From an uncultured Actinomycetes bacterium (GTDB taxonomy: Bacteria; Actinomycetota; Thermoleophilia; UBA2241), in contig CAVYCN010000002.1 in the NCBI GenBank assembly GCA_963767005.1, positions 576,001-640,000 on the forward strand: a stretch of DNA of 64,000 bases, read 5' to 3'. Made by a program: the position numbers and the translations under genes. The notes beneath the pieces were generated by a model. The model was not told the origin of the DNA. It made no database searches and saw only the letters and a list, made by a program, of their open reading frames with translations. This document shows, in pieces, positions 1 to 64,000 of this stretch (positions within the stretch are counted from its first letter, which is position 1; the number at the start of each line of letters is the position of its first letter).

Positions 1-222
1 CGCGAGGCCGTCGAAGAGGGTCGCCGGCGCCGCGCCCGGCAGCGCGCCATCGAGGCCGACATCCTGCGCACCGAGAAGCGTCTCGGCGAGATCGACGAGC
101 GCCTCGGCGATCCCGGCACGTACACCGACCGGGGCGCGGCCGCCGCGCTCGCCGGCGAGCGTGAGCGCGCCGCGGTCGCGCTCGAGGAGCTGTACCAGGC
201 GTGGGACGCGATCGCCGAGTGA
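1..222 (+). CDS. C-terminal end of an ABC-F family ATPase (Uup-like coiled-coil C-terminal domain), truncated by the window edge
   Basis: Frame 1 reads REAVEEGRRR...IEADILRTEKRLGEIDERLGDPGTYTD...LEELYQAWDAIAE* (TGA 220-222), the typical ABC-F C-terminal pattern. Confidence 0.75.
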   Translation, partial: REAVEEGRRRRARQRAIEADILRTEKRLGEIDERLGDPGTYTDRGAAAALAGERERAAVALEELYQAWDAIAE

Positions 223-1070
223 CACGGCCCACTTCCGCTGGAGCGCCGGCCGCGGCGATCGCCGGCGTCGTCCCGCCGCCGGCGATCGTGCGGGCGCTGC
301 AGGAGCGGCTGCTCGCGTGGTACGGCGAGCACCGCCGCGACCTGCCCTGGCGGCGCACGACCGATCCCTATGCCATCCTCGTGAGCGAGGTCATGCTCCA
401 GCAGACGCAGGTGCCGCGCGTGATCGCCCGCTACGGACCGTTCCTCGAGCGCTTTCCCACGCTGGCCGCACTGGCCCGCGCTCCGCTGCCCGAGGTGCTG
501 GCCGCCTGGCTCGGCCTCGGCTACAACACGCGCGCTCTGCGCCTCAAGCGCTGCGCCGAGGCGGCGCCCGGCGGCCTGCCGCGCGACCTCCTCAGTCTGC
601 GGGGCCTGCCCGGCGTCGGACCCTATACCGCTCGGGCCGTTCTCGTCTTCGCGCACGACGCCGACCTCGCCGCCGTCGATGCCAACGTGCGCCGCGTGCT
701 GACGAGCGAGCTCGCCCTGCCCCACGACCTCTCCCCCGCGGCGCTGCAGGTCGTGGCCGACGCCGTGCTGCCGCGCGGGCGCTCGCGCGACTGGCACAAC
801 GCCCTCATGGACTACGGCTCGCTCGTGCTCACGGCGCGCGCCACCGGCATCGCGCCGCGGACGCGCCAGACGCCGTTCGCCGGCTCGCCCCGCGAGCGCC
901 GCGCCCGACTGCTACGCCGCCTGGTCGACGACGGCCCGCTCACGCTCGCCGCCGCGGCCGCGGCCCTCGGCGTGCCCCCCGCCGCCTGCCGCGAGACGGC
1001 CGCGAGCCTGGCGGCCGACGGCCTCGTCGTCGAGGACGCCGGCGGCCTGCTCAAGGTGGTCGAGGCATGA
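219..1070 (+). CDS. mutY: MutY-like A/G-specific adenine glycosylase (HhH-GPD), short form
   Basis: RDLPWRRT, ILVSEVMLQQTQV, LPGVGPYTA, VDANVRRV motifs; GTG 219 overlaps the upstream TGA (GTGA). Confidence 0.85.
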   Translation: MTRPTSAGAPAAAIAGVVPPPAIVRALQERLLAWYGEHRRDLPWRRTTDPYAILVSEVMLQQTQVPRVIARYGPFLERFPTLAALARAPLPEVLAAWLGLGYNTRALRLKRCAEAAPGGLPRDLLSLRGLPGVGPYTARAVLVFAHDADLAAVDANVRRVLTSELALPHDLSPAALQVVADAVLPRGRSRDWHNALMDYGSLVLTARATGIAPRTRQTPFAGSPRERRARLLRRLVDDGPLTLAAAAAALGVPPAACRETAASLAADGLVVEDAGGLLKVVEA

Positions 1071-1588
1071 CGGGCGGCGGCGAGCAGACGGGCGTGGGCG
1101 CGACGCCCGGCGCGGCACCGTACGAGATCGAGATCGTACCCGTGGCCGAGCAGGTCTTCGTGTGCTTGGGAGGTCGCGGATCGGTCGGCGAGCTGCGCGA
1201 GCGCGAGCGGCGGCTGGCCGCCGCCCTCGCGGCTGCCGGCGTCGCGCCGGCCGGCCCCGTCATGGCACGCTACCCCGAGACCGGCTACGACCCGGCGGAC
1301 GTCGAGTTCGAGGTCTGCCTGCCGATCGCGCCGCGCCCCGACGGCTCGGTGCCGGACCGCGTGGCCGGCCTGCCGACCGTGCTGATCCCCGCGCACCACG
1401 CGATGGTCGCGCGCCACCATGGTCCCCGGACCGGCCTGGCCGCGGCCCACCACGCCATCGCCGCAGCGCTCGACGACGTCGGCTACCGGCGCGCCGGGCC
1501 CGTCAGCGAGGTGTACCTCGTCGGTCCCGCGCAGGGTGTCCCGGCGAGCGAGTACCTGACCGAGGTGCGCTACCCGTACGCCCGCTGA
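1067..1588 (+). CDS. GyrI-like small-molecule-binding domain protein
   Basis: ATG 1067 overlaps the mutY stop (ATGA); PAGPVMARY, HHGPRTGL, EVYLVGP...YLTEVRYP pattern. Confidence 0.8.
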   Translation: MTGGGEQTGVGATPGAAPYEIEIVPVAEQVFVCLGGRGSVGELRERERRLAAALAAAGVAPAGPVMARYPETGYDPADVEFEVCLPIAPRPDGSVPDRVAGLPTVLIPAHHAMVARHHGPRTGLAAAHHAIAAALDDVGYRRAGPVSEVYLVGPAQGVPASEYLTEVRYPYAR

Positions 1589-1608
1589 GGCGGACCACGG
1601 GCCGTCCG

Positions 1609-2574
1609 TCAGTGGCCGACGGTCAGCGGGATCGTCACCTCGTGGAGCGTGGAGCCGTCCTCCATCGACACCTCCCACACTGACAGGGACACCGTCGGCG
1701 CCCCCGTCGCGAAGGACACGCCGAAGCTGAAGTTGCCGCGCGTGCCGCTGCCCGAGCTCGCCGTGACCGTCTTGCGCGCGAGGCCGGCCCCCGTGCCGGT
1801 CACCAGCCGCGCCGAGAAGGTCGCCTCGAACACGTCGGCGGTGCCGGTCACGCGCAACGGGGCCGTGACGCTGTCGAACGGCGCCGGTGACTCGACGAAG
1901 ATGGGCGGCGTGACGGCCTCGAAGTCGGCGCGGTCCAGCGGCGCGCTCGCGTCGACCCCGCCGTAGGAGTCGACCGCCCGACCGTCGAGCTCGAACCGCA
2001 CGCCCTGCACCGTCGGGAACTGCGTGAGCGTGTAGACGACCTGGGCGAGTCGCGCGAGGGCCGTGCGACGGCCGACCGCGCCGCCGGGCAGCGAGAGGTC
2101 GACCGTGGCGATGCCGTCGTCGATGGCGACGCCGCGCAACGCCGACCCGTGCGGCAGCGCGCTGCGCATGCCGATGCCCTGTTCCCGTGCAAGCGGCCCG
2201 GCCAGTAGCGCCCGGAGGGCGCTGCTGGCGGCGGCACGGCTCTTCGCCACCAAGCGGTGGGCCGTGGCGATGAAGGGCCCCTCGGCCACGGCCTGTCCGG
2301 CCTTCACGCTCATGACCGGCCGCAGGAAGTACACGGAGACGCGCATCGTCTCGGCCGGCGCCTGAGACGGCGCCGTGCTCGCGCTCGCCGTCGGCTGAGC
2401 CGGCGCGCTCACGCTCGCCGTCGGCTGGACGGCCGCGCCGGAGCCGGAGCCCGAGCCCGACCCGGAGCCGCAGGCGAGCAACCCCGTCACGCACAGCGCG
2501 AGGGCCGCGCCGGCGAGCATCGTCGCCGGGACGGGGCTGCGCCACCACCGTCGTTGCCGCGCCGGTCCGTGCAT
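1609..2574 (-). CDS. Lipoprotein with GerMN and C-terminal Ig-like (Gmad2-type) domains
   Basis: Signal peptide with lipobox LLAC, S/P/A linker, ALLAGP, ATVDLS, QVVYTLTQFPTV, PIFVESP, GTADVFEAT motifs. Confidence 0.85.
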   Translation of the reverse strand: MHGPARQRRWWRSPVPATMLAGAALALCVTGLLACGSGSGSGSGSGAAVQPTASVSAPAQPTASASTAPSQAPAETMRVSVYFLRPVMSVKAGQAVAEGPFIATAHRLVAKSRAAASSALRALLAGPLAREQGIGMRSALPHGSALRGVAIDDGIATVDLSLPGGAVGRRTALARLAQVVYTLTQFPTVQGVRFELDGRAVDSYGGVDASAPLDRADFEAVTPPIFVESPAPFDSVTAPLRVTGTADVFEATFSARLVTGTGAGLARKTVTASSGSGTRGNFSFGVSFATGAPTVSLSVWEVSMEDGSTLHEVTIPLTVGH

Positions 2575-2642
2575 GTCGACTCCCCGCTCGCTCGTCGCCG
2601 GCGGCCGGCTGCCGCGGGCCGCCGTCCTTCGTCTCGCTCTTT

Positions 2643-2963
2643 TCAGTCGCGGAACATCGTGAGGACGAAGACGAGGTCGTCCCGCGCCCGCACCGCGTGC
2701 CGCAGCTGCGCCGGCATGTAGTACAGCATTCCGGGTCGCGCCTCGTGCTCCTGCCCGCCGAGCTCCACGGTCCCCGCGCCGCTCACGACGTGGATCACCG
2801 CCGGCACGCTCGCCGTGTGCTCCGACAGCTCCTGCCCCGCGGCGAGGGTGAAGAGGATCACCTTGTGGCGCTCGTTCTCGACGATGCTCTTGCTGACGAT
2901 GCCGTCGCGTGCGAACTCGCTCATGGCGGCCAGGTCGACCGCCACCGCTGCGTCCGTGGTCAT
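2643..2963 (-). CDS. Cupin domain protein
   Basis: LFTLAAGQELSEHT...MPAQLRHAV; SD before ATG 2963. Confidence 0.85.
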   Translation of the reverse strand: MTTDAAVAVDLAAMSEFARDGIVSKSIVENERHKVILFTLAAGQELSEHTASVPAVIHVVSGAGTVELGGQEHEARPGMLYYMPAQLRHAVRARDDLVFVLTMFRD

Positions 2964-3144
2964 CCTTCGTCCTTTCGTCGCCCTCGCCGGCCACCCCGCC
3001 CTGCCGGGCGCCCGGCGCCGGGGCGCTCGCTGCTTCTGGGCACCCGCGAGCATACGCCGCCGGCTCGTCGCCCGCCGCGATCGGCCGTACCAGGGGGACC
3101 AGGAGCGCCGGCCACCGCCCCAGCGGGCACGGCGCGAGCGGCGC

Positions 3145-4515
3145 TCAGCCGGCGTCGACCGGCGAGAAGCAGGCCGGGTAGCGCCGCACCGGCTTCTTGC
3201 GGCGCTGGTAGGTGCGCGCCAGCTCGAGGAAGATGCCGATGTCGCGCTCCATGTCGCTCTGGGTGCCGTCGAAGTAGAAGGTGCGGATCGGCAGACCGTT
3301 CAGGTCGCGGCTCACCGCGGGGTAGATCGCCTCGGTGACGATGCCGTTCATGCAGGTGAAGGGGCTGATGTCGATGATGCCGTCGGCGCCCTTGCCCTGC
3401 AGGTAGATCGTCGTGCCCGTGCTGATCACCATCTCGCCGAGGGCGCCGTCGTAGGGCAGGTACGGCCAGGCACGCTCGAGGATGGCGCCCACCGAGTGCT
3501 CCTCCTCGTAGCCCACGAAGTCGTCGGCGAAGGGCCCGAGCAGGGCGCGCTCGTCGCGGCCCATCACGAACGCCTTGATGTTGCGCACCAGGTTCTCGCG
3601 CGAGAAGCGCCGGCCCTCGTCGGCGAGACGGCGGCGCTGCTCGTCGTCGACGTACCAGACCCACTCGCCGATGCCGGCCAGCCAGCACTCGCCGCCCTGC
3701 TCCTCGACCAGGCGCACGACGTCGGCGTTGGCGAACTGGTTCAGGCGGCAGAAGATCTCGCCGACCACCCCGATCAGCGGGCGCGACCGGTCGTACTGCG
3801 CCGGCACGGCGCGGAAGCGGTCGCGCGCCGCGGTGAGGGCGGCCACGACCGCGTTGCGGCGCTGCCCGTCGGAGACCTCGCGCAGGGCGAGCGCGCGACC
3901 GACGTCGCGCAGCGCGTCGAGGTAGACCCGGTCGGTCGCGCCGGACTCGATCTCGTAGGGCCGCGTGCGCAGCAGCATCTTCATGAGCGCGTCGCTCACC
4001 AGCACGGCGCGCCAGGCGGTGCGGACGAGCGACTGCGAGTACTGGCCGATCGACGCGTAGCCGTCGTTGGAGGTGATCGTGATGATCGGCACGTCGGAGT
4101 AGCCCAGGTCGTCGAGCTTGTGGCGAATGAGGTGCCGGTACTGGCCGAACCGGCAGGGCCCGTTGGCCTCGGGCATGAGGAACGCGACCCTGTCGCGGCC
4201 GACGTCCTCGATCATGCGCAGCAGGTCGCCGACGACGATCTTCTGCGGGTAGCACTCCTCGCCCGACGTCACCGCGCCGGCGAGCTCGATGCTGTGCGAG
4301 GTGGAGTGCGTGGCCGGCCAGCAGTCGAAGCCGATCGAGCGGATGGCGGCGGCGAGCAGGTAGCTGCCGCCGTAGGGCATGTGTGGCAGGTACAGCGTGC
4401 GCCCCTCGAGGCCGAAGTCGCCGATCGCCTGGATGACGCGCCCGTCGGTCGGCGGCGCGACCGGCTCGTCGCGACCGTCGCCCATGACCACCAGTGAGGC
4501 GTACTCGACGCTCAT
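3145..4515 (-). CDS. 2-hydroxyacyl-CoA dehydratase-like / PlsR-type reductase subunit
   Basis: ECYP, GPCRFGQY, RPYE, IGVVGEIF, SPFTCM motifs; starts 3 bp after the activase gene. Confidence 0.8.
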   Translation of the reverse strand: MSVEYASLVVMGDGRDEPVAPPTDGRVIQAIGDFGLEGRTLYLPHMPYGGSYLLAAAIRSIGFDCWPATHSTSHSIELAGAVTSGEECYPQKIVVGDLLRMIEDVGRDRVAFLMPEANGPCRFGQYRHLIRHKLDDLGYSDVPIITITSNDGYASIGQYSQSLVRTAWRAVLVSDALMKMLLRTRPYEIESGATDRVYLDALRDVGRALALREVSDGQRRNAVVAALTAARDRFRAVPAQYDRSRPLIGVVGEIFCRLNQFANADVVRLVEEQGGECWLAGIGEWVWYVDDEQRRRLADEGRRFSRENLVRNIKAFVMGRDERALLGPFADDFVGYEEEHSVGAILERAWPYLPYDGALGEMVISTGTTIYLQGKGADGIIDISPFTCMNGIVTEAIYPAVSRDLNGLPIRTFYFDGTQSDMERDIGIFLELARTYQRRKKPVRRYPACFSPVDAG

Positions 4516-4518
4516 GGC

Positions 4519-7500
4519 CTAGGCCCGCACCGCCGCGCCCGACATCTCGCCCGCAGCCGCGGCGGGCCGGCCGCCCAGCTCGTCGCCGCCCTGAGACCAC
4601 CAGCGCAGGAACCCCTTGCTGTCGAGGTAGGCCTCGCAGCGCGTCATCGCGCCGGCGTCGTTCTGGTGCTCGTCGAACTGCAGCGTGAGGAACGGCTTGC
4701 TCGACGCTCCCCTGATGTAGTGCTTCAGGTAGGAGTCGGGGCCGCACTTGAAGTTCGTGAGGTAGATGATGTGCAGCCGCTCGCGCTGACCGACGTACAC
4801 CGCCGCCTGCAGGATCTTGCGCCCGTAGTTCCAGTACATGTTGGAGATCACGTGGCGCACGTCGATGCCCTTGAGCGGCAGGTAGTCCATCGGGATGACG
4901 TTGACGCCGTAGTACGTGCGCAGCTTACGCGGGATGTCCATGTTGACGCCCTTGTCGTACATGTTGTACGGCCGGCCGATGATGACGATGCCGAGGTCGC
5001 CCGACGCCTCGAGGTCGGCGAGCGCGGTGCGGCCGGCGGCGGCGAGCTGCTCGCGGAAGCGCTGCTGGGCGGCGTCACCGGCGCGGTAGGCCGCGAGCAC
5101 GCGCTCGTCGGTCAGGCCGAGCCGGCGGCTGACCGGCGCCACGTCGGCGACGAACTTGTCGGGCCCCAGGCGGAAGCGCACCCGCGGGATCAGGATGCGG
5201 TCGGCGAACGGCTCGAGCCGCGGCGCGCGGCGCACGACGAAGGGCAGCGTCTGGCCCCATGGACAGGCGTGCGAGAAGACCTCGGGGAACTCGGTCTCCT
5301 CGTTGATCACGTTGGGCAGGAACACGTAGTCGGCGCCCGCCTGGACGAGGGCCTCGACGTGGCCGTGGGCCACCCTGATCGGGAAGCAGGGTTCGGCCAC
5401 GGTGATGTCGACACCGGCCTCGCGGATGCCCTTGTCGGTCTCGCCCGAGAGTAGCGGCCGGAAGCCGAGCTCGGCCCAGAACGTGGCCCAGAAGGGCAGG
5501 CGGTCGAAGGTGTACATGCTGCGCGGGACGCCGATCGTGGTGGGCGCTCCGGCTGCCTCGGCCCGCGCCACGGCGGCTTCGTAGGGCTCCAGCAGCAGGC
5601 GCTCGCGCAGGGCCACGAGGTCGTCGATCACGGGCTGCCTGTCGACCTTGGCGCGCTTGCGGTAGCGGTCGGAGCACTTGTCGCCCCAGTAGGTCTTCTC
5701 GCCCTCGATCGTGAACTGGCGGATGTCGCACTCGTTGGAGCAGTGTTTGCAGACGAAGTCCTTGACCGTGTAGTCGACCGCCGACAGGTCCCAGCCGCGG
5801 AAGGTCGTGACCTCGCCGGTGCGGCTCATGCGCTCGCGCGCGAGCAGCGCCATGCCGATCGCCCCCATCACGCCGTTGTGCGGCGGCACGATGATCTCCT
5901 TGTCGAGGATCTGGGCGAAGGCGGCGGCCACCGCGTCGTTGTAGGCGGTGCCGCCCTGGAAGAAGATGCACTCGCCGACCTTGCGCTCGCGCACCAGGCG
6001 GTTGAGGTAGTTGAAGGCGATGGAGTAGGCGAGGCCGGCCACGAGGTCCTTGCGGGCCGCGCCGCGCGACTGGTAGCTCATCACGTCGCGCTCCATGAAC
6101 ACCGTGCAGCGCTCCCCCAGGCGGATGGGCGCCGTCGATTGCAGCGCGAGCTCGGCGAACTCGCCGACGATCTCGATGTCGAGCTTCTCGGCCTGCTCCT
6201 CGAGGAACGAGCCGGTGCCGGCCGCGCAGGCCTCGTTCATGGCGAAGTCGACGACGATGCCGTCCTGCATCGAGATGAACTTGGAGTCCTGGCCGCCGAT
6301 CTCGAAGATGGTGTCGACCTGGCGGCCGATGCTGCGGCCGATGAAGTCGGCGCCCGTCTTGTGTGCGGTGATCTCGTCGGTGATGAGGTCGGCGCCACAG
6401 AGCTCGCCGACGAGCTCGCGGCCTGAGCCGGTCGTGCCCACACCGAGCACGCGGATGCGGTCGCCGATCTCGTCGCTGATCTCGGCGAGGCCGGCGTCGA
6501 CCACCTCGACCGGCCGCGCCTGTGTCTTGGTGTAGATCGCCTTGACGACCTCGCCGGCCTGGTCGAGCACGACGAGGTTGGTCGAGACCGAGCCGATGTC
6601 GATGCCGAGGTACGTGTCGACGATGGCGCCGTCGGCCGGGAACTCGTAGGGCCGCGCGAGGTCGCGCAGCAGGAGGACGTTGTCGGTCGCGAGCGCATCG
6701 GCCGTGGGGAACACCGCGGCCGGCAGCCGGGCGGGATCGAGCGTCACGCCGTGTGCGTCGCCGGCGCCGTCGCTCGCGCGACCCGCGTCGGCCTCGATCA
6801 GGGCGGCGCCCACGGCGCCCATCCAGGCGTAGAGGTCGGGTACGAAGAGCTGGCCGTCGTCGAGCCCGAAGGCGTCGCGCACCGCCTGCACCGCGCCTTT
6901 GTTGGCGGCCACGCCGCCGATGAAGGCGACAGGCGGCGCGATCAGCTTGCCCTTGGTGATGGTGCCCTTGTAGTTGCGCACGACGGCGTCGCACAGGCCC
7001 TTGAGGACCTCGGGCGGCTCGTAGCCCTTCTGCTGGGCGTGGATCATGTCCGACTTGGCGAACACGCTGCAGCGCCCGGCGATGTTGGCGGCCCGACCCG
7101 CCGAGACGACGATGTCGCCGACGTCCTCGATCTCGTAGAGCAGCCGGCTGGCCTGCTGGTCCATGAACGAGCCGGTGCCGGCCGCGCAGTCGCCGTTGGT
7201 CTGGTAGTCGGCGATGCCGGTGCGACCGGTCGTGGCGTCGGTATCGAGCCGCAGGAACTTGGACGACTCGCCGCCCATCTCGAAGACGGTGACGACGTCG
7301 GGGTGCAGGCCGGACAGACCGCGCGCGATCGCCTTGAACTCGTTCTCGTAGGTGGCGTCGAGCGCCTGACCGATGAGGCGGCCACCCGAACCCGTAACAC
7401 GCACGCCGCGCACGCGGTCGGCCGGCACGACGGCGAACAGCTCGTCGAGCAGCACCCGGGTGGCCTCGCTCGGGCTGCCCTTGATGCGGCGATAGTTGGT

Positions 7501-7665
7501 GACGACGACCGGCCGGTCGCCGGCGCGCACGACACCGCCAGGGGACACGTGGAGGAGGTCGGGAGCCTGGACGGCCGCTGAAGCCAGGAAGTCGAGTTCG
7601 TCAGCGTCTCCGACCAACGCGGCCTTGAGGCTGATGCAGCCGATGTCTATGCCCAGGAACGCCAT
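4519..7665 (-). CDS. CoA-substrate-specific enzyme activase with two ASKHA ATPase domains plus DUF2229-like domain (PlsA/Ger-like)
   Basis: Two repeats of GIDIG...TGSG...E(M/I)GG..SK...CAAGTGSF...RC(S/T)VF; CKHCSNEC; EPCFP, CPWGQ, GRPYN, FKCGPD. Confidence 0.9.
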   Translation of the reverse strand: MAFLGIDIGCISLKAALVGDADELDFLASAAVQAPDLLHVSPGGVVRAGDRPVVVTNYRRIKGSPSEATRVLLDELFAVVPADRVRGVRVTGSGGRLIGQALDATYENEFKAIARGLSGLHPDVVTVFEMGGESSKFLRLDTDATTGRTGIADYQTNGDCAAGTGSFMDQQASRLLYEIEDVGDIVVSAGRAANIAGRCSVFAKSDMIHAQQKGYEPPEVLKGLCDAVVRNYKGTITKGKLIAPPVAFIGGVAANKGAVQAVRDAFGLDDGQLFVPDLYAWMGAVGAALIEADAGRASDGAGDAHGVTLDPARLPAAVFPTADALATDNVLLLRDLARPYEFPADGAIVDTYLGIDIGSVSTNLVVLDQAGEVVKAIYTKTQARPVEVVDAGLAEISDEIGDRIRVLGVGTTGSGRELVGELCGADLITDEITAHKTGADFIGRSIGRQVDTIFEIGGQDSKFISMQDGIVVDFAMNEACAAGTGSFLEEQAEKLDIEIVGEFAELALQSTAPIRLGERCTVFMERDVMSYQSRGAARKDLVAGLAYSIAFNYLNRLVRERKVGECIFFQGGTAYNDAVAAAFAQILDKEIIVPPHNGVMGAIGMALLARERMSRTGEVTTFRGWDLSAVDYTVKDFVCKHCSNECDIRQFTIEGEKTYWGDKCSDRYRKRAKVDRQPVIDDLVALRERLLLEPYEAAVARAEAAGAPTTIGVPRSMYTFDRLPFWATFWAELGFRPLLSGETDKGIREAGVDITVAEPCFPIRVAHGHVEALVQAGADYVFLPNVINEETEFPEVFSHACPWGQTLPFVVRRAPRLEPFADRILIPRVRFRLGPDKFVADVAPVSRRLGLTDERVLAAYRAGDAAQQRFREQLAAAGRTALADLEASGDLGIVIIGRPYNMYDKGVNMDIPRKLRTYYGVNVIPMDYLPLKGIDVRHVISNMYWNYGRKILQAAVYVGQRERLHIIYLTNFKCGPDSYLKHYIRGASSKPFLTLQFDEHQNDAGAMTRCEAYLDSKGFLRWWSQGGDELGGRPAAAAGEMSGAAVRA

Positions 7666-8032
7666 ACCGGAATTGTTCGGACCTCCCCGAGGGCTCGTAT
7701 GAAAGCCCCGTGTAGGGTAGCGGCCCGAGCCTCATCCCGCAAGCTCCGCGCCGCCAGCCGAAATGAAGACTAACTTCATCCGCTTTTTCGGTCAACCGTT
7801 CCCGGCGAGCCGCGTCCGCAGCGCCGCCGCCGGGGCCGGCTCTACCGTCAGCGCGGTCGGGCGCTCTACGGTGACGGCGCTCGTGCAGCTTGCGGTCGCG
7901 GCGGTCGTGCACCTCGCCGACGCGCCGACGTCACCTCGACGGGCGCTCTCGTCATCTGTCGACGACGAAAGCCCGTCGCTAGGGTCGTGGCCGCACGGAG
8001 AAGCCCGGACGACGTCGACCCCCGGAGGAGCA

Positions 8033-8833
8033 GTGAACACGCAGCCATCCCTGACCAACACCGAGCGCCGCGACGACGTGCTGTTCCTGGTGCAGCGCTA
8101 CGAGGCGACCGGCCAGCGCCCGCCCGACCTGCTCGACGACGACGACAAGCGACGCTTCCTGGCCGGCGACACGCACACTCAGCACCGCCTCTTCTTCCGC
8201 CTGCTGTGCTACGGAGCGCTCGCCGCGCAGCCGGCCCCCGAGGCGCTCGTGCGCGCCGACTGGCAGCGCCTGCGCGCCGCCGGACTGCCCGACGACATCT
8301 TCGACCGTCGTTTCGACGTCGAGCGCTTCGCCGCGGCGGCGCCGGTGGCCCGCACCGACAGCAAGGGCCGCGTCATCGACTTCGTGCGGCTCTCGGAGAC
8401 GCGCGACGTGTGGGCCCGCCTGCTGCCTTGGCCGGCCGACCCCGCGACGGTCGTCGACGTCCTCTACGCCTGCTCCGGCGGCGCCCTCAAGTCGCGCGCC
8501 TTCTGGGTCGTGCGCGAGATGATCAGGATCGGCCTGTGGCAGCCCGCCGGTCTCGACCGCTTCGCCTGCGTCCCCGACGGACGCGTGCGCAAGCGCGCGG
8601 CCCGCATCGGTCTCGTCGATTGTGACGAGAAGGCCGACGCGATCGACGACATGAAGCTCGTCTCGGCCGGACTGCATGCGGCCCTCGGGCTCGGCGGCAA
8701 CGGCACGCGCAGCTACTTCGACCTGCCGCTGTCGACCGCCGAGCAGCGCTGCGAGGTCTGCGACCGCGAGCGCATGGCCGAGTGCGCCATGCCCCACTGC
8801 CGGCACCGACGGGCGACGCTCGGCGCCGACTAG
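8033..8833 (+). CDS. Hypothetical protein, divergent HhH-GPD/N-glycosylase-like with C-terminal four-Cys motif
   Basis: GGAGGAG SD before GTG 8033; VPDGRVRKRAARIGL resembles the HhH-GPD helix; terminal C-x2-C-x7-C-x4-C. Confidence 0.6.
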   Translation: MNTQPSLTNTERRDDVLFLVQRYEATGQRPPDLLDDDDKRRFLAGDTHTQHRLFFRLLCYGALAAQPAPEALVRADWQRLRAAGLPDDIFDRRFDVERFAAAAPVARTDSKGRVIDFVRLSETRDVWARLLPWPADPATVVDVLYACSGGALKSRAFWVVREMIRIGLWQPAGLDRFACVPDGRVRKRAARIGLVDCDEKADAIDDMKLVSAGLHAALGLGGNGTRSYFDLPLSTAEQRCEVCDRERMAECAMPHCRHRRATLGAD

Positions 8834-8889
8834 GCGCGCAGCGAAGCTACGCCAGCTTGAGCGGCGGCGACGAGGTCGACCCGACCGGC
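8830..8889 (+). repeat. Dispersed ~59-bp REP-like repeat, related to the 44814-44910 copies
   Basis: CTAGGCGCGCAGCGAAGCTACGCCAGCTTGAGCGGCGGCGACGAGGTCGAC closely matches the reverse complement of 44852-44908. Confidence 0.8.
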
Positions 8890-8896
8890 GCGACCG

Positions 8897-11407
8897 CTAC
8901 TTGACCGTCAGCGTGAGCGTGGCCGGCTTGGCCTGCCCGTTGCCGGCCAGGTCGGTCGCGGCGATCGTCACGCGGTAGACGCCGCGCGCCGCGGGCTTGA
9001 ACGCCCAGGCGGTGCGGGCACCGACCGCGACGGCCGGCAGCGTGACCGACTTCACGACCGCGCCGGCGCCCGACTTCACGATCAGCGTCACGCTCGCCCG
9101 CGGGCTCATGGCGTCGGCCACCCGATAGCCCAGGTGCACCGTGTGGCCGTGCTTCATCGTCACGGCGGTCGAGATCCACGACGCGGTCGGCGGCGCGGTG
9201 TCGACGTAGCCGCGTACCGTCACGGCGACCGTGCCCACCGTGTTCACCGCCCTCACCGCGACGGCGTAGGCGCCATCGGGCAGCGTCGCGCCCGCGCCAC
9301 CATGGCCGTCCCAGGCCCAGGTGTGCGCCCCGCTCGCCAGGGTGCCCAGCGCGGCGCGACGCACGACCTTGCCGGCGGCATCGGACACGCTCACGGTCAC
9401 CTTGGCGTTGCGTGTCGTGCGAAACGACAGCGTCGTCGCATCGTGCACGCCGTCGCCGTTCGGCGACAGCCAGACCGGCGTGAGGCGCGGATGGCCGAGC
9501 GTGTCGTCGACGACCAGGCTGTGCGTGGCCGTGGTCGAGTTGCCGGCCGGGTCGGTGGCCTGGAGCGTCAGGCTGTACGTGCCGTCGGGCGCGGCGCTCA
9601 GGCCGGTCGCGCCGCTCACCTTGCCGTCCCACGACAGCCGCGCACTGCCGGCGCGGACGGCGAGCGGCGCGAGCGTGCGCACCAGCACGCCGCGCGCGTC
9701 GCGCACCACGAGACCGACGCTGCAGCTCTCGCTGACGGAGAAAGTGAGGCCGACGGTGTCGGCGAGGCGGTCGCCGTTCGGGCTGATCAGCGCCGGCGAC
9801 AGCTTCAGGCCGGTCACCGCCGGCGGCACCGTGTCGAGCCGCACGGCCAGACTCGCGGGCCGTGCCGTGCCGTTCGCGCTCGTCGCGCTGAAGGCGGCGG
9901 TGTAGAGCCCGTCGGGCAGGTGCCGACCGGCGGCGTCGTGACCCGCCCAGGTCGCGGCAGCCGCGGCGCCGGTGCCCGAGAACTGGTCCACGACCGTGCC
10001 GCTCCCGTCGCTCACGGTGATCGTCCAGTCGTCCTTGCCGGAGAGCCCGGCGTGCAACGTGACCGTATCGCGCACCCCGTCGCCGTTCGGGCTGAACGCG
10101 GCCGGCGAGGCGGTGGGCGTGTAGATCTTGGGGTCACCGATGGCCGCGACCGCGGCGCGGATGGTCGGCAGCAGGCCGAACAGCACGTTCCCAGGACACT
10201 CGGTGTAGTTGACCTGCCGATGTCCCGAGATGACCGGTATCCTCACCCACTGGCCGGCGCGGTACTTCTGGGTGGTCAGGCACTCGACTCGGGCGGTGCC
10301 CTGCGGGTCCAGGTGAGACAGGTCGAGCTTCCATGCCAGCAGCCGCTCGAGCGACGAGAGCGCGGCCTTCGAGGGCGCCACGGTCTGGAAGGTGCCGATC
10401 AACGACACGCCCGTGCTCATGCTGTTGAAGCCCAGCACCTGAGCCCCGATCACGGCCTTGGCCACGCCGCCGTAGCGGCCTTCGTAGATGGTGCCGAAGC
10501 GGTCGATCAGGAAGTTGTAGCCGATGTCGTTCCAGCCGTTCACGCGTGTGTGGTAGTAGTAGATGCCGCGCACCAGGGCCGGCGCCTGGGCGCGCGTGTA
10601 GTCGTTGGCGTTCACCGTGTGGTGCACGAACGCACAGCGCACCTGGCCGTAGCTCGGCGACGCCGAGCGCAGGGCCTCGTCGGCGCCCCACTGCGCACGT
10701 GTGACGATCGCGGGTTCGGCCGGGCGCCCCAGCGGGGCGGGCACACCCGGACCCGCGGTGCCTGCGTCGGCGGCGGTCGCAGCGCTGCCGGCCGGCGCCG
10801 CGACGTCGGCCGTCGCGACCGTCGTCTTCGACTCGACGCAGGCCAGACGCACGTCGGTCACCGGCACGGCGCCGCCGCTGAAGGCGACCTCGTACTGCAC
10901 GTAGCGGGCCGCGCCCACCCAGACCGGCTCAGTCACGAGATCGGCACGCCCTTCGACGCTGCCGGCCGGTCCGCCGCCGTCGTCGGCGCGCAGCGTGAAC
11001 CACGGCGTCCAGGTGCGCCGATCGGCGCTCGTGCGCACGTGGAACTCGACCGTGCCGGCCCCGCCGGCCGTCGTGCGGAAGAGGATGCCGATCATGTCGA
11101 AAGGAGCGCCGGCGTCGACGGTCGCCGCGGGGCGTCCGTCGGGGCCGGTCACGTCCGGCAGCGCGAGGGCGCTCCGCAGGGCGGGGCCGTCGGCCACAGC
11201 GGCGACCGGCGCGGCGGCTGCGCCCGGCGTCGCCACGATGAAGCCGGTAGTCGGCGACGACGCCCAGGCGGGCGTCGCCGCGGCGCCCGCCCCCAGGGCG
11301 AGCGCGAGGGCGACCCCGAGCACGGCGGCGAGCCGGCGCGCGGTGCGCGGAGCGGCGGTCCTGGCGGCGGTGAGCGGTCGACCGAGGCGTCGAGACGGAC
11401 TGTGCAT
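8897..11407 (-). CDS. Secreted N-acetylmuramoyl-L-alanine amidase (Amidase_2/PGRP-like) with FlgD-Ig repeats
   Basis: Signal peptide; RAQWGADE, FVHHT, WNDIGYNFLIDRFGTIYEGR, GHR, TECPG; three SPNGD(G/R)...W(D/A)G repeats. Confidence 0.9.
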   Translation of the reverse strand: MHSPSRRLGRPLTAARTAAPRTARRLAAVLGVALALALGAGAAATPAWASSPTTGFIVATPGAAAAPVAAVADGPALRSALALPDVTGPDGRPAATVDAGAPFDMIGILFRTTAGGAGTVEFHVRTSADRRTWTPWFTLRADDGGGPAGSVEGRADLVTEPVWVGAARYVQYEVAFSGGAVPVTDVRLACVESKTTVATADVAAPAGSAATAADAGTAGPGVPAPLGRPAEPAIVTRAQWGADEALRSASPSYGQVRCAFVHHTVNANDYTRAQAPALVRGIYYYHTRVNGWNDIGYNFLIDRFGTIYEGRYGGVAKAVIGAQVLGFNSMSTGVSLIGTFQTVAPSKAALSSLERLLAWKLDLSHLDPQGTARVECLTTQKYRAGQWVRIPVISGHRQVNYTECPGNVLFGLLPTIRAAVAAIGDPKIYTPTASPAAFSPNGDGVRDTVTLHAGLSGKDDWTITVSDGSGTVVDQFSGTGAAAAATWAGHDAAGRHLPDGLYTAAFSATSANGTARPASLAVRLDTVPPAVTGLKLSPALISPNGDRLADTVGLTFSVSESCSVGLVVRDARGVLVRTLAPLAVRAGSARLSWDGKVSGATGLSAAPDGTYSLTLQATDPAGNSTTATHSLVVDDTLGHPRLTPVWLSPNGDGVHDATTLSFRTTRNAKVTVSVSDAAGKVVRRAALGTLASGAHTWAWDGHGGAGATLPDGAYAVAVRAVNTVGTVAVTVRGYVDTAPPTASWISTAVTMKHGHTVHLGYRVADAMSPRASVTLIVKSGAGAVVKSVTLPAVAVGARTAWAFKPAARGVYRVTIAATDLAGNGQAKPATLTLTVK

Positions 11408-11598
11408 GACTCTCCCTTCGCAACCCTGCGGTCAAGGTCGTCACAACCGCCGAAACCTTTACCGCTCGCGGCGCGCTCGCGGCGTGAGCCGGCCGGCGCG
11501 AGCCGCGAACGCCCGCGGGGCGGGCGGCCATGCTGGCCGCCCGCCCCGCGGGCATCGTACAGAAGCGAGCGACCGGCGCGCGGCCGGCCGGCGGTGCG

Positions 11599-12957
11599 CT
11601 ACTTCTTGTCCTCTTTGGCCTGCGTCATGCACGACCACACCGGCTGGTAGACACGGTCGACCTCGCTCGCGTACTCGTCGAGCTCGGTGCGCAGCTCGGT
11701 GATCATGTTCTCCGCGCCGACGTGAGTCGGATGCGCGCCGGTGACCTCGATGATCTCGCGCGAGTGGTGCGGGTTGTCGATCAGCATGCACGGCATGAGC
11801 AGGTTGTGGTTGAAGGGCTGGCGGCGCCGGATCTCCTGGAAGAACGGCGACGAGAAGGCCTGCTTGAGCGACACGTCGTGCACGTTGTCGGTCGCGAAGT
11901 GCGTGAAGATGCAGGGCTCGACCCAGCCCTCGTTGTTGATGTGGATGTAGTGCTTGCCGGCGATGCAGCCCTTGACGTACGGCGCGTCGCCCCAGAAGTC
12001 GACCGGGAAGAGCGCCTTGGTGTTGCGCACGCGCTCGATGCCCTCGCGGAACCGGTTGCGTTCGGCCGGCGTGAGCATGAGGCTCATGTCGGGGTTGGCG
12101 CCGACCGGCATGTAGAGGAAGTTCCAGGCGAGCATCGCGCCCTTCTCGACCATCAGGTCGGTGAACTCGTCGCTGACCAGCATCTCGAAGTTCTTGCGCG
12201 TGACGGTGGCCGAGTAGCCGAACACCATGCCGCGCTTGCGCAGCCCATCCATGGTCTGCATGATCTGGTCGAAGATGCCGGGTCCGCGGCGCGCGTCGGT
12301 GGGCTCCCGGCCGCCCTCGATGCTGAGCATGGGAGCCACGTTGCCGAGCGCGGCCAGGCGGTCGAGGGTGTCTTCGTCGAGCAGCGTGCCGTTCGTATAG
12401 ACCTGGAAGTAGACGTCGGGGTTGGCCGCGTAGAAGTCGAGCAGGTCGGGCCGGAAGAAGGGCTCGCCTCCGAGGATGGTGATCAGGTAGACGCCCATCT
12501 CGTTGGCCTGGTCGACGATCCGCTGCAGGGTGGCGACGTCCATGTCGCTGTCGCGCGAGTACTCGCCGGCGAAGCAGCCCTCGCAGGTGAGGTTGCAGCG
12601 CATGGTGGGGCTGATCAGGATCGTGAACGGCGTGGGCACGCCCTCGCGCTCGGTGAACTCGGAGCGCTTGGCCGAGCCGCGCAGCATGGTGTTGATCACG
12701 AAGCACTCGATGAAGCGGTTGCGCGCCCGCGGGCTGAGCTGCCCGACCACGTGCTTGGCGATGTGCAGCGCGGGGTGGTCCTCGATGACCTTGTCGCGCA
12801 CGAACAGGATCTCCGCCTTGTGCGCCTCGGGCGTGAGCTTCTCGGCGAGATTGAACGCTTTGACGATCTTGCCCTTGTCGTCACTCGTGGCGAGCTTGAG
12901 AATCTGATTGATGGTGCGTCGCTGGACCGCCGTGTACAGGCCCTCGGTGGTGCTCAT
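11599..12957 (-). CDS. Radical SAM protein with C-terminal twitch/SPASM-like cysteines
   Basis: CNLTCEGC; LGGEPF, YTNGT; GCIAG...YIHIN..G.VEPC; PCMLID; GGAGGGGAG SD before ATG 12957. Confidence 0.9.
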   Translation of the reverse strand: MSTTEGLYTAVQRRTINQILKLATSDDKGKIVKAFNLAEKLTPEAHKAEILFVRDKVIEDHPALHIAKHVVGQLSPRARNRFIECFVINTMLRGSAKRSEFTEREGVPTPFTILISPTMRCNLTCEGCFAGEYSRDSDMDVATLQRIVDQANEMGVYLITILGGEPFFRPDLLDFYAANPDVYFQVYTNGTLLDEDTLDRLAALGNVAPMLSIEGGREPTDARRGPGIFDQIMQTMDGLRKRGMVFGYSATVTRKNFEMLVSDEFTDLMVEKGAMLAWNFLYMPVGANPDMSLMLTPAERNRFREGIERVRNTKALFPVDFWGDAPYVKGCIAGKHYIHINNEGWVEPCIFTHFATDNVHDVSLKQAFSSPFFQEIRRRQPFNHNLLMPCMLIDNPHHSREIIEVTGAHPTHVGAENMITELRTELDEYASEVDRVYQPVWSCMTQAKEDKK

Positions 12958-13085
12958 CGTCTCCCCTCCCCTGAGGCTGTCCTCGAGTCTGGCGCCCATC
13001 ATACCAAACGAAGCCGCTCATCTTCGAACCGGTGCGTGCGTGGCTATCCTCATACCCGACCGCGGCGGCTTGCCGCGGCCGTTGA

Positions 13086-13135
13086 CTGCGGCGACATCGG
13101 CGGCGCCGCGCGTGGCGCCGCCGATGTCGCCGCAG
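13086..13135. repeat. Perfect 22-bp inverted repeat in a divergent intergenic region
   Basis: CTGCGGCGACATCGGCGGCGCC-gcgcgt-GGCGCCGCCGATGTCGCCGCAG. Confidence 0.9.
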
Positions 13136-13163
13136 CGGCTACGCATTCGCAGGCCCTACCCCC

Positions 13164-13190
13164 TACAGGAAGCGCACCACCTGTCGATAG
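13164..13190 (+). promoter_or_regulatory. Putative sigma-28 (FliA/WhiG)-like promoter
   Basis: TACAG-N14-GTCGATAG ending 12 nt before the riboswitch; same spacing as the 16553-16579 motif. Confidence 0.45.
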
Positions 13191-13202
13191 ACGGATTGAC
13201 AA

Positions 13203-13271
13203 GGGCAAACCTGCCGCGAGGCAGGGACGCAAAGCCAGAGGTCTTGAGGTGATCAAGATAGCTCGGTTGCC
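13203..13271 (+). ncRNA. Cyclic di-GMP-I (GEMM) riboswitch
   Basis: GGGCAAAC-CTGCC-GCGA-GGCAG-GGACGCAAAGCC-AGAGGTCTTGA...TCAAGATAGCTCGG-TTGCC: GNRA-capped P2, GACGCAAAGC junction, P3 stem, P1 GGCAA/TTGCC. Confidence 0.9.
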
Positions 13272-13407
13272 GCAAACGAGAGCCATCCAGGCTCACAGCA
13301 CCCTCCTCTCTCCGCCTCTGCCCGCGTCGACCCCTCGTCGCCGGCATCAGACCTGACGGTCGGGGCTGCCGGCGTCCCGATCGTCAGTGCGTCGCGGAGG
13401 CGGTGTG

Positions 13408-15018
13408 ATGAAACGCAGATTCCTCGTGGTGGCAGCCGCGCTGCTGGTCGCGGTGGTGCTCGCCTGGGGCGGCACCGCCTGGGCCGACCAGACGAGCGCA
13501 CAGATCGATCCGAGCGTGCTCACGGAGCTCGACGCCGCTGGCGGCGCCAGCGTGCCGGTCATCGTCTATGCGACCCCCGGCCACCTCGCCGACCTGACCG
13601 CAGAGCTCGGCGCGACCAACGTCGATGAATCGCTCGCGCTGATCGGCGCCGTCTCGACCGACGTCACGCCCGACACGATCACAACCGTCGCCGCGCTGCC
13701 CTACACCGACTACGTCGCCGCCGACGCCCCCATCTTCGGCACCGACTATCAGGCGAGTCTCGACGTGACCAACGCCACGATCGGGCTTGGCGCCATCGCA
13801 CCGCCCGCGCCCGTGGCGCACGGGCTCGACGGTGCAGGTGTCGGTGTGGCCGTGCTCGACAGCGGCAGCGCCGACGTACCAGACCTCGATGCCGCCAACG
13901 GCCAGTCGAGGGTCGTCGCCTTCGTCGACTTCGTGAACGGCCGGCGCCGCATGTACGACGACGGCGGGCACGGTACCTTCGTCGACGGCATCATCGCCGG
14001 CAACGGCGCAGGCTCGGTGCCGGTCGACCAGGGCGGCAAGGCCGCGACGCAGTACCGCGGCGTCGCGCCCGACGCGAACATCGTCTCGCTCAAGGTCCTC
14101 GACCGGCACGGCGACGGTCGCTCCTCGGCGCTCGTCGCCGCCATCGCCTGGGCGATCGCCCACCGGCAGCAGTACGACATCCGCGTCATGAACATCTCGG
14201 TCGAGGGGAACGTCACCTGTCCGGCCGCTTACGACCCGGTCGATCGTGCCGTCGACGCCGCCTGGAAGGCGGGCATCGTCGTCGTCTGCGCCGCCGGCAA
14301 CGAGGGCGCGTTCGGCGAAGGCGGCATCCTCTCCCCCGGCAACGATCCCTACGCGGTCACCGTCGGCGCCGCCGATACGCAGCAGACCGACGACCCGAGC
14401 GACGACGCCGTGTGCTCGTACAGCTCGATCGGTCCGACCCAGTTCGACGAGTTCGCCAAGCCCGACATCGTCGCCCCCGGCAACCACATCGTCTCGCTGC
14501 GGGCGCCCGGGAGCTGGGTCGACCTGAACTACCCGCAGACTCGCGTGCCGGTGTCGAGCTACATCCCGGGCGCCTCCAACTGGACACCGAGCGCCTACGC
14601 CGTCATGTCGGGCACGAGCGCCGCGGCCCCGGTCGTCGCCGGCGCGGCGGCGCTCATGATCCAGCAGGACCCGACGCTCACGCCGGGCGAGGTCAAGCTG
14701 CGCCTCATGGACAGCGCTCAGCCGATCGCAACGAGCGACAAGTACGCCGCGGGCGCCGGTGAGCTCGACGTCGCGGCCGCCCTCAAGGACGGGGCGACCA
14801 CGACCGGCTACGACACCTCCGCCAAGCTCGGCAACGGCACCACGATCCTGCCGATCGACGTCCAGCTCCAGTGGCAGCGCTACAGCTGGTCGCGCTATAG
14901 CTGGTCGCGCTACAGCTGGTCGCGCTACTCGTGGTCGCGCTACAGCTGGTCGCGGTACTCCTGGTCGAGATACACCTGGAGCAGGTACTCGTGGTCGGTG
15001 ATCATCGACGGGGAGTGA
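13408..15018 (+). CDS. Secreted S8 subtilisin-like serine peptidase with C-terminal (RYSWS)8 tail
   Basis: Sec signal (MKRRFLVV...AWA); triad VAVLDSG, GHGTFV, MSGTSAAAP; oxyanion AAGN; KPDIVAPG; GGAGG SD. Confidence 0.93.
   Translation: MKRRFLVVAAALLVAVVLAWGGTAWADQTSAQIDPSVLTELDAAGGASVPVIVYATPGHLADLTAELGATNVDESLALIGAVSTDVTPDTITTVAALPYTDYVAADAPIFGTDYQASLDVTNATIGLGAIAPPAPVAHGLDGAGVGVAVLDSGSADVPDLDAANGQSRVVAFVDFVNGRRRMYDDGGHGTFVDGIIAGNGAGSVPVDQGGKAATQYRGVAPDANIVSLKVLDRHGDGRSSALVAAIAWAIAHRQQYDIRVMNISVEGNVTCPAAYDPVDRAVDAAWKAGIVVVCAAGNEGAFGEGGILSPGNDPYAVTVGAADTQQTDDPSDDAVCSYSSIGPTQFDEFAKPDIVAPGNHIVSLRAPGSWVDLNYPQTRVPVSSYIPGASNWTPSAYAVMSGTSAAAPVVAGAAALMIQQDPTLTPGEVKLRLMDSAQPIATSDKYAAGAGELDVAAALKDGATTTGYDTSAKLGNGTTILPIDVQLQWQRYSWSRYSWSRYSWSRYSWSRYSWSRYSWSRYTWSRYSWSVIIDGE
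14878..14997 (+). repeat. Eight in-frame 15-bp repeats encoding RYSWS (seventh is RYTWS)
   Basis: Peptide conserved while codons vary (Arg CGC/CGG/AGA/AGG; Ser AGC/TCG/TCC). Confidence 0.95.
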
Positions 15019-16544
15019 GCGGCGCCTCTGAGCCGATGCGCCCGGCAGCGGCCGCGCAATCGCGCGCGGCCGTCACCGCGTTCGTCGTCGCGACGGCGCT
15101 CGCCGCCTGCGCGGCTCTCGTCTTCGCCCACACCCAGGGCGCCGCCGACCTGCCTCCCGGCGTGCTCGCCTTCGTGGTGCTCGTGTTCGTCACCAGCCTG
15201 CGCGACGTGCGCCTTCCGGTGGTCGGCCACGTCACGCTCACGTTCGTGCCGGTGCTCGCCGCGCTCGTCGTCTTCGGTCTCTGGCCGGCGCTCGTCGTCG
15301 TCGTCTTCTCGGGCCTGGCGACCATCGGGGTCACGCGCGACCCCGAGAAGATCCTCTTCAACGTCAGCAGCTACATCGTCGCGATGTTCGCGGCCGGCAC
15401 CGTCTATCTCGTGCTCCTGCCCGCCGCGCCCACCCTGTCGACGAAGGTCCTGCCGGCCTTCGCCGCCACCGGGGCCGACTTCCTCGTCAGCACGGCCATG
15501 CTGGCCACGGTGATCGCACTGTCCTCGCAACAGAACCCCGTTGTCGTCTGGCAGCGCAACTACCAGTGGGGCTTCCCGAGCTACCTCACGGGCGCCTCGC
15601 TCGCGCTGTGCGTCGCCTGGCTCTACCTGCGGATCGGCGTCGCCGGGCTCGCGCTCGGCGTGCCGCCGCTGTTCCTCATCTGGTACTCCTACGACGTCTA
15701 CACCGGACGCCTGCGCGACCGTGCCGCGTACACGAGCGAGGTGGCTTCGTTTCGCGAGGAGCTCGCCGCCGCGGTACGCTCGCAGGACGAGCTGCGTTCC
15801 GCTCAGCACCGGGTCGCCGCCGAGATCGAGCGGGCGCGCGGCATCCAGGCCGACCTGCTGCCGCGCCAGGCGCCCGACGTACAGGGGCTCGAGCTCGCCC
15901 ACCGCATCGAGTTCATGACCGAGATGGGCGGCGACTACTTCGACTTCGTCCCGCTGGACGACGGCCGCCTGGGCATCGTCTGTGGCGACGTCATGGGCAA
16001 GGGCCTCGCGGCCGCTCTCATCATGACGATGGCGCGCAGCATGATCCTCGGCGCCGCCCGCGACGGACGCCGCCCCGGCGAGGTCCTGTCGGCGGTGAAC
16101 GATGGCCTGACCCGTGATCTCGCCGGCCAGTCGGCGCCCTCGTTCCTGACGCTCGCCTACGCCATCTACTCGCCGTCACAACGCGAGCTCGTCATCGCCA
16201 ACGGCGGACACAACCCGCTGCTCGTGTTCGGCTCCGGCGGGCGCCGCGAGCTGCCCTCGCGGGGCAGCATGCTGGGCGTGCGCACCGACCTCGAGTTTCC
16301 CGAGGACCGTGTCGCGCTCGCGCCCGGCGACTCGTTCGCGCTCTTCACCGACGGTCTCACCGAGGCTCGCGGCGAGGACCGCGAGCTCTTCGGCGTGGAG
16401 CGTCTCGCCGACTCCCTGGCCGACGCCTCCGGCACCTCGGCCGCGGCGACCGTCGAGGCCGCCTGGCAAGCGGTGAGCGACTTCCGCGACGGCACGCCGG
16501 CGAGCGACGACGCCACCCTGCTGATCGGCCGCGTCGTCGCCTGA
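15015..16544 (+). CDS. Membrane-sensor SpoIIE/RsbU-type PP2C phosphatase
   Basis: GTG overlaps the peptidase TGA (GTGA); about 6-7 hydrophobic helices, coiled coil, then ARGIQADLLP, GGDYFD, GDVMGKG, NGGH, FTDGLTEA, DDATL. Confidence 0.9.
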   Translation: MSGASEPMRPAAAAQSRAAVTAFVVATALAACAALVFAHTQGAADLPPGVLAFVVLVFVTSLRDVRLPVVGHVTLTFVPVLAALVVFGLWPALVVVVFSGLATIGVTRDPEKILFNVSSYIVAMFAAGTVYLVLLPAAPTLSTKVLPAFAATGADFLVSTAMLATVIALSSQQNPVVVWQRNYQWGFPSYLTGASLALCVAWLYLRIGVAGLALGVPPLFLIWYSYDVYTGRLRDRAAYTSEVASFREELAAAVRSQDELRSAQHRVAAEIERARGIQADLLPRQAPDVQGLELAHRIEFMTEMGGDYFDFVPLDDGRLGIVCGDVMGKGLAAALIMTMARSMILGAARDGRRPGEVLSAVNDGLTRDLAGQSAPSFLTLAYAIYSPSQRELVIANGGHNPLLVFGSGGRRELPSRGSMLGVRTDLEFPEDRVALAPGDSFALFTDGLTEARGEDRELFGVERLADSLADASGTSAAATVEAAWQAVSDFRDGTPASDDATLLIGRVVA

Positions 16545-16552
16545 TCGAGCCA

Positions 16553-16579
16553 TCCAGAATCGGCGATTTCAGCCGATAC
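16553..16579 (+). promoter_or_regulatory. Putative sigma-28-like internal promoter
   Basis: TCCAG-N14-GCCGATAC just upstream of the anti-sigma kinase gene. Confidence 0.45.
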
Positions 16580-16591
16580 ACAACAGCGGAG

Positions 16592-17365
16592 ATGGTCATG
16601 CCAGCGCACGAGAGCAAGGTGAACCCCGCCACCCTCCAGGTGATGCGCTACGACGCTCGCCGGGGCACGCTGTCGGTCATCGTCGGCGAGGCCAGCGGCA
16701 TCCCGCGCGAGATCCTCGGCCAGCGCGCGATCGAAGCCATGCGGGCGCGCAGCTTCATCTGCCACACGACCGAGGCCGACACGCTGCTGGGCGCCGACGA
16801 GATCTGCTTCATCCCGCGCGGCGACCGCTGCGAGATCGTGAGCATCCACACCAACGGCTGGCGCCGCCACCACGGCGACCATCGCCGCAGCCTCGTCGAG
16901 ATCCTGAACGATCTCGCCGCGGCCGTCGCCCGCGGCACGCTCACGTTCCTCGACCGCGGTGAGCTCGAGGCGGTCAGGGCCGAGGGACACGCCGTGCTCA
17001 CCTGCACGATCGACGACACCGCCTCGCTCGCCCAGGCGCGCGCCGCGGTGGCTCAGGTCCTGTCCGACCACGGCGTCCCCGCCGACGCCCGGCGGCGCCT
17101 CGAGCTCTGCGTCTCCGAGGCCACCACGAACATGCTCGTGCACGGCGGCGGCGGCGGCACCATGAGCCTCGTGCGCGTCGCGGATCGTCTGCGTATCATC
17201 GTCGCTGACCGGGGACCCGGCCTGAACTTCATCAACTGGACCGAGACGGGCTCACGGCAACCCTCGATGGGCTACGGCTACAAGATCATTCTTGATAACC
17301 TTGAGCGCGTGTACCTGCACACCGGCGACGAGGGCACGACCCTCGTCCTCGATCACACGATCTAG
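16592..17365 (+). CDS. RsbW/SpoIIAB-like anti-sigma factor Ser kinase with extra N-terminal domain (start may be ATG 16598)
   Basis: LCVSEATTNMLVHG, IVADRGPG, SMGYG, GTTLVL boxes in the C-terminal half. Confidence 0.82.
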   Translation: MVMPAHESKVNPATLQVMRYDARRGTLSVIVGEASGIPREILGQRAIEAMRARSFICHTTEADTLLGADEICFIPRGDRCEIVSIHTNGWRRHHGDHRRSLVEILNDLAAAVARGTLTFLDRGELEAVRAEGHAVLTCTIDDTASLAQARAAVAQVLSDHGVPADARRRLELCVSEATTNMLVHGGGGGTMSLVRVADRLRIIVADRGPGLNFINWTETGSRQPSMGYGYKIILDNLERVYLHTGDEGTTLVLDHTI

Positions 17366-17379
17366 AAGGGACGGGACCG

Positions 17380-17694
17380 ATGCTGCACACGCGCGTTGAG
17401 ACCGCGGACACGCCCGTCATCCACCTCGAGGGCGAGATCGACCTCGACTCGGCGGAGACGTTCCGTTGGGTCGTGACCGACGCGGTGCGAGGCGCGACCC
17501 AGGTCGTGCTCGACTTCGCCAAGGTCACGTTCATCGACTCGTCCGGCACGGGGCTGCTCGTCCGCCTCTGCCTCGACTACAAGTCGCAGGGCGTGCGGCT
17601 GCTCCTCACCAACATCCCGCCCGCCGTCGACGACGTCTTCACCATGCTCAAGGTGCGGACCCTCGTCGGCGACGAATCGTTCCTCGACGCCTAG
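17380..17694 (+). CDS. STAS-domain anti-sigma factor antagonist (RsbV/SpoIIAA-like)
   Basis: LEGEIDL, VVLDFAKVTFIDSSG (phospho-Ser motif). Confidence 0.92.
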   Translation: MLHTRVETADTPVIHLEGEIDLDSAETFRWVVTDAVRGATQVVLDFAKVTFIDSSGTGLLVRLCLDYKSQGVRLLLTNIPPAVDDVFTMLKVRTLVGDESFLDA

Positions 17695-17761
17695 CCTCCC
17701 GCCGCGGCGCTGCTCCCGGCGGGTCCGCCGCGCGCCCCGACGCAGGTCCGCGCGCCGCGAC

Positions 17762-18280
17762 TCAAGCCGAGATCGTCTTCTCACCCGGGCGCCAGTCGAC
17801 CGGGCACAGCTCCCCGGTCTGCAGCGCCTGCAGCACCCGCAGCGTCTCATCGGTATTGCGCCCCACGTTGTTGTCGTGGACGACCATGTACCGCAGCAGC
17901 CCCTCGGGGTCGACGATGAAGGTGCCACGCAGGGTGTGTCCCTCGTCGGGTAGCAGCACGCCGTAGCTGCGCGCCACCTCGCGCGTGAGGTCGGACAGCA
18001 GGGGGAAGCCGAGCTCGCCGAGGTCGTGCTCACACCAGGCGAGGTGACTGTACTTGCTGTCGACGCTCGCCCCGAAGACCTTGGCTCCCAGGGCCTCGAA
18101 CTCGCCGCAACGCTGCGCGAAGCCGCGGATCTCCGTCGGGCACACGAACGTGAAGTCGAGCGGATAGAAGAACAGCACGACCCAGTTGCCGCGCTGGTGG
18201 GCGAGCGTCACGGTGACGAAGTCGCCGTCGAGCACGCCGTCGAGGGTGAAGTCGGGGGCTGGCTGGCCTACCTGGATCAC
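17762..18280 (-). CDS. ahpC: 2-Cys peroxiredoxin (AhpC/Prx1 family)
   Basis: FFYPLDFTFVCPTE, GRNTDE, LCPVDW; AGGAG SD before GTG 18280. Confidence 0.9.
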   Translation of the reverse strand: MIQVGQPAPDFTLDGVLDGDFVTVTLAHQRGNWVVLFFYPLDFTFVCPTEIRGFAQRCGEFEALGAKVFGASVDSKYSHLAWCEHDLGELGFPLLSDLTREVARSYGVLLPDEGHTLRGTFIVDPEGLLRYMVVHDNNVGRNTDETLRVLQALQTGELCPVDWRPGEKTISA

Positions 18281-18404
18281 GAGCGCTCCTTCGTCGTCCC
18301 GGCCGCCGCGACGCAGGGGTTCGGCGGATCGGCGAAGACAGATACCCCGTGCCGTGCCCTTCCAAGCCGGGCCGGCGGGTCGGCGGGCAGCCCGCCGGCC
18401 GGCC

Positions 18405-18752
18405 CTAGGCGGCGCGCGGCGCCGCGCGGCAGTCCGTGACCGCGCAGCGCTCGTCGGTGTACCGGCGGTAGCGCTCGAGGTCGTCGCGCAGGCGCTCGCG
18501 CACCCGCCGCGCCTCGTCGGGCGCGCCGGTCGGCTCGTAGGCCAGCTCGACGGTGACCGCGACCTGGCCATCGGCCTCCCGCGCGAACGTCACCGTGCCG
18601 CGCTCCACCGGGCTCTCGTCGACCCACCAGCGCGAGTCGGCGACGCTGCGCGGCCGGCCCGCGCTCCTCGACGCGAACACGTATTCGTCCCACGCGCGAC
18701 CCGCAAAACGCGCCGGTACGTCGGTGCGGATCGACTCGCTGATCGTCTCCAT
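18405..18752 (-). CDS. Small hypothetical protein, possibly SRPBCC/cyclase-like
   Basis: AGGAGT SD; METISESIRTDVP...GTVTF...VTVELAYEP...DDLERYR. Confidence 0.6.
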   Translation of the reverse strand: METISESIRTDVPARFAGRAWDEYVFASRSAGRPRSVADSRWWVDESPVERGTVTFAREADGQVAVTVELAYEPTGAPDEARRVRERLRDDLERYRRYTDERCAVTDCRAAPRAA

Positions 18753-18888
18753 CGCCACTCCTTCTCGCATGCGAATCCGCTGCCACTGTCCCTGTCCGAG
18801 CCGACCTCCAAACCAGCGCGAGGGCCACCCGGCACCCGCCGGCGCAATCGCCGGTTAGTGTCGGGCCGCGCGCCGGTACTTTCACCTC

Positions 18889-19716
18889 ATGGCAAGCGAG
18901 CCGACCGGTCTCACCGCGACGAGCGACATGCTCGACGAGGCCCGTGCCCTCATCGACGAGGCGCGGGCGGGCGGCGTGACGCTGCGCCTCGTCGGCGGCC
19001 TGGCCGTGCGCGCCCACTGCGCCGCGCCGGTGCTGTGCGAGCGGCCCTGCCGCGACATCGACCTCGTCGCGCCGCGCCGCGCGGGGCGCGCGGTCGGCGC
19101 GCTGCTCGACGGCCTCGGCTGGACCGAGAACCGCCAAGTGGCGATGGCGGCGGCGGGCCGCAAGCGCCAGTTCTTCCGCGGCTGCCGCCACGCCACCTCC
19201 GCCGGCAACGCCCATGTCGACGACCGCGTCGACCTGTACCTCGACGCCTTTCGGCTGCACCACACGATCGACCTGCGCGAGCGCCTCGACCTCGATCCCT
19301 ACACCGTGTCGCTGTCCGACGTGCTGCTCGTCAAGCTGCAGCGCACCCAGGCCGAGCCCGACGACGTGCGCGACATGCTCGGTGTGCTCGAGAGCGCCGG
19401 CGCGCTGGGTGAAGACGACGGCCCCGGGATCCTCAACCTCGACTACCTGACCCGGCTCTGCGCGGCCGATTGGGGCCTCTGCCACGACGTGGAGCGCAAC
19501 CTCGCGCGCTGCCGCGACGCCCTCGCCACGCCCGCGCGGCGAGACCCTGGCGTCCAGCGTGCGCCGGCCCGTCTCGACGCCATCGCAGCGGCCCTGGCGG
19601 GAGCGCCGCGGAGCTGGCGCTGGCGGCTGCGCGCCGCCCTGGGCGAACGGCTCGCCTGGCACGAGCCGGTCGACGACGTCGAGGGCGTGACCTTCGCCCC
19701 GGGCGAGCGGCCCTGA
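18889..19716 (+). CDS. Putative Pol-beta-superfamily nucleotidyltransferase of unknown function
   Basis: LRLVGGLAV...RDIDLV motif, VDLYLD, LLVKLQ...DVRD, DWGL; paralogous to the C-terminal domain of 38221-40275. Confidence 0.7.
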   Translation: MASEPTGLTATSDMLDEARALIDEARAGGVTLRLVGGLAVRAHCAAPVLCERPCRDIDLVAPRRAGRAVGALLDGLGWTENRQVAMAAAGRKRQFFRGCRHATSAGNAHVDDRVDLYLDAFRLHHTIDLRERLDLDPYTVSLSDVLLVKLQRTQAEPDDVRDMLGVLESAGALGEDDGPGILNLDYLTRLCAADWGLCHDVERNLARCRDALATPARRDPGVQRAPARLDAIAAALAGAPRSWRWRLRAALGERLAWHEPVDDVEGVTFAPGERP

Positions 19717-19858
19717 CGATCGCTCGACCGCGCGCGTCGGCTCTGGTCCCGGAACCGACGCCGCCTTCGCCCTTGTTGCGACGCGGCCACGCTGCGACGA
19801 TACTGTGGCAACGTCTTCGGCCCGTCCGCCGTCGCACGAGTGATCGGGGGGATCGCCG

Positions 19859-22800
19859 GTGTCGACCGTGCGCACGCCACGCCGCACCACGCCGCGCCGA
19901 GGCGTCCGGCCCCCGGGCACGCCGGGCGGGCGCCCCGCGCTGCGGCACGCCGCGCGCCAGCCCCAGCGGCTCATGCGCAGCGTCCTCGGCCCGGTCGACA
20001 TCGCCGCCTCGACCATGGCCAACATCGCCCCGGCCATGAGCTTCTACTTCGGCTTCGGCTTCCTCGCGCTCACGGCCGGCATCGCCTCGCCGCTCACGAT
20101 CGTCGCCGCCGGCGTCGCCATCGCCTTCCTGGCCAACACGCTGGCGCAGTTCTCGCGGGCCCATCCGTCGACCGGCTCGTTCATCACCTTCATCGGCAAG
20201 GCGTTCGGCCCGACGAGCGCGATCGCGACCGCCGTCATCCTCATCACCGGCTACGTGATCGCCATCATCTCGGTGCTCGTCATGTCGGGCGGTTTCACGG
20301 CCATCTTCCTGCACCGTTACGTGCCCGGCGTACCGGCCTCGTCGTGGCCCTGGTTCATGGTCGTCTTCGTGAGCGCGGCCGCCTACCTCATGGTGCGCGG
20401 CGTGCACATCTCGACTCGCTGGGCCGGGATCTTCTTCGCTTTCGAGATCGCGGTACTCGTCGTGGTCACGTTCAGCGCCCTGATCCACCACGCCGACCAC
20501 CTGACGCTCCATCCGTTCGACCCGCGCTACCTGTCGAACGGCTTCAAGGGCCTGGGCCTCGGGTTCCCGCTGGCCGTGTACCTGTTCATCGGCTGGGAGA
20601 ACTCGGCCGCCCTCGCCGAGGAGACCGAGAACCCGCGCCGCAACGTGCCCCGCGCCCTCTTCGCCAGCGTCGGCCTGATGATGCTGAGCTACGTCCTGTT
20701 CGCCTACGCCACCGTCGAGGGCTTCGGCGAGAACGTCGCCGCCCTGACCGCCGCGCCGATCCCCTTCATCACGCTGGCCGACAGCGTGCTCGGCGTGCTC
20801 GCCTTCCTCGCCTACCTCGCCGGCGTGACGTCGACCCTCGCCTGTCTGATCGCCGCGGTGAACTCGCAGTCGCGCCTGCTGTTCCACGCCGGCCGCGAGG
20901 GTCTGCTGCCGTCGTGGGTCGGCCGCGTGTACGCGCGCCGGCGCACGCCGGTGAACGCCCTCATGACCTTCACCGGTATCGGCCTCGTGCTCGTCTTCGC
21001 CTGGTCGTTCGGGCAGCACATCGACCCGGTGACGCTGTTCGCCGAGGCCTCGACGCTCGGCACCATCCTCGTGGTCGTCGTCTATCTCGTCGCCAACCTG
21101 GCACTGCCGGTCTTCTACCGCAAGCACCACCCCGACCAGTGGTCGCCCCTGCCCCACCTCGTCATCCCGCTCGTCGGCGCCGGCCTCATCGCCCTGCCGA
21201 TCTACGAACTCGTCAAGCCGGGGCAGGCCTCACCCTACGACCTGTTCCCGTACGTGGCGCTCGCGGTGATCGTGGTCGCCGTGGCCTACGCGGTGGCGCT
21301 GAACGCGCGCGACAAGACCTTGGCCGACCGCGTCGGCTCGCTCGTCGCCGACGACGCCGCCGACGGCAAGTTCGCCGGCTTCCTCGACGATGACGAGGAG
21401 CAGGTCCGCCACCTGCATCGCATCGCCCGCTGCCTGAACGAGGACCGCGACACCAAGCCGGCCCTGCAGAACGCCTTGCGCGTCGTCGCCGAGACGCTGG
21501 GCGCCGCCTCGGCGGCCGTGTTCGTCGTGCGTCCGGGCGACGTCGCCGAAGCCCTCACCGTCTGCGGCGACGCGCGCCGCAGCTTCCCCTACGCGCCGCT
21601 CGATCTCCGCCATCCGCTGCTCGCCCGGCTCGTGCGGCGTCCGGGCCTGCTCGAGGTCGTCGACGTCGACGGCCTGCCAGCGCCCCTGCTCGCCGTCGTC
21701 GCTCCCGACGCCGCCCGGGTCACCCTCGCGCCCCTGCCGGCCGGCCCCGGGGTCGCCGCACTCCTGCTGCTCAGCCGGCGGTCCGACGCTCCGCTCAGCG
21801 CGCGCAAGGCGGCCTTCGTCGCCGTCGTCTGCGAGACCCTGGGACCGGCCATCACGAGCCGCGCGCTGGCCGAAGAGTCGCATCACACGGCGGCCGTGCT
21901 CGAGACCGCCTACGCGGTCTCGCGGGCGATCACCCAGAGCCTCGACCTCGAGCACACCTACCGCGAGATCGCACGAAGCGCGGCGCGCGTCGCACGCGGC
22001 TCCCACTGCCTGTTGTTCGAACTCGAGCGCGGCACGGGCGACCATCTCGCCGTCGCCTGCTCCGATCCGGAGAGCGAGGACCTGCTGGGCACGCGCGTGC
22101 GGCTGCTCGAGAGCGCCGACCGGCCGCGCCAGCGAGCCGGCGGTGGTTTTGTCGTCCGGCCGGCGGCCACCCGCGGCGGCGGCCAGACCAGCAAGTTCTC
22201 GCTGGGCGGCCACCTCGGCGCCCGCCTGGCCGGCATGTTCAACGCCGACTCCTCGGTGCTCGTGCCCCTGTTCGCGCAGCAGGTGCCCGTCGGCTCGCTG
22301 CTCGTGTACGCGGCCGGCCGGCGGCGCCGCTTCTCGCCGCTCGAGGTGGCCGAGCTCGGCAGCGTGGGCGAGCAGGCCGCGATCGCCATCCACAACGCCC
22401 AGCTCTACCGCGACCTCACCGATAGCCGGGCGAGCGTCGAAGCGCTGCTCGGGCGTCTCACGCGGATCCGCGACCAGGAGCGCCAGGGCCTCGCCCGCGT
22501 GGTCCACGACGACATCGTGCAGTCCATCGTGGGCGCGGTCTACCGCCTCGACCTTCTGCGCGACGGCGTGGCCGGCGATCGGGTGGCCGAGTTCGACGAG
22601 GCGGTCGCCGGTCTGCGCCAGAGCATCGACGACGCCCGCCGGGTGATCTGGGAGCTGCGCCCGCCGGCGATCGAGGGCCTCGGCCTGCCGGCGGCGCTGC
22701 GCTCGCTGGCGGAGCGCAGCCACGACGGCGGCGCCCGCGTCGCGGTGTCGATCGAGGACGTCGTCGGCCTCTCCGACGCGGTCACGACCGGCCTCTACAA

Positions 22801-23095
22801 GATCGCCCGCGAGGCCCTCACCAACGCCCTGCACCACGCCGGCGCGCGCCGCATCGGCATCTCGCTCGCCGGCGCGCCCGCGGGCGAGCACGGCGGCGCG
22901 CACCTCGTCGTCGAGGACGACGGTGTAGGCTTCGTGGCCGACGCGAGCCGCGACGGCGGCCACTACGGGACGGTGATGATGGAGGAGCAGGCGACGCTCA
23001 TCGGTGCGACCCTGTCGATCGAATCACAGCCCGGTCGCGGCACGCGCGTCCGGGTCGTCGTGCCGGCGCCCCGCGCCGCGGCGGCGGCGAGATGA
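19859..23095 (+). CDS. APC-family permease fused to GAF domains and a NarX-type (HisKA_3) histidine kinase
   Basis: APC motifs (IAPAMS, PSTGS, GWENSAALAEETENPRRNVP) to ~21355; GAF ending EQAAIAIHNAQLY; H box VVHDDIVQ; EALTNA, DDGVGF, PGRGT; no internal stop; start uncertain. Confidence 0.9.
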   Translation: MSTVRTPRRTTPRRGVRPPGTPGGRPALRHAARQPQRLMRSVLGPVDIAASTMANIAPAMSFYFGFGFLALTAGIASPLTIVAAGVAIAFLANTLAQFSRAHPSTGSFITFIGKAFGPTSAIATAVILITGYVIAIISVLVMSGGFTAIFLHRYVPGVPASSWPWFMVVFVSAAAYLMVRGVHISTRWAGIFFAFEIAVLVVVTFSALIHHADHLTLHPFDPRYLSNGFKGLGLGFPLAVYLFIGWENSAALAEETENPRRNVPRALFASVGLMMLSYVLFAYATVEGFGENVAALTAAPIPFITLADSVLGVLAFLAYLAGVTSTLACLIAAVNSQSRLLFHAGREGLLPSWVGRVYARRRTPVNALMTFTGIGLVLVFAWSFGQHIDPVTLFAEASTLGTILVVVVYLVANLALPVFYRKHHPDQWSPLPHLVIPLVGAGLIALPIYELVKPGQASPYDLFPYVALAVIVVAVAYAVALNARDKTLADRVGSLVADDAADGKFAGFLDDDEEQVRHLHRIARCLNEDRDTKPALQNALRVVAETLGAASAAVFVVRPGDVAEALTVCGDARRSFPYAPLDLRHPLLARLVRRPGLLEVVDVDGLPAPLLAVVAPDAARVTLAPLPAGPGVAALLLLSRRSDAPLSARKAAFVAVVCETLGPAITSRALAEESHHTAAVLETAYAVSRAITQSLDLEHTYREIARSAARVARGSHCLLFELERGTGDHLAVACSDPESEDLLGTRVRLLESADRPRQRAGGGFVVRPAATRGGGQTSKFSLGGHLGARLAGMFNADSSVLVPLFAQQVPVGSLLVYAAGRRRRFSPLEVAELGSVGEQAAIAIHNAQLYRDLTDSRASVEALLGRLTRIRDQERQGLARVVHDDIVQSIVGAVYRLDLLRDGVAGDRVAEFDEAVAGLRQSIDDARRVIWELRPPAIEGLGLPAALRSLAERSHDGGARVAVSIEDVVGLSDAVTTGLYKIAREALTNALHHAGARRIGISLAGAPAGEHGGAHLVVEDDGVGFVADASRDGGHYGTVMMEEQATLIGATLSIESQPGRGTRVRVVVPAPRAAAAAR

Positions 23096-23733
23096 CCGCG
23101 TCGGCCGACAGGACACGCGTCCTCATCGTCGACGACCACGCCGTCGTGCGCGAGGGTCTCGAGCGCATCATGGCCAAGTGCGCCGATCTCGAGGTGGTCG
23201 GCTCGGCCGCGAGCGGCGAGGAGGCGCTCGACCTGGCCGCCTCCCTCGAGCCCGACCTCGTGCTGCTCGATCTCTCGCTGCCGGGCATGCACGGCCTCGA
23301 CGTGCTGGGCGTCCTGCAGACGCTGCCGCGCCCGCCCCGGGTGATCGTGCTCACCGTGCACGACGACGACGACATCGTGCTCGGCGCCGTGCGTGGCGGC
23401 GCCCAGGGCTACGTCCTCAAGAACGCCACGCGCGACGAGCTCATCGCCGCCGTGCGCCACGTCGCGACCGGCGGCCAGTCTTTCGACGAGGTCGTCGTGC
23501 GCGCCCTGCTGCGCGGCGACCAGCGCGAGGTGCTGTGCAGCCTGCTCACCGCGCGCGAGCTCGACGTCCTGCGCCTCGTGGCCGGCGGCCAGACCAACAA
23601 GGAGATCGCCGCCGCCCTGTTCATCAGCGCCGACACCGTCAAGGGGCACCTCGAGACGATCTACCGCAAGCTCGGCGTGTCCGACCGGGCGCACGCCGTG
23701 GCGGTCGCCATCCGCAACGGCCTCGTTGCCTGA
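23092..23733 (+). CDS. NarL/LuxR-family response regulator
   Basis: VDDHAVVREG, LLDLSLP, GYVLK, LTARELDVL...TVKGHL; ATGA overlap with the kinase stop. Confidence 0.95.
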   Translation: MTASADRTRVLIVDDHAVVREGLERIMAKCADLEVVGSAASGEEALDLAASLEPDLVLLDLSLPGMHGLDVLGVLQTLPRPPRVIVLTVHDDDDIVLGAVRGGAQGYVLKNATRDELIAAVRHVATGGQSFDEVVVRALLRGDQREVLCSLLTARELDVLRLVAGGQTNKEIAAALFISADTVKGHLETIYRKLGVSDRAHAVAVAIRNGLVA

Positions 23734-23890
23734 CGGTCATCCCCCGAACGGCCCCCCGCCTCGCGGGCCGAACGCCGGCGCGATCCCACCCGATCGGCGC
23801 CGGCGGAGCGCCGTTTGTGGCGTTTCGGCGGCGGCCCGCGTCGCCTAGGCTCGGCGCGGCGGTATCCGTAGTCGATGATCGGGGGGATCT

Positions 23891-25495
23891 ATGGCTGAAG
23901 AGATCGCGTTTGCCCGCAAGGCGAGCGGCCTGGTGCGCGGACTGTCCTTCTGGGACGTGACCGGCATCGGCCTCGCGTTCATCACGCCCATCTACGCCAT
24001 CTGGTACATCATCGAGGTGGGCCTCGTCCTGTACCCGTCGGCCAACCTGCTGATCGCGATCCTTATCTCAGTGCTGACGATCGGCTGGGCGAGCCCCATC
24101 GTCTGGGGCGTCCTGGGCGGCAGCATGCCGCGCAGCGGCGGCGAGTACATCTACAACTCGCGCATCATCAACCCGGCCGTCGCGCTGGGCGCGAGCTTCA
24201 CCGCGATCGTCGCCCAGTTCTACTGGAACCTCTTCAACTCGAGCCTGATCGCGGTGCCCTCGCTGGCCATCCTCGGCCAGTACCTCGGCTGGACGGGGCT
24301 GTCGAACTTCGCCACGAGCAAGCACGGCGGCGTCATCCTCTCGTGTCTGGGTATCGGCATCGCCTTCCTCATCCTGGCCTTCGGCATGAAGACCTTCCGG
24401 CACCTGTCGAAGGTCGTGATCGTCATCATGCTGGGCGGCGTCGTGATCCTTGACCTCGCCCTGACCCTGGCCAGCAAGGCGAGCTTCATCAAGCACTGGG
24501 ACGCGCAGGCCGCCAAGTACCACTCGCTGCCCTACCACCAGTTCGTCGCCGCGGCCCACACGGCCGGCGCCGCCACGCCGACGACCTGGACCTGGGGCGA
24601 CACCTTCGGCGCCACGGCCGGCGTCTTCATGATCTTCATCTGGGCGTTCGGCATCGCCTACGTAGGCGGCGAGGTCAAGCGTCCCGACAAGACCGTCATG
24701 CGCGCCCAGTGGGCGGCCGTGGGCATGCCGGTGCTGCTCTGCATCTGGGCCGTGCTGGCGATCGGTCACATCATGCCGTACGACTTCCTGCGGGCCGCGG
24801 CCTTCCAGGACTTCTCGGCGGCCACCAAGGGCTACAACCTGCCCTACTCGACGAGCTTCATGTCGATCGCCTTCGTCGCCTCGGGCGCGAACTGGTTCAT
24901 CGGCCTCGTGGCCGGCGTCACCTTCGGAGTGACCGCGCTCTGGCTCGTCGTCGTCAACCTGCTGATGTGCCAGCGCGCGATGTTCGCCTGGGGCATGGAC
25001 CGCATGGGGCCGACCTGGTTCACGTCGATCAACACGCGCACCGCGTCGCCGATCGGCATGCTCGGCTTCGTGGCGGCCATCTCGGCGTTCCTGTCGGTAG
25101 CCTACTGGTACCTGTTCCCGAGCGTCCTGTCGGGTCTGTTCGCGTCGGGCATGCAGCTCGTGTCGGTGTTCGGCGTGACCGCTATCTCGGCGATCATCTT
25201 CGCCTACCGCAAGAAGGCGGCTCACATCTGGAACTCGTCGCCCTACCGCAACTGGAAGGTGGCCGGCATCCCGGTGCTGACGATCGCCGGAGTCGTCTAC
25301 CTCTGCTACATCGTCGCGCTGCTGTACTTCGCGTTCTTCGACGCAAAGACGAAGGACGTGACGGGCAAGAAGGTCTGGCTCATGGTCGTGGCCTGGGCCG
25401 CGGGCATCGCCTGGTACTACTTCTGGAAGTACCGCAGCGCCCAGAAGGGCGTCGACGTGGCGACCATGACCTACGGCGAGCTGCCGCCTGAGTGA
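23891..25495 (+). CDS. APC-family amino acid/amine permease (second subfamily)
   Basis: FARKASGLVR, MPRSGGEYIY, GGEVK, RAMFAWGMDR; about 12 TM segments. Confidence 0.88.
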   Translation: MAEEIAFARKASGLVRGLSFWDVTGIGLAFITPIYAIWYIIEVGLVLYPSANLLIAILISVLTIGWASPIVWGVLGGSMPRSGGEYIYNSRIINPAVALGASFTAIVAQFYWNLFNSSLIAVPSLAILGQYLGWTGLSNFATSKHGGVILSCLGIGIAFLILAFGMKTFRHLSKVVIVIMLGGVVILDLALTLASKASFIKHWDAQAAKYHSLPYHQFVAAAHTAGAATPTTWTWGDTFGATAGVFMIFIWAFGIAYVGGEVKRPDKTVMRAQWAAVGMPVLLCIWAVLAIGHIMPYDFLRAAAFQDFSAATKGYNLPYSTSFMSIAFVASGANWFIGLVAGVTFGVTALWLVVVNLLMCQRAMFAWGMDRMGPTWFTSINTRTASPIGMLGFVAAISAFLSVAYWYLFPSVLSGLFASGMQLVSVFGVTAISAIIFAYRKKAAHIWNSSPYRNWKVAGIPVLTIAGVVYLCYIVALLYFAFFDAKTKDVTGKKVWLMVVAWAAGIAWYYFWKYRSAQKGVDVATMTYGELPPE

Positions 25496-25526
25496 TCGGA
25501 CGGCGTCACGCCGCCTGCAGCGAACC

Positions 25527-25570
25527 GGGGCGGCGGGGGCGGGCTGGCGCCCGCCCCCGCCGCCCCTTTA
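25527..25570 (+). terminator. Intrinsic terminator
   Basis: 18-bp perfect stem GGGGCGGCGGGGGCGGGC, TGGC loop, followed by TTTA. Confidence 0.8.
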
Positions 25571-25618
25571 GATGGTACGGTTCAGCGAATCAGCACGGGA
25601 CGACGAGTGGAGGCGGCC

Positions 25619-26110
25619 ATGACGCAGGACGCGCAGATGCGCAGGAGCGACAAGGAGATCACCGACCGTGACGTGCTCGAGCGCCTGCTCGACGACGCCC
25701 AGGTGCTGCACCTCGGGCTGGTCGATGAGGGCCGCCCCTACGTCGTGCCGCTCAACTTCGGCCGCGAGGGCGACGTCCTCTACGTGCACTGCGCCGCCGA
25801 GGGCCGCAAGCTCCGCTGCCTGACCGCGCAGCCGGCCGTCTGTGTCGAGGTCGAGCGCCTCGACCGCGTCACCAAGGGCAGTTCGGCCTGCGGTGAGTGG
25901 ACCAGCCACTACGAGTCGGCGATCGGCTTCGGCACGGCCCGCGTGCTCGCCGACGAGGCCGACCGTGAGCGCGGCCTGCAGGCGATCATGGCCAAGTACT
26001 CGGGGCGGCGCGACTGGACCTTCAAGCCCGAGACGCTGGCCAAGACGATCGTCGTACGCATCGACCTCGAGCGGCTCACCGGCAAGCGCTCGCCGGCGCA
26101 GTCCGCTTAG
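25619..26110 (+). CDS. Pyridoxamine 5'-phosphate oxidase-like (NimA-type) flavin-binding protein
   Basis: MRRSDKEI, PYVVPLNF, LYVHCAAEGRK, YESAIGFG, TGK. Confidence 0.88.
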   Translation: MTQDAQMRRSDKEITDRDVLERLLDDAQVLHLGLVDEGRPYVVPLNFGREGDVLYVHCAAEGRKLRCLTAQPAVCVEVERLDRVTKGSSACGEWTSHYESAIGFGTARVLADEADRERGLQAIMAKYSGRRDWTFKPETLAKTIVVRIDLERLTGKRSPAQSA

Positions 26111-26130
26111 GCCGAGCCCGGCGCCCTCGT

Positions 26131-27426
26131 TTAGACTCGCTCGGCGCGCTCCGGCGCGGCCGCTCCGCCGAGGAGCTCCAGCTCCATGCCCTGCGCCGCG
26201 AGCTCGTCCTGGATGCGACCGGCCGCGAGGTCGCGTGGCGCGCACCCGTCGCGCACCGCGAGCGCCGCGGCGACGCCGGCCGCCTGCCCGGTGGCGAAGC
26301 ACACCGGGATCAGGCGGAGCTGCACCATGGCGTCGGGAGCCGCCGACAGGCAGCGACCGGCGAACAGCAGTCCGTCGACCGACTCGGGCACCAGTGAGCG
26401 GTACGGGATGCGCATGGAGCGCCCGGCGTAGGGCTTGGCCACCGTGTCGGGGAACACGGTCGCGAAGACCTCCTTGAGGCCCGGTGTGGCGAGGCCGGTG
26501 ATGCGCCGCGTGCCGCGCACGCCGACCTGCGCCGCCGTGCACTCCAGGCGGGCGCGCTCGAAGCCCGCCAGGCGCGTGCGCAGAAACGCGACCAGCCGCA
26601 TGGTGTGCTGGCGGGTCACGATCTCGGCCCTCGTCAGGTCGTCGGGGTCGATGCCGTTCACGCCGAACAGGCTGCCCGACCACAGGTTGATCTGACCCGG
26701 GTAACAGAGCTCGGCGGCGAAGACGCCCGGCGCGAACGCGCGCGAGTGGACCTCGAGGTCGAACTCGAGCTCGCCGGCGGCCACGGCCGCTTCGACCAGA
26801 CCGCGCAGGTTACCCCAGCTGCCGAGCTGCCCGAGGGCGCGAGCGGTGTCGATGCCGACGACCGTCGACATGAGGGTCACCGGCAGTGGCCGCGAGTCGA
26901 GCTCGTAGGCGGCGCCGGCGGCGGCCGCGAGGTCGCCGTCGCCGGTCGTGTCGATCACGAGGCGGGCGCGGATCGCCGCCCGCCCCGCCTTGGTCTCGAT
27001 GATGACGCCGCTCACGCGACCGTCGTCGGTGAGGCTACCGACCACGCCGGTGTGCAGCAGGAGCCGGGCACCGGAGTCGAGCAGCAGGGTGAGCAGCTCG
27101 AACTTGAGGATCTCGGGGTCGACCGCGATCAGGCCGTCGACCGCGGGGTCGTCGCCCAGGTTGGCGCACTCCTGGTAGGTGCGCGCCTCCTCGAGCCGCC
27201 CACGTACCTCGCCGTTGATGCCGTTGTCGAGCGGCGGCACGGTGATCACGAGGCCGCCGGTGGCGAGGCCGCCGAGATAGCCGTACCGCTCCAGCAGGAT
27301 GACGCGCGCGCCCAGGCGAGCGGCGCAGACGGCCGCCGCCACCCCCGCGACGCCGCCGCCGCAGACCACGACGTCGGTCTCGTCGTACACCGGGATCGAA
27401 CGTCTCTCCTCGATCACCACATCCAT
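26131..27426 (-). CDS. FAD-dependent oxidoreductase
   Basis: VVVCGGGVAG, GGLATGG, IDTTGDGDLA, IPYRSLVP, AGRCLS, TGQAAG. Confidence 0.9.
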   Translation of the reverse strand: MDVVIEERRSIPVYDETDVVVCGGGVAGVAAAVCAARLGARVILLERYGYLGGLATGGLVITVPPLDNGINGEVRGRLEEARTYQECANLGDDPAVDGLIAVDPEILKFELLTLLLDSGARLLLHTGVVGSLTDDGRVSGVIIETKAGRAAIRARLVIDTTGDGDLAAAAGAAYELDSRPLPVTLMSTVVGIDTARALGQLGSWGNLRGLVEAAVAAGELEFDLEVHSRAFAPGVFAAELCYPGQINLWSGSLFGVNGIDPDDLTRAEIVTRQHTMRLVAFLRTRLAGFERARLECTAAQVGVRGTRRITGLATPGLKEVFATVFPDTVAKPYAGRSMRIPYRSLVPESVDGLLFAGRCLSAAPDAMVQLRLIPVCFATGQAAGVAAALAVRDGCAPRDLAAGRIQDELAAQGMELELLGGAAAPERAERV

Positions 27427-27482
27427 GATCTACTCGGCCCCCTTGCACCGCGGCTCGCGCACCACGCTCGAGGTCCGCCGCG

Positions 27483-28916
27483 TCACTCCTGTCCTCCCGC
27501 GTCCTTCACTGCCTGCTTCAGCGAAGCGTAGCCGGGGAGTGTACGATAAAACTCGTCGCGGGTGTAGCAGCCCGACACGGTGCCGAAGCCCGGCGCGATG
27601 TCGCACCAGCTACAGGCGTTGCAGAGGCTCTTGCGCCGCAGCGGGCGCCCCGCGACGACGTCGGCCGCGATGTCGGGGTAGCTCAGCGCCATGCGCCCGA
27701 TGCCGATCGTGTCGGCCCAGCCGCGCTCGACGACCGCCTGACCCACGTTGGGCAGCCACTGCTGCAGGTACGAATAGCCGCTGCCGATGTGCACGAGCTC
27801 GGGATGCGCCCGCTTGAGCTCGGCCACGATCTTCACGAGTCGCACGACGCCGACGAGCGGGTCTTCGGGCGGCCGGTGCGGCGCGACCGGCAGCGACATG
27901 TAGGGCTCCATCACGTGCGAGTTGTACTCGGCGCCGCCCGAGGCCGACACCAGACTGATGTCGAGCTCGGCCAGCAGGTCGAGGAACGCCAGGGGCTCGC
28001 GCAGGTCGCAGCCCAGGCCGCTGCCGTCGCCGCCGAAGGCGTAGCGGTAAGGCTCCCGGCCCGGAGGCGCAGGCTGCGTGCGGTCGCCGTCGCCGTCGAT
28101 GAAGGGCACGAAGTCGACGGCGCTGAAGCGCACGGCGATGCCGAGACCGGGGGCCTCGGCACGGATGCCGGCCACGATCTCGCGCAGGAAGCGCGTGCGG
28201 TTCTCGAAGCTGCCGCCGTAGGGGCCGGGCCGCTCGACGGCGCTCAGGAACTCATGGCCAAGGTAGCCGTGACAGTGCTTGACGTCGACGAAGTCGAAGC
28301 CCGCCTGCCGCGACAGCACGCCGGCGTGGACGAAGTCGGCGACCACGCGCTCGATCTCGGCGTCGCTCATGACGGCGTCGTCGCCCTGGGCGTCGTAGCG
28401 CTCGTCGAGCAGCGGGTGGTGGTACAGCACGCGCGGCTCGCAGCGGTCCATGTCGTGCGGATGCGCGACGCGCCCCGAGTGGGTGAGCTGCACGCCGACC
28501 ATGAGGTCGTCGGTCCTGCCGAAGTGGCGCTCGTGGGTGGCGACGAGCAGCCGCCGCAGGCCGGCGATGTCGTCGAGGTTCTCGTCGACCATGACGAGCT
28601 GGCTCGGGCTGCCCCTGCCCTCGGGACAGACGGCGATCGCCTCGGCCCCGAAGATGAGCTTCGCGCCGCTCAGGCCCCAGCGCTCCCAGCGCCGCCGGGT
28701 GAGGTCGGTCGGGCGGCCGTCGACCGTACAGTCCCAACCCTCCATGGGCAGGATCGCAAAGCGGTTGCCCACCGTGCGCCCGAACACCTCCAGCGGACGG
28801 CCGAGCGGCGAGTCGGGGCCGGACCGCACCTCGTCGTCGACCGGCAGCTCCAGGCCGAGCGACTCGACGTACGCGCGCAGCGACTCCACGTCTTCAAAAC
28901 GACCGATGTTGCGCAT
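27483..28916 (-). CDS. NADH:flavin oxidoreductase (Old Yellow Enzyme family)
   Basis: NRFAILPMEGWD, QLTHSGR, GFDFVDVKHCHGYL, YGGSFENRTR, C-terminal CNACSWC...C; AGGAGG SD. Confidence 0.9.
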   Translation of the reverse strand: MRNIGRFEDVESLRAYVESLGLELPVDDEVRSGPDSPLGRPLEVFGRTVGNRFAILPMEGWDCTVDGRPTDLTRRRWERWGLSGAKLIFGAEAIAVCPEGRGSPSQLVMVDENLDDIAGLRRLLVATHERHFGRTDDLMVGVQLTHSGRVAHPHDMDRCEPRVLYHHPLLDERYDAQGDDAVMSDAEIERVVADFVHAGVLSRQAGFDFVDVKHCHGYLGHEFLSAVERPGPYGGSFENRTRFLREIVAGIRAEAPGLGIAVRFSAVDFVPFIDGDGDRTQPAPPGREPYRYAFGGDGSGLGCDLREPLAFLDLLAELDISLVSASGGAEYNSHVMEPYMSLPVAPHRPPEDPLVGVVRLVKIVAELKRAHPELVHIGSGYSYLQQWLPNVGQAVVERGWADTIGIGRMALSYPDIAADVVAGRPLRRKSLCNACSWCDIAPGFGTVSGCYTRDEFYRTLPGYASLKQAVKDAGGQE

Positions 28917-29041
28917 GAGCCTCTGCTTCCTCCTTCGGGCCACGTCACTGCCCTCGTGCGGGCGACGCCGGCCGCCGCGCCGGGCCCGGCGCGGGCCCGG
29001 TTCGACCCCGCCGGTCGGGACCGGCCGTCCGTCGTGCTCGC

Positions 29042-29072
29042 GGCGGGGGTGGAGCGTCGCTCCACCCCCGCC
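29042..29072. terminator. Intra-operon hairpin (terminator or mRNA stabiliser)
   Basis: GGCGGGGGTGGAGCG-t-CGCTCCACCCCCGCC just after the permease stop. Confidence 0.55.
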
Positions 29073-29103
29073 ACCCGCGGTTGTCGTTGGCGATCCCCGG
29101 CGA

Positions 29104-30600
29104 CTACTCGTCAGCGACGAGGGCACCGACCCTGTCGCCGAGGGTCTTGTCGCGGCTGTTGATGATCGCGGCGTAGATCAGCGCCACGACGATCATCGCC
29201 AGGGCCACGTAGGGGAACGCGTTGTACGGCGAAGGCTGGCCGGGCTTCACCAGGTTGTAGAGCGGATACACGATGACCGCCGTGCCGATGACCGGCAGGA
29301 TGAGATCCCTGACGACGCTGAACTGGCTGCGGTAGTGCTTGAGGTAGAAGATCGGCAGCGACAGGTTGGCCACCGCGTACGCGATGATCACGAGGATCGT
29401 ACCAAGCGTCGAGGGTTCGGCGAAGAGCACGATCGGCGTGATGCCCTGGATCAGCGCCCAGCCGAAGCAGCCGACCAGGCCGATGATCATGAAGACGACG
29501 AGGGCGTTGACCGGCGTGCCGCGCTTCGCGGACACCTTGCCAAGCCACTTCGGCAGCAGACCCTCGCGCCCCGAGTTGAACATGAGCCGGGCCTGCGAGT
29601 TGACCGCGGCGATCAGACAGCCGACGGTCGAGGTCACGCCGGCGATGTAGGCGAGGAAGGCGAGGAAGGCAAGCTCCTTCTGGGCCACGCCGATGAACGG
29701 GATCGAGTTGGCGGTCAGCTTGCCGACGTTCTCGCCGTAGGCCTCGACGGTGGCGTAGGAGAAGAGCACGAAGCTGGCCAGCATGAGCGCCACGCTGGCA
29801 AACAGAGCACGCGGGATGTTCTTGCGCGGCTGGTCGGTCTCTTCGGCCATGGGGCCGGCCGCCTCCCAGCCGATGAACATGTAGACGGCGAGCGGGAAGC
29901 CCAGGCCCAGCCCCTTGAAGCCGCTCAGCAGGTAGTGCGGGTTGAAGGGGTGCAACGTGAGATGGCCGCCGTTCTGGATGAGCGCGATGATGCTGACGAG
30001 CATCAGGATGATGAACTCGAAGGCGAAGAAGGCGCCCGCCCAGCGGGTCGAGAGGTGCACGCCCCTGATCATGAGGAAGGCGGCCAGACCGACGAAGGCG
30101 CAGACGAAGATCGGCCACGTCCACGACGGGAACGAGTGGAAGTAGTTCTGCAGGAACATGGTCATGAAACCGCCGGAGATGGCCATGATCGAGAAGATGT
30201 TCACAAGATAGCCGCCGACCAGCACGATGGCCGTGGTGATCGCCAGGACCGGCCCAAGAGCCATGCCTATGAACGTGATGAACGAGCCGGTCGACGGGTG
30301 GGCCTGCATATAGCGTGAGAGCGTGTTGGCCAGGAACGCGACCGCAATGCCGGCCACGATGATGGTGAGCGGCGAAGCGACACCCGACGTCGCCGCAAGG
30401 AAGCCAAAGCCGAAGTAGAAGCTCATCGCCGGGGCGATGTCGGCCATGGTCGAAGCCGCGACCTCGAACGGCCCGAGCACGCCGCGCTTGAGGCGGTTGC
30501 TCTCGGTGGCCGGGGTGGCCGCGGCTTCGGTCGCCGCGGGCGGCGGTGCCGTCACCGTGCTGACGCCACTGCGGGCGCCCTCTGCGTCGTTGGACTCCAT
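29104..30600 (-). CDS. APC-family permease, close paralogue of the sensor domain of 19859-23095
   Basis: Shares IAPAMSFYFGFGFLA, HPSTGSFITFIG, GFKGLGLGFPLAVY, CLIAAVNSQ, LVKPGQ and RDKTL.DRVG.LVAD with the fusion protein. Confidence 0.92.
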   Translation of the reverse strand: MESNDAEGARSGVSTVTAPPPAATEAAATPATESNRLKRGVLGPFEVAASTMADIAPAMSFYFGFGFLAATSGVASPLTIIVAGIAVAFLANTLSRYMQAHPSTGSFITFIGMALGPVLAITTAIVLVGGYLVNIFSIMAISGGFMTMFLQNYFHSFPSWTWPIFVCAFVGLAAFLMIRGVHLSTRWAGAFFAFEFIILMLVSIIALIQNGGHLTLHPFNPHYLLSGFKGLGLGFPLAVYMFIGWEAAGPMAEETDQPRKNIPRALFASVALMLASFVLFSYATVEAYGENVGKLTANSIPFIGVAQKELAFLAFLAYIAGVTSTVGCLIAAVNSQARLMFNSGREGLLPKWLGKVSAKRGTPVNALVVFMIIGLVGCFGWALIQGITPIVLFAEPSTLGTILVIIAYAVANLSLPIFYLKHYRSQFSVVRDLILPVIGTAVIVYPLYNLVKPGQPSPYNAFPYVALAMIVVALIYAAIINSRDKTLGDRVGALVADE

Positions 30601-30703
30601 GTCCCCCTCCCTCTCTTTCAGGTACGCGGTCAGCGGTACGTGGAACGGACGGCGGGACTCCCCCAGACCGGCCGGCTGTCGGGACGTGCCAGGCGTGCAC
30701 CCG

Positions 30704-32050
30704 TCATCGCGGCGGCTCGATCGCCGCCACGAGCGGCTTCAGGATGTCGACGACGCGGTCGGCCTCGTCGACGGTCGTCGTGCAGGGCGGCGCGATCACG
30801 ATGCGGTTCGAGCCCATCTGCCGCAGGTGCAGGCCCAGATGCCGGGCCTCGTCGAGCAGCGGCATGATCGGCCCCACCGGCGGATTGAACATCGCCTTCG
30901 TCTCTTTGTCGGCGACGATCTCCATGGCGAGCATGAGGCCGAGGCCGCTGTGCGTGCCGACGCACGGCATCGGCATGAACTCGCGTTCGATGCGCTCGAC
31001 GATGTGGGCGCCGACCCGGGTCGCGTTCTCGGCGATGTGCTCGTTCACGTAGACGTCGACCGCCGCGATCGCGGCGGCGCAGCCGGCCGGCGAGCCGCTG
31101 AAGGTGTACTGGTGCATGAGCGGGATGCCCTCGAGGCCGGCCCAGATCCTGTCGTTGAAGGCGACGGCGCCCATCGGGACGTAGCCGCCGGTGATGCCCT
31201 TCGACATCGCGATCACGTCGGGCACCACGTCCCAGTGGTTGATGCAGAACATCGTGCCGGTGCGGCAGAAGCCGCACATCACCTCATCGGCGATCATGGC
31301 GACCTCGTACCTGCTGCAGATCTCGCGGATCAGCGGCCAGTAGGTGTCGGGCGGCACGAGGAAGCCCGACGCGCCGAGCTCGGGCTCGGCGATGAAGGCG
31401 GCCACGTTCTCGGGCCCCTCAGCCTCGATCACCGTCTCCAGGAAGCGCGCGCAGCGCGTGTCGCAGACCGGATACTCGAGACCGAACGGACAGCGGTAGC
31501 AGTAGTAGGCCGGGATCTTCAGGTAGCCCGGCGCCTCGGGCCCGTAGCCGGCCTGCATGGCCGGGATACCGGTCAGGTTCATGGGCCCGTTGCCGGTGCC
31601 GTGGTAGCTCATGTAGAGGCTCACGACCTTGCGCTTGGTGGGCTGGCCGATCGCCGTGAAGTAGCGCCGCACGAGGCGGATCGCGGCGTCGGTCGACTCG
31701 CCGCCGCCCGAGGTGAACCAGAAGTGGTCGAGGTCGCCGGGCGTGACCGTCGCGAGCTTGCGGGCGCATTCGACCATCGGCGTGCTGGAGTGGCCGTAGT
31801 ACTGCCCGACGTGCTGCAGCTTGTTCAGCTGCGCCGTGACCGCGTCGATGATCTCGCGCCGGCCGTGGCCCAGGTTGGCGCTCACCATCTGCGACGAGGC
31901 GTCGAGGTACTCCTTGCCCTCGGTGTCGCGCAGCACGATGCCTTCGGCGGAGTCGTAGATCACGCCGAGCGTCTCGCCGAGCGGGATCTGGGCGTGCAGG
32001 ATGTGCTCTCTGTCGTACTTGACGAGCTCTTCGGTACGCGCACTGGTCAT
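30704..32050 (-). CDS. Class III (omega-type) PLP aminotransferase
   Basis: NLGHG, TSGGGES, SYHG, FIAEP, IADEVMCGFCRTG, MSKGITGGY.P. Confidence 0.92.
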   Translation of the reverse strand: MTSARTEELVKYDREHILHAQIPLGETLGVIYDSAEGIVLRDTEGKEYLDASSQMVSANLGHGRREIIDAVTAQLNKLQHVGQYYGHSSTPMVECARKLATVTPGDLDHFWFTSGGGESTDAAIRLVRRYFTAIGQPTKRKVVSLYMSYHGTGNGPMNLTGIPAMQAGYGPEAPGYLKIPAYYCYRCPFGLEYPVCDTRCARFLETVIEAEGPENVAAFIAEPELGASGFLVPPDTYWPLIREICSRYEVAMIADEVMCGFCRTGTMFCINHWDVVPDVIAMSKGITGGYVPMGAVAFNDRIWAGLEGIPLMHQYTFSGSPAGCAAAIAAVDVYVNEHIAENATRVGAHIVERIEREFMPMPCVGTHSGLGLMLAMEIVADKETKAMFNPPVGPIMPLLDEARHLGLHLRQMGSNRIVIAPPCTTTVDEADRVVDILKPLVAAIEPPR

Positions 32051-32120
32051 CTCTGTCTTCGACCCGTCCTTTCGACCGTCAGGTGTCAGACCCGAAGGGG
32101 CCACGTTCACGTGCTGCACA

Positions 32121-32155
32121 CATAAAACGATTTATGCGATAGAAAACGATTTCTG
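32121..32155. promoter_or_regulatory. Two tandem LacI-family operators next to a minus-strand TTGACA (32162-32167)
   Basis: Near-palindromes CATAAAACGATTTATG and TAGAAAACGATTTCTG with central CG in an AT-rich patch. Confidence 0.7.
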
Positions 32156-32179
32156 CTCTCCTGTCAAGCCGGGCTGTCC

Positions 32180-32920
32180 TCAGGAGGAGTAAGCCTGCTC
32201 GAGCGGCAGGATCTGGATCTGCGTCGTGTTGACCACGCGCGGCTGAGCGAGCGCATAGGCGACCGCCCAGGCGATGTGCTCCGGCGACAGCGCCTCGATC
32301 TTCTCAAGGTCGTGCTTGCCGATCGGCAGCGCGTGGATGAGGGGCGTGTCGACCAGACCGGGCTCGATCTGCGTGACCCGCACGCCGTACTCGAGCGCCT
32401 CTTTGCGCAGCGAGCCGGCCATGCCGGCGATCGCCCATTTGCTGGCGATGTACATGGGCTCACCGACGTAGGTCACCCGCCCTGATATCGAGGCCATCAC
32501 GACGATGTGGCCGTTGCGCCGCACCTTCATGAAAGGCAGCACGGCACGGATCAGAAAGGCGGTGCCGAGCACGTTGGTGTCGATCATGCGCTGCCACTCG
32601 GCCGGGTCGCCGGTGAGCATGTCGCCCTCGATGTCGATGCCGGCGTTGGGCACCGCGAAGTCGACCTTGCCGTAGGTGTCGGCGCACAGCTTCGCGAGGC
32701 GCTCCATGTCGTCGAAGGAATGGACGTCGGCGCTGAAGCCGACCGCCGTGCCGCCGCTCGCCGTGATCGTCGCGACCAGGCGATCGATGTCGTCCTTGGT
32801 GCGGGCGCAGACCACGAGCTGCGCTCCCAGGCCGGCGAGCTCGCGCGCCACGGCCTCGCCGATGCCTTTGCCGGCGCCGGTGATCACCCCGGCGCGCCCC
32901 GTCAGGTCGAAGTCGAGCAT
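32180..32920 (-). CDS. Short-chain dehydrogenase/reductase
   Basis: TGAGKGIG, PNAG, YIASK, EPGLVDT. Confidence 0.92.
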   Translation of the reverse strand: MLDFDLTGRAGVITGAGKGIGEAVARELAGLGAQLVVCARTKDDIDRLVATITASGGTAVGFSADVHSFDDMERLAKLCADTYGKVDFAVPNAGIDIEGDMLTGDPAEWQRMIDTNVLGTAFLIRAVLPFMKVRRNGHIVVMASISGRVTYVGEPMYIASKWAIAGMAGSLRKEALEYGVRVTQIEPGLVDTPLIHALPIGKHDLEKIEALSPEHIAWAVAYALAQPRVVNTTQIQILPLEQAYSS

Positions 32921-32961
32921 CGCTCATCCCCTTTCGCGGTCTGCTTGCGCGGACGTGCCGG

Positions 32962-34443
32962 TCACGATGCGCCGGCCCAGATCACGGCCTTGAGCTCGGT
33001 GAACTCCTCGATGCCGACGTCGCCGATCTCGCGGCCGACGCCGCTCTGCTTGAAGCCGCCCCACGGCAGCCCGAGCGGCGCGCAGGCCCACGTGTTGTTC
33101 ACGAAGACGGTGCCGGCGCGCACGGCCCGCACGTAGCGCCGGGCGCGCTTCGGGTCGCTCGTCCAGACGCCGGCGGTGAGGCCGAACACGGTGTCGTTGG
33201 CGATGCGGATCGCCTCGTCCTCGGTGTCGAAGGGGATGACGACGAGCACGGGCCCGAAGATCTCCTCCTGTGCCACACGCATCGCGTTGTCGACATCGAC
33301 GAAGACCGTCGGCTCGAAGAAGAACCCCACGTCGCCGATGCGCTTGCCGCCGCAGGCGAGGGTGGCGCCCTCCTGCTTGCCGATCGCGACGTAGCGCTCG
33401 ACCGTGGTGAGCTGCTCGGCCGACGACAGCGGGCCCATCTCGGAGGCCGGGTCGAGCCCGGGTCCGACGCGCAGGGCCTTGGCGCGACGCACCAGGTCGG
33501 TCACGAAGGTGTCGGCGATCGAACGCTCAACGAGCAGCCGCGAGCCGGCGCAACAGGCCTGACCGCAGTTGCCGAAGGCGCTGAAGAGCACGCCCTCGAG
33601 CGCCGCGTCCAGGTCGGCGTCGGCGAAGACGCAGTTCGGCGCCTTGCCGCCGAGCTCGAGGCTGACCTTCTTGATGGTCTGCGCCGCCTTCTCCATGATC
33701 TGGCGGCCCACCTCGACGCTGCCGGTCAGCGTGACCATGTCGACGAGCGGCGTGCTCGCGAGGAAGTCGCCTACCGTCCGGCCCGGGCCGATCACGACCT
33801 GGAAGACGCCCTGCGGCAGGCCGACCTCGTGGAAGACCTGGGCCATGCCGATGGCGGTGAGCGGCGAGAGGCTCGCCGGCTTGATGATCACCGTGTTCCC
33901 GGCGGCGAGCGCCGACGCGAACTTGAAGCTGGCCAGTACGAGCGGGAAGTTCCACGGGCACACGCCGACGACCACGCCGATCGGTTCGCGAACGAGGGCC
34001 GTCGGCTCGGTGATCGGCTGCTCGGCCAGGTACCGCTCGGCGAGCTCGCCGGCGTAGTCGAGCAGGTCGGCGACCCGCTGCATGTCGCCGCGTCCGTCGC
34101 CGACGAGCTTGCCCATCTCGAGCGTCTCCCAGCGGGCGAGCTCGTCGACGCGCTCGCGCAGCCCGGCGCCCGCCGCGCGCAGCAGCTCAGCGCGCTCGTG
34201 TGCGCTCGTGCGGGGCCAGGGCCCTTCGTCGAACGCCCGCCGCGCGGCCTCCACGGCGGCCTCGGCTTCGGCCAGGCCGCCGTTTGCCACCCGCGCCACG
34301 ACCTGCTCGGTGGCCGGGTCGACGACGTCGATCAGGCCGCCGTCGGCGGCGTCGACGAAGGCGCCGTCGATGTACATCTGAAAGTCGCCCAGCATGGTGG
34401 TGGCGGCAGCGGAGGCCCTGCGGCCCGCAGTCTCATCGCTCAT
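32962..34443 (-). CDS. NAD(P)-dependent aldehyde dehydrogenase
   Basis: PWNFP, KPA, TGSVEVG, LELGGK, GQACCAGSR, EEIFGPV, GGFKQSG. Confidence 0.93.
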   Translation of the reverse strand: MSDETAGRRASAAATTMLGDFQMYIDGAFVDAADGGLIDVVDPATEQVVARVANGGLAEAEAAVEAARRAFDEGPWPRTSAHERAELLRAAGAGLRERVDELARWETLEMGKLVGDGRGDMQRVADLLDYAGELAERYLAEQPITEPTALVREPIGVVVGVCPWNFPLVLASFKFASALAAGNTVIIKPASLSPLTAIGMAQVFHEVGLPQGVFQVVIGPGRTVGDFLASTPLVDMVTLTGSVEVGRQIMEKAAQTIKKVSLELGGKAPNCVFADADLDAALEGVLFSAFGNCGQACCAGSRLLVERSIADTFVTDLVRRAKALRVGPGLDPASEMGPLSSAEQLTTVERYVAIGKQEGATLACGGKRIGDVGFFFEPTVFVDVDNAMRVAQEEIFGPVLVVIPFDTEDEAIRIANDTVFGLTAGVWTSDPKRARRYVRAVRAGTVFVNNTWACAPLGLPWGGFKQSGVGREIGDVGIEEFTELKAVIWAGAS

Positions 34444-34491
34444 GATCACCCTCCATCGTGTCGGTCCCGGCCGGTGGCACGGTGACGCTTC

Positions 34492-35664
34492 TCATGCACG
34501 CTCTTCTCGATCAGGCGCGATCGCGCCGCCGCCCGCCGCCGCGACGCCGGCCGCCTCGCGGCTGGCGGCCGGCGGCGCCGTCGAGGCGCGCCGCACGAGC
34601 TCGAAGGGCACCTGCTCGCAGGCCGGTCGGCCCGACGTCTCGCCGGCTCGCAGGAGCCGCCAGGCCGCCAGGCCGAGCTCGCGGGCCGGCACGCGGATCG
34701 TCGTGAGCGGCGGCTCGCTGTGCGCCGACATGACGACGTCGTCGAAGCCGACGACGCTCACGTCGGCCGGGATACGGAGGCCGTGCTCACGCAGCGCCGA
34801 GATCGCGCCGAAGGCGACCTCGTCGGTGGCGGCGAACAGGGCGCTGAACGGCGTGCCGGCGGCGAGCAGGCCGGCGACGGCGTGCGAGCCGCCCTCGACG
34901 CTGAGCGGCGTGGGCACCACGAGGCGCTCGTCGAGCGGCTCGCCGACGCGCATGAGGGCCGCGCAGTAGCCGGTGTAGCGGTCCTGGACCGTCGTCGAGT
35001 TGAGCGGGCCGCCGAGGAACGCGATGCGCCTGTGACCGAGCTCGACCAGGTGCGCGACGGCCGCGTCGGCGCCGGCGACGTCGTCGACCGCGACGTGCGG
35101 GATGTCGAGCTCGTAGCGGCCGACCGCCACGACCGGCACATCCTGCTCACGCAGCCGCTGCACGGCGAGGGCGACCGGCAGGGTCGCGGCCGGCTCGCGG
35201 AGCTGACCGCCGATCAGCACGACGCCGGTGGGCTTCTGGCTGAGCAGCATCGTGAGGTAGCTCTCGAGCTTGCCGGCGTCGCGGTCGTCGTTGCCGACCA
35301 GGACGACCAGGCCGTCGGCCACGGCGGCGTCCTGCAGGCCGCGCACGACGACGCTGAAGAACGGGTCGGTGATGTCGTGAACGATGGCCCCGACGAGCTC
35401 GCTGCGCCCGGTGACCAGGGCGCGCGCCGCCGAGTTCGTGACGTAGTTCAGGGCGCGCGCGGCGTCTTCGACGCGGCGCCGCGCGCGGTCGCTCACCGGG
35501 TACGACGAGCCCGACAGCACGCGCGAGGCCGTGCCGGGCGACACCCCGGCCAGGCGGGCGACGTCGCGGATCGAGGCGCCCTGCCGGCCGCGTCCGGCCC
35601 CGCGCCGACCAGCGCGCGCGGACCGTCCGGTCCCGCCGGAGCGCTCCTCCGAGGCCGCGCTCAT
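34492..35664 (-). CDS. LacI-family transcriptional regulator
   Basis: SIRDVARLAGVSPGTASRVL, DITDPFF, LGHRRIA, DVSVVGFDD, PLTTI; ATGA overlap with kdgK stop. Confidence 0.93.
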   Translation of the reverse strand: MSAASEERSGGTGRSARAGRRGAGRGRQGASIRDVARLAGVSPGTASRVLSGSSYPVSDRARRRVEDAARALNYVTNSAARALVTGRSELVGAIVHDITDPFFSVVVRGLQDAAVADGLVVLVGNDDRDAGKLESYLTMLLSQKPTGVVLIGGQLREPAATLPVALAVQRLREQDVPVVAVGRYELDIPHVAVDDVAGADAAVAHLVELGHRRIAFLGGPLNSTTVQDRYTGYCAALMRVGEPLDERLVVPTPLSVEGGSHAVAGLLAAGTPFSALFAATDEVAFGAISALREHGLRIPADVSVVGFDDVVMSAHSEPPLTTIRVPARELGLAAWRLLRAGETSGRPACEQVPFELVRRASTAPPAASREAAGVAAAGGGAIAPDREERA

Positions 35665-36761
35665 CGCTGCACTCTCGCCGACGCGCCACGTACGAGGCTC
35701 TCGACCTCGGCGAGTGTGGCCATCGACGTGTCGCCGGGGGTCGTCATGGCGAGCGCGCCGTGCGCGGCGCCGTACTCGAGCGCGAGCGGGGGGTCGAAGC
35801 CGCTGAGTAGTCCGTAGATGAGACCCGAGGCGAACGAGTCGCCACCGCCGACGCGATCGAGGATCTCGAGCGCCGGACGCGGCGTCGAGCGATGCAGCTC
35901 GCCGCCCGCCCAGCAAACGGCGCTCCAGTCGTTGCGGCCCGCCGACACGACGGCGCGCAGGGTGGTCGCCACCAGGCGCACGCCGGGGTAGGCGGCGACG
36001 ACCTGCGCCATCATCGCGCCGTAGCGCTCCGGGTCGAGGGTCGAGAAGTCGCGGTCGAGCCCCGCCACCTCGAAGCCGAGCGCCGCGCTGAAGTCCTCTT
36101 CGTTGCCGAGCATGACGTCGACGAGCGGCGCGACCTGCCGGTTGACCTCGCGGGCGCGGTCCTGGCCACCGACCGCGCGCCACAGCGAGGGCCGGTAGTT
36201 CAGGTCGTACGACACGATCGTGCCGTGCCGGCGGGCCGCCGCCATCGCCTCGGTGGCCAGGTCGGCGGTGTGTTCGCCGAGCGCCGCGAAGATGCCGCCG
36301 CAGTGGAACCAGCGGGCGCCCTCGGCGCCGAACACCTCGTCCCAGTCGATGTCGCCGGGACGCAGCTGAGACACAGCCGTGTGGCCGCGGTCGGAGCAGC
36401 CGACGGCGCCGCGCACACCGAAGCCGCGCTCGGTGAAGTTGAGGCCGTTGCGCACCGCGCGCCCCACGCCGTCGTAGGGCACCCAGCGCACGTGGCTCTG
36501 GTCGACGCCGCCGCGCAGGACGAGGTCCTCGACGAGGCGGCCCACCGGGTTGTCGGCCAGGGCGCTTACCAGGGCGCTGCGCAGGCCGAAGCAGCGCCGC
36601 AGGCCGCGCGCGACGTTGTACTCTCCGCCGCCCTCGCAGACCTCGAACGAGCGGCTGGTGGCGATGCGGCCCTCGCCGGGGTCGAAGCGCAGCATGACTT
36701 CGCCGAGCGCCACGAGGTCCCAGCGGCACTGGTCGGCGGGGCGGATCTCGAGCAGGCCCAT
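35661..36761 (-). CDS. kdgK: 2-keto-3-deoxygluconate kinase (PfkB family)
   Basis: LGEVMLRFDP, GGGEYNVA, SYDLNYRPSLW, GNEED, DRVGGGDSFASG; adjacent to eda. Confidence 0.85.
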   Translation of the reverse strand: MGLLEIRPADQCRWDLVALGEVMLRFDPGEGRIATSRSFEVCEGGGEYNVARGLRRCFGLRSALVSALADNPVGRLVEDLVLRGGVDQSHVRWVPYDGVGRAVRNGLNFTERGFGVRGAVGCSDRGHTAVSQLRPGDIDWDEVFGAEGARWFHCGGIFAALGEHTADLATEAMAAARRHGTIVSYDLNYRPSLWRAVGGQDRAREVNRQVAPLVDVMLGNEEDFSAALGFEVAGLDRDFSTLDPERYGAMMAQVVAAYPGVRLVATTLRAVVSAGRNDWSAVCWAGGELHRSTPRPALEILDRVGGGDSFASGLIYGLLSGFDPPLALEYGAAHGALAMTTPGDTSMATLAEVESLVRGASARVQR

Positions 36762-36780
36762 GACTCCCTCCTGACGCTCG

Positions 36781-37434
36781 CTAGACGACGCTCGGGCGCG
36801 CGGCGCCGGCGAGGCGCCTGGCCTCGGTGGCCAGGCGACCGATCGTGTCGAAGTCGCCGGCCGCGATCAGGTCCTTGGTGACCATCCAGCTCCCGCCGCA
36901 GGCGATGACTTGCCGGACGGCCAGATAGGACGCCAGGTTGTCGGGGCCGATGCCGCCGGTCGGCACGAAACGGGCGGCGCCGAACGGCGCGGCCAGGGCC
37001 TTCAGGTACGCGACACCGCCCGCCGCCTCGGCCGGGAACAGCTTGAGGACCGACAGGCCGCAGGCGAGCGCCAGCGTGACCTCGGTCGGCGTGCAGACCC
37101 CGGGCACGACCGGTATGCCGCGCTCCAGGGCGAAGTCGACGACCGCCGGATCGAAGCCGGGCGCCACGATGAAGCTCGCGCCGGCCCGCACGGCGGCCTC
37201 GGCCTGGGCCACCGACAGGACTGTGCCGGCGCCCACGCGCAGCTCGGGCACGCCGGTGGCGATGGCCGCGATCGCCGCGGCCGCGGCGTCGGTGCGGAAC
37301 GTGATCTCGGCGCACGGCAGACCGGCCTCGACCAGCGTGCGCGCGAGCGGCACGGCGTCGTCGGCCCGGGGGATCGCGACGACCGGCACCAGGCGCACCT
37401 CGGCGAGGAACGATGCGAAGCCCTCTGCGCTCAA
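36781..37434 (-). CDS. eda: KDPG/KHG aldolase
   Basis: EITFRT, VGAGTV, FIVAPG, TPTEV, KLFPA, PTGGI, GGSW; AGGAGG SD before TTG 37434. Confidence 0.92.
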   Translation of the reverse strand: MSAEGFASFLAEVRLVPVVAIPRADDAVPLARTLVEAGLPCAEITFRTDAAAAAIAAIATGVPELRVGAGTVLSVAQAEAAVRAGASFIVAPGFDPAVVDFALERGIPVVPGVCTPTEVTLALACGLSVLKLFPAEAAGGVAYLKALAAPFGAARFVPTGGIGPDNLASYLAVRQVIACGGSWMVTKDLIAAGDFDTIGRLATEARRLAGAARPSVV

Positions 37435-37492
37435 AGACCCGACCTCCTGCGACGGCGGTTGACGGCTAAGTCCAGCACATCCGCGAGCCGGA

Positions 37493-37508
37493 AGCAAACG
37501 GTTTCTAT
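37493..37508. promoter_or_regulatory. Putative LacI operator upstream of the eda-kdgK-lacI operon
   Basis: Minus strand ATAGAAACCGTTTGCT resembles ATAGAAAACGATTTCT near 32140. Confidence 0.55.
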
Positions 37509-37666
37509 CAGCATCCATGAAGAGGTACGTTGTCAGCGACGCGCGCCGAGCCTGCGCGGCCGTGAGGTCCGACAACGCCGGCGACGTTTGACAGACGGGG
37601 TCCGCGCGCGATGATGGGGGCGCCGGCACGTACAGCGGGTGCCGGCCCGTCGAGGAGGGACGACAC

Positions 37667-37999
37667 ATGGGCGACGTACAGCCGGAGCATCTTCCCGAAG
37701 TCTACCTGCGGTTCAGGGGCCACAACGCCGAGGTGGCGACGGCGCTCGACCGTCTCGGCGCGGCCGTCGACGGCGCCGGACCGCTCGACGAGCGTACGCA
37801 GCGTCTCGTCAAGCTCGGCCTGGCGATCGGCGCCGCCGCCGAGGGCGCGGTGCGGTCGAACGCCCGCAAGGCCATGGCGGCCGGCGCGTCGCCCGCCGAG
37901 GTGCGGCACGTCACGCTGCTGGCGATCACCACGTGCGGCTTTCCGACGGCGATCGCCGGGGCAGCCTGGGTCGACGAGGTCCTGGGCGCCGAGGGTTGA
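37667..37999 (+). CDS. Carboxymuconolactone decarboxylase family protein
   Basis: GPLDERTQRLVKLG, GAVRSNARKA, TTCGFP; GAGGAGG SD. Confidence 0.88.
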   Translation: MGDVQPEHLPEVYLRFRGHNAEVATALDRLGAAVDGAGPLDERTQRLVKLGLAIGAAAEGAVRSNARKAMAAGASPAEVRHVTLLAITTCGFPTAIAGAAWVDEVLGAEG

Positions 38000-38220
38000 C
38001 CCGCGCGGTCGGTGCGCATCGCCTTCGCCGACGCTCGCCTCGATCGCGCCGTCGCCCCGGGAGCCCACCGGCACGTCCGCTCTGGGCCCCCACCGGCGCT
38101 TACTCGCTGGGCCCCTCTGACGCTTGCGCCGGCACGGCCGATTCGTAAGACTTGAGTCCGACACATGCGGACCTGAGAGCCCCAGGCGGGGCAGGTTCCC
38201 GACGGTAGCGAGGTCGCCCC

Positions 38221-40275
38221 ATCGACCCAAGTGAGTTCCACGCCGCCGAGGCCGGACGGGTGGTCACGACCCCCGACGGCTACGCCGCCTTCGTCCCCGC
38301 GCCCCTGCCTCCCCACCGGCTGATGTTCGGCCGCGAGCTCGTGCTCGCGCTGTCGCGCGCCGATGCGGCGCTCGGCGAGCTGTCCGGCATCGTGAGCGAG
38401 CTGCCCGAGCCGCACCTGCTCGACGCGCCTTTCAAGCGCCAGGAGGCGCTCTGCTCATCGCGTATCGAAGGTGCCCGTGTGAGCCTGTCCGACCTGTTCC
38501 TCGACCAGATCGGAGCGGCCCCGGCCGGCGTGCCGCGCGACCACCTGCGCGAGGTGCGGGCCTGCATCGCGACCCTGCGCTTCGGCGTCGAGCGCCTGGC
38601 GGACGAGCCGCTGTCGCTCGACCTCGTGCGCCGGCTCCACGAGGAGCTGCTGCGCGGCGAGATCGGCGGTAACCGCACGCCGGGCGAGTTCCGCACGGGC
38701 GAGAGCTGGCTCGGACCGCCCGGCTCCACCTTGGCGACGGCCGCCTACGTCGCCCCGCCGGTGCCCGAGATGCTCGAGGCCCTCGCCGCCTGGGACGAGT
38801 TCCTGCGCACGCGCGACGAGCTGCCCGACCTGGTGCAGTGTGCGCTGCTCCACGCCCAGTTCGAGAGCATCCACCCGTTCGTGGGCGGCAACGGCCGTCT
38901 CGGCCGCCTGCTCATCACGCTCTTCCTGATCGACCGGCGGCGGCTCACGCGTCCGCTGCTCTACCTGTCGGCCTACTTCGAGGCGCATCGCGACGAGTAC
39001 TACCGCCGTCTCCAGCGCGTGCGCACGCACGCCGAGTGGGTGCCGTGGCTGCAGTTCTTCTTGACCGGGGTGCGTCAGACCGCCGAGCGCGGCGTGCGTC
39101 AGGCCCGCGCCCTGATCGCCATCCACGGCGAGCTGCACGCCCGCCTCAAGGGACCGGCGCTCGCCCTGGCCAGCGAGGCCTTCCGCACGCCCTGCGTGAC
39201 CGTCCCCCAGGCTCAGCGGGTGCTCGCCGTCGCGAACGGCACGGCGCGGCACGCCGTGCACGAGCTCACGAGCCGCGGCATCCTCGAGGAGTACGCAGAG
39301 AAGCGCTGGCCGCGCGTCTACCTGGCGCGACCGGTCCTGGACGCCGTGCTGCACCCGCTCGAGGAGCTGCGCCAGGCGCACCAGAGCGACGGCGACGGCG
39401 CGGTGCTCAAGTCGGTGGCCGGCCTGCGGCCGGAGCCCACGCGCCCGGCCGATCGCCTCATGGCCGAGGCGATGGCGATCATCGACACGGCCCGCGAGCA
39501 GGGCGTTCAGCTCCGTCTCACCGGCGGGCTTGCGATCCGCCGCTACTGCACCGACCTCGACTTCATGGACCGCGAGTACTCCGACATCGACGTCGTCGGC
39601 CTGGCCGCGCAGTCCCGGGACATGCATCCCGTGTTCGCCGGCCTCGGCTACGCCGAGAATCGCTACGTGAGCCAGGCCACCGACAGCCAGCAGCTCCAGT
39701 ACGTCAAGGCCGAGACCTTGGTCGAGCCGGCGCCCGAGACGGATTCCGCCGAGGCGCCGCTCGTCGACCACGTCGACATCTTCCTCGACGTCATGCGCAT
39801 GGACCACGACGTCGATGTCCGCGAGCGGCTCGACATCGACGACTACGCGATCTCGCCGGTCGACGCGCTCATCGCCAAGCTGCAGATCGGCAAGATCAAT
39901 CAGAAGGACGTGCACGACGTGGTCGCCCTGCTCAAGGACGTGCCGCTGCTCGACGCCGAGGGCGGACCCTCGGTCGACGTGCCGTACATGGCCGACACCT
40001 GCTCGCGCGACTGGGGCCTGTACCACGACATCACGACCAACCTCGACGCCGTGCTCGCGCGGGCCGGCGACTACGGCCTGCCGGCCGACGACCTCCAGCG
40101 CGTGCGCGAGCGCGTCTCGGCGATCAAGGAGGCGGTCGAGGACGCCAGCAAGCCGATCGGCTGGCGCCTGCGAGCGCGCGTCGGCGAGCGCGTGGCTTGG
40201 CGCCGCGAGGTCGAGGACACCGAAGGCACGCAGCTCATCGCCCCCGAGTGGGACTGGCGCCGCGACCTCGGCTAG
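38221..40275 (+). CDS. Fic-family protein fused to a nucleotidyltransferase-like domain (apparent ATC start 38221; first canonical start GTG 38260)
   Basis: AFVPAPLPP, SSRIEG, PGEFR, HPFVGGNGRLGR; then LRLTGGLAI...SDIDVV, DWGL; single uninterrupted frame. Confidence 0.85.
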   Translation: MDPSEFHAAEAGRVVTTPDGYAAFVPAPLPPHRLMFGRELVLALSRADAALGELSGIVSELPEPHLLDAPFKRQEALCSSRIEGARVSLSDLFLDQIGAAPAGVPRDHLREVRACIATLRFGVERLADEPLSLDLVRRLHEELLRGEIGGNRTPGEFRTGESWLGPPGSTLATAAYVAPPVPEMLEALAAWDEFLRTRDELPDLVQCALLHAQFESIHPFVGGNGRLGRLLITLFLIDRRRLTRPLLYLSAYFEAHRDEYYRRLQRVRTHAEWVPWLQFFLTGVRQTAERGVRQARALIAIHGELHARLKGPALALASEAFRTPCVTVPQAQRVLAVANGTARHAVHELTSRGILEEYAEKRWPRVYLARPVLDAVLHPLEELRQAHQSDGDGAVLKSVAGLRPEPTRPADRLMAEAMAIIDTAREQGVQLRLTGGLAIRRYCTDLDFMDREYSDIDVVGLAAQSRDMHPVFAGLGYAENRYVSQATDSQQLQYVKAETLVEPAPETDSAEAPLVDHVDIFLDVMRMDHDVDVRERLDIDDYAISPVDALIAKLQIGKINQKDVHDVVALLKDVPLLDAEGGPSVDVPYMADTCSRDWGLYHDITTNLDAVLARAGDYGLPADDLQRVRERVSAIKEAVEDASKPIGWRLRARVGERVAWRREVEDTEGTQLIAPEWDWRRDLG

Positions 40276-40325
40276 GATCGACCACAGGCGGGAAGCAGAC
40301 GTCCAGAGTCGACGGGGAGCGTGCG

Positions 40326-40670
40326 ATGGTCGGTCACAGACAGGATCTCGAAGGCACACGGCTGCGCGGAGACGGCCTCGATGGCGTCGTCAAGCGGCTG
40401 CTCGTGGGCCCGGCCGAAGGCTGGCAGGGCTGGGCGCTGCGCCTCTTCGAGCTCGAGCCGGCCGGCCACACGCCGCGCCACGCGCACCCCTGGCCGCACA
40501 TCAACTACGTCACAGCCGGCAGCGGCACCCTGCACATCGACGGCGTCGACCACGCCGTGAGCGCCGGCTCGTACGCCTACGTCCCGGCCGGCGCCACCCA
40601 CCAGTTCAGCAACTCGGGCGACGACACCTTCGCCTTCCTGTGCGTGGTCCCCGAGGAGGGCGAAGCCTGA
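40326..40670 (+). CDS. Cupin domain protein
   Basis: HTPRHAHPWPH, VPAGATHQF. Confidence 0.88.
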   Translation: MVGHRQDLEGTRLRGDGLDGVVKRLLVGPAEGWQGWALRLFELEPAGHTPRHAHPWPHINYVTAGSGTLHIDGVDHAVSAGSYAYVPAGATHQFSNSGDDTFAFLCVVPEEGEA

Positions 40671-40762
40671 CGGAGCGCCGCGCGGTGCGGCCGCGGGCCA
40701 GCCCATCGGCACGCCTCAGACGCGCCGCCGTGCGGCCGCCGCCGGAGACGGTGTCGCCGCTC

Positions 40763-42031
40763 TCAGAGGAACTCGTAGAGCGGGAACGTCTCGAGCAGGT
40801 CGAGTACCTCCTGGCGGATCTCGGCCAGCACCGCCGGCTTGCCCTTGGCCGCCACGGCGCGCAGGATCAGCCGCCCGGTCTGGCGCATCTCGACCTCGGT
40901 GAAGCCCCGTGTGCTCACGGCCGGCGAGCCCACGCGCAGGCCGCTCGCCACCGACATCGGGCCGTCGTCGAAGGGCACGACGTTGCGGTTGGCGGTGATG
41001 TTCACCGACTCCAGCAACTGCTGACACTCGAGGCCGTTCAGGCCGGTGCCGCGCAGGTCGACGAGGGCAAGGTGCACGTCGGTACCGCCCGACACGAGGC
41101 GCAGGCCGCCGTCGGCGAGCGTCTCGGCGAGCGCCGCGGCGTTGGCCACGATCTGGCGCTGCAGGCGGCGGAACTCCTCGCTGCGCGCGATGCGCAGGCA
41201 GACCGCCTTGGCGGCCACGACGTGGGCGAGCGGCCCGCCCTGCATGCCTGGGAACACGGCACGGTCGATCGCCTTGGCGTGCTCGGCGCGGCACATGATG
41301 AGGCCGGCGCGCGGGCCGGTGAGAGTCTTGTGTGTGGTCGAGGTGACGACGTCGCAGTACGGCACCGGGTCGGGGTGCAGGCCGGCCGCCACGAGGCCGG
41401 CGATATGGGCGATGTCGGCCAGCAGCAGGGCGCCGACCTCGTCGGCGATGGCGCGGAAGGCGGCGAAGTCGATGGTCCGCGGGTAGGAGCTGTAGCCGCA
41501 GATGATGAGCCGCGGTTTGTGCTCGAGCGCGAGCGCGCGGACCTCGTCGTAGTCGATCGTCTCGGTGTCGCGACGCACGTGGTAGGGGATGGCGTTGTAG
41601 GCGACCCCCGACATGTTGAGTGGCAGGCCGTGGGTGAGGTGGCCGCCGTGGGCCAGCTCCATCGCCAGGAACGTGTCGCCCGGCTTGAGCAGGGCGAACA
41701 GCGCAGCCAGGTTCGCCGACGAGCCCGAGTGCGGTTGCACATTCACGTGCTCGGCGCCGAAGAGCTCCTTGCAGCGGTCGATGGCGAGCTGCTCGACCGC
41801 GTCGATCACGTCGCAGCCGCCGTAGTAGCGCGCGCCGGGATACCCCTCGGCGTACTTGTTCGTCAGCACCGAGCCGGTGGCTTCGAGCACGGCGCGGCTG
41901 GCGAAGTTCTCGGAGGCGATCAGCTCGAGCGTCTCCTGCTGGCGGCGCAGCTCGCCGCGCAGCAGCTCGTTCAGGTCGGGGTCGAGCTCGTACAGCGGCT
42001 CGCGGCGCCATTCCTTGCCGACGGGGTTCAC
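40763..42031 (-). CDS. glyA: Serine hydroxymethyltransferase
   Basis: [41 protein letters not shown]; GAGGAG SD before GTG. Confidence 0.96.
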
Positions 42032-42115
42032 AAGGGCTCCTCGTGACGATGTCCGGGGGATCGGGCCGTCGCCGGACGGCCACGTCCATCCTACCAGAGC
42101 CGTGGCGGCTGGGCC

Positions 42116-42187
42116 GAGCGGTCCCGCACAATGGGACGTGACCGGGCCCACTCAGCGGGACGCGAGTGGTCCCGCACAGTGGGACGT
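42116..42187. repeat. Three imperfect 24-bp tandem repeats upstream of glyA
   Basis: GAGCGGTCCCGCACAATGGGACGT / GACCGGGCCCACTCAGCGGGACGC / GAGTGGTCCCGCACAGTGGGACGT. Confidence 0.8.
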
Positions 42188-42221
42188 GACCGTGGGCGGT
42201 GCGCAGCGGCCCAGGCGACGG

Positions 42222-44729
42222 CTACACACGCATGCGCGCGCCCGACGGGTCGTAGAAGGGCGCCGTCGACAGCGTCGCCGGCGCCCTCTCCCCCGCCACC
42301 TCGACCTTCACGTGAGCAGCGGCGAGCAGCGCGTCGATCTCGCCGGGCGGGACCTCGAGCAGCGCGAGCCCGACGGCCGCGCCCACGCTGTGTCCGTACG
42401 CCCCCGACGTCACCCGGCCCACGGGCCCGCCGTCGGCTCGCACAGGCTCGCCGCCGAGCAGGAGCGGACCGGGGTCGTCCAGCCTGATGCCGGCCAGACG
42501 ACGCGAGCGCCCCGCCGGCGGCCCGGCGAGCAGGGCGGCGCGACCGGTGAAGCCCAGCGGTTTGCCGTGCGCGACGGTCGCGCCGAGCCCGGCCTCGTCG
42601 GGCCGGTCGGCCGGGCCCATGTCCGCGCCCCAGTGCCGGAACCCCTTTTCGGCCCGCAGACCGTCGAGCGCGAGCATGCCGGCGAGACGAAGGCCGTGCC
42701 GCACGCCGGCGGCCGCCACCCGGTCGAACAGCGAGACCAGCGACTCGCTCGGCACGTAGAGCTCCCAGCCGAGCTCGCCCGCGTAGCAGACACGCAGGGC
42801 CAGAGCCCGGGCCCCGACGACCTCGATGGCACGGGCCGTGGCCCACGGGAAGGCGCCGGAGTCGAGCGCCTGGTCGGTGAGCTCCCGCAGCAGCGCCCGT
42901 GAACGCGGTCCGGCGAGCGCCAGGACGCCCAGCCCCGACGTGACGTCGGTCGCTACGGCTGAGCCGGCGCAGGCGCGCCGCAGCAGGACGACGACGGCGC
43001 GCTGCGTGACCGTGGGCGCGACCACGAGAAAGCCGTCGGGCGCGAGCCGGGTCACGGTGACGTCGGCCTCGATGCCGCCGCCGGCGTTCAGCAGGCACGA
43101 GTAGACGACAGACCCCAGGGGCCGGTCCACATCGGCGCTGCAGGCACGCTGCACAGCGGCGAGCGCGCCCGGCCCCTCGACCCGGACCTTCGCAAACGTC
43201 GACAGGTCGAACAGCGCGACCCCCTCACGCGCGGCGCGGTGCTCCTCGGCGACGGCGCCGAACCAGTTCTGCCGGCCGTACGAGTAGCGGTAGGCCGGCC
43301 GCACACCGGGCGGCGCGAACCAGTCGGGCCGCTCCCAGCCGGCGGCCTCACCGAAGCAGGCGCCGGCGGCGGCGAGGCGCTCGAACAGGGGGCCGCGGCG
43401 CAGCCCGCGGGCAGTCGCCGGCTGCAGATGGGGCCAATGCATGGCGTAGAGCCGGCCGAGCGTCTCGCGCGTGCGCTCGGCCAGATAGGCCTCGCCCGCC
43501 TGCTCTGGTGCGAAGCGCCGCACGTCGAGCTCGGCGACGTCGATGGTCGGAGCGCCACCCACGATCCAGGCTGCCAGGGCGCGGCCCAGGCCGGGCCCGA
43601 GGATGATGCCCTGGGAGTTCAGCCCGGCCGCGACGAACAGGCCCGTGACCTCGGCGGTCTCACCGACGAGCGGGGCGCCGTCGGGAGTGAAGCTCTCGGG
43701 CGCGTTCAAGAAGTGCTCGACCGCGACCTCGCGCAGGCCCGGCACGCGCCGTCGCGCCTTCTCGAGCGACGGCGCGAAGTGCTCCCAGCCGCCGGGCAGC
43801 TCGCCGAAGGCGAAATCGCCGGACAGCTCCGCGGGCGGGCACGGCAGACCGTCGGGCTCGAACGCCCCGACGACGAAGCCGCCGCGGTAGGGTCGTACGT
43901 AGACGTGGCCGTCGAGGTCACGCAGGATCGGAAGGCCGCGCTCGGCGCCCGCCACCGGCGCCGTCAGCGCCCACATGTGTTGCGCCGGATACAGGGCGAG
44001 AGGCACGCCGGCCAGGGCGCCGAGCGCGCGCGACCACAGGCCGGCCGCGATCACCACGACCTCGCACTCGATCGCACCGCGACCTGTCTCGACGGCGGCG
44101 ATCGCCTCGCCGTGCAGCCGCAGGCCGACGACAGGGCAGTCCTCGACCAGACGCACGCCGAGGTCGACGGCCGCTTTGGCCGTCGCCAGCGTGACGTAGC
44201 CGGGGTTGACGGTGGCGTCGCCCTCGAACAGCACGCCACCGACCAGCCCGTCCGGGTCGATGGGCGGCCAGGCCGCGGCGACGCCGGCAGGGTCGAGCCG
44301 CCGTGCGGGCAGGCCGTGGTAGCGAGCGAGGGCGAGACCATACTCGAGCTCCGTCATGCGCTCCGGGTCCTGAGCGACCGACAGCGAGCCGTTCTCATGA
44401 AAGCCGACGTCGATGCCCGTGCGCGCGCTCAGCCCGGCGTAGAAGTCGCGGCTGGAGCAGGCGAGGGTGGTCTGCACGTGGCTGCCGCGGGCCCGAGTGA
44501 CGAGACCGGCGGCGTGCCAGCTCGTACCGGAGCCCACACGGGCTCGCTCGACGAGCACGATGTCCGTCCATCCGAGCGCGGCGAGGTGGAAGGCGACCGA
44601 GCAACCGACGATGCCGGCGCCGATCACCACCACCCGCGCCCGCTGCGGCGGATCGTCCTCGCCGGCCGTCGGCGCGAACGGACGTGCCGTGATCGATGCA
44701 TCGCGCAGGCGCTCCTCGCCCGGGCTCAA
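42222..44729 (-). CDS. GcvT-family FAD/folate-dependent oxidoreductase (sarcosine/dimethylglycine dehydrogenase-like)
   Basis: IGAGIVG, GTSWHAAG, ESFTPDG, GWERPDWF, DLSTFAK, GELGWELY, RAEKGFRHWG. Confidence 0.92.
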   Translation of the reverse strand: MSPGEERLRDASITARPFAPTAGEDDPPQRARVVVIGAGIVGCSVAFHLAALGWTDIVLVERARVGSGTSWHAAGLVTRARGSHVQTTLACSSRDFYAGLSARTGIDVGFHENGSLSVAQDPERMTELEYGLALARYHGLPARRLDPAGVAAAWPPIDPDGLVGGVLFEGDATVNPGYVTLATAKAAVDLGVRLVEDCPVVGLRLHGEAIAAVETGRGAIECEVVVIAAGLWSRALGALAGVPLALYPAQHMWALTAPVAGAERGLPILRDLDGHVYVRPYRGGFVVGAFEPDGLPCPPAELSGDFAFGELPGGWEHFAPSLEKARRRVPGLREVAVEHFLNAPESFTPDGAPLVGETAEVTGLFVAAGLNSQGIILGPGLGRALAAWIVGGAPTIDVAELDVRRFAPEQAGEAYLAERTRETLGRLYAMHWPHLQPATARGLRRGPLFERLAAAGACFGEAAGWERPDWFAPPGVRPAYRYSYGRQNWFGAVAEEHRAAREGVALFDLSTFAKVRVEGPGALAAVQRACSADVDRPLGSVVYSCLLNAGGGIEADVTVTRLAPDGFLVVAPTVTQRAVVVLLRRACAGSAVATDVTSGLGVLALAGPRSRALLRELTDQALDSGAFPWATARAIEVVGARALALRVCYAGELGWELYVPSESLVSLFDRVAAAGVRHGLRLAGMLALDGLRAEKGFRHWGADMGPADRPDEAGLGATVAHGKPLGFTGRAALLAGPPAGRSRRLAGIRLDDPGPLLLGGEPVRADGGPVGRVTSGAYGHSVGAAVGLALLEVPPGEIDALLAAAHVKVEVAGERAPATLSTAPFYDPSGARMRV

Positions 44730-44813
44730 GGCGCCCCCTTCGGATCTCGACGTGGGAAGGCCTTCCTACCCGCGCTGCGGTCCCGCCGCACCGTCGGCAG
44801 ACGCCGTGCGTGC

Positions 44814-44910
44814 GCCGCTCAGGCGTGCGTGGCTTCGCTGCGCGCCTAGTGCCGTCAGTCGACTTCGTCGCTGCCGCTCAGGCGTGCGTGGCTTCGCTGC
44901 GCGCCTAGTG
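44814..44910. repeat. Two identical 38-bp direct repeats (59-bp period), same family as 8830-8889
   Basis: GCCGCTCAGGCGTGCGTGGCTTCGCTGCGCGCCTAGTG at 44814-44851 and 44873-44910. Confidence 0.92.
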
Positions 44911-46329
44911 ACTCGAGCCGACGGTCTCCTCGAGGGCGGCCTCGCGTGTCGCGTCCTCGGCGCGTTCGAGCGCCGGCAGCTCGACCGAGACCGGGGACAG
45001 CGCGTCGTCCACGGCGGAGCCCGCCGGCACGATCGTGCCGTGCCGCAGCGCCCGGATGCGACGCAGCTCGAAGCCCGCCCAGACGGCCACCGCCAGCGTC
45101 GCAAGGCCGCCCAGGGCGAGGGCGAAGCGCGCCCCGAACTGCTCGGCGAGGTAGCCGATCAGGGGCGAGCCGATCGGTGTCGTGCCCAGGAAGACCATCG
45201 CCCACAGCGCCATGACGCGGCCGCGCATGGCCGGCGTCGCGTACAGCTGCAGGAGCGAGTTGGCGGCCGCGATGAACATGATGCTGGCCGCGCCCATCGG
45301 CACGAGGAGGGCGAGCGCGAAAGGCAGGGTCGGCGCCGCCGCGACGGCCAGGATCAGGGCGCCGAAGGCGAGCGTCACCGCGACGAGCAGGCGGTAGCCG
45401 GGACGCTCCCGCGAGGCGATCACGAGCCCACCGCCGAGCGCCCCCACCCCCATGGCGGCCATGAGGCTGCCCAGCGTGCCGCCGCCACGGTGGAAGACGT
45501 CGGCGGCGAAGAGCGGCAAGAGAACGCCGAAGTTGTACGCGAGCGTGCCCATGACCGCCATCATGACGAGCGGTACGCGCAGCTCCCACCTGCTCCAGGC
45601 ATAGCTCAGCCCGGCCCGGATCTGACCCTTGGCACGCTGCACCGGCGGGCGGCGGTGCAAGTCGGACGGACGCATCGCCAGGAGCGCGCCGATCACGGCG
45701 GCGAACGAGACGGCGTTCACGAGGAACACGCGAGAGCAGGCGGCCGTCACACCAGCCGCGCCACCGCCCGAGAACGCCAGGATCAGGCCGGCCACGGCCG
45801 GCCCCACGATGCGCGACGCGTTCACGATGACGCTGTTCAGGCCGACGGCGTTGGCGAGGTCGTCGGGCCCGACCATCTCGACGGCGAAGCTCTGGCGTGA
45901 GGGGTTGTCGAACGCGTTGATGACGCCGTAGATAAGGGCGAGCGTCCACACCATCCACAGGCGGGAGTGGCCGCTCGCCACGACGAGCCAAAGGGCGACG
46001 GCCTGGACGGTGAAGGCCGCCTGGGTCACGAGCAGCACCCGGCGCTTGTCGACGCGGTCGGCAAGGAGGCCGCCGAACGTGCCGAGCACGAGCACGGGCC
46101 CGAACTGCAGCGCCAGCGTAAAGCCGAGGTCGAAGGCGTTGTGCGTGAGGACGCGGTAGACGAGCCAGCCCTGGGCCACGCTCTGCATCCAGGTGCCACA
46201 CTGCGAGACCGTCTGGCCGATGAACCACAGCCGGTAGTTGCGGGTCCGCAGTGAGCGGAAGGTGCGGTCCACGACGCCGGCGCGGCGGTTCAGGGCCTCG
46301 CCGGCCACGGTCGCCGGCAGGTCGCTCAC
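44905..46329 (-). CDS. MFS transporter
   Basis: RNYRLWFIGQ..S..GTWMQ, GLLADRVDKR, MRGRVMAL; multiple TM segments. Confidence 0.92.
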   Translation of the reverse strand: MSDLPATVAGEALNRRAGVVDRTFRSLRTRNYRLWFIGQTVSQCGTWMQSVAQGWLVYRVLTHNAFDLGFTLALQFGPVLVLGTFGGLLADRVDKRRVLLVTQAAFTVQAVALWLVVASGHSRLWMVWTLALIYGVINAFDNPSRQSFAVEMVGPDDLANAVGLNSVIVNASRIVGPAVAGLILAFSGGGAAGVTAACSRVFLVNAVSFAAVIGALLAMRPSDLHRRPPVQRAKGQIRAGLSYAWSRWELRVPLVMMAVMGTLAYNFGVLLPLFAADVFHRGGGTLGSLMAAMGVGALGGGLVIASRERPGYRLLVAVTLAFGALILAVAAAPTLPFALALLVPMGAASIMFIAAANSLLQLYATPAMRGRVMALWAMVFLGTTPIGSPLIGYLAEQFGARFALALGGLATLAVAVWAGFELRRIRALRHGTIVPAGSAVDDALSPVSVELPALERAEDATREAALEETVGSSH

Positions 46330-46850
46330 TTGCCCTCTTCGAGGAGTCGCTCGAGCACGGGCAGGGCCTCGCGCAGGACGCTGATCTCGGCGGCGTCGAG
46401 CCGCCGCAGGCGCCGCGCGAGGTAGGCGGTCTTGCGGGTCCGCGAGCGCTGCACGACGCGCAGCCCCGCGGGCGTCAGGCTGACGCGAGCGACGCGGCGG
46501 TCGTGCAGGTCGGCCTCGCGACGCAGCAGGCCGAGGCCCTCGAGGGTGGCGACCATGCGAGTCACGCTCGGCGGCGTGACGCGTTCGCTCGCGGCGAGCT
46601 GCCCGAGTGTGATCGACCCCTGGCGCTCGACCGTCACGAGCGCCGAGTGCAGCGACGGGCTCAGGTCGCCGGGCGTCTCGCTCCGCAGCCGCCGGACGAG
46701 CCGATTGAGCACGAGCCGCAGCCGCGCAGCCATCTCGGGCTCGCTCTGCTGCGGCTCCTCAGCGACACCCGACACCGACAGCGTCGCGGAGCGAGTCGGG
46801 CCAGCGGTCTCCCGCAGCGGGTCGGCGGGCTTGTCGTCGATCGTCTCCAC
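46326..46850 (-). CDS. MarR-family regulator (start uncertain)
   Basis: LAASERVTPPSVTRMV, DRR...SLTPAG; GTGA overlap with the MFS gene. Confidence 0.88.
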   Translation of the reverse strand: METIDDKPADPLRETAGPTRSATLSVSGVAEEPQQSEPEMAARLRLVLNRLVRRLRSETPGDLSPSLHSALVTVERQGSITLGQLAASERVTPPSVTRMVATLEGLGLLRREADLHDRRVARVSLTPAGLRVVQRSRTRKTAYLARRLRRLDAAEISVLREALPVLERLLEEGK

Positions 46851-46858
46851 GGCAGATA

Positions 46859-46886
46859 GTTTACCACGTTAATTACCTTGGTGAAC
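46859..46886. promoter_or_regulatory. Probable MarR operator
   Basis: AT-rich imperfect inverted repeat GTTTACCA...TGGTGAAC just upstream of marR. Confidence 0.45.
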
Positions 46887-46991
46887 AAAAAACCCATGGC
46901 TGCGCCGCTGATCCGCCCGCTCAGGCCGATCGCCTGATCCGCCCGGTCGGGCCGCCGCCTGATCCGCGGGCTGCTGCTGCTGACCCGTCGC

Positions 46992-48944
46992 TCAGGCGGC
47001 TGTGGCCTCTCGGCCGGTGGCGAGCGTCGACCTGGCCCGGGCGACCCGCACGGCGGTCTGCAGCGCTTCGATGTCGTAGACGCCGTAGTGGCGCCGGCCA
47101 TTCACGAAGAACGTGGGCGTGCCCGACACCCCGGACAGGTCGGCGCTGTCGACGTCGCGGACGATGCGAGCGACGCCGGCATGGCGGCGCAGGTCGTCGG
47201 CGAAGCGCTCCTCGTCGAGGCCGATATCGCGCGCGTAGGCCAGCAGGTCGGGCACGCGCAACCGGCCCTGATGGACGAGCAGCACGTCGTGCATGCCCCA
47301 GAAGGCGCCCTGGGCGGCGGCCGCCTCCGACGCCTCGGCGGCGAGCTGGGCCGACGGGTGGACGTCGTTCAGGGGCAGATGGCGCCAGACGTACCGTACG
47401 TCGCCCGCGTCGGCCATGAGCTCGCGCACCACCGCTTCAGCCTGGCCGCAGTACGGGCACTCGAAATCGCCGTACTCGACGAACGTGACCGGCGCGAGCC
47501 GCGGCCCCCTGATGTGGTCGTGCTCGTCGTCGACCGGGACGGCCAGGTCGACGATGGGTTCGACCGCACCCATCAGAGCCCGCAGGCGCAGCGGTCGCGG
47601 CAGCAGGGCGGTCACGCGAAACACGGTCCAGGTCGACACGGCGGCCAGCAGCGCGCCGGCCAGCACGCCGAGCTTCGCCTCCTCGAGCACCTGGCCGCGG
47701 AAGGCGAGCGCGGCGACGAGCAGCGAGACGGTGAAGCCGACGCCGGCGACAGCGCCACCGCCGGCGACCGCCGCCCACCCCACCGGCGGCCGCAGCCGGC
47801 CGCGACTCACGCGGCTCACGAGCAGCGACACGCCCAAGATGCCGGCGGGCTTGCCGACGACGTAGCCGATCACGATCCCCAGCGTGACCGGCGACGACCA
47901 GGCCCGGCCGAGAAAGCCGCCGCCGAGAGGGATGCCGGCGTTGGCCAGGGCGAACAACGGCACGATCACGTAGCTCGTCCAGGGGTGGAAGCGCTGGGCG
48001 AGGCGCTCGTTGGGCGAGATGGCCGACTCCACGCTGGTGCGTGCCTCGCGCGCGAGCTCGGGCGTCGGCTGCTCGCGGAACAGCCGGAAGCGCTCGGTCG
48101 CGCGCTCCAGATCGGGGCGCGATGCGGGGTAGGCCGACACCAGCAGACCCATGGCGAGGCCCGTCACGACCGGGTCGACGCCCGACTGCTGGAGGCCGAT
48201 CCAGGCGCCGACGGCGAGGACGGCAAACAGCGGGCCGATCCAGCGTCCGGCCAGGCGCAGCGCCAGCACGACCCCGAGCAGCGCGACGGCCCCGACCAGG
48301 GGGACCAGCGTGAGGCGCTTCGTGTACACGGTGGCGATCACGACGAGGGCGACGAGGTCGTCGACCACGACGACGGTCAGCATGAAGGCGCGCAAGCGGT
48401 CGGGGAAGCGCGGGCCGACCAGGGCCAGCGTGCCGAGCGCGAAGGCGGTGTCGGTCGACATCGCCATGCCCCAGCCGTGCCCGGCGGGGCCGCCGGCGTT
48501 GAAGGCGAGGTAGATGAACACGCCGGCGGCCATGCCCGACAGGCCGGCGAGCAGCGGCACGGCCGCCCGCCGGCGTTCGCGCAGCTCGCCCATGTCGAAC
48601 TCGCGGCGGGCCTCGAGCCCGACGACGAAGAAGAAGAACGCCATGAGGCCGCCGTTCAGCCACTGACGCAGGTCCTGAGCGAGCACGGCCGGGCCCACGC
48701 GAAGCGCGAACGTCGTGCCCCAGAGCCTGTCGTACGAGGAGCGCGCCGCGTTCACCCACACGAGCGCGGCAAGCGTGGCGGCGAGCAGGATCGCCGCGCT
48801 GCCCGTCTCTGTGCCCAGGAACTCGCGCAGCGGGGTCTCGAGGTGCCGGGCCCAGGCCGTGCCCCGAGCGGCCGGGGCCTGGCGGTCGGCGGACCGCACC
48901 TCCGGCCGACCCGACGTCCGCCTGCGTTGGGGCGCGCCGGTCAC
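46992..48944 (-). CDS. nhaA: Na+/H+ antiporter NhaA with C-terminal DsbA/thioredoxin domain
   Basis: FFFVVGLEARRE, TDTAFALG, VDDL, PLFALANAG, GFTVSL; EYGDFECPYC, GTPTFFVNG. Confidence 0.92.
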   Translation of the reverse strand: MTGAPQRRRTSGRPEVRSADRQAPAARGTAWARHLETPLREFLGTETGSAAILLAATLAALVWVNAARSSYDRLWGTTFALRVGPAVLAQDLRQWLNGGLMAFFFFVVGLEARREFDMGELRERRRAAVPLLAGLSGMAAGVFIYLAFNAGGPAGHGWGMAMSTDTAFALGTLALVGPRFPDRLRAFMLTVVVVDDLVALVVIATVYTKRLTLVPLVGAVALLGVVLALRLAGRWIGPLFAVLAVGAWIGLQQSGVDPVVTGLAMGLLVSAYPASRPDLERATERFRLFREQPTPELAREARTSVESAISPNERLAQRFHPWTSYVIVPLFALANAGIPLGGGFLGRAWSSPVTLGIVIGYVVGKPAGILGVSLLVSRVSRGRLRPPVGWAAVAGGGAVAGVGFTVSLLVAALAFRGQVLEEAKLGVLAGALLAAVSTWTVFRVTALLPRPLRLRALMGAVEPIVDLAVPVDDEHDHIRGPRLAPVTFVEYGDFECPYCGQAEAVVRELMADAGDVRYVWRHLPLNDVHPSAQLAAEASEAAAAQGAFWGMHDVLLVHQGRLRVPDLLAYARDIGLDEERFADDLRRHAGVARIVRDVDSADLSGVSGTPTFFVNGRRHYGVYDIEALQTAVRVARARSTLATGREATAA

Positions 48945-49132
48945 GGCATGCGGGTCGCGGGTATCGTCGCTCGTCGTCGTCTCGTCATCGTCGCTCGAAG
49001 GCGGTGCCGTCAGGACTGCCTTGGGCGTTCCCCGCCGGGGACGACCTCACGCTCGTCTGCCGATCGGCTCTTCTCGGCGATCGCGCGCGGGCCCGCGCGA
49101 CGGCTCGTGCTATCGTTGACACCGGCCGCCCT

Positions 49133-49642
49133 GTGGAGGACGTCATCGAGCCCGACCTGCGTTACCGCGACGCCGACTATCGCCTGGCCGACCTCGTCGT
49201 CGCCCTGCTCGCCTTCGACCGCCGCGAGTGCGGCGAGAACTCCACCTTCTCATATGTGACGACGACCGGGTCGCAAGGCGGCCACACTCCCGCCGGCGAG
49301 CACCGGCCGCGGGAGCGGGTGTCGCGCCTGCTGCGAGCCGTCGCCGACGGCGCCTGGCTGTTCCTGCCCTTCTGCGTGTTCTCCGCCGACCACGCACGCT
49401 GCGCCGACGGCGCCCGCCCCGGGCGCCGGCCCGCCTCGGAGCGGGCCGGCGCGGGCTGGCTCGGCCGGGCCCGCGCCGGCGACTGCGTCGGCGTGCTGCT
49501 GAGTCGCGAGGGCGAGTCGCTCGTGGTGCGGCCGGCCTTCAACGAGTGGCGCGGCGGCGACTCGCTGATCGCGGTCGCCGACGACCTGGCCGCGCTGGGC
49601 GCGCCCCTCCGGCGGTTCATCGACTCGTTCGCGCGGCGCTGA
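49133..49642 (+). CDS. Hypothetical protein (start GTG 49133 or ATC 49145)
   Basis: GC-biased third codon positions; upstream TGCTATCGT extended -10-like motif and GGAGGA. Confidence 0.6.
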   Translation: MEDVIEPDLRYRDADYRLADLVVALLAFDRRECGENSTFSYVTTTGSQGGHTPAGEHRPRERVSRLLRAVADGAWLFLPFCVFSADHARCADGARPGRRPASERAGAGWLGRARAGDCVGVLLSREGESLVVRPAFNEWRGGDSLIAVADDLAALGAPLRRFIDSFARR

Positions 49643-49759
49643 CGCTCGCTCAGGGGTCGGGAACCCGGTTCCCACGCTTGTGCGGAGCGGCCCGCCCTGG
49701 GCCGACCTCTCGGCGGGCGACAACGTCAACCTGAGCACCACACCACCGGACCCGAGACG

Positions 49760-49799
49760 CGACGGGAGGGCGAGCCTCCTGCGGCTCGCCCTCCCGTCG
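49760..49799. terminator. 17-bp perfect hairpin between convergent genes
   Basis: CGACGGGAGGGCGAGCC-tcctgc-GGCTCGCCCTCCCGTCG. Confidence 0.75.
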
Positions 49800-49812
49800 G
49801 CGCGGTCGGTCG

Positions 49813-49883
49813 GCGCGCCCGCCGTTGCCAGGCCCAGGGCGCTCCGTTCACAAGCGCGCCCGCCGTTGCCAGGCCCAGGGCGC
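49813..49883. repeat. 30-bp direct repeat, two copies
   Basis: GCGCGCCCGCCGTTGCCAGGCCCAGGGCGC at 49813-49842 and 49854-49883. Confidence 0.85.
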
Positions 49884-49973
49884 GCCCCCGCTTTCGTGGC
49901 GCGAGGCCGGCACGGCCTCGCGCCTGCGGTGCGCCCGCCGGTCGTCGGCCCGGGCGCGCCGCCGCCGGCCGTG

Positions 49974-50537
49974 CTAGCTTGCCATCGGCACCGTCTGCAC
50001 GACCGTGCTCTTCGTGCCGTCCCGACCGACGGCGTAGATCTCGATCTGCCCCCCCACCTCATGCGGGTCGACGACGTAGTCGATCACGATCGTGCCGCGC
50101 AACCTGGCCACGGTCAGGTCGCTCGCGGCGTACCTGTCGGCCGCGAAGCCGGGGGCGCTCGTGATCCAGATGGCGGGCGGGGTGCCGCCCGCGGGCAGCG
50201 TGTCTTTGTCGACGACGCGGTCCGAGCCGGTGCAGGGGTTGACGACATGCAGGTCGCCGCCGACCCGGCGTCCGTTGCTCAGGTCGCCTGCGAGCCACCC
50301 GCGAGCAACCGTGACGGCGCCGGTGAGCGAGGTCGGTCCGGCGTCCTGCACGTCGGCCCACGACGTCTGGACCGGCGTGGTCACGTTGCGCGCGTTGGCG
50401 ACGAGCAGCACGTCTTCGGCTTTGCTCCGCTCGCTCGCGTACACAGGACAGGCCACCACGCTGACGACGCCGAGCGCGACCACGACGATCAGCAGCTCGA
50501 GGAGGCTGAAGCCCCGCTGGTCGTGACGTCGTCTCAT
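49974..50537 (-). CDS. Type IV pilin-like / pseudopilin protein
   Basis: MRRRHDQRG|FSLLELLIVV class III signal; GGGAGGAG SD. Confidence 0.85.
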   Translation of the reverse strand: MRRRHDQRGFSLLELLIVVVALGVVSVVACPVYASERSKAEDVLLVANARNVTTPVQTSWADVQDAGPTSLTGAVTVARGWLAGDLSNGRRVGGDLHVVNPCTGSDRVVDKDTLPAGGTPPAIWITSAPGFAADRYAASDLTVARLRGTIVIDYVVDPHEVGGQIEIYAVGRDGTKSTVVQTVPMAS

Positions 50538-50676
50538 GGTCTCCTCCCAAGGCCTCGTCGTCTCTGCGTTACACAGCATCGGGCGCCGCCTTCCTGACGT
50601 CCATGGGCATCGCTCCCTATTTCCGGCTCCCGGGCAAGGGTGACGGACTCCGCGGGGGTGTGTAGAGTGCTCAAGC

Positions 50677-51555
50677 GTGAGGGTCCTGCCCGAAGCGCTC
50701 CCAGACGCCCCCCACGTCGGACCGACGCCCGTGCGTGTCGGCGGCATGGCGTTCGGCAACGGCGTGCTCATGAGGAGCGTACGGTTCTGGGCCTGGGCCC
50801 GCGACGACGGCAGCGTCCTCGACGGCCCCGTGCTCAGCCTGCTCGACCGCTACCCCCTGCTGCGCTGGCCGCTCGTACGCTCGCTCGTCGCCTTCGCCGA
50901 GATGGTCGTCTTCGCCGTGCGGCTCCACCGGCGCAACGGTCGCCGCCCGAACGGCCGGCTGCTCGCCTGGCTCGGGCTGTGCCTGGTGGCCGGCGCGTGC
51001 CTCGACGAGGCGGCCGGCGGCCTGGGCGCCGCTGGTCTGCCCGGCGAACTCGCCGTGGACATCGCCAGCGTCGCGCTCGCCCTGGCGGCGCTCCGCCTGG
51101 GCATGGGCCGCGACGTGTGGCGCTACCACGGCGCCGAGCACAAGGCGGTCAACGCCTACGAGGCCGGCGCCGACCTCTCCGACCTGGATGCCGTGGGCCG
51201 CTTCAGCCGTGTCCACGACCGCTGCGGCACCAACCTCACCGTGATCATCGTGGCGCTCTCGCTCGCCTACCTGCCGTTCGGCGCCGGGTCGGTCGGCGAG
51301 GCGCTCGGCATCGCCTACGGCCTGCTGGCAGTGGCCGTCTCGCTCGAGCTCTTCCGCCTGGTCACGCGCCGGCCGCAGCTGCTCGCCTGCCGGGCCGTGC
51401 TCCTGCCCGGCCGCGCCCTGCAACGCTGCTGCACGACGCGCGACCCGCGGCGGGACCAGCTGGCGCTCGCCTGCCTGGCCCTCGGTCGGGTCGTCGCGCT
51501 CGAACGAGGGATGGCCGTCCCTCAGATCGCCGGCGTCGGCGCGGACGACGTCTGA
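50677..51555 (+). CDS. DUF1385-family membrane protein
   Basis: GGMAFGNGVLMRS, YHGAEHKAVNAYE, RCGTN, LQ...TTR.P. Confidence 0.85.
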   Translation: MRVLPEALPDAPHVGPTPVRVGGMAFGNGVLMRSVRFWAWARDDGSVLDGPVLSLLDRYPLLRWPLVRSLVAFAEMVVFAVRLHRRNGRRPNGRLLAWLGLCLVAGACLDEAAGGLGAAGLPGELAVDIASVALALAALRLGMGRDVWRYHGAEHKAVNAYEAGADLSDLDAVGRFSRVHDRCGTNLTVIIVALSLAYLPFGAGSVGEALGIAYGLLAVAVSLELFRLVTRRPQLLACRAVLLPGRALQRCCTTRDPRRDQLALACLALGRVVALERGMAVPQIAGVGADDV

Positions 51556-51811
51556 CCGACACGGTCCGCGCGGACCATGCGGCGCCGATGGAGCGCGACG
51601 GGGGAGCTATCGACCGCCCTGAACGGTGAGGCCGCACGACCCCCTGGGAAGCGAGATTGCCAGACCCTGCCCAGGCGTCGGCGCCGGCGGGCGCCGCGCA
51701 CGTCGGCGGAGGGAGCGAGGAAGGGCGCTCCCGCCGCCGTTCCTGCGCGAACGGCGGCGCTCCCGCACGACCGGGGAACACCTTCTGCCGGACACCCGGA
51801 CCGAGGAGTCC

Positions 51812-51955
51812 ACGCTCGCCAGCCTGACCGCGCACACCACGCGCCGCTTCGCCGTGCCCGACCTGCGCCGCGCCGGCCTGCTCGTGGGCGGCATCCTGCT
51901 CATCGTCGGCTTCGGCCTCATCATCTACGCGCTGCACTTCGGCACCACCCTCTGA
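51812..51955 (+). CDS. Small single-TM protein, start codon unclear
   Basis: GAGGAG SD at 51803; reads LASLTAHTTRRFAVPDLRRAGLLVGGILLIVGFGLIIYALHFGTTL*. Confidence 0.5.
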   Translation, partial: TLASLTAHTTRRFAVPDLRRAGLLVGGILLIVGFGLIIYALHFGTTL

Positions 51956-52025
51956 GGACTCATGCCCCGCCACGCGAGACCCGGCGTGCCACGGCTACCC
52001 GGCGCGCCTGTAGTCCGAGACGAGT

Positions 52026-52736
52026 CTAGGCCAGGCCGGTCGCGGCCAGGAAGTTGGCGGCAAGGCGGTCGCAGAGCGCCGCCGAGGCCGGCAGGCGCAC
52101 GCGGCTCTCGGCGAGCAGGGTGTCGGCATCGGAGGCGGCGACCTCGCGCGCCGACCGCGCGTCCTCGCCGAACCACCCGGCGACGATCTCGAAGGTCACC
52201 TCGGGGTGGAACTGGACGCCCCACGCGGCGGCGCCGACCCGGAACACCTGCGGGTCGCCATCGCCACTCGCCGAGAGCACCGCCTGCTCGGGCAGGCGAC
52301 AGGCGTACCAGCGCCAGTGGAAGACACGCGTCGTGGGGTCGATACCGGCGAGCAGCGGATCGTCGTCCTGCACGGTGAAGGGGCGCCAGCCGAGACCCAG
52401 GCTCACGCGCCGCCTCACCCCGCCCCCGCAGGCAGCGGCGAGCTGCTGCGCGCCCAGACAGATACCGAGGGTGGGCAGGCCGGTCGCCACGGCCTCGCGC
52501 AGGAGCTCCCGCTCGGCGAGCAGGAAGGGGAACCGCTCCTCTTGGCCGACGTTCATGTCGCCGCCGAGCACGATCAGGGCGTCGTGGCCGTCGAGGTGCG
52601 CCGGCGTCGCGTCGCCGGCGCACAGGACGCGCTCGTCGAGGCGCAGGCCGGCGGCCCGCAGCGCCCGACCGAACAGACCGGCCGGCGCCGCCGGCTCGTG
52701 CTGCAGGACCAGGGCGAGCGGCGCGCGATCGCTCAC
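52026..52736 (-). CDS. Class I glutamine amidotransferase-like protein
   Basis: LIVLGG, LGICLGAQ, GVQFHPE triad. Confidence 0.9.
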   Translation of the reverse strand: MSDRAPLALVLQHEPAAPAGLFGRALRAAGLRLDERVLCAGDATPAHLDGHDALIVLGGDMNVGQEERFPFLLAERELLREAVATGLPTLGICLGAQQLAAACGGGVRRRVSLGLGWRPFTVQDDDPLLAGIDPTTRVFHWRWYACRLPEQAVLSASGDGDPQVFRVGAAAWGVQFHPEVTFEIVAGWFGEDARSAREVAASDADTLLAESRVRLPASAALCDRLAANFLAATGLA

Positions 52737-52739
52737 GGC

Positions 52740-53273
52740 CTACCTCACCCGGGTCACGAAGTCGGGCTTGCGCGGGGCCGGCTCGGGCAGCTCGCCGTCG
52801 GGATAGCCCAGGATGCAGGCCCCGACGCCGACGTAGTCGCCGACGATGCCCCACGCGCGCAAGAGGGCCTTGCCCTCGTCGGTCTCGAACATCTGCCGCT
52901 CGCGGTTGACCCAGCACGAGCCGAGACCGAGCGAGTGGGCTGCGTTGAACATGTTGCCGAGGGCCAGCGCGGCGTCTTCGACGGGCGTCGACACCGTGCG
53001 GTCGGCCAGCACGAGCACGATGGTCGGCGCCCCATAGTACGGGTCGTCGTCGCTCGGGCGCACGTCACGGTTCATGCGGCTGAGCCGCGCCCTCGTGGCG
53101 ACGTCCTGCACCACGACGAACCGCGCCGACTGGCGGTTGTTGCCGCTCGGCGCGTACATGCCGGCCCGCAGCACGGCCTCGAGCTCGTCGTCGCGGATCT
53201 GGTCCGGCCTGAAGCGCCGCACGCTCCGCCTGCCGAGCAGGGTCCCGATCGTCTCGTTCATCAGCCTGGTCAT
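52740..53273 (-). CDS. Nitroreductase family protein
   Basis: RRSVRRF, APSGNNRQ, YGAP, AAHSLGLGSCW, LGYP. Confidence 0.92.
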   Translation of the reverse strand: MTRLMNETIGTLLGRRSVRRFRPDQIRDDELEAVLRAGMYAPSGNNRQSARFVVVQDVATRARLSRMNRDVRPSDDDPYYGAPTIVLVLADRTVSTPVEDAALALGNMFNAAHSLGLGSCWVNRERQMFETDEGKALLRAWGIVGDYVGVGACILGYPDGELPEPAPRKPDFVTRVR

Positions 53274-53431
53274 GGTTTCACGATATACCCTGGCAAGATA
53301 CATCGCATCAGCCAATCTGATTGAATCTCCCGGCCGAACGGGTACACTCATGAGCACCGCCCCGGCCCGTCGCGACCGCTCCGTGCGCCGGGACGGGCAT
53401 CGCCGCAATCACGACTATCGATGAGGTGTCC

Positions 53432-53926
53432 ATGACGTCTACCGCCGCACGGGCAAGCCTGGCGAGCGACATCGCCGACAACTTGCGCCGGGTCTACGCC
53501 ACCCTTCAGCACTTCAACGTGCCGACCTGGCTCGAGCTCGACCTCACGATGGCGCAGTTCAAGGCGCTCGTCGCGGTGCAGCGCCACCCGGACACCTCGC
53601 TGTCCGAGGTCGGCCGCCGGCTGTCGATCGGCGAGTCGGCCGCGAGCCTGCTGGTCGACCAGCTCGTGCGCCGCGGCTACGTCGAGCGGGGCACCGACCC
53701 CGACGACCGCCGGCGCGTGCGCCTGAACGCAAGCGAGCACGGCCGGCGCCAGCTCGACGAGCTCCGACAAGTCAGCGGCGCGACGGTCGCGGCCTGGCTC
53801 GTCGGCCTGGCCGACGACGACCTCGAGGCGCTCGCGCGCGGGTTGCGGGCCCTGGCCGTCACGGTCGGACCGGCGGTCACCGACGACAGATCCCCACACG
53901 ACGAACGACAGGGTGTGACGGCATGA
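53432..53926 (+). CDS. MarR-family regulator
   Basis: LTMAQFKAL, LVDQLVRRGYVER..DPDDRR; GAGGT SD. Confidence 0.9.
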   Translation: MTSTAARASLASDIADNLRRVYATLQHFNVPTWLELDLTMAQFKALVAVQRHPDTSLSEVGRRLSIGESAASLLVDQLVRRGYVERGTDPDDRRRVRLNASEHGRRQLDELRQVSGATVAAWLVGLADDDLEALARGLRALAVTVGPAVTDDRSPHDERQGVTA

Positions 53927-55737
53927 CGACAGATGATCGACAGGCGACGACCTACGGCCCCGTCGCCCCGCCCGGGAGCGACGCGCGACCGCCGCGCGGC
54001 GCGGCCGGCCCGCGGCGCCACGTGGCCTACAAATGGGTCGTCCTCTCGTGCACGACCTTCGGCGTGCTCATGGCCATGATCAACGCCTCGAGCCTGCTGA
54101 TCGCTCTGCCGGCGATCTTCCGCGGCATCGGTCTGAACCCGCTCGACGCCGGCAACTTCACCTATCTCCTCTGGATCCTGATGGGCTACGGCCTGGTCGC
54201 GGCGGCCCTCGTCGTGACCGCCGGACGGATCGGCGACATGTACGGCCGCGTACGCATGTTCAAGTTCGGCTTCGTGATCTTCACGGCGGCCGCGCTCGGC
54301 CTGACGCTCATCTGGAGCAGAGGCGCGGCCGGGGCCACCGAGATCATCGCCTTCCGCATGGTCCAGGCGGTGGGCGGCTCCATGATGATGGCCAACTCGG
54401 CCGCGATCATCACCGACGCGTTCCCCCACGACCAGCGCGGCATGGCACTCGGCATCAACGGTGTGTCCATGCTGGCCGGCTCCTTCATCGGCCTGATCGC
54501 GGGCGGTGTGCTCGCGGCTGTCGATTGGCGCCTGGTCTTCGCCATCAACGTGCCGATCGGCCTGATCGGCATCCTCTGGGCCTTCTGGCAGCTCCACGAG
54601 ATCGGCGAGCGCCACCGCGCCCGCATCGACTGGGCCGGCAATCTCACCTTCGCCGCCGGCCTCGCCATGGTGCTCACCGGCATCACCTACGGGATCAAGC
54701 CTTACGGCGCCTCGAACATGGGTTGGGCGAACCCCTTCGTGATCGGCATGATCGCCGGCGGCATCGCGGTGCTCGTCGCCTTCGTCTTCGTCGAGCTGCG
54801 CATCGACCAGCCCATGTTCCATCTCGACCTGTTTCGCATCCGCGCCTTCGCCGCCGGCAACCTTGCCGTGGTGCTCTCCTCGCTCGCCCAGAGCGGCATG
54901 CAGTTCATGCTGATCATGTGGCTGCAGGGCATCTGGCTGCCGTTGCACGGCTACAGCTTCGAGCAGACTCCGCTCTGGGCCGGCATCTACATGCTGCCGC
55001 TCACCGTCGGCTTTCTCTGCGCCGGGCCACTGTCGGGCGTCCTGTCCGACCGCTACGGCGCGCGACCCTTCGCCACCGCGGGCATGCTCGTCGCCGCGGC
55101 CAGCTTCCTGCTGCTCATGACCCTGCCGGCGAACTTCGCCTACTGGACCTTCGCCGTCGTGCTCTTCTTGAACGGCATCTCGTTCGGCATGTTCGCGGCG
55201 CCCAACACGGCGGCCATCATGAACAGCGTGCCGGCCCGCGACCGCGGCGTCGCCTCGGGCATGCGGGCCACGTGCCAGATGCTCGGTCAACCCCTGTCGA
55301 TCGGCATCTTCTTCAGCCTCATGGTGGTCGGTCTCACAGCCCACGTACCGGCCGCGATGTACGCCGGCCTCACCGCCCAGCACGTGCCGGCCCAGGTCGC
55401 GACGCCGCTCTCGCACATGCCGCCCACCGGCTACCTGTTCGCCGCCTTCCTGGGCTTCAACCCGCTCAAGCAGCTCCTCGGCGTGCACGTCCTGCACCTT
55501 GTGCCGGTGGCAAGCGCCCACGTGCTCGTGAGCAAGGCCTTCTTCCCCATGCTCATCGCCAAGCCGTTCAAGGACGGCATCGTCGACGTGCTGATCTTCG
55601 CCGCCGCCATGTGCGCGGTCGCGGCCCTGGCGTCGTGGCTGCGAGGCGGCAAGTTCGTGCATCACGAGGCACTCGCCGCCCACGGCCACGAGCATCACCG
55701 CGTCGCCGAGAGCGCCGGCGAGCCCACGCAGGGCTGA
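53923..55737 (+). CDS. MFS DHA2-type efflux transporter
   Basis: GRIGDMYGR, FRMVQAVGG, GVLSDRYG; about 14 TM; ATGA overlap with marR. Confidence 0.92.
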   Translation: MTTDDRQATTYGPVAPPGSDARPPRGAAGPRRHVAYKWVVLSCTTFGVLMAMINASSLLIALPAIFRGIGLNPLDAGNFTYLLWILMGYGLVAAALVVTAGRIGDMYGRVRMFKFGFVIFTAAALGLTLIWSRGAAGATEIIAFRMVQAVGGSMMMANSAAIITDAFPHDQRGMALGINGVSMLAGSFIGLIAGGVLAAVDWRLVFAINVPIGLIGILWAFWQLHEIGERHRARIDWAGNLTFAAGLAMVLTGITYGIKPYGASNMGWANPFVIGMIAGGIAVLVAFVFVELRIDQPMFHLDLFRIRAFAAGNLAVVLSSLAQSGMQFMLIMWLQGIWLPLHGYSFEQTPLWAGIYMLPLTVGFLCAGPLSGVLSDRYGARPFATAGMLVAAASFLLLMTLPANFAYWTFAVVLFLNGISFGMFAAPNTAAIMNSVPARDRGVASGMRATCQMLGQPLSIGIFFSLMVVGLTAHVPAAMYAGLTAQHVPAQVATPLSHMPPTGYLFAAFLGFNPLKQLLGVHVLHLVPVASAHVLVSKAFFPMLIAKPFKDGIVDVLIFAAAMCAVAALASWLRGGKFVHHEALAAHGHEHHRVAESAGEPTQG

Positions 55738-55788
55738 CCCCGTCGTCGGCGCGGGCCGCCGCCCCGCCGGCACCGACACGCGACGCGC

Positions 55789-55844
55789 GGCGCCGGCGGG
55801 CGGTGGCGACCGGTGTCCACCGGTCGCCACCGCCCGCCGGCGCC
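55789..55844. terminator. 27-bp perfect inverted repeat after the MFS gene
   Basis: GGCGCCGGCGGGCGGTGGCGACCGGTG-tc-CACCGGTCGCCACCGCCCGCCGGCGCC. Confidence 0.7.
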
Positions 55845-55956
55845 TCCGGATGGTCGCCCACGGCCTCTAGACAGACGTCCCTGTCTGCGAATCTGGCAAC
55901 GGGGCAGGCTGGTTGCGAACAGAGTCCCGGATACCGAGGAGGAGGTGATCATCCAC

Positions 55957-56361
55957 ATGAAGCGTCTCGCCGCAGATCAGCGAGGGTTCACGCTGATCGA
56001 GCTCCTCATCGTCATCATCATCATCGGCATCCTCGCCGCGATCGCCATCCCGATGTTCCTGAACCAGCGCGGCAAGGCCAAGGACGCCGCCCTCAAGGAC
56101 AGCCTCCACAGCATCCAGATCGGCGTCCAGAGCTACGCGCTCGACAACAGCGATACCTACCCGCCGTCGGTCGCCACGAGTGCCACACTCGTCGACCCGA
56201 CCGGCAAGGCCTATGTCGACAACTGGCCGAAGAACCCGTTCACCAACCTGCCCATGAAGGACAGCTCGTCCCAGGGCGACTACACCTACTCCAAGCCGAC
56301 CAGCAACAGCTACCGGCTCGTCGGCCACGCCTCGAACGGCATCGACATCACGGTGCCCTGA
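55957..56361 (+). CDS. Type IV pilin / GspG-like prepilin
   Basis: MKRLAADQRG|FTLIELLIVIIIIGILAAIAIP; strong GGAGGAGGTGATC SD. Confidence 0.92.
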   Translation: MKRLAADQRGFTLIELLIVIIIIGILAAIAIPMFLNQRGKAKDAALKDSLHSIQIGVQSYALDNSDTYPPSVATSATLVDPTGKAYVDNWPKNPFTNLPMKDSSSQGDYTYSKPTSNSYRLVGHASNGIDITVP

Positions 56362-56381
56362 CCTGCAGCGACATCCCATGC

Positions 56382-56427
56382 AGACGACGAGGGGCCGGCC
56401 CCTGACGGGGCCGGCCCCTCGTCGTCT
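56382..56427. terminator. 21-bp perfect hairpin between convergent genes
   Basis: AGACGACGAGGGGCCGGCCCC-tgac-GGGGCCGGCCCCTCGTCGTCT. Confidence 0.8.
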
Positions 56428-56429
56428 CG

Positions 56430-57638
56430 TCAGGCCCGTCCCGGCAGGTTCCAGACCGTGCCCGGCGGCGCGGCGGCGGGGCGCGGCAGCAGCGCCGCGA
56501 GCGCCGCGACCGCCAGCGGCAGGGCGGCGATCACGTAGACCACGGCGACCGGTCCGGCGGCGTCGCCGAGCACGCCGAGCAGCGCCACGATCAGCCCGCC
56601 GACGCCGCTCGTGAAACCGATGGTGAGGCCCGTGGCGAGGCCCATGTGCCGCGGCAGGTACTCCTGGGCGAGGACGAGGGCGATGCCGACGTTGGTGTTC
56701 AGACAGAACCCCACGGGCACGGCGAGCACGAGGATCCCCGCGTACCCCAGGCTGGGGACCAGGGCCAGCAGAGGCAGCAGCACGAGCTGCGGCCAGATCA
56801 GCACCGCGCGCCTGCCGAACCGCTGAGCGGCGATGCCGCCGGCCAGCGTGCCGAGCGCCTCGGCGCCGAGCAGCACGCCGGTGACGACGGTGCTCCAGCC
56901 CGGCGAAACGCCGCGCGTGCGCTCGAGGAACAGCGGCACGTAGGTGAGCAGGCCGATACTGACGCTGCCGGCGACGCAGAACTGCGCGAGCAGTAGACCG
57001 AACGGCCGCCACTCCGAGACGAGCGCCTCGACCGGCCGGAACCCTCCGTCGTCGCCGGCACGAGCACGAAAGCGCGCCAGGCCGACGGTCACGGCGACAG
57101 CCGCGGCCGCCGGCACGAGCATCATGAGCGGCGTGCCGTGCAGGCCAAGGGGGAGCACGACCGCAAGCACGAGCGGCGTGCTGAGGGCGTAGCCCAGCGT
57201 GCCGCCGACCGAGAAGACGCTCATGTCGGCGGCGACGCGCTCCCCGGACGCGAACCGGGCCCAGCGAGCTCCCTCTGGGTGGTACGCCGCGACTCCGGCG
57301 CTGCAGACCACGACGGCGAGGAGCGTGAGTGGGAAGCTCGGCGTCAGCCCGACCGTGCCGACACCGACGGCGGCGAGCGCGAGGCCGACCGGCAACAGCC
57401 ATCGTGCCCTGCCGCTGCGGCTGTCGCCGTGCACGCCGACCGTGGGCTGCACCAGAGCGGTCGCGAGGCTGCCGACGAGGGCGAAGATGCCGGCCTGGCT
57501 CAAGCTGTAGTGGCGCGCGCCGGCGAGCGACGGCAGGAGCGCGAACAGGCCGCCGGAGCAGAGGTCGACGCTGCCGTGCCCGAGGGCGAGCGCGAGCAGG
57601 GTGGGCCGCGAGGCCGCGCGCGCGGCGACGACGCTCAC
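56430..57638 (-). CDS. MFS transporter (Fsr-like)
   Basis: GHGSVD, VQP, AAYHPEG, FSVGGTLGY, QEYLP. Confidence 0.88.
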   Translation of the reverse strand: MSVVAARAASRPTLLALALGHGSVDLCSGGLFALLPSLAGARHYSLSQAGIFALVGSLATALVQPTVGVHGDSRSGRARWLLPVGLALAAVGVGTVGLTPSFPLTLLAVVVCSAGVAAYHPEGARWARFASGERVAADMSVFSVGGTLGYALSTPLVLAVVLPLGLHGTPLMMLVPAAAAVAVTVGLARFRARAGDDGGFRPVEALVSEWRPFGLLLAQFCVAGSVSIGLLTYVPLFLERTRGVSPGWSTVVTGVLLGAEALGTLAGGIAAQRFGRRAVLIWPQLVLLPLLALVPSLGYAGILVLAVPVGFCLNTNVGIALVLAQEYLPRHMGLATGLTIGFTSGVGGLIVALLGVLGDAAGPVAVVYVIAALPLAVAALAALLPRPAAAPPGTVWNLPGRA

Positions 57639-57840
57639 CGGCGCTCGCGGCGCCGACCGCCGTCCGGCCGGGCGCCCGTCACGCCGTGTCCCTGTGCTGC
57701 GCTCCGACCCATCCCGCCCGGCACTCTATCACCGCCGCGTGGCCGGCTCTCGCCCCGCCGGCGGACGTTCCGTATCCCCTGCACCACACCTGCTATGACA
57801 GAATGGAGCCACCGAAGAACGGACCGAGGAGGGGTCGACC

Positions 57841-59445
57841 GTGCGTCAGCGCTGCGCGTTGCTTTCCGTCTACGACAAGACCGGCATCGAGGACTTCGCC
57901 CGGACCCTGACCGAGTCGGGCTTTCGCATCTACGCCTCGGGCGGCACCGCGCGCACGCTGGCGGCCGCGGGCATCGACACGACCGACGTCGCGACCCTCG
58001 TCGGCGGCGCCGCGATCCTCGGCCACCGCGTCGTCACGCTGTCGCGCGAGGTCCACGCCGGCCTGCTCGCCCGGCCGGTGCCCGAGGACTTGGCCGAGCT
58101 CGACGCGCTCGGAGTGCCGTTCATCGACCTCGTCTGCGTCGACCTCTACCCGCTCACGGCCGAGATCGCACGGCCCGACGCCACGACTGCATCGGTGATC
58201 GAGAAGACCGACATCGGCGGGCCCACCATGCTGCGCTCGGCGGCCAAGGGGCGACGCATCGTGGTCAGCCTGCCCGAGCAGCGCGCCGCGGTGCTCGCCT
58301 GGCTCGCCGCCGGCGAGCCCGACGCCGACGCCTTCCGCAACGACCTGGCGGCGCGTGCCGAGGCGGTGGTCGCCGACTACTGCCTGGCGTCGGCCCGTTA
58401 TCACTCGGACGGCCGTTTCGACGGCGTCGTGGCCCAGGCCGCGCAGACCCTCAAGTACGGCGAGAACGCGCCCCAGGCGCCCGCCCACCTCCTGACCGTG
58501 CCCACCGGCGACCCGCTCGCGCTCGACCGGCTGACGCTGCTGGCCGGCACCGCGCCGAGCTACAACAACCTCGCCGAGGTCGCCCGCCAGATCCAGACCG
58601 TGACCCACGTCGCCGCCGGCTTCGAGCGCAACTTCGGCGCCGTACCCTGCATCGCGCTCGGCACCAAGCACGGCAACGCCTGCGGCGCGGCGGCGGGCGA
58701 CGACCCCATCGACGTCGTGCGCACGATGGTGATGGGCGACCCCCGCGCCATCTTCGGCGGCCTCGTCATGCTCAACTTCGCGGTGACCGAGGAGATCGCC
58801 GGCGAGCTGCTCACCTGGGGCGTGAGCGAGGGCCGCCGCGTGCTCGACGCCGTGACCGCACCGGCGTTCGAGCCCGCCGCCGTGCAGCTGCTGTCGCGCA
58901 AGGGCGACAAGTGCCGGTTCCTGGTAAGCGAGGCCCTGGGCTCGCTCGGCGTGGCGTCGCTCGACGCGACGCCGATGCTGCGCCAGGTGCGCGGCGGGTT
59001 CCTGCGTCAGCCCAACTACACGTTCGTGCCCGACCTGGCTGCCCCCGAGGTTGCCCGCATCGGCGAGCTCAGCGACGCGCAGCGCCGCGACCTCGTCCTG
59101 GCCTGGGCGATCTGCGCCACGTCGAACTCGAACACGGTCACCCTCGTGCGCGAGGCCGGCCTGATCGGCAACGGCGTCGGCCAGCAGGACCGCGTCGGCT
59201 GCTGTGAGCTCGCCCTCAAGCGCGCGGCCGACGCCGGCCACGACGCGGCCGGCGCGATCGCGGCGAGCGACAGCTTCTTCCCGCGCTCGGACGGCCCGCA
59301 GACCCTGATCGACGCCGGCGTCGCCGCCATCTGGGCGACCTCGGGCTCGGTGCGCGACGGCGAGACGCAGGACCTCTGCCGCGCGCGCGGAGTGGCGCTC
59401 TGGCAGGTGCCCGACGCGGTCGGCCGCGGCTTCTTCGGGCATTAG
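57841..59445 (+). CDS. purH: Bifunctional AICAR transformylase/IMP cyclohydrolase, divergent
   Basis: ALLSVYDKTG, SGGT, DIGGPTMLRSAAK, LKYGEN, SYNN, KHGNACG, GVGQQDRV, ASDSFFP. Confidence 0.9.
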   Translation: MRQRCALLSVYDKTGIEDFARTLTESGFRIYASGGTARTLAAAGIDTTDVATLVGGAAILGHRVVTLSREVHAGLLARPVPEDLAELDALGVPFIDLVCVDLYPLTAEIARPDATTASVIEKTDIGGPTMLRSAAKGRRIVVSLPEQRAAVLAWLAAGEPDADAFRNDLAARAEAVVADYCLASARYHSDGRFDGVVAQAAQTLKYGENAPQAPAHLLTVPTGDPLALDRLTLLAGTAPSYNNLAEVARQIQTVTHVAAGFERNFGAVPCIALGTKHGNACGAAAGDDPIDVVRTMVMGDPRAIFGGLVMLNFAVTEEIAGELLTWGVSEGRRVLDAVTAPAFEPAAVQLLSRKGDKCRFLVSEALGSLGVASLDATPMLRQVRGGFLRQPNYTFVPDLAAPEVARIGELSDAQRRDLVLAWAICATSNSNTVTLVREAGLIGNGVGQQDRVGCCELALKRAADAGHDAAGAIAASDSFFPRSDGPQTLIDAGVAAIWATSGSVRDGETQDLCRARGVALWQVPDAVGRGFFGH

Positions 59446-59495
59446 GCCACGCAGGCCTGAGCGTCGACGACGTCGTCGCCTGACGGCGTGATCGC

Positions 59496-59531
59496 GCCGC
59501 CCTGCGCGGGTCACGACCCGCGCAGGGCGGC
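59496..59531. terminator. 17-bp perfect hairpin between convergent genes
   Basis: GCCGCCCTGCGCGGGTC-ac-GACCCGCGCAGGGCGGC. Confidence 0.75.
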
Positions 59532-59622
59532 CGACAGGCTCACCTGATGTGAAGAGCGGCCGACGTTCGGCCGACCCGCGCCGTCCGGGGGTGGTCCGGT
59601 TGGGTCTTCGTCGGCGCGTCCG

Positions 59623-59925
59623 TCACGAACTGTGGGCCCGATAGAAGCTCTCGAGCCGGTCGCCCTCGTCGCGGCTGAGCATGCCCTTCGCCTTGAACGA
59701 CGGGGCGCTGTCGATGAACGCGCTCCCGTGCGGCACCACGACCTTGCCGCCCGGCGTCTCGACGACGTCCATCGGCACGAGCAGGTCGCGTGCCAGGAAG
59801 CGTGAGATGACGAGGTAGGTACGGTCGGTCGCATCGTCGCCGATCAGGGCCCTGATCTTGCCGAGCTTGGCGCCGTCACGCGAGAACGCTTCCAGCCCCA
59901 CCAGCTCGTCGACAGCGGTCGTCAT
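59623..59925 (-). CDS. PRC-barrel domain protein
   Basis: LVGLEAFSRDGAKLGKI, LVP, IDSAP...LESFY; AGGAGGAG SD. Confidence 0.8.
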   Translation of the reverse strand: MTTAVDELVGLEAFSRDGAKLGKIRALIGDDATDRTYLVISRFLARDLLVPMDVVETPGGKVVVPHGSAFIDSAPSFKAKGMLSRDEGDRLESFYRAHSS

Positions 59926-60157
59926 GACCGGTCTCCTCCTTTCCGCGCGGCCCGGCGGCGTGCGCCGCGGACCGTCGTCGGCTCGTCTGACCGTACCGTG
60001 ACTGTACGAAGGGACGCCGCGCGACACATCGCCCGAAGGGCGCATCTTCGGGTCGGTCAGCCGACCGAGGCGACCGGCGGCGCTCGAGGGCGTAAGCTGG
60101 CCCCCGCGGCTCTTGTCGCGTGAGCGCACGGCGCGAAAGACGGCGAGGAGGACGGAC

Positions 60158-61381
60158 GTGACAGACGAGCACCACACGGGACGTGACGCGGTGAGCGCGT
60201 TCGGCTCTTTCGAGCCGCCGCGGCGGACGCTGATGGGCCCCGGGCCCTCCAACGTCCACCCGCGCGTGCTGGCCGCCACGGCGCGCCCCACCATCGGGCA
60301 CCTCGACCCCGCCTTCGTCGCCATGATGGAAGAGGTCAAGGAGCTCCTGCGCTACGCGTTCCAGACCGGCAACGGCACGACGTTCCCCATCTCGGGCCCA
60401 GGCTCGGTGGGCATGGAGTCCTGCTTCGTCAATCTCGTGGAGCCGGACGACACGGTGGTCGTGTGCCGCAATGGGGCCTTCGGCGGCCGCATGGTCGAGA
60501 ACGTCGAGCGCTGCGGCGGCCGGGCCGTCGTCGTCGACGACGACTGGGGCCGCCCCGTGTCGCTCGACAAGGTCGCGGCCGCGCTCGACGCGCACCCCGC
60601 GGCACGGGTCGTCGCGTTCGTGCAGGCCGAGACCTCGACCGGGGCGCACACCGACCCCGGCCCCCTCGTGGCCCTCGCCCACGAGCACCGCTGCCTGACG
60701 ATCGTCGACACCGTGACGGCGCTGGGCGGCTGCCCTGTGAAGGTCGACGAGTGGGAGATCGACGCGGTCTATGCGGGGACGCAGAAGTGCCTGTCGTGCC
60801 CGCCCGGCCTTGCTCCGGTCAGCTTCGGCGAACGCGCCCTCGAGCGCGTCCGGGCGCGCACGACGCGCTGCCAGAGCTGGTTCATGGACCTCGACCTGCA
60901 GCTCGGCTACTGGGCCGCCGGCACGCGCACGTACCACCACACGGCGCCGGTGAACGCCCTCTACGGGCTGCACGAGGCGCTGCGCCTGCTCGCCGAGGAG
61001 GGCCTCGAGGCGGCCTGGGCGCGCCACCGTCGCAACCACGAGGCGCTCGTCGCCGGGTTCGAGGCCATGGGCCTGCGCCAGCACGTCGCGGCGGGCGACC
61101 GCCTGCCGCAGCTCAACCTCGTCGTGGTGCCCGAGGGCGTCGACGAGGCGGCCGTGCGGCGCCGCCTGCTCGACGACTTCGACCTCGAGGTGGGCGCCGG
61201 CCTGGGCACGCTGGCCGGCAAGGTCTGGCGCGTCGGTCTCATGGGCGAGACCTGTCGCCCGGAGACGGTGCTCCTGTGCCTCGATGCCTTCGAGCGCGTG
61301 CTCGTGTCGCTGGGCGCGTCGCTGCCGCAGGGCGCCGGCGTCGCCGCGGCCCGCGCGCTCCTGCCGACGCGGACCGGCTAG
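60158..61381 (+). CDS. Alanine-glyoxylate/serine-pyruvate aminotransferase (class V PLP)
   Basis: LMGPGPSNVHPRV, AETSTG, IVDTVT, GTQKCLSCPPG, YHHTAP, WRVGLMG. Confidence 0.93.
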   Translation: MTDEHHTGRDAVSAFGSFEPPRRTLMGPGPSNVHPRVLAATARPTIGHLDPAFVAMMEEVKELLRYAFQTGNGTTFPISGPGSVGMESCFVNLVEPDDTVVVCRNGAFGGRMVENVERCGGRAVVVDDDWGRPVSLDKVAAALDAHPAARVVAFVQAETSTGAHTDPGPLVALAHEHRCLTIVDTVTALGGCPVKVDEWEIDAVYAGTQKCLSCPPGLAPVSFGERALERVRARTTRCQSWFMDLDLQLGYWAAGTRTYHHTAPVNALYGLHEALRLLAEEGLEAAWARHRRNHEALVAGFEAMGLRQHVAAGDRLPQLNLVVVPEGVDEAAVRRRLLDDFDLEVGAGLGTLAGKVWRVGLMGETCRPETVLLCLDAFERVLVSLGASLPQGAGVAAARALLPTRTG

Positions 61382-61384
61382 CGC

Positions 61385-61423
61385 GCGGGGCGGGGCGCCC
61401 CGTCCCGGGGCGCCCCGCCCCGC
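61385..61423. terminator. 18-bp perfect hairpin between convergent genes
   Basis: GCGGGGCGGGGCGCCCCG-tcc-CGGGGCGCCCCGCCCCGC. Confidence 0.8.
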
Positions 61424-61427
61424 ACCG

Positions 61428-62144
61428 TCACTCGCTCGTCGGCAGGTGCACGTACATGGATTGCACGCCGACCCGTCCCGGCCCGCGGAAGCGGTTGAAC
61501 ATGAGCTGGCCGGCACCGCCGAAGATGCCGGTCTTCAAGCCGTAGACCGTCGGCTTCATCTGCACGCTGTGGTCGTGGTAGATCCAGCCGCCGGGCTCGA
61601 TGTCGATCTCCTCGCCCGCGCCGAGCACCTTCTCGAAGACGTTGCCGTAGCCGTGCAGCCAGACGACGCCCTCGCCCTGCGTCGCCGCGAAGGTGTCGAC
61701 GAAAAAGCCGCTGCCCCCGAAGAGCATGTTGCCGATGCCCTTGAGGCGCTGGAAGCTGAAGTCGACGTTGCCGGTGGCGCAGAGCATCTGATGCTCGCGC
61801 ACGACGACGCTCTGCCCCTGCTGCAGGTGCAGGGGGACGATGTGCCCGGCGCCGTCGCGTGAGAAGGCGATCTCGCCGGGTCCGCGGGCCTCGGTCATGA
61901 AGATCTGCATGCCGGACACCATGCGCTTGAAGGTGCCCTTCATCGCGCGGATGCCGATCTCGAGCTGGGGGCTCTTCCACAGCACGATGTGGTGCTCGAA
62001 ATACACCGGAGTCTGGCCGTTCAACGCGAGGTGGAGCACCGGTACGAGCTCGCCCTCGATGCGGTAGCCGATGCCGGCCGCCTGGCCGTCCTGCACCTGC
62101 GTGGGCAAGAGCATGGGTGGTGCGCCGCCGACGATCGTGCTCAC
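61428..62144 (-). CDS. AIM24/DUF124 family protein
   Basis: YRIEGELVPVL, GPGEIAF, LFGGSGFF, GPGRVGVQSM; AAGGAGG SD. Confidence 0.85.
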   Translation of the reverse strand: MSTIVGGAPPMLLPTQVQDGQAAGIGYRIEGELVPVLHLALNGQTPVYFEHHIVLWKSPQLEIGIRAMKGTFKRMVSGMQIFMTEARGPGEIAFSRDGAGHIVPLHLQQGQSVVVREHQMLCATGNVDFSFQRLKGIGNMLFGGSGFFVDTFAATQGEGVVWLHGYGNVFEKVLGAGEEIDIEPGGWIYHDHSVQMKPTVYGLKTGIFGGAGQLMFNRFRGPGRVGVQSMYVHLPTSE

Positions 62145-62217
62145 AACGCCTCCTTGGATCGGGTCGTGCAACTGCTACGCCACGCGACTCCGACTACCTT
62201 CTTCGGGGGGCGATGGT

Positions 62218-63417
62218 TCAGGCGAGCGCCTGCGCGAGGTCGGCGATCAGGTCGTCGGCATCCTCGATGCCGACGGAGTAGCGGATCAGCCCCTCGGGGA
62301 TGCCCATGGCCGCGCGCTCCTCGGCCGTGCACTCGACGTGGCTCGTGGTCGCGGGCGGCCCGGCGATCGTCTCGACAGCGCCGAGGTTGGCGGCGCGGTG
62401 CGCCAGGCGCAGGCTCGGCAGGACACGCTTCACGGCGTCGAAGCCGTCTTCGAGCATGAAGCTGAGGACCCCGCCGAAGCCGCGCATCTGGCGCAGGGCG
62501 ATCTCGTGGCCCGGGTGCGACTCGAGGCCGGGGTAGTAGACGGCGGCCACGCCCGGCTGCTCCGCAAGCCAGCGCGCGATGCGCAGGGCGCTCTCGTTCT
62601 GCTGGCGGATGCGCAGGTAGAGCGTCTTCATGCTGCGGATCAGCAGGTAGGCGGCCATCGGGTCGAGCGCGGCGCCGGTGATCTCGCGGTAGTGGAACAC
62701 GCGGGCCACGAGCTCGGCGTCGCCGCACACGACGCCGCCGAGCACGTCGGCGTGGCCGCCCAGGAACTTGGTGGCGCTGTGCAGCACGAGGTCGGCGCCC
62801 AGGGCGAGCGGGTTCTGGTTGACCGGCGTGGCGAAGGTGTTGTCGGCGACCACCAGGGCGCCGGCGCGGTGAGCGGCCGCCGCCAAGCGCGCGATGTCGA
62901 TGACCTTGAGCGTCGGGTTCGTCGGCGTCTCGAGGTAGACCAGCCGGCAGCCGCGCGCGATCTCGGCCTCGAGCCGCTCGTGGTCGGTCGTGTCGCAGAG
63001 CTCGACCTCGACGCCCTGGCGCGGCAGGAAGCTCGTGAAGAGCTGGTTCGTGCCGCCGTAGGTGTCCTTGACCGACACCACGCGTTCGCCCGGTGCGACG
63101 AGCGCGAATAGGGTGTTGCTCACCGCTGCCATGCCGCTCGCGAAGCTCGTGGCTGCCGCCGCGCCCTCGAGCACGCGCACCTTTTCCTCGAAGGCGTGCA
63201 CGGTCGGGTTGGTGTTGCGCGAGTAGATGTGGCCGGGCACGCGCCCCAGGGCGACGTCGAGCCACGCGTCGACGTCGGGGTAGCCGTACGCCACGCTGTA
63301 GACGACCGGCACCTGGGTGGCACCGAGCAGGGACGGTCCGTCCTCGCCGGCGCGCACCGCCAGAGTGGCCGACGACAGGGCTTGCTGCGGTCGCTCACTG
63401 CGCGCGTCGTCTGTCAT
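62218..63417 (-). CDS. Cys/Met metabolism PLP enzyme (cystathionine gamma-synthase/lyase family)
   Basis: [50 protein letters not shown]. Confidence 0.93.
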
Positions 63418-63469
63418 GTCGCCTCTCCTCGGAAGGTGGTTACCAGCGCCGTGCGGTCGCGGCGCCGGA

Positions 63470-63847
63470 TCAGTCGACGTCGGGCAGGAGCTCGGCCCGG
63501 CCCGTCTCGGGCGGCGCGCCGACCACGAGGACGACGAGCTCGGCGTCGGCCTCGTTGCGGATCTGCTGGCCGGTGTCGGTGCCGACCACGGCCACGCCGC
63601 CGCGCGGCAGCACGGCGCGCTCGGGCGGGTCGCCGAGCAGGAGCGTCGCGGTGCCCTCGAGGACGACGAACATCTCCTCCTGGGCATGCTCGACGTGACG
63701 CGTGCCACGCGTGCCGGGCGGCAGGTGCCAGATGTTCGCCCGCATGCCGGCCAGGTCGTCGGACAGGGGCGTGAGGCGGCGACGCTGGTCGCCGCGCTTG
63801 GGCGACTGCAGCTCGCACGCGCCCGGCAGAAAGACCCTGAAGCTCAT
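63470..63847 (-). CDS. Cupin domain protein
   Basis: HVEHAQEEMFVVLEG...QIRN...LVVGAP. Confidence 0.8.
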   Translation of the reverse strand: MSFRVFLPGACELQSPKRGDQRRRLTPLSDDLAGMRANIWHLPPGTRGTRHVEHAQEEMFVVLEGTATLLLGDPPERAVLPRGGVAVVGTDTGQQIRNEADAELVVLVVGAPPETGRAELLPDVD

Positions 63848-64000
63848 GTCGGCAGGCTAGCCGACGGCCGCCGGGCGGTCAACAGGAGCCCGGGATAGGG
63901 GATAGGGACGCGAGAAATGTCCGGTTGCGTGACATCGGCCAAAGATCGACACTGCCGCGAGGGTGCCGGCGACGGCTCTCCTGCCCGCTCGCCGCGCTGC

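Follow-up and report, generated by a model that had tools for sequence, protein, structure and literature searches.

A repeat-tailed subtilase gene adjoining a MASE9-PP2C sensor gene: a candidate multi-copy peptide precursor in a riboswitch-led operon of Thermoleophilia

A four-gene operon encoding an S8 subtilase with a C-terminal tail of eight five-residue units, a MASE9-PP2C phosphatase, an RsbW/SpoIIAB-like Ser kinase and a STAS protein was analysed in a window (the whole stretch of DNA studied) of 64,000 nucleotides. On balance, the tail appears to be a multi-copy peptide precursor whose units are the candidate ligand of the adjoining MASE9 sensor. The downstream parts (PP2C, kinase, STAS and riboswitch) are of known kinds, and what is new is the input module; a description of tailed S8 proteases paired with MASE9 was not found in the literature searched. 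The original prediction, a quorum-sensing-like circuit in which an exported protease cuts its own tail into peptides sensed by the phosphatase, was as a whole partly supported.

Operon organization and conservation

The genes all lie on the forward strand, in the order S8 subtilase (13408..15018, 536 amino acids; PF00082, E 5e-44), MASE9 - coiled coil - PP2C/SpoIIE phosphatase (15015..16544), kinase (16592..17365) and STAS anti-sigma-antagonist-like protein (17380..17694). The GTG start codon of the sensor gene overlaps the TGA stop codon of the protease gene (sensor from 15015, protease to 15018), as had been claimed for a multi-TM PP2C gene, the membrane part of which can now be named MASE9. 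The S8-sensor-kinase-STAS order was found in 8/8 same-genus loci and in 8/8 loci from the rest of the family, counting those long enough to include it, and the operon is maintained across one Thermoleophilia family. A scan for sigma-70 promoters and terminators gave nothing beyond chance.

The S8 protease and its repeat tail

The protease model matches the subtilisin fold and comprises a putative propeptide, a catalytic domain, a linker and the repeat tail. The catalytic residues D151, H188, N298 and S404 are present and invariant across 50 homologues. A putative Sec signal peptide with basic, hydrophobic and AWA regions was identified by eye at the N-terminus, and A24 and A26 are nearly invariant among the S8 homologues. 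The putative propeptide, catalytic fold and catalytic residues are shared with Tk-SP and subtilisin (PDB 3afg, 9ues), whereas here a C-terminal repeat tail takes the place of a folded domain. The PatA model scored 38.7 on the protease, against a cut-off of 421. In subtilisins, the Gly before S/Y-P has a role in the S1 pocket. This residue is Gly in Tk-SP and subtilisin and Leu308 here, which may narrow the S1 pocket.

The tail (14872..14997) consists of W489 and eight units (14878-14997), followed by a VIIDGE end. The eight units originally predicted were thus present, but not as a uniform (RYSWS)8, since seven are RYSWS and one is RYTWS. The TRF programme gave a period of 15 and a score of 136, the top score among the 128 rows for the window. 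Codon differences among the units were synonymous in 45 cases and non-synonymous in 14, and units identical in protein with differing DNA were found at 15/15 loci, L031 having mixed units; the units are held identical at the protein level (repeat selection). Unit number ranges from about 4 to more than 15 across loci, and there are no spacers or recognition motifs between units. A conserved cap (xxx-D/E/N/Q-G-Q/E), with G535 nearly invariant, follows the repeats. The units are basic and aromatic in 117/117 family tails, compared with 20 and 5, respectively, of 63 tails elsewhere, the family being one lineage whose unit composition counts as one event. AlphaFold gave residues 472-536 a pLDDT below 50, a value that is uninformative on the folded solenoid that was considered for the tail and not retained.

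Linkage of tailed proteases to MASE9

A MASE9-like gene lies right after 56/60 actinobacterial Trp-tailed S8 genes with room for it, as had been proposed, and after 0/19 tail-less S8 genes, which belong to more distant S8 subfamilies. The profile used was built on 76 MASE9 genes that have no S8 gene beside them. Among 80 Pfam MASE9 matches, four S8 genes were found upstream, all four Trp-tailed. The linkage held less well in metagenomes, where a MASE9-like gene was present at only 26/39 Trp-tail loci with 2 kb available (31/54 with 700 nt); as a third of these loci lack the sensor, the pairing is not obligatory. A protease-sensor fusion, P0030, reads through both genes, but has an apparent frameshift in the tail and was not counted.

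The output domain following the tailed S8 changes (kinase, GGDEF/EAL, HD-GYP or PP2C), while the membrane domain is the constant neighbour. This constancy, together with the 0/19 tail-less S8 genes followed by a MASE9-like gene, makes it very unlikely that protease and phosphatase switch merely share regulation, as parts of a WhiG/c-di-GMP regulon for surface colonisation, and exchange no signal, even though the operon has WhiG-type boxes in common with pilin and c-di-GMP genes of the genome and, in the genus, a separate promoter box precedes kinase and STAS.

Co-variation of repeat and sensor sequences, which the original prediction had named as a check, was not seen beyond shared descent outside the family: with protease relatedness removed, the partial r between unit and sensor distances was 0.03 (p 0.33, 38 pairs). 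The value for all 46 pairs, 0.12 (p 0.017), was driven by the family. Unit distance follows the protease more closely than the sensor. This tracking of the protease lineage would also be expected of a structural or adhesive strip rich in Trp, Tyr and Lys, acting on membrane, wall, matrix or in self-assembly, with the sensor reading a product of the protease's action on outside proteins; the cationic aromatic composition, the third of metagenome tail loci without a sensor and related S8 tails without Trp (L356, L361) agree with such a role. We nevertheless consider it quite improbable, because a scaffold needs no position-by-position unit identity while synonymous sites differ, and because the micro-peptides that are the alternative partners of MASE9 share the same kind of end; that AlphaFold gives the tail no fold also argues against it, which for repeats is weak evidence.

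The MASE9-PP2C sensor

The sensor scored 23.5 with PF20972 (MASE9) in one search and 24.7 in another (cut-off 24.3), and 12 close homologues carry the Pfam MASE9 mark. It has eight hydrophobic/TM segments, and K103, F106 and N107 in model numbering occur in 95-100% of 57 rows; K103 and N107 correspond to K112 and N116 in the protein. The PP2C domain matches PF07228/SpoIIE (E 5e-48) and has the metal-binding motifs GGDYFD 305, CGDVMGKG 323, FTDG 444 and SDDA 497. The 8-TM domain with a conserved K-x2-F-N is shared with the described MASE9 proteins, Thermotoga TM1467 and Streptomyces venezuelae HdgA, the ligand of which is given as not known and proposed to bind within the membrane in the available portions of the reports (10.1101/2021.11.05.467447; PMC6205966). 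The output there is HD-GYP or GGDEF-EAL instead of a PP2C phosphatase, and the same portions of the MASE9 literature mention no protease, peptidase, riboswitch or fold, whereas here a candidate ligand source adjoins the sensor.

The MASE9 domain is predicted to have the fold of an ECF S component over a six-helix core. The model (pLDDT 94) aligned over 189 residues with a small-ligand-binding ECF S component (Z 14.4, rmsd 3.5); the best 15 structural rows were all ECF S components (Z 14.4-9.1) and the next unrelated row had Z 7.3. The best Foldseek E value for the model, predicted and all-helical, was 0.003. Residues 34-199 of the model share the predicted fold with NikM-type (4m5c) and RibU (5kbw) S components, but the sensor has only 10-16% identity with them, extra helices, the opposite predicted orientation and a fused signalling enzyme. 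Lys/Arg numbered 1.7-3.1 per loop on the hairpin side and 0.1-0.6 on the opposite side. Relative to RibU, the membrane orientation of which we take as the reference, the modelled domain is apparently inverted, its pocket facing the cytoplasm and not the outside. With the pocket predicted to be cytoplasmic, simple sensing from outside is doubtful and a peptide uptake step would be needed.

The sensor's outer loops are short and lack conservation, its conserved polar residues being located in the inner half. These features count against an uncut tail acting as a multivalent docking strip by which the protease is kept at the outer face of MASE9, so that the sensor reports the presence of the protease or is clipped by it. 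Such a strip would show the same S8-sensor linkage, would need no dedicated cleavage spacer between units, and would account for a conserved cap that is needless in a discarded end unless it serves the overlapping start; but the repeat number is free and single-copy micro-peptides pair with the same domain, and we regard docking as unlikely.

Micro-peptide genes beside other MASE9 sensors

Most MASE9 genes without a protease adjoin a signal-peptide-like gene of 20-35 codons, the product of which usually ends in Lys/Arg and Trp or another hydrophobic residue. By a fixed rule, a signal-peptide-like micro-ORF lay at most 800 nt upstream of 47/80 MASE9 matches, compared with 4-14 in eight other same-strand bins. 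In the end piece of 65 micro-peptides listed by eye, Lys/Arg was present in 61 and Trp in 42. Both of the other MASE9 genes in the host genome have micro-peptide genes. When 12 micro-peptides were compared with family models none exceeded a cut-off, the best scores being AgrD (13.2 vs 19) and NprX (12.6 vs 33). The pairing of the sensor family elsewhere with peptide-precursor-like genes having similar ends fits a peptide ligand.

The nine family sensors scored 106-134 bits on a peptide-linked profile and 33-57 bits on that of other S8-linked sensors. In a large tree from a quick search the sensor was nested, on a long stem, among peptide-linked sensors, but an AU test did not uphold this nesting (p 0.24) and monophyly of the S8-linked sensors was not rejected. 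A DUF5317 membrane protein was encoded at 28/65 peptide-linked loci (37/65 being without it), 0/61 tail-S8 regions and 0/10 family loci, in search windows that differed between the sets; its absence at tail-S8 loci would be expected if the S8 protease replaces a processing enzyme.

A broader scheme can tentatively be proposed, as a possibility rather than a probability: MASE9 would be a widespread receptor for Trp peptides of 4-6 residues, with an S-component fold facing the cytoplasm, and its precursor would come in either of two interchangeable forms, a signal-peptide micro-gene with one copy or a subtilase tail with many. The Thermoleophilia operon would then be a format swap, joining a micro-peptide-type receptor to a self-processing protease and coupling it to a partner switch with double control by c-di-GMP.

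Kinase, STAS protein and output

The kinase matched HATPase_c_2 (PF13581) with 50.7 bits (cut-off 27.4) over residues 142-253 only, and its N and G boxes (SEA-x2-N, D-x-G-x-G and GYG) are nearly invariant. Its nearest solved structures are SpoIIAB and RsbW; it scored below the RsbW (17.4 vs 155) and SpoIIAB (25.4 vs 135) family cut-offs. Residues 1-138 are a conserved, family-specific, unnamed N-terminal domain, new in this analysis, which had no match in Pfam or NCBIfam, no usable match in the Atlas and no solved relative at E <1; a full-length homologue of the kinase found only HATPase clusters. The STAS protein matched TIGR00377 (62.8 bits, cut-off 53.45), and DSSG (53-56), with its phosphorylatable Ser, is kept in all 15 orthologues printed. 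The RsbW-like kinase and the STAS protein with DSSG were correctly recognized in the original prediction, as was the lack of a sigma factor gene, none being present among the ORFs of 8000-23000 of the window.

RsbU/RsbV/RsbW and SpoIIE/SpoIIAA/SpoIIAB are partner switches which have in common with the operon a PP2C phosphatase, a GHKL Ser kinase and a STAS protein with a conserved Ser; the operon differs in its lack of a sigma gene, its extra kinase domain and its MASE9 input. The genome has two SigB/F/G-type sigma candidates, one of which adjoins its own RsbW-like gene. The second, SigB/F-like, lies in a pilus cluster without an adjoining anti-sigma and is present in 21/24 family genomes. It was rejected as an exclusive partner, because G020 has it too, as do two other families without the module.

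The peptide loop is also compatible with an output through a non-sigma partner of kinase and STAS, for example RsiG, an anti-sigma, or a diguanylate cyclase, which we judge to be an appreciable possibility if short of an even one. SiaABC-SiaD, HsbA-FlgM and SypA are sigma-independent STAS switches of this kind. The missing sigma gene, a kinase far under the RsbW/SpoIIAB cut-offs with its unnamed domain, the genome's 19 GGDEF-motif ORFs and the RsbW-like neighbour of one sigma favour this output, and the pilus-cluster sigma without an adjoining anti-sigma in 21/24 family genomes opposes it.

For the multi-copy precursor reading we infer the following circuit. The protease would be exported and would process its tail into some eight Trp peptides of five residues each. 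These would enter with the help of an oligopeptide transporter or across the membrane itself, reach the inward-facing pocket and bind MASE9 of the adjoining phosphatase. The phosphatase would set STAS phosphorylation against the RsbW-like kinase and so release one of the two sigma candidates encoded elsewhere.

Comparison with known peptide systems

Peptide cell-cell signalling in Actinomycetota is, to our knowledge, little charted. In Gram-positive bacteria, the peptide pheromone systems include agr, ComCDE and the re-imported RRNPP type (Phr/PapR/NprX/SHP/XIP). As proposed here, they encode a short exported peptide beside its receptor, and the export-process-import loop of Phr would be alike if the sensor pocket faces inward. 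Pfam and NCBIfam scans of the four operon proteins found no AgrB, C39 exporter, histidine kinase or TPR receptor; unlike these systems, the operon would join a multi-copy precursor and its putative maturase in a single protein, and its receptor is S-component-like. Multi-core precursors cut by subtilases are known from yeast alpha-factor with Kex2 and cyanobactin PatE with PatA/PatG, and enzyme-fused cores from borosins. The operon resembles the former in its repeated cores and subtilase and the latter in having enzyme and core in one chain, but is without unit spacers, recognition motifs or tailoring enzymes.

If confirmed, the peptide would be the first ligand for the orphan MASE9 family, in a signalling class with precursor and maturase in one chain and a receptor of transporter-fold origin; its outputs would be c-di-GMP enzymes and histidine kinases and, in this operon, a partner switch. 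The candidate ligands that the locus suggests, RYSWS or SRYSW, are exact and inexpensive to make, and STAS phosphorylation offers a soluble read-out.

Predicted control by c-di-GMP

The riboswitch that had been placed ahead of the four co-directional genes was confirmed: the aptamer (13195..13275) matched RF03167 (c-di-GMP-I-GGC) with 69.9 bits (gathering score 59), as the sole Rfam match in the window, and the RF01051 model with 73 bits (cut-off 35), with a two-stem structure. It was present in 10/10 same-genus loci and 7/9 other family loci. Positions which are presumably ligand contacts agree with the family consensus, and binding of c-di-GMP is predicted. In the leader or expression platform (13276..13407), pairing is predicted between a pyrimidine tract (about 13298-13319) and the RBS GGAGGCGG (13396-13403); the RBS was predicted to be paired both with and without the aptamer, so that folding does not set the direction of the switch.

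Upstream lies a predicted WhiG/sigma-28-type promoter-like element (13164..13190; TACA, 15 nt, GTCGATAG), judged against the consensus given in the accessible parts of PMC8325347 and PMC12871210. It has a GCCGATAA-like -10 box with the central CGA of the WhiG regulon, one of 354 such boxes in the genome (6.87 Mb, both strands), and the box was found in 9/9 same-genus loci printed and 9/9 other family loci. The -35 TACA at 15 nt misses the strict T(A/C)AA at 16 nt, which L290 matches in full. A second predicted WhiG-type element (16553..16579; TCCA, 15 nt, GCCGATAC) precedes the kinase gene in 9/9 same-genus loci but only 1/8 other family loci. The host genome encodes WhiG and a single-motif RsiG-like gene, one ORF being found with a relaxed RsiG motif and none with the strict motif, and WhiG-type boxes also lie ahead of its pilin and c-di-GMP genes. 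In these respects it resembles the WhiG-RsiG-c-di-GMP switch of Rubrobacteria and Thermoleophilia as far as described in PMC8325347 and PMC12871210, the main texts of which name no such protease as a target; the -35 deviates here. The conserved WhiG-type boxes, in a genome with WhiG and an RsiG-like gene, are new in this analysis. Double control is predicted, in which c-di-GMP would act through WhiG/RsiG at the promoter and through the riboswitch at translation.

A conserved GC hairpin (15046..15075), a candidate attenuator or mRNA-stability element, lies within the 5'-terminal part of the sensor gene. Its 13-pair consensus was derived from 15 loci, leaving out L028 and L029, where the hairpin is weak or absent, and two-sided changes occur at three pairs. 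Being 3' of the protease stop codon, the hairpin would keep the precursor above the receptor.

Organization and conservation of the operon

All five elements of the original prediction were found where it had placed them. A c-di-GMP-I-GGC riboswitch (13195-13275, plus strand; 69.9 bits, cut-off 59) is followed on the same strand by genes encoding an S8 protease (13408-15018; D151, H188, N298 and S404 present), a membrane PP2C sensor (15015-16544), whose GTG start overlaps the protease stop, a kinase (16592-17365) and a STAS protein (17380-17694). The protease ends in a tail of W489, seven RYSWS units and one RYTWS unit, and the membrane part of the sensor is a MASE9 domain with a borderline Pfam score.

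The locus is real and conserved. Named relatives are uncultured Thermoleophilia and Actinomycetes genomes, and strong protease orthologues were present in 19 of the 24 genomes of the family (the remaining five are 51-98 % complete). The order S8-sensor-kinase-STAS was found in 8/8 same-genus and 8/8 other family loci with sufficient reach, and the riboswitch in 10/10 and 7/9, respectively. No description of the S8-tail/MASE9 operon was found in the literature searched, which was mostly open-access main text.

In all 17 loci compared, the sensor frame starts a single base ahead of the protease stop codon. GTA replaces GTG or ATG at this position in four of them (L025, L026, L031, L032), and upstream of the first helix no clear alternative start is seen; a rare start through translational coupling is possible there. 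A GC hairpin inside the sensor gene, 20-40 nt past the protease stop (15046-15075 in the window; also in loci L001-L010 and L023-L032, though weak or absent in L028 and L029), is conserved with some compensatory changes and may lower sensor expression. A divergent radical SAM/SPASM gene (11599-12957, minus strand) adjoins the operon in most of the family, with no functional tie implied, and 19859-23095 (plus strand) encodes a fusion of an amino-acid permease with GAF and histidine kinase domains.

The repeat tail of the protease

A tail was present in 117 of the 120 protease homologues among the matches listed, starting nearly always 87 residues past the catalytic motif; the other three appear cut or frameshifted. 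The dominant unit was (S/T/A)-(K/R)-(Y/F)-x-W in 117/117 tailed homologues, differing by genome (SKYAW, TKFAW, TKFKW, TRYRW, SRYSW), as did the number of units. Codon differences between the window units were mostly synonymous (45, with 14 not), Ser was encoded by TCN as well as AGY, and the same pattern of protein-level identity with DNA divergence recurred in 14 further loci, including L031 with its mixed units; by this coding pattern, the tail is therefore not a DNA slippage array. In L003 (7494-7500, genome G004), a stop codon follows two units and the remaining tail is out of frame, through assembly error or true loss, and two related S8 proteases (L356, L361) carry hexapeptide tails without Trp (GVVIGE and GVLLSD types).

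The protease model consists of a propeptide and a subtilisin core, closest to Tk-SP, with no resolved fold for residues 472-536. Leu308 occupies the site where Tk-SP and subtilisin have Gly (45/50 homologues), a replacement that might narrow S1. If so, cleavage would fall after the small residue behind Trp, with Tyr/Phe at P4, giving RYSWS; in the other possible register it would fall directly after Trp.

Linkage of tailed proteases to MASE9 proteins

A phylum-wide search with the tail-S8 alignment as query gave a ranking from which 80 regions were taken from the top; seed loci, some additional paralogues and genomes flagged as unpublished were excluded. Of the 82 S8 genes in these regions, 63 encode Trp tails (three of them at a contig edge) and 19 encode no tail. 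A MASE9-like gene directly followed 56 of the 60 Trp-tailed genes with room versus 0/19 tail-less ones, the latter being more distant subfamilies and the query itself biased toward tails. Output domains of these genes were kinase, GGDEF or EAL. The link was looser among 80 metagenome loci: a MASE9-like neighbour occurred in only 26/39 Trp-tail loci offering 2 kb of downstream sequence and 31/54 offering 700 nt, and none was visible in the flanks of DSIAW-type and several hexapeptide-type tails. None of the regions compared stems from an unpublished genome. Tail-S8 genes in tandem or in pairs, their units unlike each other, were seen in L254, L263, L328 and L350; in some cases each gene has a sensor to itself.

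That the tail is a precursor of released peptides is given a slightly better than even chance. An uncut tail that acts in docking is unlikely, a structural role for the tail somewhat less likely still, and a mere shared regulation of protease and switch improbable. The proposed loop would work like peptide pheromone systems, but the operon does not qualify as an agr, ComCDE or RRNPP system.

Co-variation of repeat and sensor, a check suggested originally, was not demonstrated. The partial Mantel correlation of unit with sensor (r 0.12, p 0.017; 46 pairs) fell to 0.03 (p 0.33) without the family pairs; among the family's own 8 pairs, which are related to one another, it was 0.41 (p 0.04).

Micro-peptide genes beside MASE9

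Of 112 usable Pfam MASE9 matches, the first 80 formed the converse set, without unpublished genomes, the window genome, second members of tandem pairs, some weak matches and plus-strand matches less than 1.5 kb from the contig start. An S8 gene lay upstream in only 4/80, all four tailed. Most other loci had a 20-35-codon ORF whose product begins with basic residues, continues through a hydrophobic stretch to a turn of small residues and ends in a further 3-6 residues. Under a fixed rule (same strand, ≤800 nt), such micro-ORFs occurred in 47/80 loci versus 4-14 in eight other bins, and those with an aromatic end in 35/80 versus 0-4; on the opposite strand the count was 23 versus 6-15. Inspection by eye gave a micro-peptide ORF at 65/76 loci, the ends containing Lys/Arg in 61, Lys/Arg-Trp in 33 and Trp in 42. 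Twelve micro-peptides scanned against curated families gave no match. DUF5317 was near 28/65 micro-peptide loci versus 0/61 tail-S8 regions and 0/10 family loci, the search windows being unequal.

Both other MASE9 genes of the window genome have micro-peptide ORFs. On contig C2 (227189-229420, minus strand), a WhiG-type box, two unannotated-looking micro-peptide ORFs, MASE9-HD-GYP and DUF5317 form a single run; the two peptides end in FKKWS and WLKWD, with Trp in fourth position as it would be in a released RYSWS unit. The third MASE9 gene is preceded by a micro-peptide ORF, with two full WhiG-type boxes close by (contig C10, 140640-142291).

The nine family sensors scored higher with the peptide-linked profile (106-134 bits) than with the other S8-linked profile (33-57 bits). 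A quick tree of 135 rows places them among peptide-linked sensors, but an AU test on 37 of these rows did not reject the grouping of S8-linked sensors in one clade (p 0.24).

In its predicted structure (pLDDT 94), the sensor membrane part resembles ECF S components (Z 14.4, rmsd 3.5, 189 aligned). Since basic residues concentrate on the hairpin loop and loops 4 and 6, marking these as cytoplasmic, the fold is predicted to lie upside down relative to RibU, its pocket, lined by conserved K103/F106/N107 (model numbering), opening inward. This agrees with the in-membrane ligand binding suggested for MASE9 (10.1101/2021.11.05.467447). A free peptide would thus require uptake or membrane entry; the window genome has 22 family-5 binding-protein matches.

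Predicted promoter and c-di-GMP control

A T(A/T)CAGG...GTCGATAG box stands directly before the aptamer in each of the nine same-genus loci inspected. Nine of nine other family loci, two of which lack the riboswitch, have a G(C/T)CGATA box. These resemble the WhiG consensus (PMC8325347; PMC12871210). The window genome encodes WhiG (score over cut-off), and a small ORF on contig C2 (404690-405001, minus strand) is RsiG-like, its single motif carrying His for Gln, so the operon is predicted to be transcribed at low c-di-GMP. The riboswitch would act on translation, in either direction. Full WhiG-type boxes precede the micro-peptide genes and a type IV pilin gene, which is headed by the only other c-di-GMP riboswitch of the genome, again of class I (contig C2, 501907-502846, minus strand). 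This pilin gene lies directly behind a SigB/F-like sigma gene within a pilB-pilT-pilC cluster.

Kinase and candidate outputs

The N-terminal domain of the kinase (16592-17005; 138 residues), highly conserved with a His/Arg-rich motif and a conserved Cys, was found only in the family (18/24 genomes) and had no named relative. Two SigB/F/G-type sigmas of the window genome are candidate targets of the kinase/STAS switch: one has an RsbW-like neighbour of its own, and the other, within the pilus cluster, occurs as well in genomes without the operon. The 3.4 Mb genome also encodes seven RpoD-like sigma paralogues (L155-L161) and a SigH-like sigma (L169).

Follow-up and report, generated by a model that had tools for sequence, protein, structure and literature searches.

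A conserved APC permease-histidine kinase fusion in Thermoleophilia and its possible role as a transporter-derived membrane sensor

Here we describe a real, conserved gene in which a whole APC permease is covalently joined to a GAF-GAF-HisKA_3 histidine kinase. It lies in a window of 64,000 nucleotides, the whole stretch of DNA analysed. We propose, with a probability of roughly 55%, that the fused permease serves as the membrane sensor of the kinase for an amine- or amino-acid-like solute, and that it has replaced a separate APC-fold partner protein. Transporter-kinase fusions are already known, and an APC permease on a GAF-GAF-HisKA_3 kinase is a new variant of them. The partner-gene cassette, the second fusion type, and the loss of a GAF1 motif described below are new observations of this analysis.

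The fusion is a single uninterrupted reading frame of 1078 residues (19859-23095, forward strand; Table 1). As the original prediction had it, the protein combines permease, GAF, and HisKA_3 kinase domains: AA_permease (96.9 bits, cut-off 24.6), AA_permease_2 (96.1 bits, cut-off 27), GAF, HisKA_3, and HATPase_c all score above their Pfam cut-offs. The GTG start aligns with an ATG that, in three relatives, lies behind a GGGGG run resembling a ribosome site. Residues 36 to 499 align without gaps in BLASTP to the free permease at 29104-30600 on the reverse strand (295 of 464 identical, 64%), which bears out the predicted end-to-end match; the alignment finishes at SLVADD in the fusion and at ALVADE, followed by the stop codon, in the free protein. 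The junction falls after residue 499, at nucleotide 21355, exactly at the permease C-terminus where it had been placed. At the DNA level the two permease copies share only 73% identity, so a mis-joined repeat is not the source of the fusion.

Table 1. Features of the fusion locus and its surroundings (positions in the window)
Feature	Position	Strand	Description	Basis
Fusion gene	19859..23095	+	APC permease, acidic linker, GAF1, GAF2, HisKA_3, HATPase_c	ORF, Pfam, AlphaFold
APC permease domain	19973..21355	+	12 helices, residues 39-499; 64% to free paralogue; family motifs intact	
Linker	21356..21394	+	x-x-x-GKF, then acidic run; short, length near-constant; low model confidence	
GAF1	21395..21853	+	approx. 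residues 513-665; fastest-evolving domain; motif GxTxxRxxPY shortened or lost	
GAF2	21896..22408	+	approx. residues 680-850; insertion of ~14 residues specific to type 1	
HisKA_3 DHp and ATPase domain	22409..23068	+	His883 = codon 22505-22507	
Response regulator	23092..23733	+	NarL/LuxR type; its start overlaps the stop of the kinase; Asp60 predicted as acceptor	
Predicted operator array	23745..23851	+	cores at 23745, 23769, 23791, 23812; spacing 24/22/21-22	
APC2	23891..25495	+	second APC permease, unrelated; predicted regulatory target	
Free paralogous permease	29104..30600	-	derived TM1/TM6 motifs; within catabolic gene run	

Pfam matched only the second GAF domain of the fusion protein. 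GAF1 is assigned from the AlphaFold model and from the two GAF stretches of some soluble relatives. The model, built from 69 sequences (mean pLDDT 80, pTM 0.49), contains an APC fold, two GAF-type domains, and a long helix running into the DHp domain, with the linker at low confidence and the orientation of the domains undefined. The modelled permease domain matches BasC, GkApcT, AdiC, and ApcT (target TM-score 0.75-0.86). The linker of about 13 to 20 residues leads directly into GAF1, with no STAC four-helix domain in between; Pfam gave no HAMP domain and no SLC5 domain, the AA_permease families being the only transporter matches at E<=0.01. The H, N, G1, and G2 kinase boxes are present in all 25 full-length proteins of this architecture, hereafter type 1. 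'NarX-type' was apt for the class of the kinase but not for NarX itself, as the protein stays below both equivalog models (NarX, 45.6 bits against a cut-off of 578; NarQ, 66.8 against 553). By sequence conservation, no His in type-1 GAF1 is shared by at least 70% of the proteins, and the conserved His676, His716, and His845 fall outside it; GAF2 holds an invariant Cys717. In the ESM atlas the whole protein retrieved only soluble GAF kinases, all under 0.9, and the permease domain retrieved free permease clusters in 30 of 30 matches.

A protein search returned 53 matches, among them 24 full-length fusions at 54-94% identity, and both matches with a named taxon were Thermoleophilia. Within one Thermoleophilia family, of which 89 genomes were searched, 11 type-1 loci were found in three genera. 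The source organism of the window is a soil-type bacterium. Several relatives carry frameshifts within the gene (P0025, P0028-P0031, and P0035, and three of the 11 family loci, G001, G008, and G407), as would be expected if the fusion were an artefact of assembly or frameshift, or if the gene were decaying. However, the junction is open in 25/25 full-length proteins, where it takes the same position with the same GKF/acidic linker of near-constant length; an independent contig of 1769 nt bridges it gap-free (20159-21924, 142 differences); every domain is under purifying selection; and in G008 the neighbouring genes are broken as well. The artefact explanation, to which we give hardly any weight, is thereby ruled out, and the stop or frameshift at the junction that had been named as a possible refutation was not found in these proteins.

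Constraint within the fusion is strongest on the permease and weakest on GAF1, which adjoins it. Identity at the genus level was 88-90% for the permease, 73-79% for GAF2, and 50-57% for GAF1. Corresponding dN/dS values, simple Nei-Gojobori counts on seven pairs of GC-rich DNA, were 0.06-0.20 for the fused permease, 0.05-0.16 for the free copy, 0.12-0.27 for GAF2, and 0.28-0.77 for GAF1. The fused permeases form a clade that is sister to the free paralogues (SH-aLRT 98; all our trees are quick IQ-TREE runs with SH-aLRT support only), which agrees with the proposed origin by duplication of the neighbouring permease; the free sister lies about 10 kb from the fusion. The nearest kin of the fused domain are free permeases of Actinomycetota. 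The original prediction had contrasted MANIAP with MADIAP and GWENSAAL with GWEAAGPM. These motifs are as quoted, but they do not mark the fused copy as having turned into a sensor. The TM6 motif GWENS-A-[AT]-L occurs in all 63 free Actinomycetota relatives and is kept in the fused copy, as is their TM1 motif MANI(A/G)P, whereas six of the seven free Thermoleophilia paralogues have MADIAP and GWEAAGPM. Because the fused copy retains the motifs of the free relatives, the differences arose in the free paralogue. No sensor-specific change was seen in the pocket sequence of the fused permease.

The free paralogue belongs to a catabolic run encoding Eda, KdgK, LacI, ALDH, SDR, a class-III aminotransferase, OYE, and an FAD oxidoreductase, with LacI as the run's own regulator. 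Among 73 loci of free relatives, which are kin and not independent, a copper amine oxidase follows directly in 18, leaving 55 with no adjacent amine oxidase, and an aldehyde dehydrogenase adjoins in 10. From these neighbours, a primary amine is the ligand that we would guess first.

Searching 1.84 billion representatives with a profile for the kinase clade returned about 40 top members matched in a single stretch; the majority are soluble, with 400-740 residues. In the 89 family genomes, all 17 soluble kinases are followed by a regulator and then, within about 120 nt, by a gene for an APC-fold partner, and all 17 strong partner matches lie beside such a kinase; six of these matches were outside the training alignment. 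One extra, broken partner adjoins a kinase remnant. APC2 falls outside the single clade formed by the partners (support 99), and the partner model has an APC fold (pTM 0.87). No partner was found at any of the 11 type-1 loci of these genomes, and seven genomes with type 1 alone (53-92% complete) gave no match to the partner clade. The window genome also holds the soluble form with its partner (G000:C11). Two metagenome loci (L143 and L152) have more distant kinases, matched by the profile from GAF2 onward only, without a partner; three further metagenome contigs end too early to judge. In G011, G038, G019, and G021, the open frames with an APC match are long and show no kinase match.

The GAF1 motif GxTxxRxxPY follows the same division. 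It occurs in 43 of the 45 soluble kinases, in 5/5 of the second fusion type described below, and in none of 26 type-1 proteins, 17 of which retain a shortened form. The motif may be the site at which the partner docks. Partner loss, motif decay, and the fusion that gave type 1 together make up a single event in evolution, and so their correlation counts only once. The kinase and partner trees have 9 of 14 splits in common; such congruence is expected from linkage and lends no support to a partnership.

A different permease, about 32% identical to that of type 1, sits on the same kinase in five clusters (P0056 and P0072-75), here called type 2. These proteins also have an additional N-terminal domain, which they share with the soluble kinases. 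This domain had looked PAS-like by eye, but 0 of 45 proteins matched a PAS model at E<=0.5 among the 25 families listed. Type-2 permeases form one clade, far from the type-1 permease. The kinases of type 2, in contrast, are paraphyletic, with type 1 as the sister group of P0056 plus the contig L136 (support 100), and monophyly of type 2 is rejected (p-AU 5e-4). On L136, which is truncated at the gene start, the partner is kept; this contig is the sole source for the taxon and context of type 2. A type-2 gene was found neither in the 89 family genomes nor among 22 metagenome loci. Another locus, L137, encodes in order a soluble kinase, the regulator, the partner, and a free permease that shares 63% identity with the permease domain of type 2.

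The simplest history at the level of these trees is an exchange of the membrane input, with type 1 nested inside type 2. A soluble kinase with regulator and partner would have come first; a neighbouring permease would then have been fused to it, giving type 2, with the partner apparently kept; finally, a copy of a different permease would have taken its place, with loss of the partner and of the additional domain at the N-terminus, to give type 1. Two separate fusions from a soluble kinase since lost would be a possible alternative history. As type 2 appears to keep the partner in L136, fusion of a permease alone does not appear to replace it.

On the output side, the NarL-type regulator whose start overlaps the kinase stop fits the cognate regulator that had been predicted. 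In eight loci, a TAGGCT recurs in the gap between the regulator and APC2, together with as many as four C(A/G)WWY(G/A) cores 22-24 bp apart, the cores being present by position in 6/8, 7/8, 7/8, and 6/8 loci. In the window this conserved, -10-like TAGGCT lies at 23846-23851, after the operator array. The -35 position before APC2 holds a poor hexamer; TTGTGG was rejected as a -35 box, its spacing being 25 bp. A profile of the array block matches the genome only once (next E 0.35) and matches the same place in eight further loci. The array was not found ahead of the free-permease operon. In 10 of the 11 fused loci, the gene after the regulator is APC2. The exception, G015, has the fusion with neither APC2 nor the array, and in G003 the whole fusion-regulator-APC2 block is missing while the free-permease operon is kept. 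Because the conserved single-copy array occurs only before APC2, this gene is the likely target. The regulator is thus likely to activate APC2 rather than the operon of the free permease, and the downstream permease that the original prediction had tentatively named as a target is favoured by an operator-like array.

These findings would fit the following route. The permease domain is complete and under strong purifying selection. It would bind the solute, and probably still carries it. The resulting shape change may pass through the short linker to GAF1 and GAF2 and along the long helix into the DHp domain. His883 is the predicted site of phosphorylation, from which the phosphate would move to Asp60 of the overlapping regulator, and the regulator may then switch on the promoter of APC2, as the conserved single-copy array suggests. 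Against the sensor reading stand GAF1 as the least constrained domain, the low-confidence linker and undefined domain orientation of the model, the pocket with no sensor-specific change, and G015 with its missing APC2 and array.

Some of these points would suit a fusion uncoupled in the manner of CbrA, for which histidine transport and kinase activity are reported to be independent (PMC8871633). Here, the permease would import the solute and anchor the kinase, and sensing of the solute or a product inside the cell would fall to GAF2 or GAF1. All transporter motifs are intact in the fused permease, whose evolution resembles that of the free copy, GAF2 is fairly conserved (dN/dS and Cys717 as above) with an insertion specific to type 1, and the linker is flexible in the model. 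However, such a fusion leaves unexplained why every soluble kinase has a dedicated APC-fold partner, why the partner is absent at type-1 loci, and why the linker length is nearly constant. We regard this explanation as unlikely, if a serious competitor. More improbable still is that the partners are ordinary co-transcribed, autoregulated transporters and that the fusion merely ties an uptake gene to its regulator, with no conformational coupling anywhere. Co-transcription alone would account for the linkage and for the shared tree splits, and loss of a stop codon fuses neighbours of the kind seen in L137. Yet the pairing is strictly one-to-one although the remaining cassette neighbours differ widely, and two different permeases have become fixed at the same N-terminal place. 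Moreover, in L137 the permease gene comes after the kinase gene, an order from which simple read-through could not produce the fusion.

Beyond the sensor role proposed for the fused permease, a broader three-component design can be offered tentatively, at somewhat less than even odds. In this design a soluble GAF-GAF-HisKA_3 kinase would read an APC-fold partner through the GAF1 motif, and the input would have been changed twice by fused permeases, the partner being discarded the second time. If so, the gene in the window would be a transporter seen soon after its conversion to a receptor, and the in-trans ancestral form would lie in the same genome. Fusions of transporters to kinases are described as rare, and coupling of transport to signalling is unsettled even for CbrA. 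The present lineage, partly within one genome, offers a natural series from partner in trans through fusion with partner to fusion without partner. It also supplies a free permease that shares 64% identity with the fused domain, and a predicted read-out through a single promoter. Therefore, the transition from transporter to receptor becomes testable by domain swaps.

In the literature searched, from which subscription journals were mostly missing and supplements were not covered, no paper on an APC-GAF-HisKA_3 fusion was found. CbrA and CrbS, SLC5-STAC-PAS histidine kinases (PMC13022988 and PMC8871633), resemble it in having a LeuT-fold secondary transporter covalently N-terminal to the kinase and an adjacent cognate regulator. 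In contrast to these proteins, the fusion has an APC (AA_permease) domain instead of SLC5, no STAC domain, GAF-GAF and HisKA_3 instead of PAS, and a NarL-type instead of an NtrC-type regulator. It is also narrow in range, and its transporter half is still close to its free neighbour.

The cytoplasmic domain order of the fusion is that of the soluble GAF-GAF-HisKA_3 kinases DosS/DosT (DevS), to which its GAF and ATPase domains give weak profile matches over short stretches (E 1e-8 to 1e-10) that do not amount to close homology. DosS/DosT have a haem-binding GAF-A with a conserved His ligand; the fusion differs from them in its membrane permease input. Transporter folds also act as ligand sensors in the APC-fold receptors GerAB and Ssy1 and in the Amt-kinase Ks-Amt5. 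Those are sensor-specialised and have other outputs or folds, whereas the fused domain looks like an unmodified transporter. In LysP-CadC, the transporter is a co-sensor in trans. Transceptors are treated as rare in PMC11109136, which names DctA-DcuS and BceAB-BceS as co-sensor pairs. In all three pairs the transporter likely signals to a signalling protein, and the cassettes of soluble kinase and partner would match this arrangement. Unlike these trans co-sensors, the soluble kinase of the present clade has no membrane segment of its own, its partner clade occurs only beside the kinase, and in type 1 the link is covalent.

The free permease of the catabolic run carries the derived pocket motifs (MADIAP in TM1 and GWEAAGPM in TM6). 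In G008, a relative from the same Thermoleophilia family, the free permease (L026:12766-14256) occupies the same operon position and represents a divergent allele, with near-ancestral motifs and 60% identity to the window's fused copy versus 53% to its free copy.

Upstream of the fusion cassette, the position of the subtilase is conserved, and the partner-switching cluster is syntenic within the genus. Elsewhere, APC2-family permeases are accompanied by a metallophosphoesterase-like gene and a nucleotidyltransferase-like gene, the latter assigned by eye (G000:C3:257254-260770 in the window's own genome; L129:6526-9167; L161:8308-10922).

Features of the window around the fusion
Feature	Position	Strand	Content or placement
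Subtilase	13387-15018		C-terminus closing with a run of repeated RYSWS units
Partner-switching cluster	14931-17694		SpoIIE phosphatase bearing a MASE9-like membrane region, plus an RsbW-like ATPase and a STAS protein
Nucleotidyltransferase-like gene	18889-19716		Ahead of fusion
Catabolic run	26131-37668	-	Eda, KdgK, LacI, ALDH, SDR, class-III aminotransferase, free permease, OYE, FAD oxidoreductase

The in-trans form, comprising soluble kinase, regulator and APC-fold partner, also occurs in the window's own genome (L039, G000:C11:60276-64668), where it adjoins genes for a hydrolase of the beta-lactamase family and for a peptide ABC transporter. The soluble cassette closest to the fused clade (L137:851-5651) is preceded by a diol/glycerol dehydratase gene. 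At two further loci, genes for the monomethylamine methyltransferase MtmB (L131:11400-12770 and L148:3157-4527) adjoin a soluble-kinase cassette, and their neighbours encode a B12-binding protein and a permease. Both MtmB genes contain a single in-frame TAG, with Pfam matches in halves 1-195 and 216-449 across it. This continuation of MtmB through one TAG makes pyrrolysine use probable in the Thermoleophilia family of the window, as predicted from these gene sequences.
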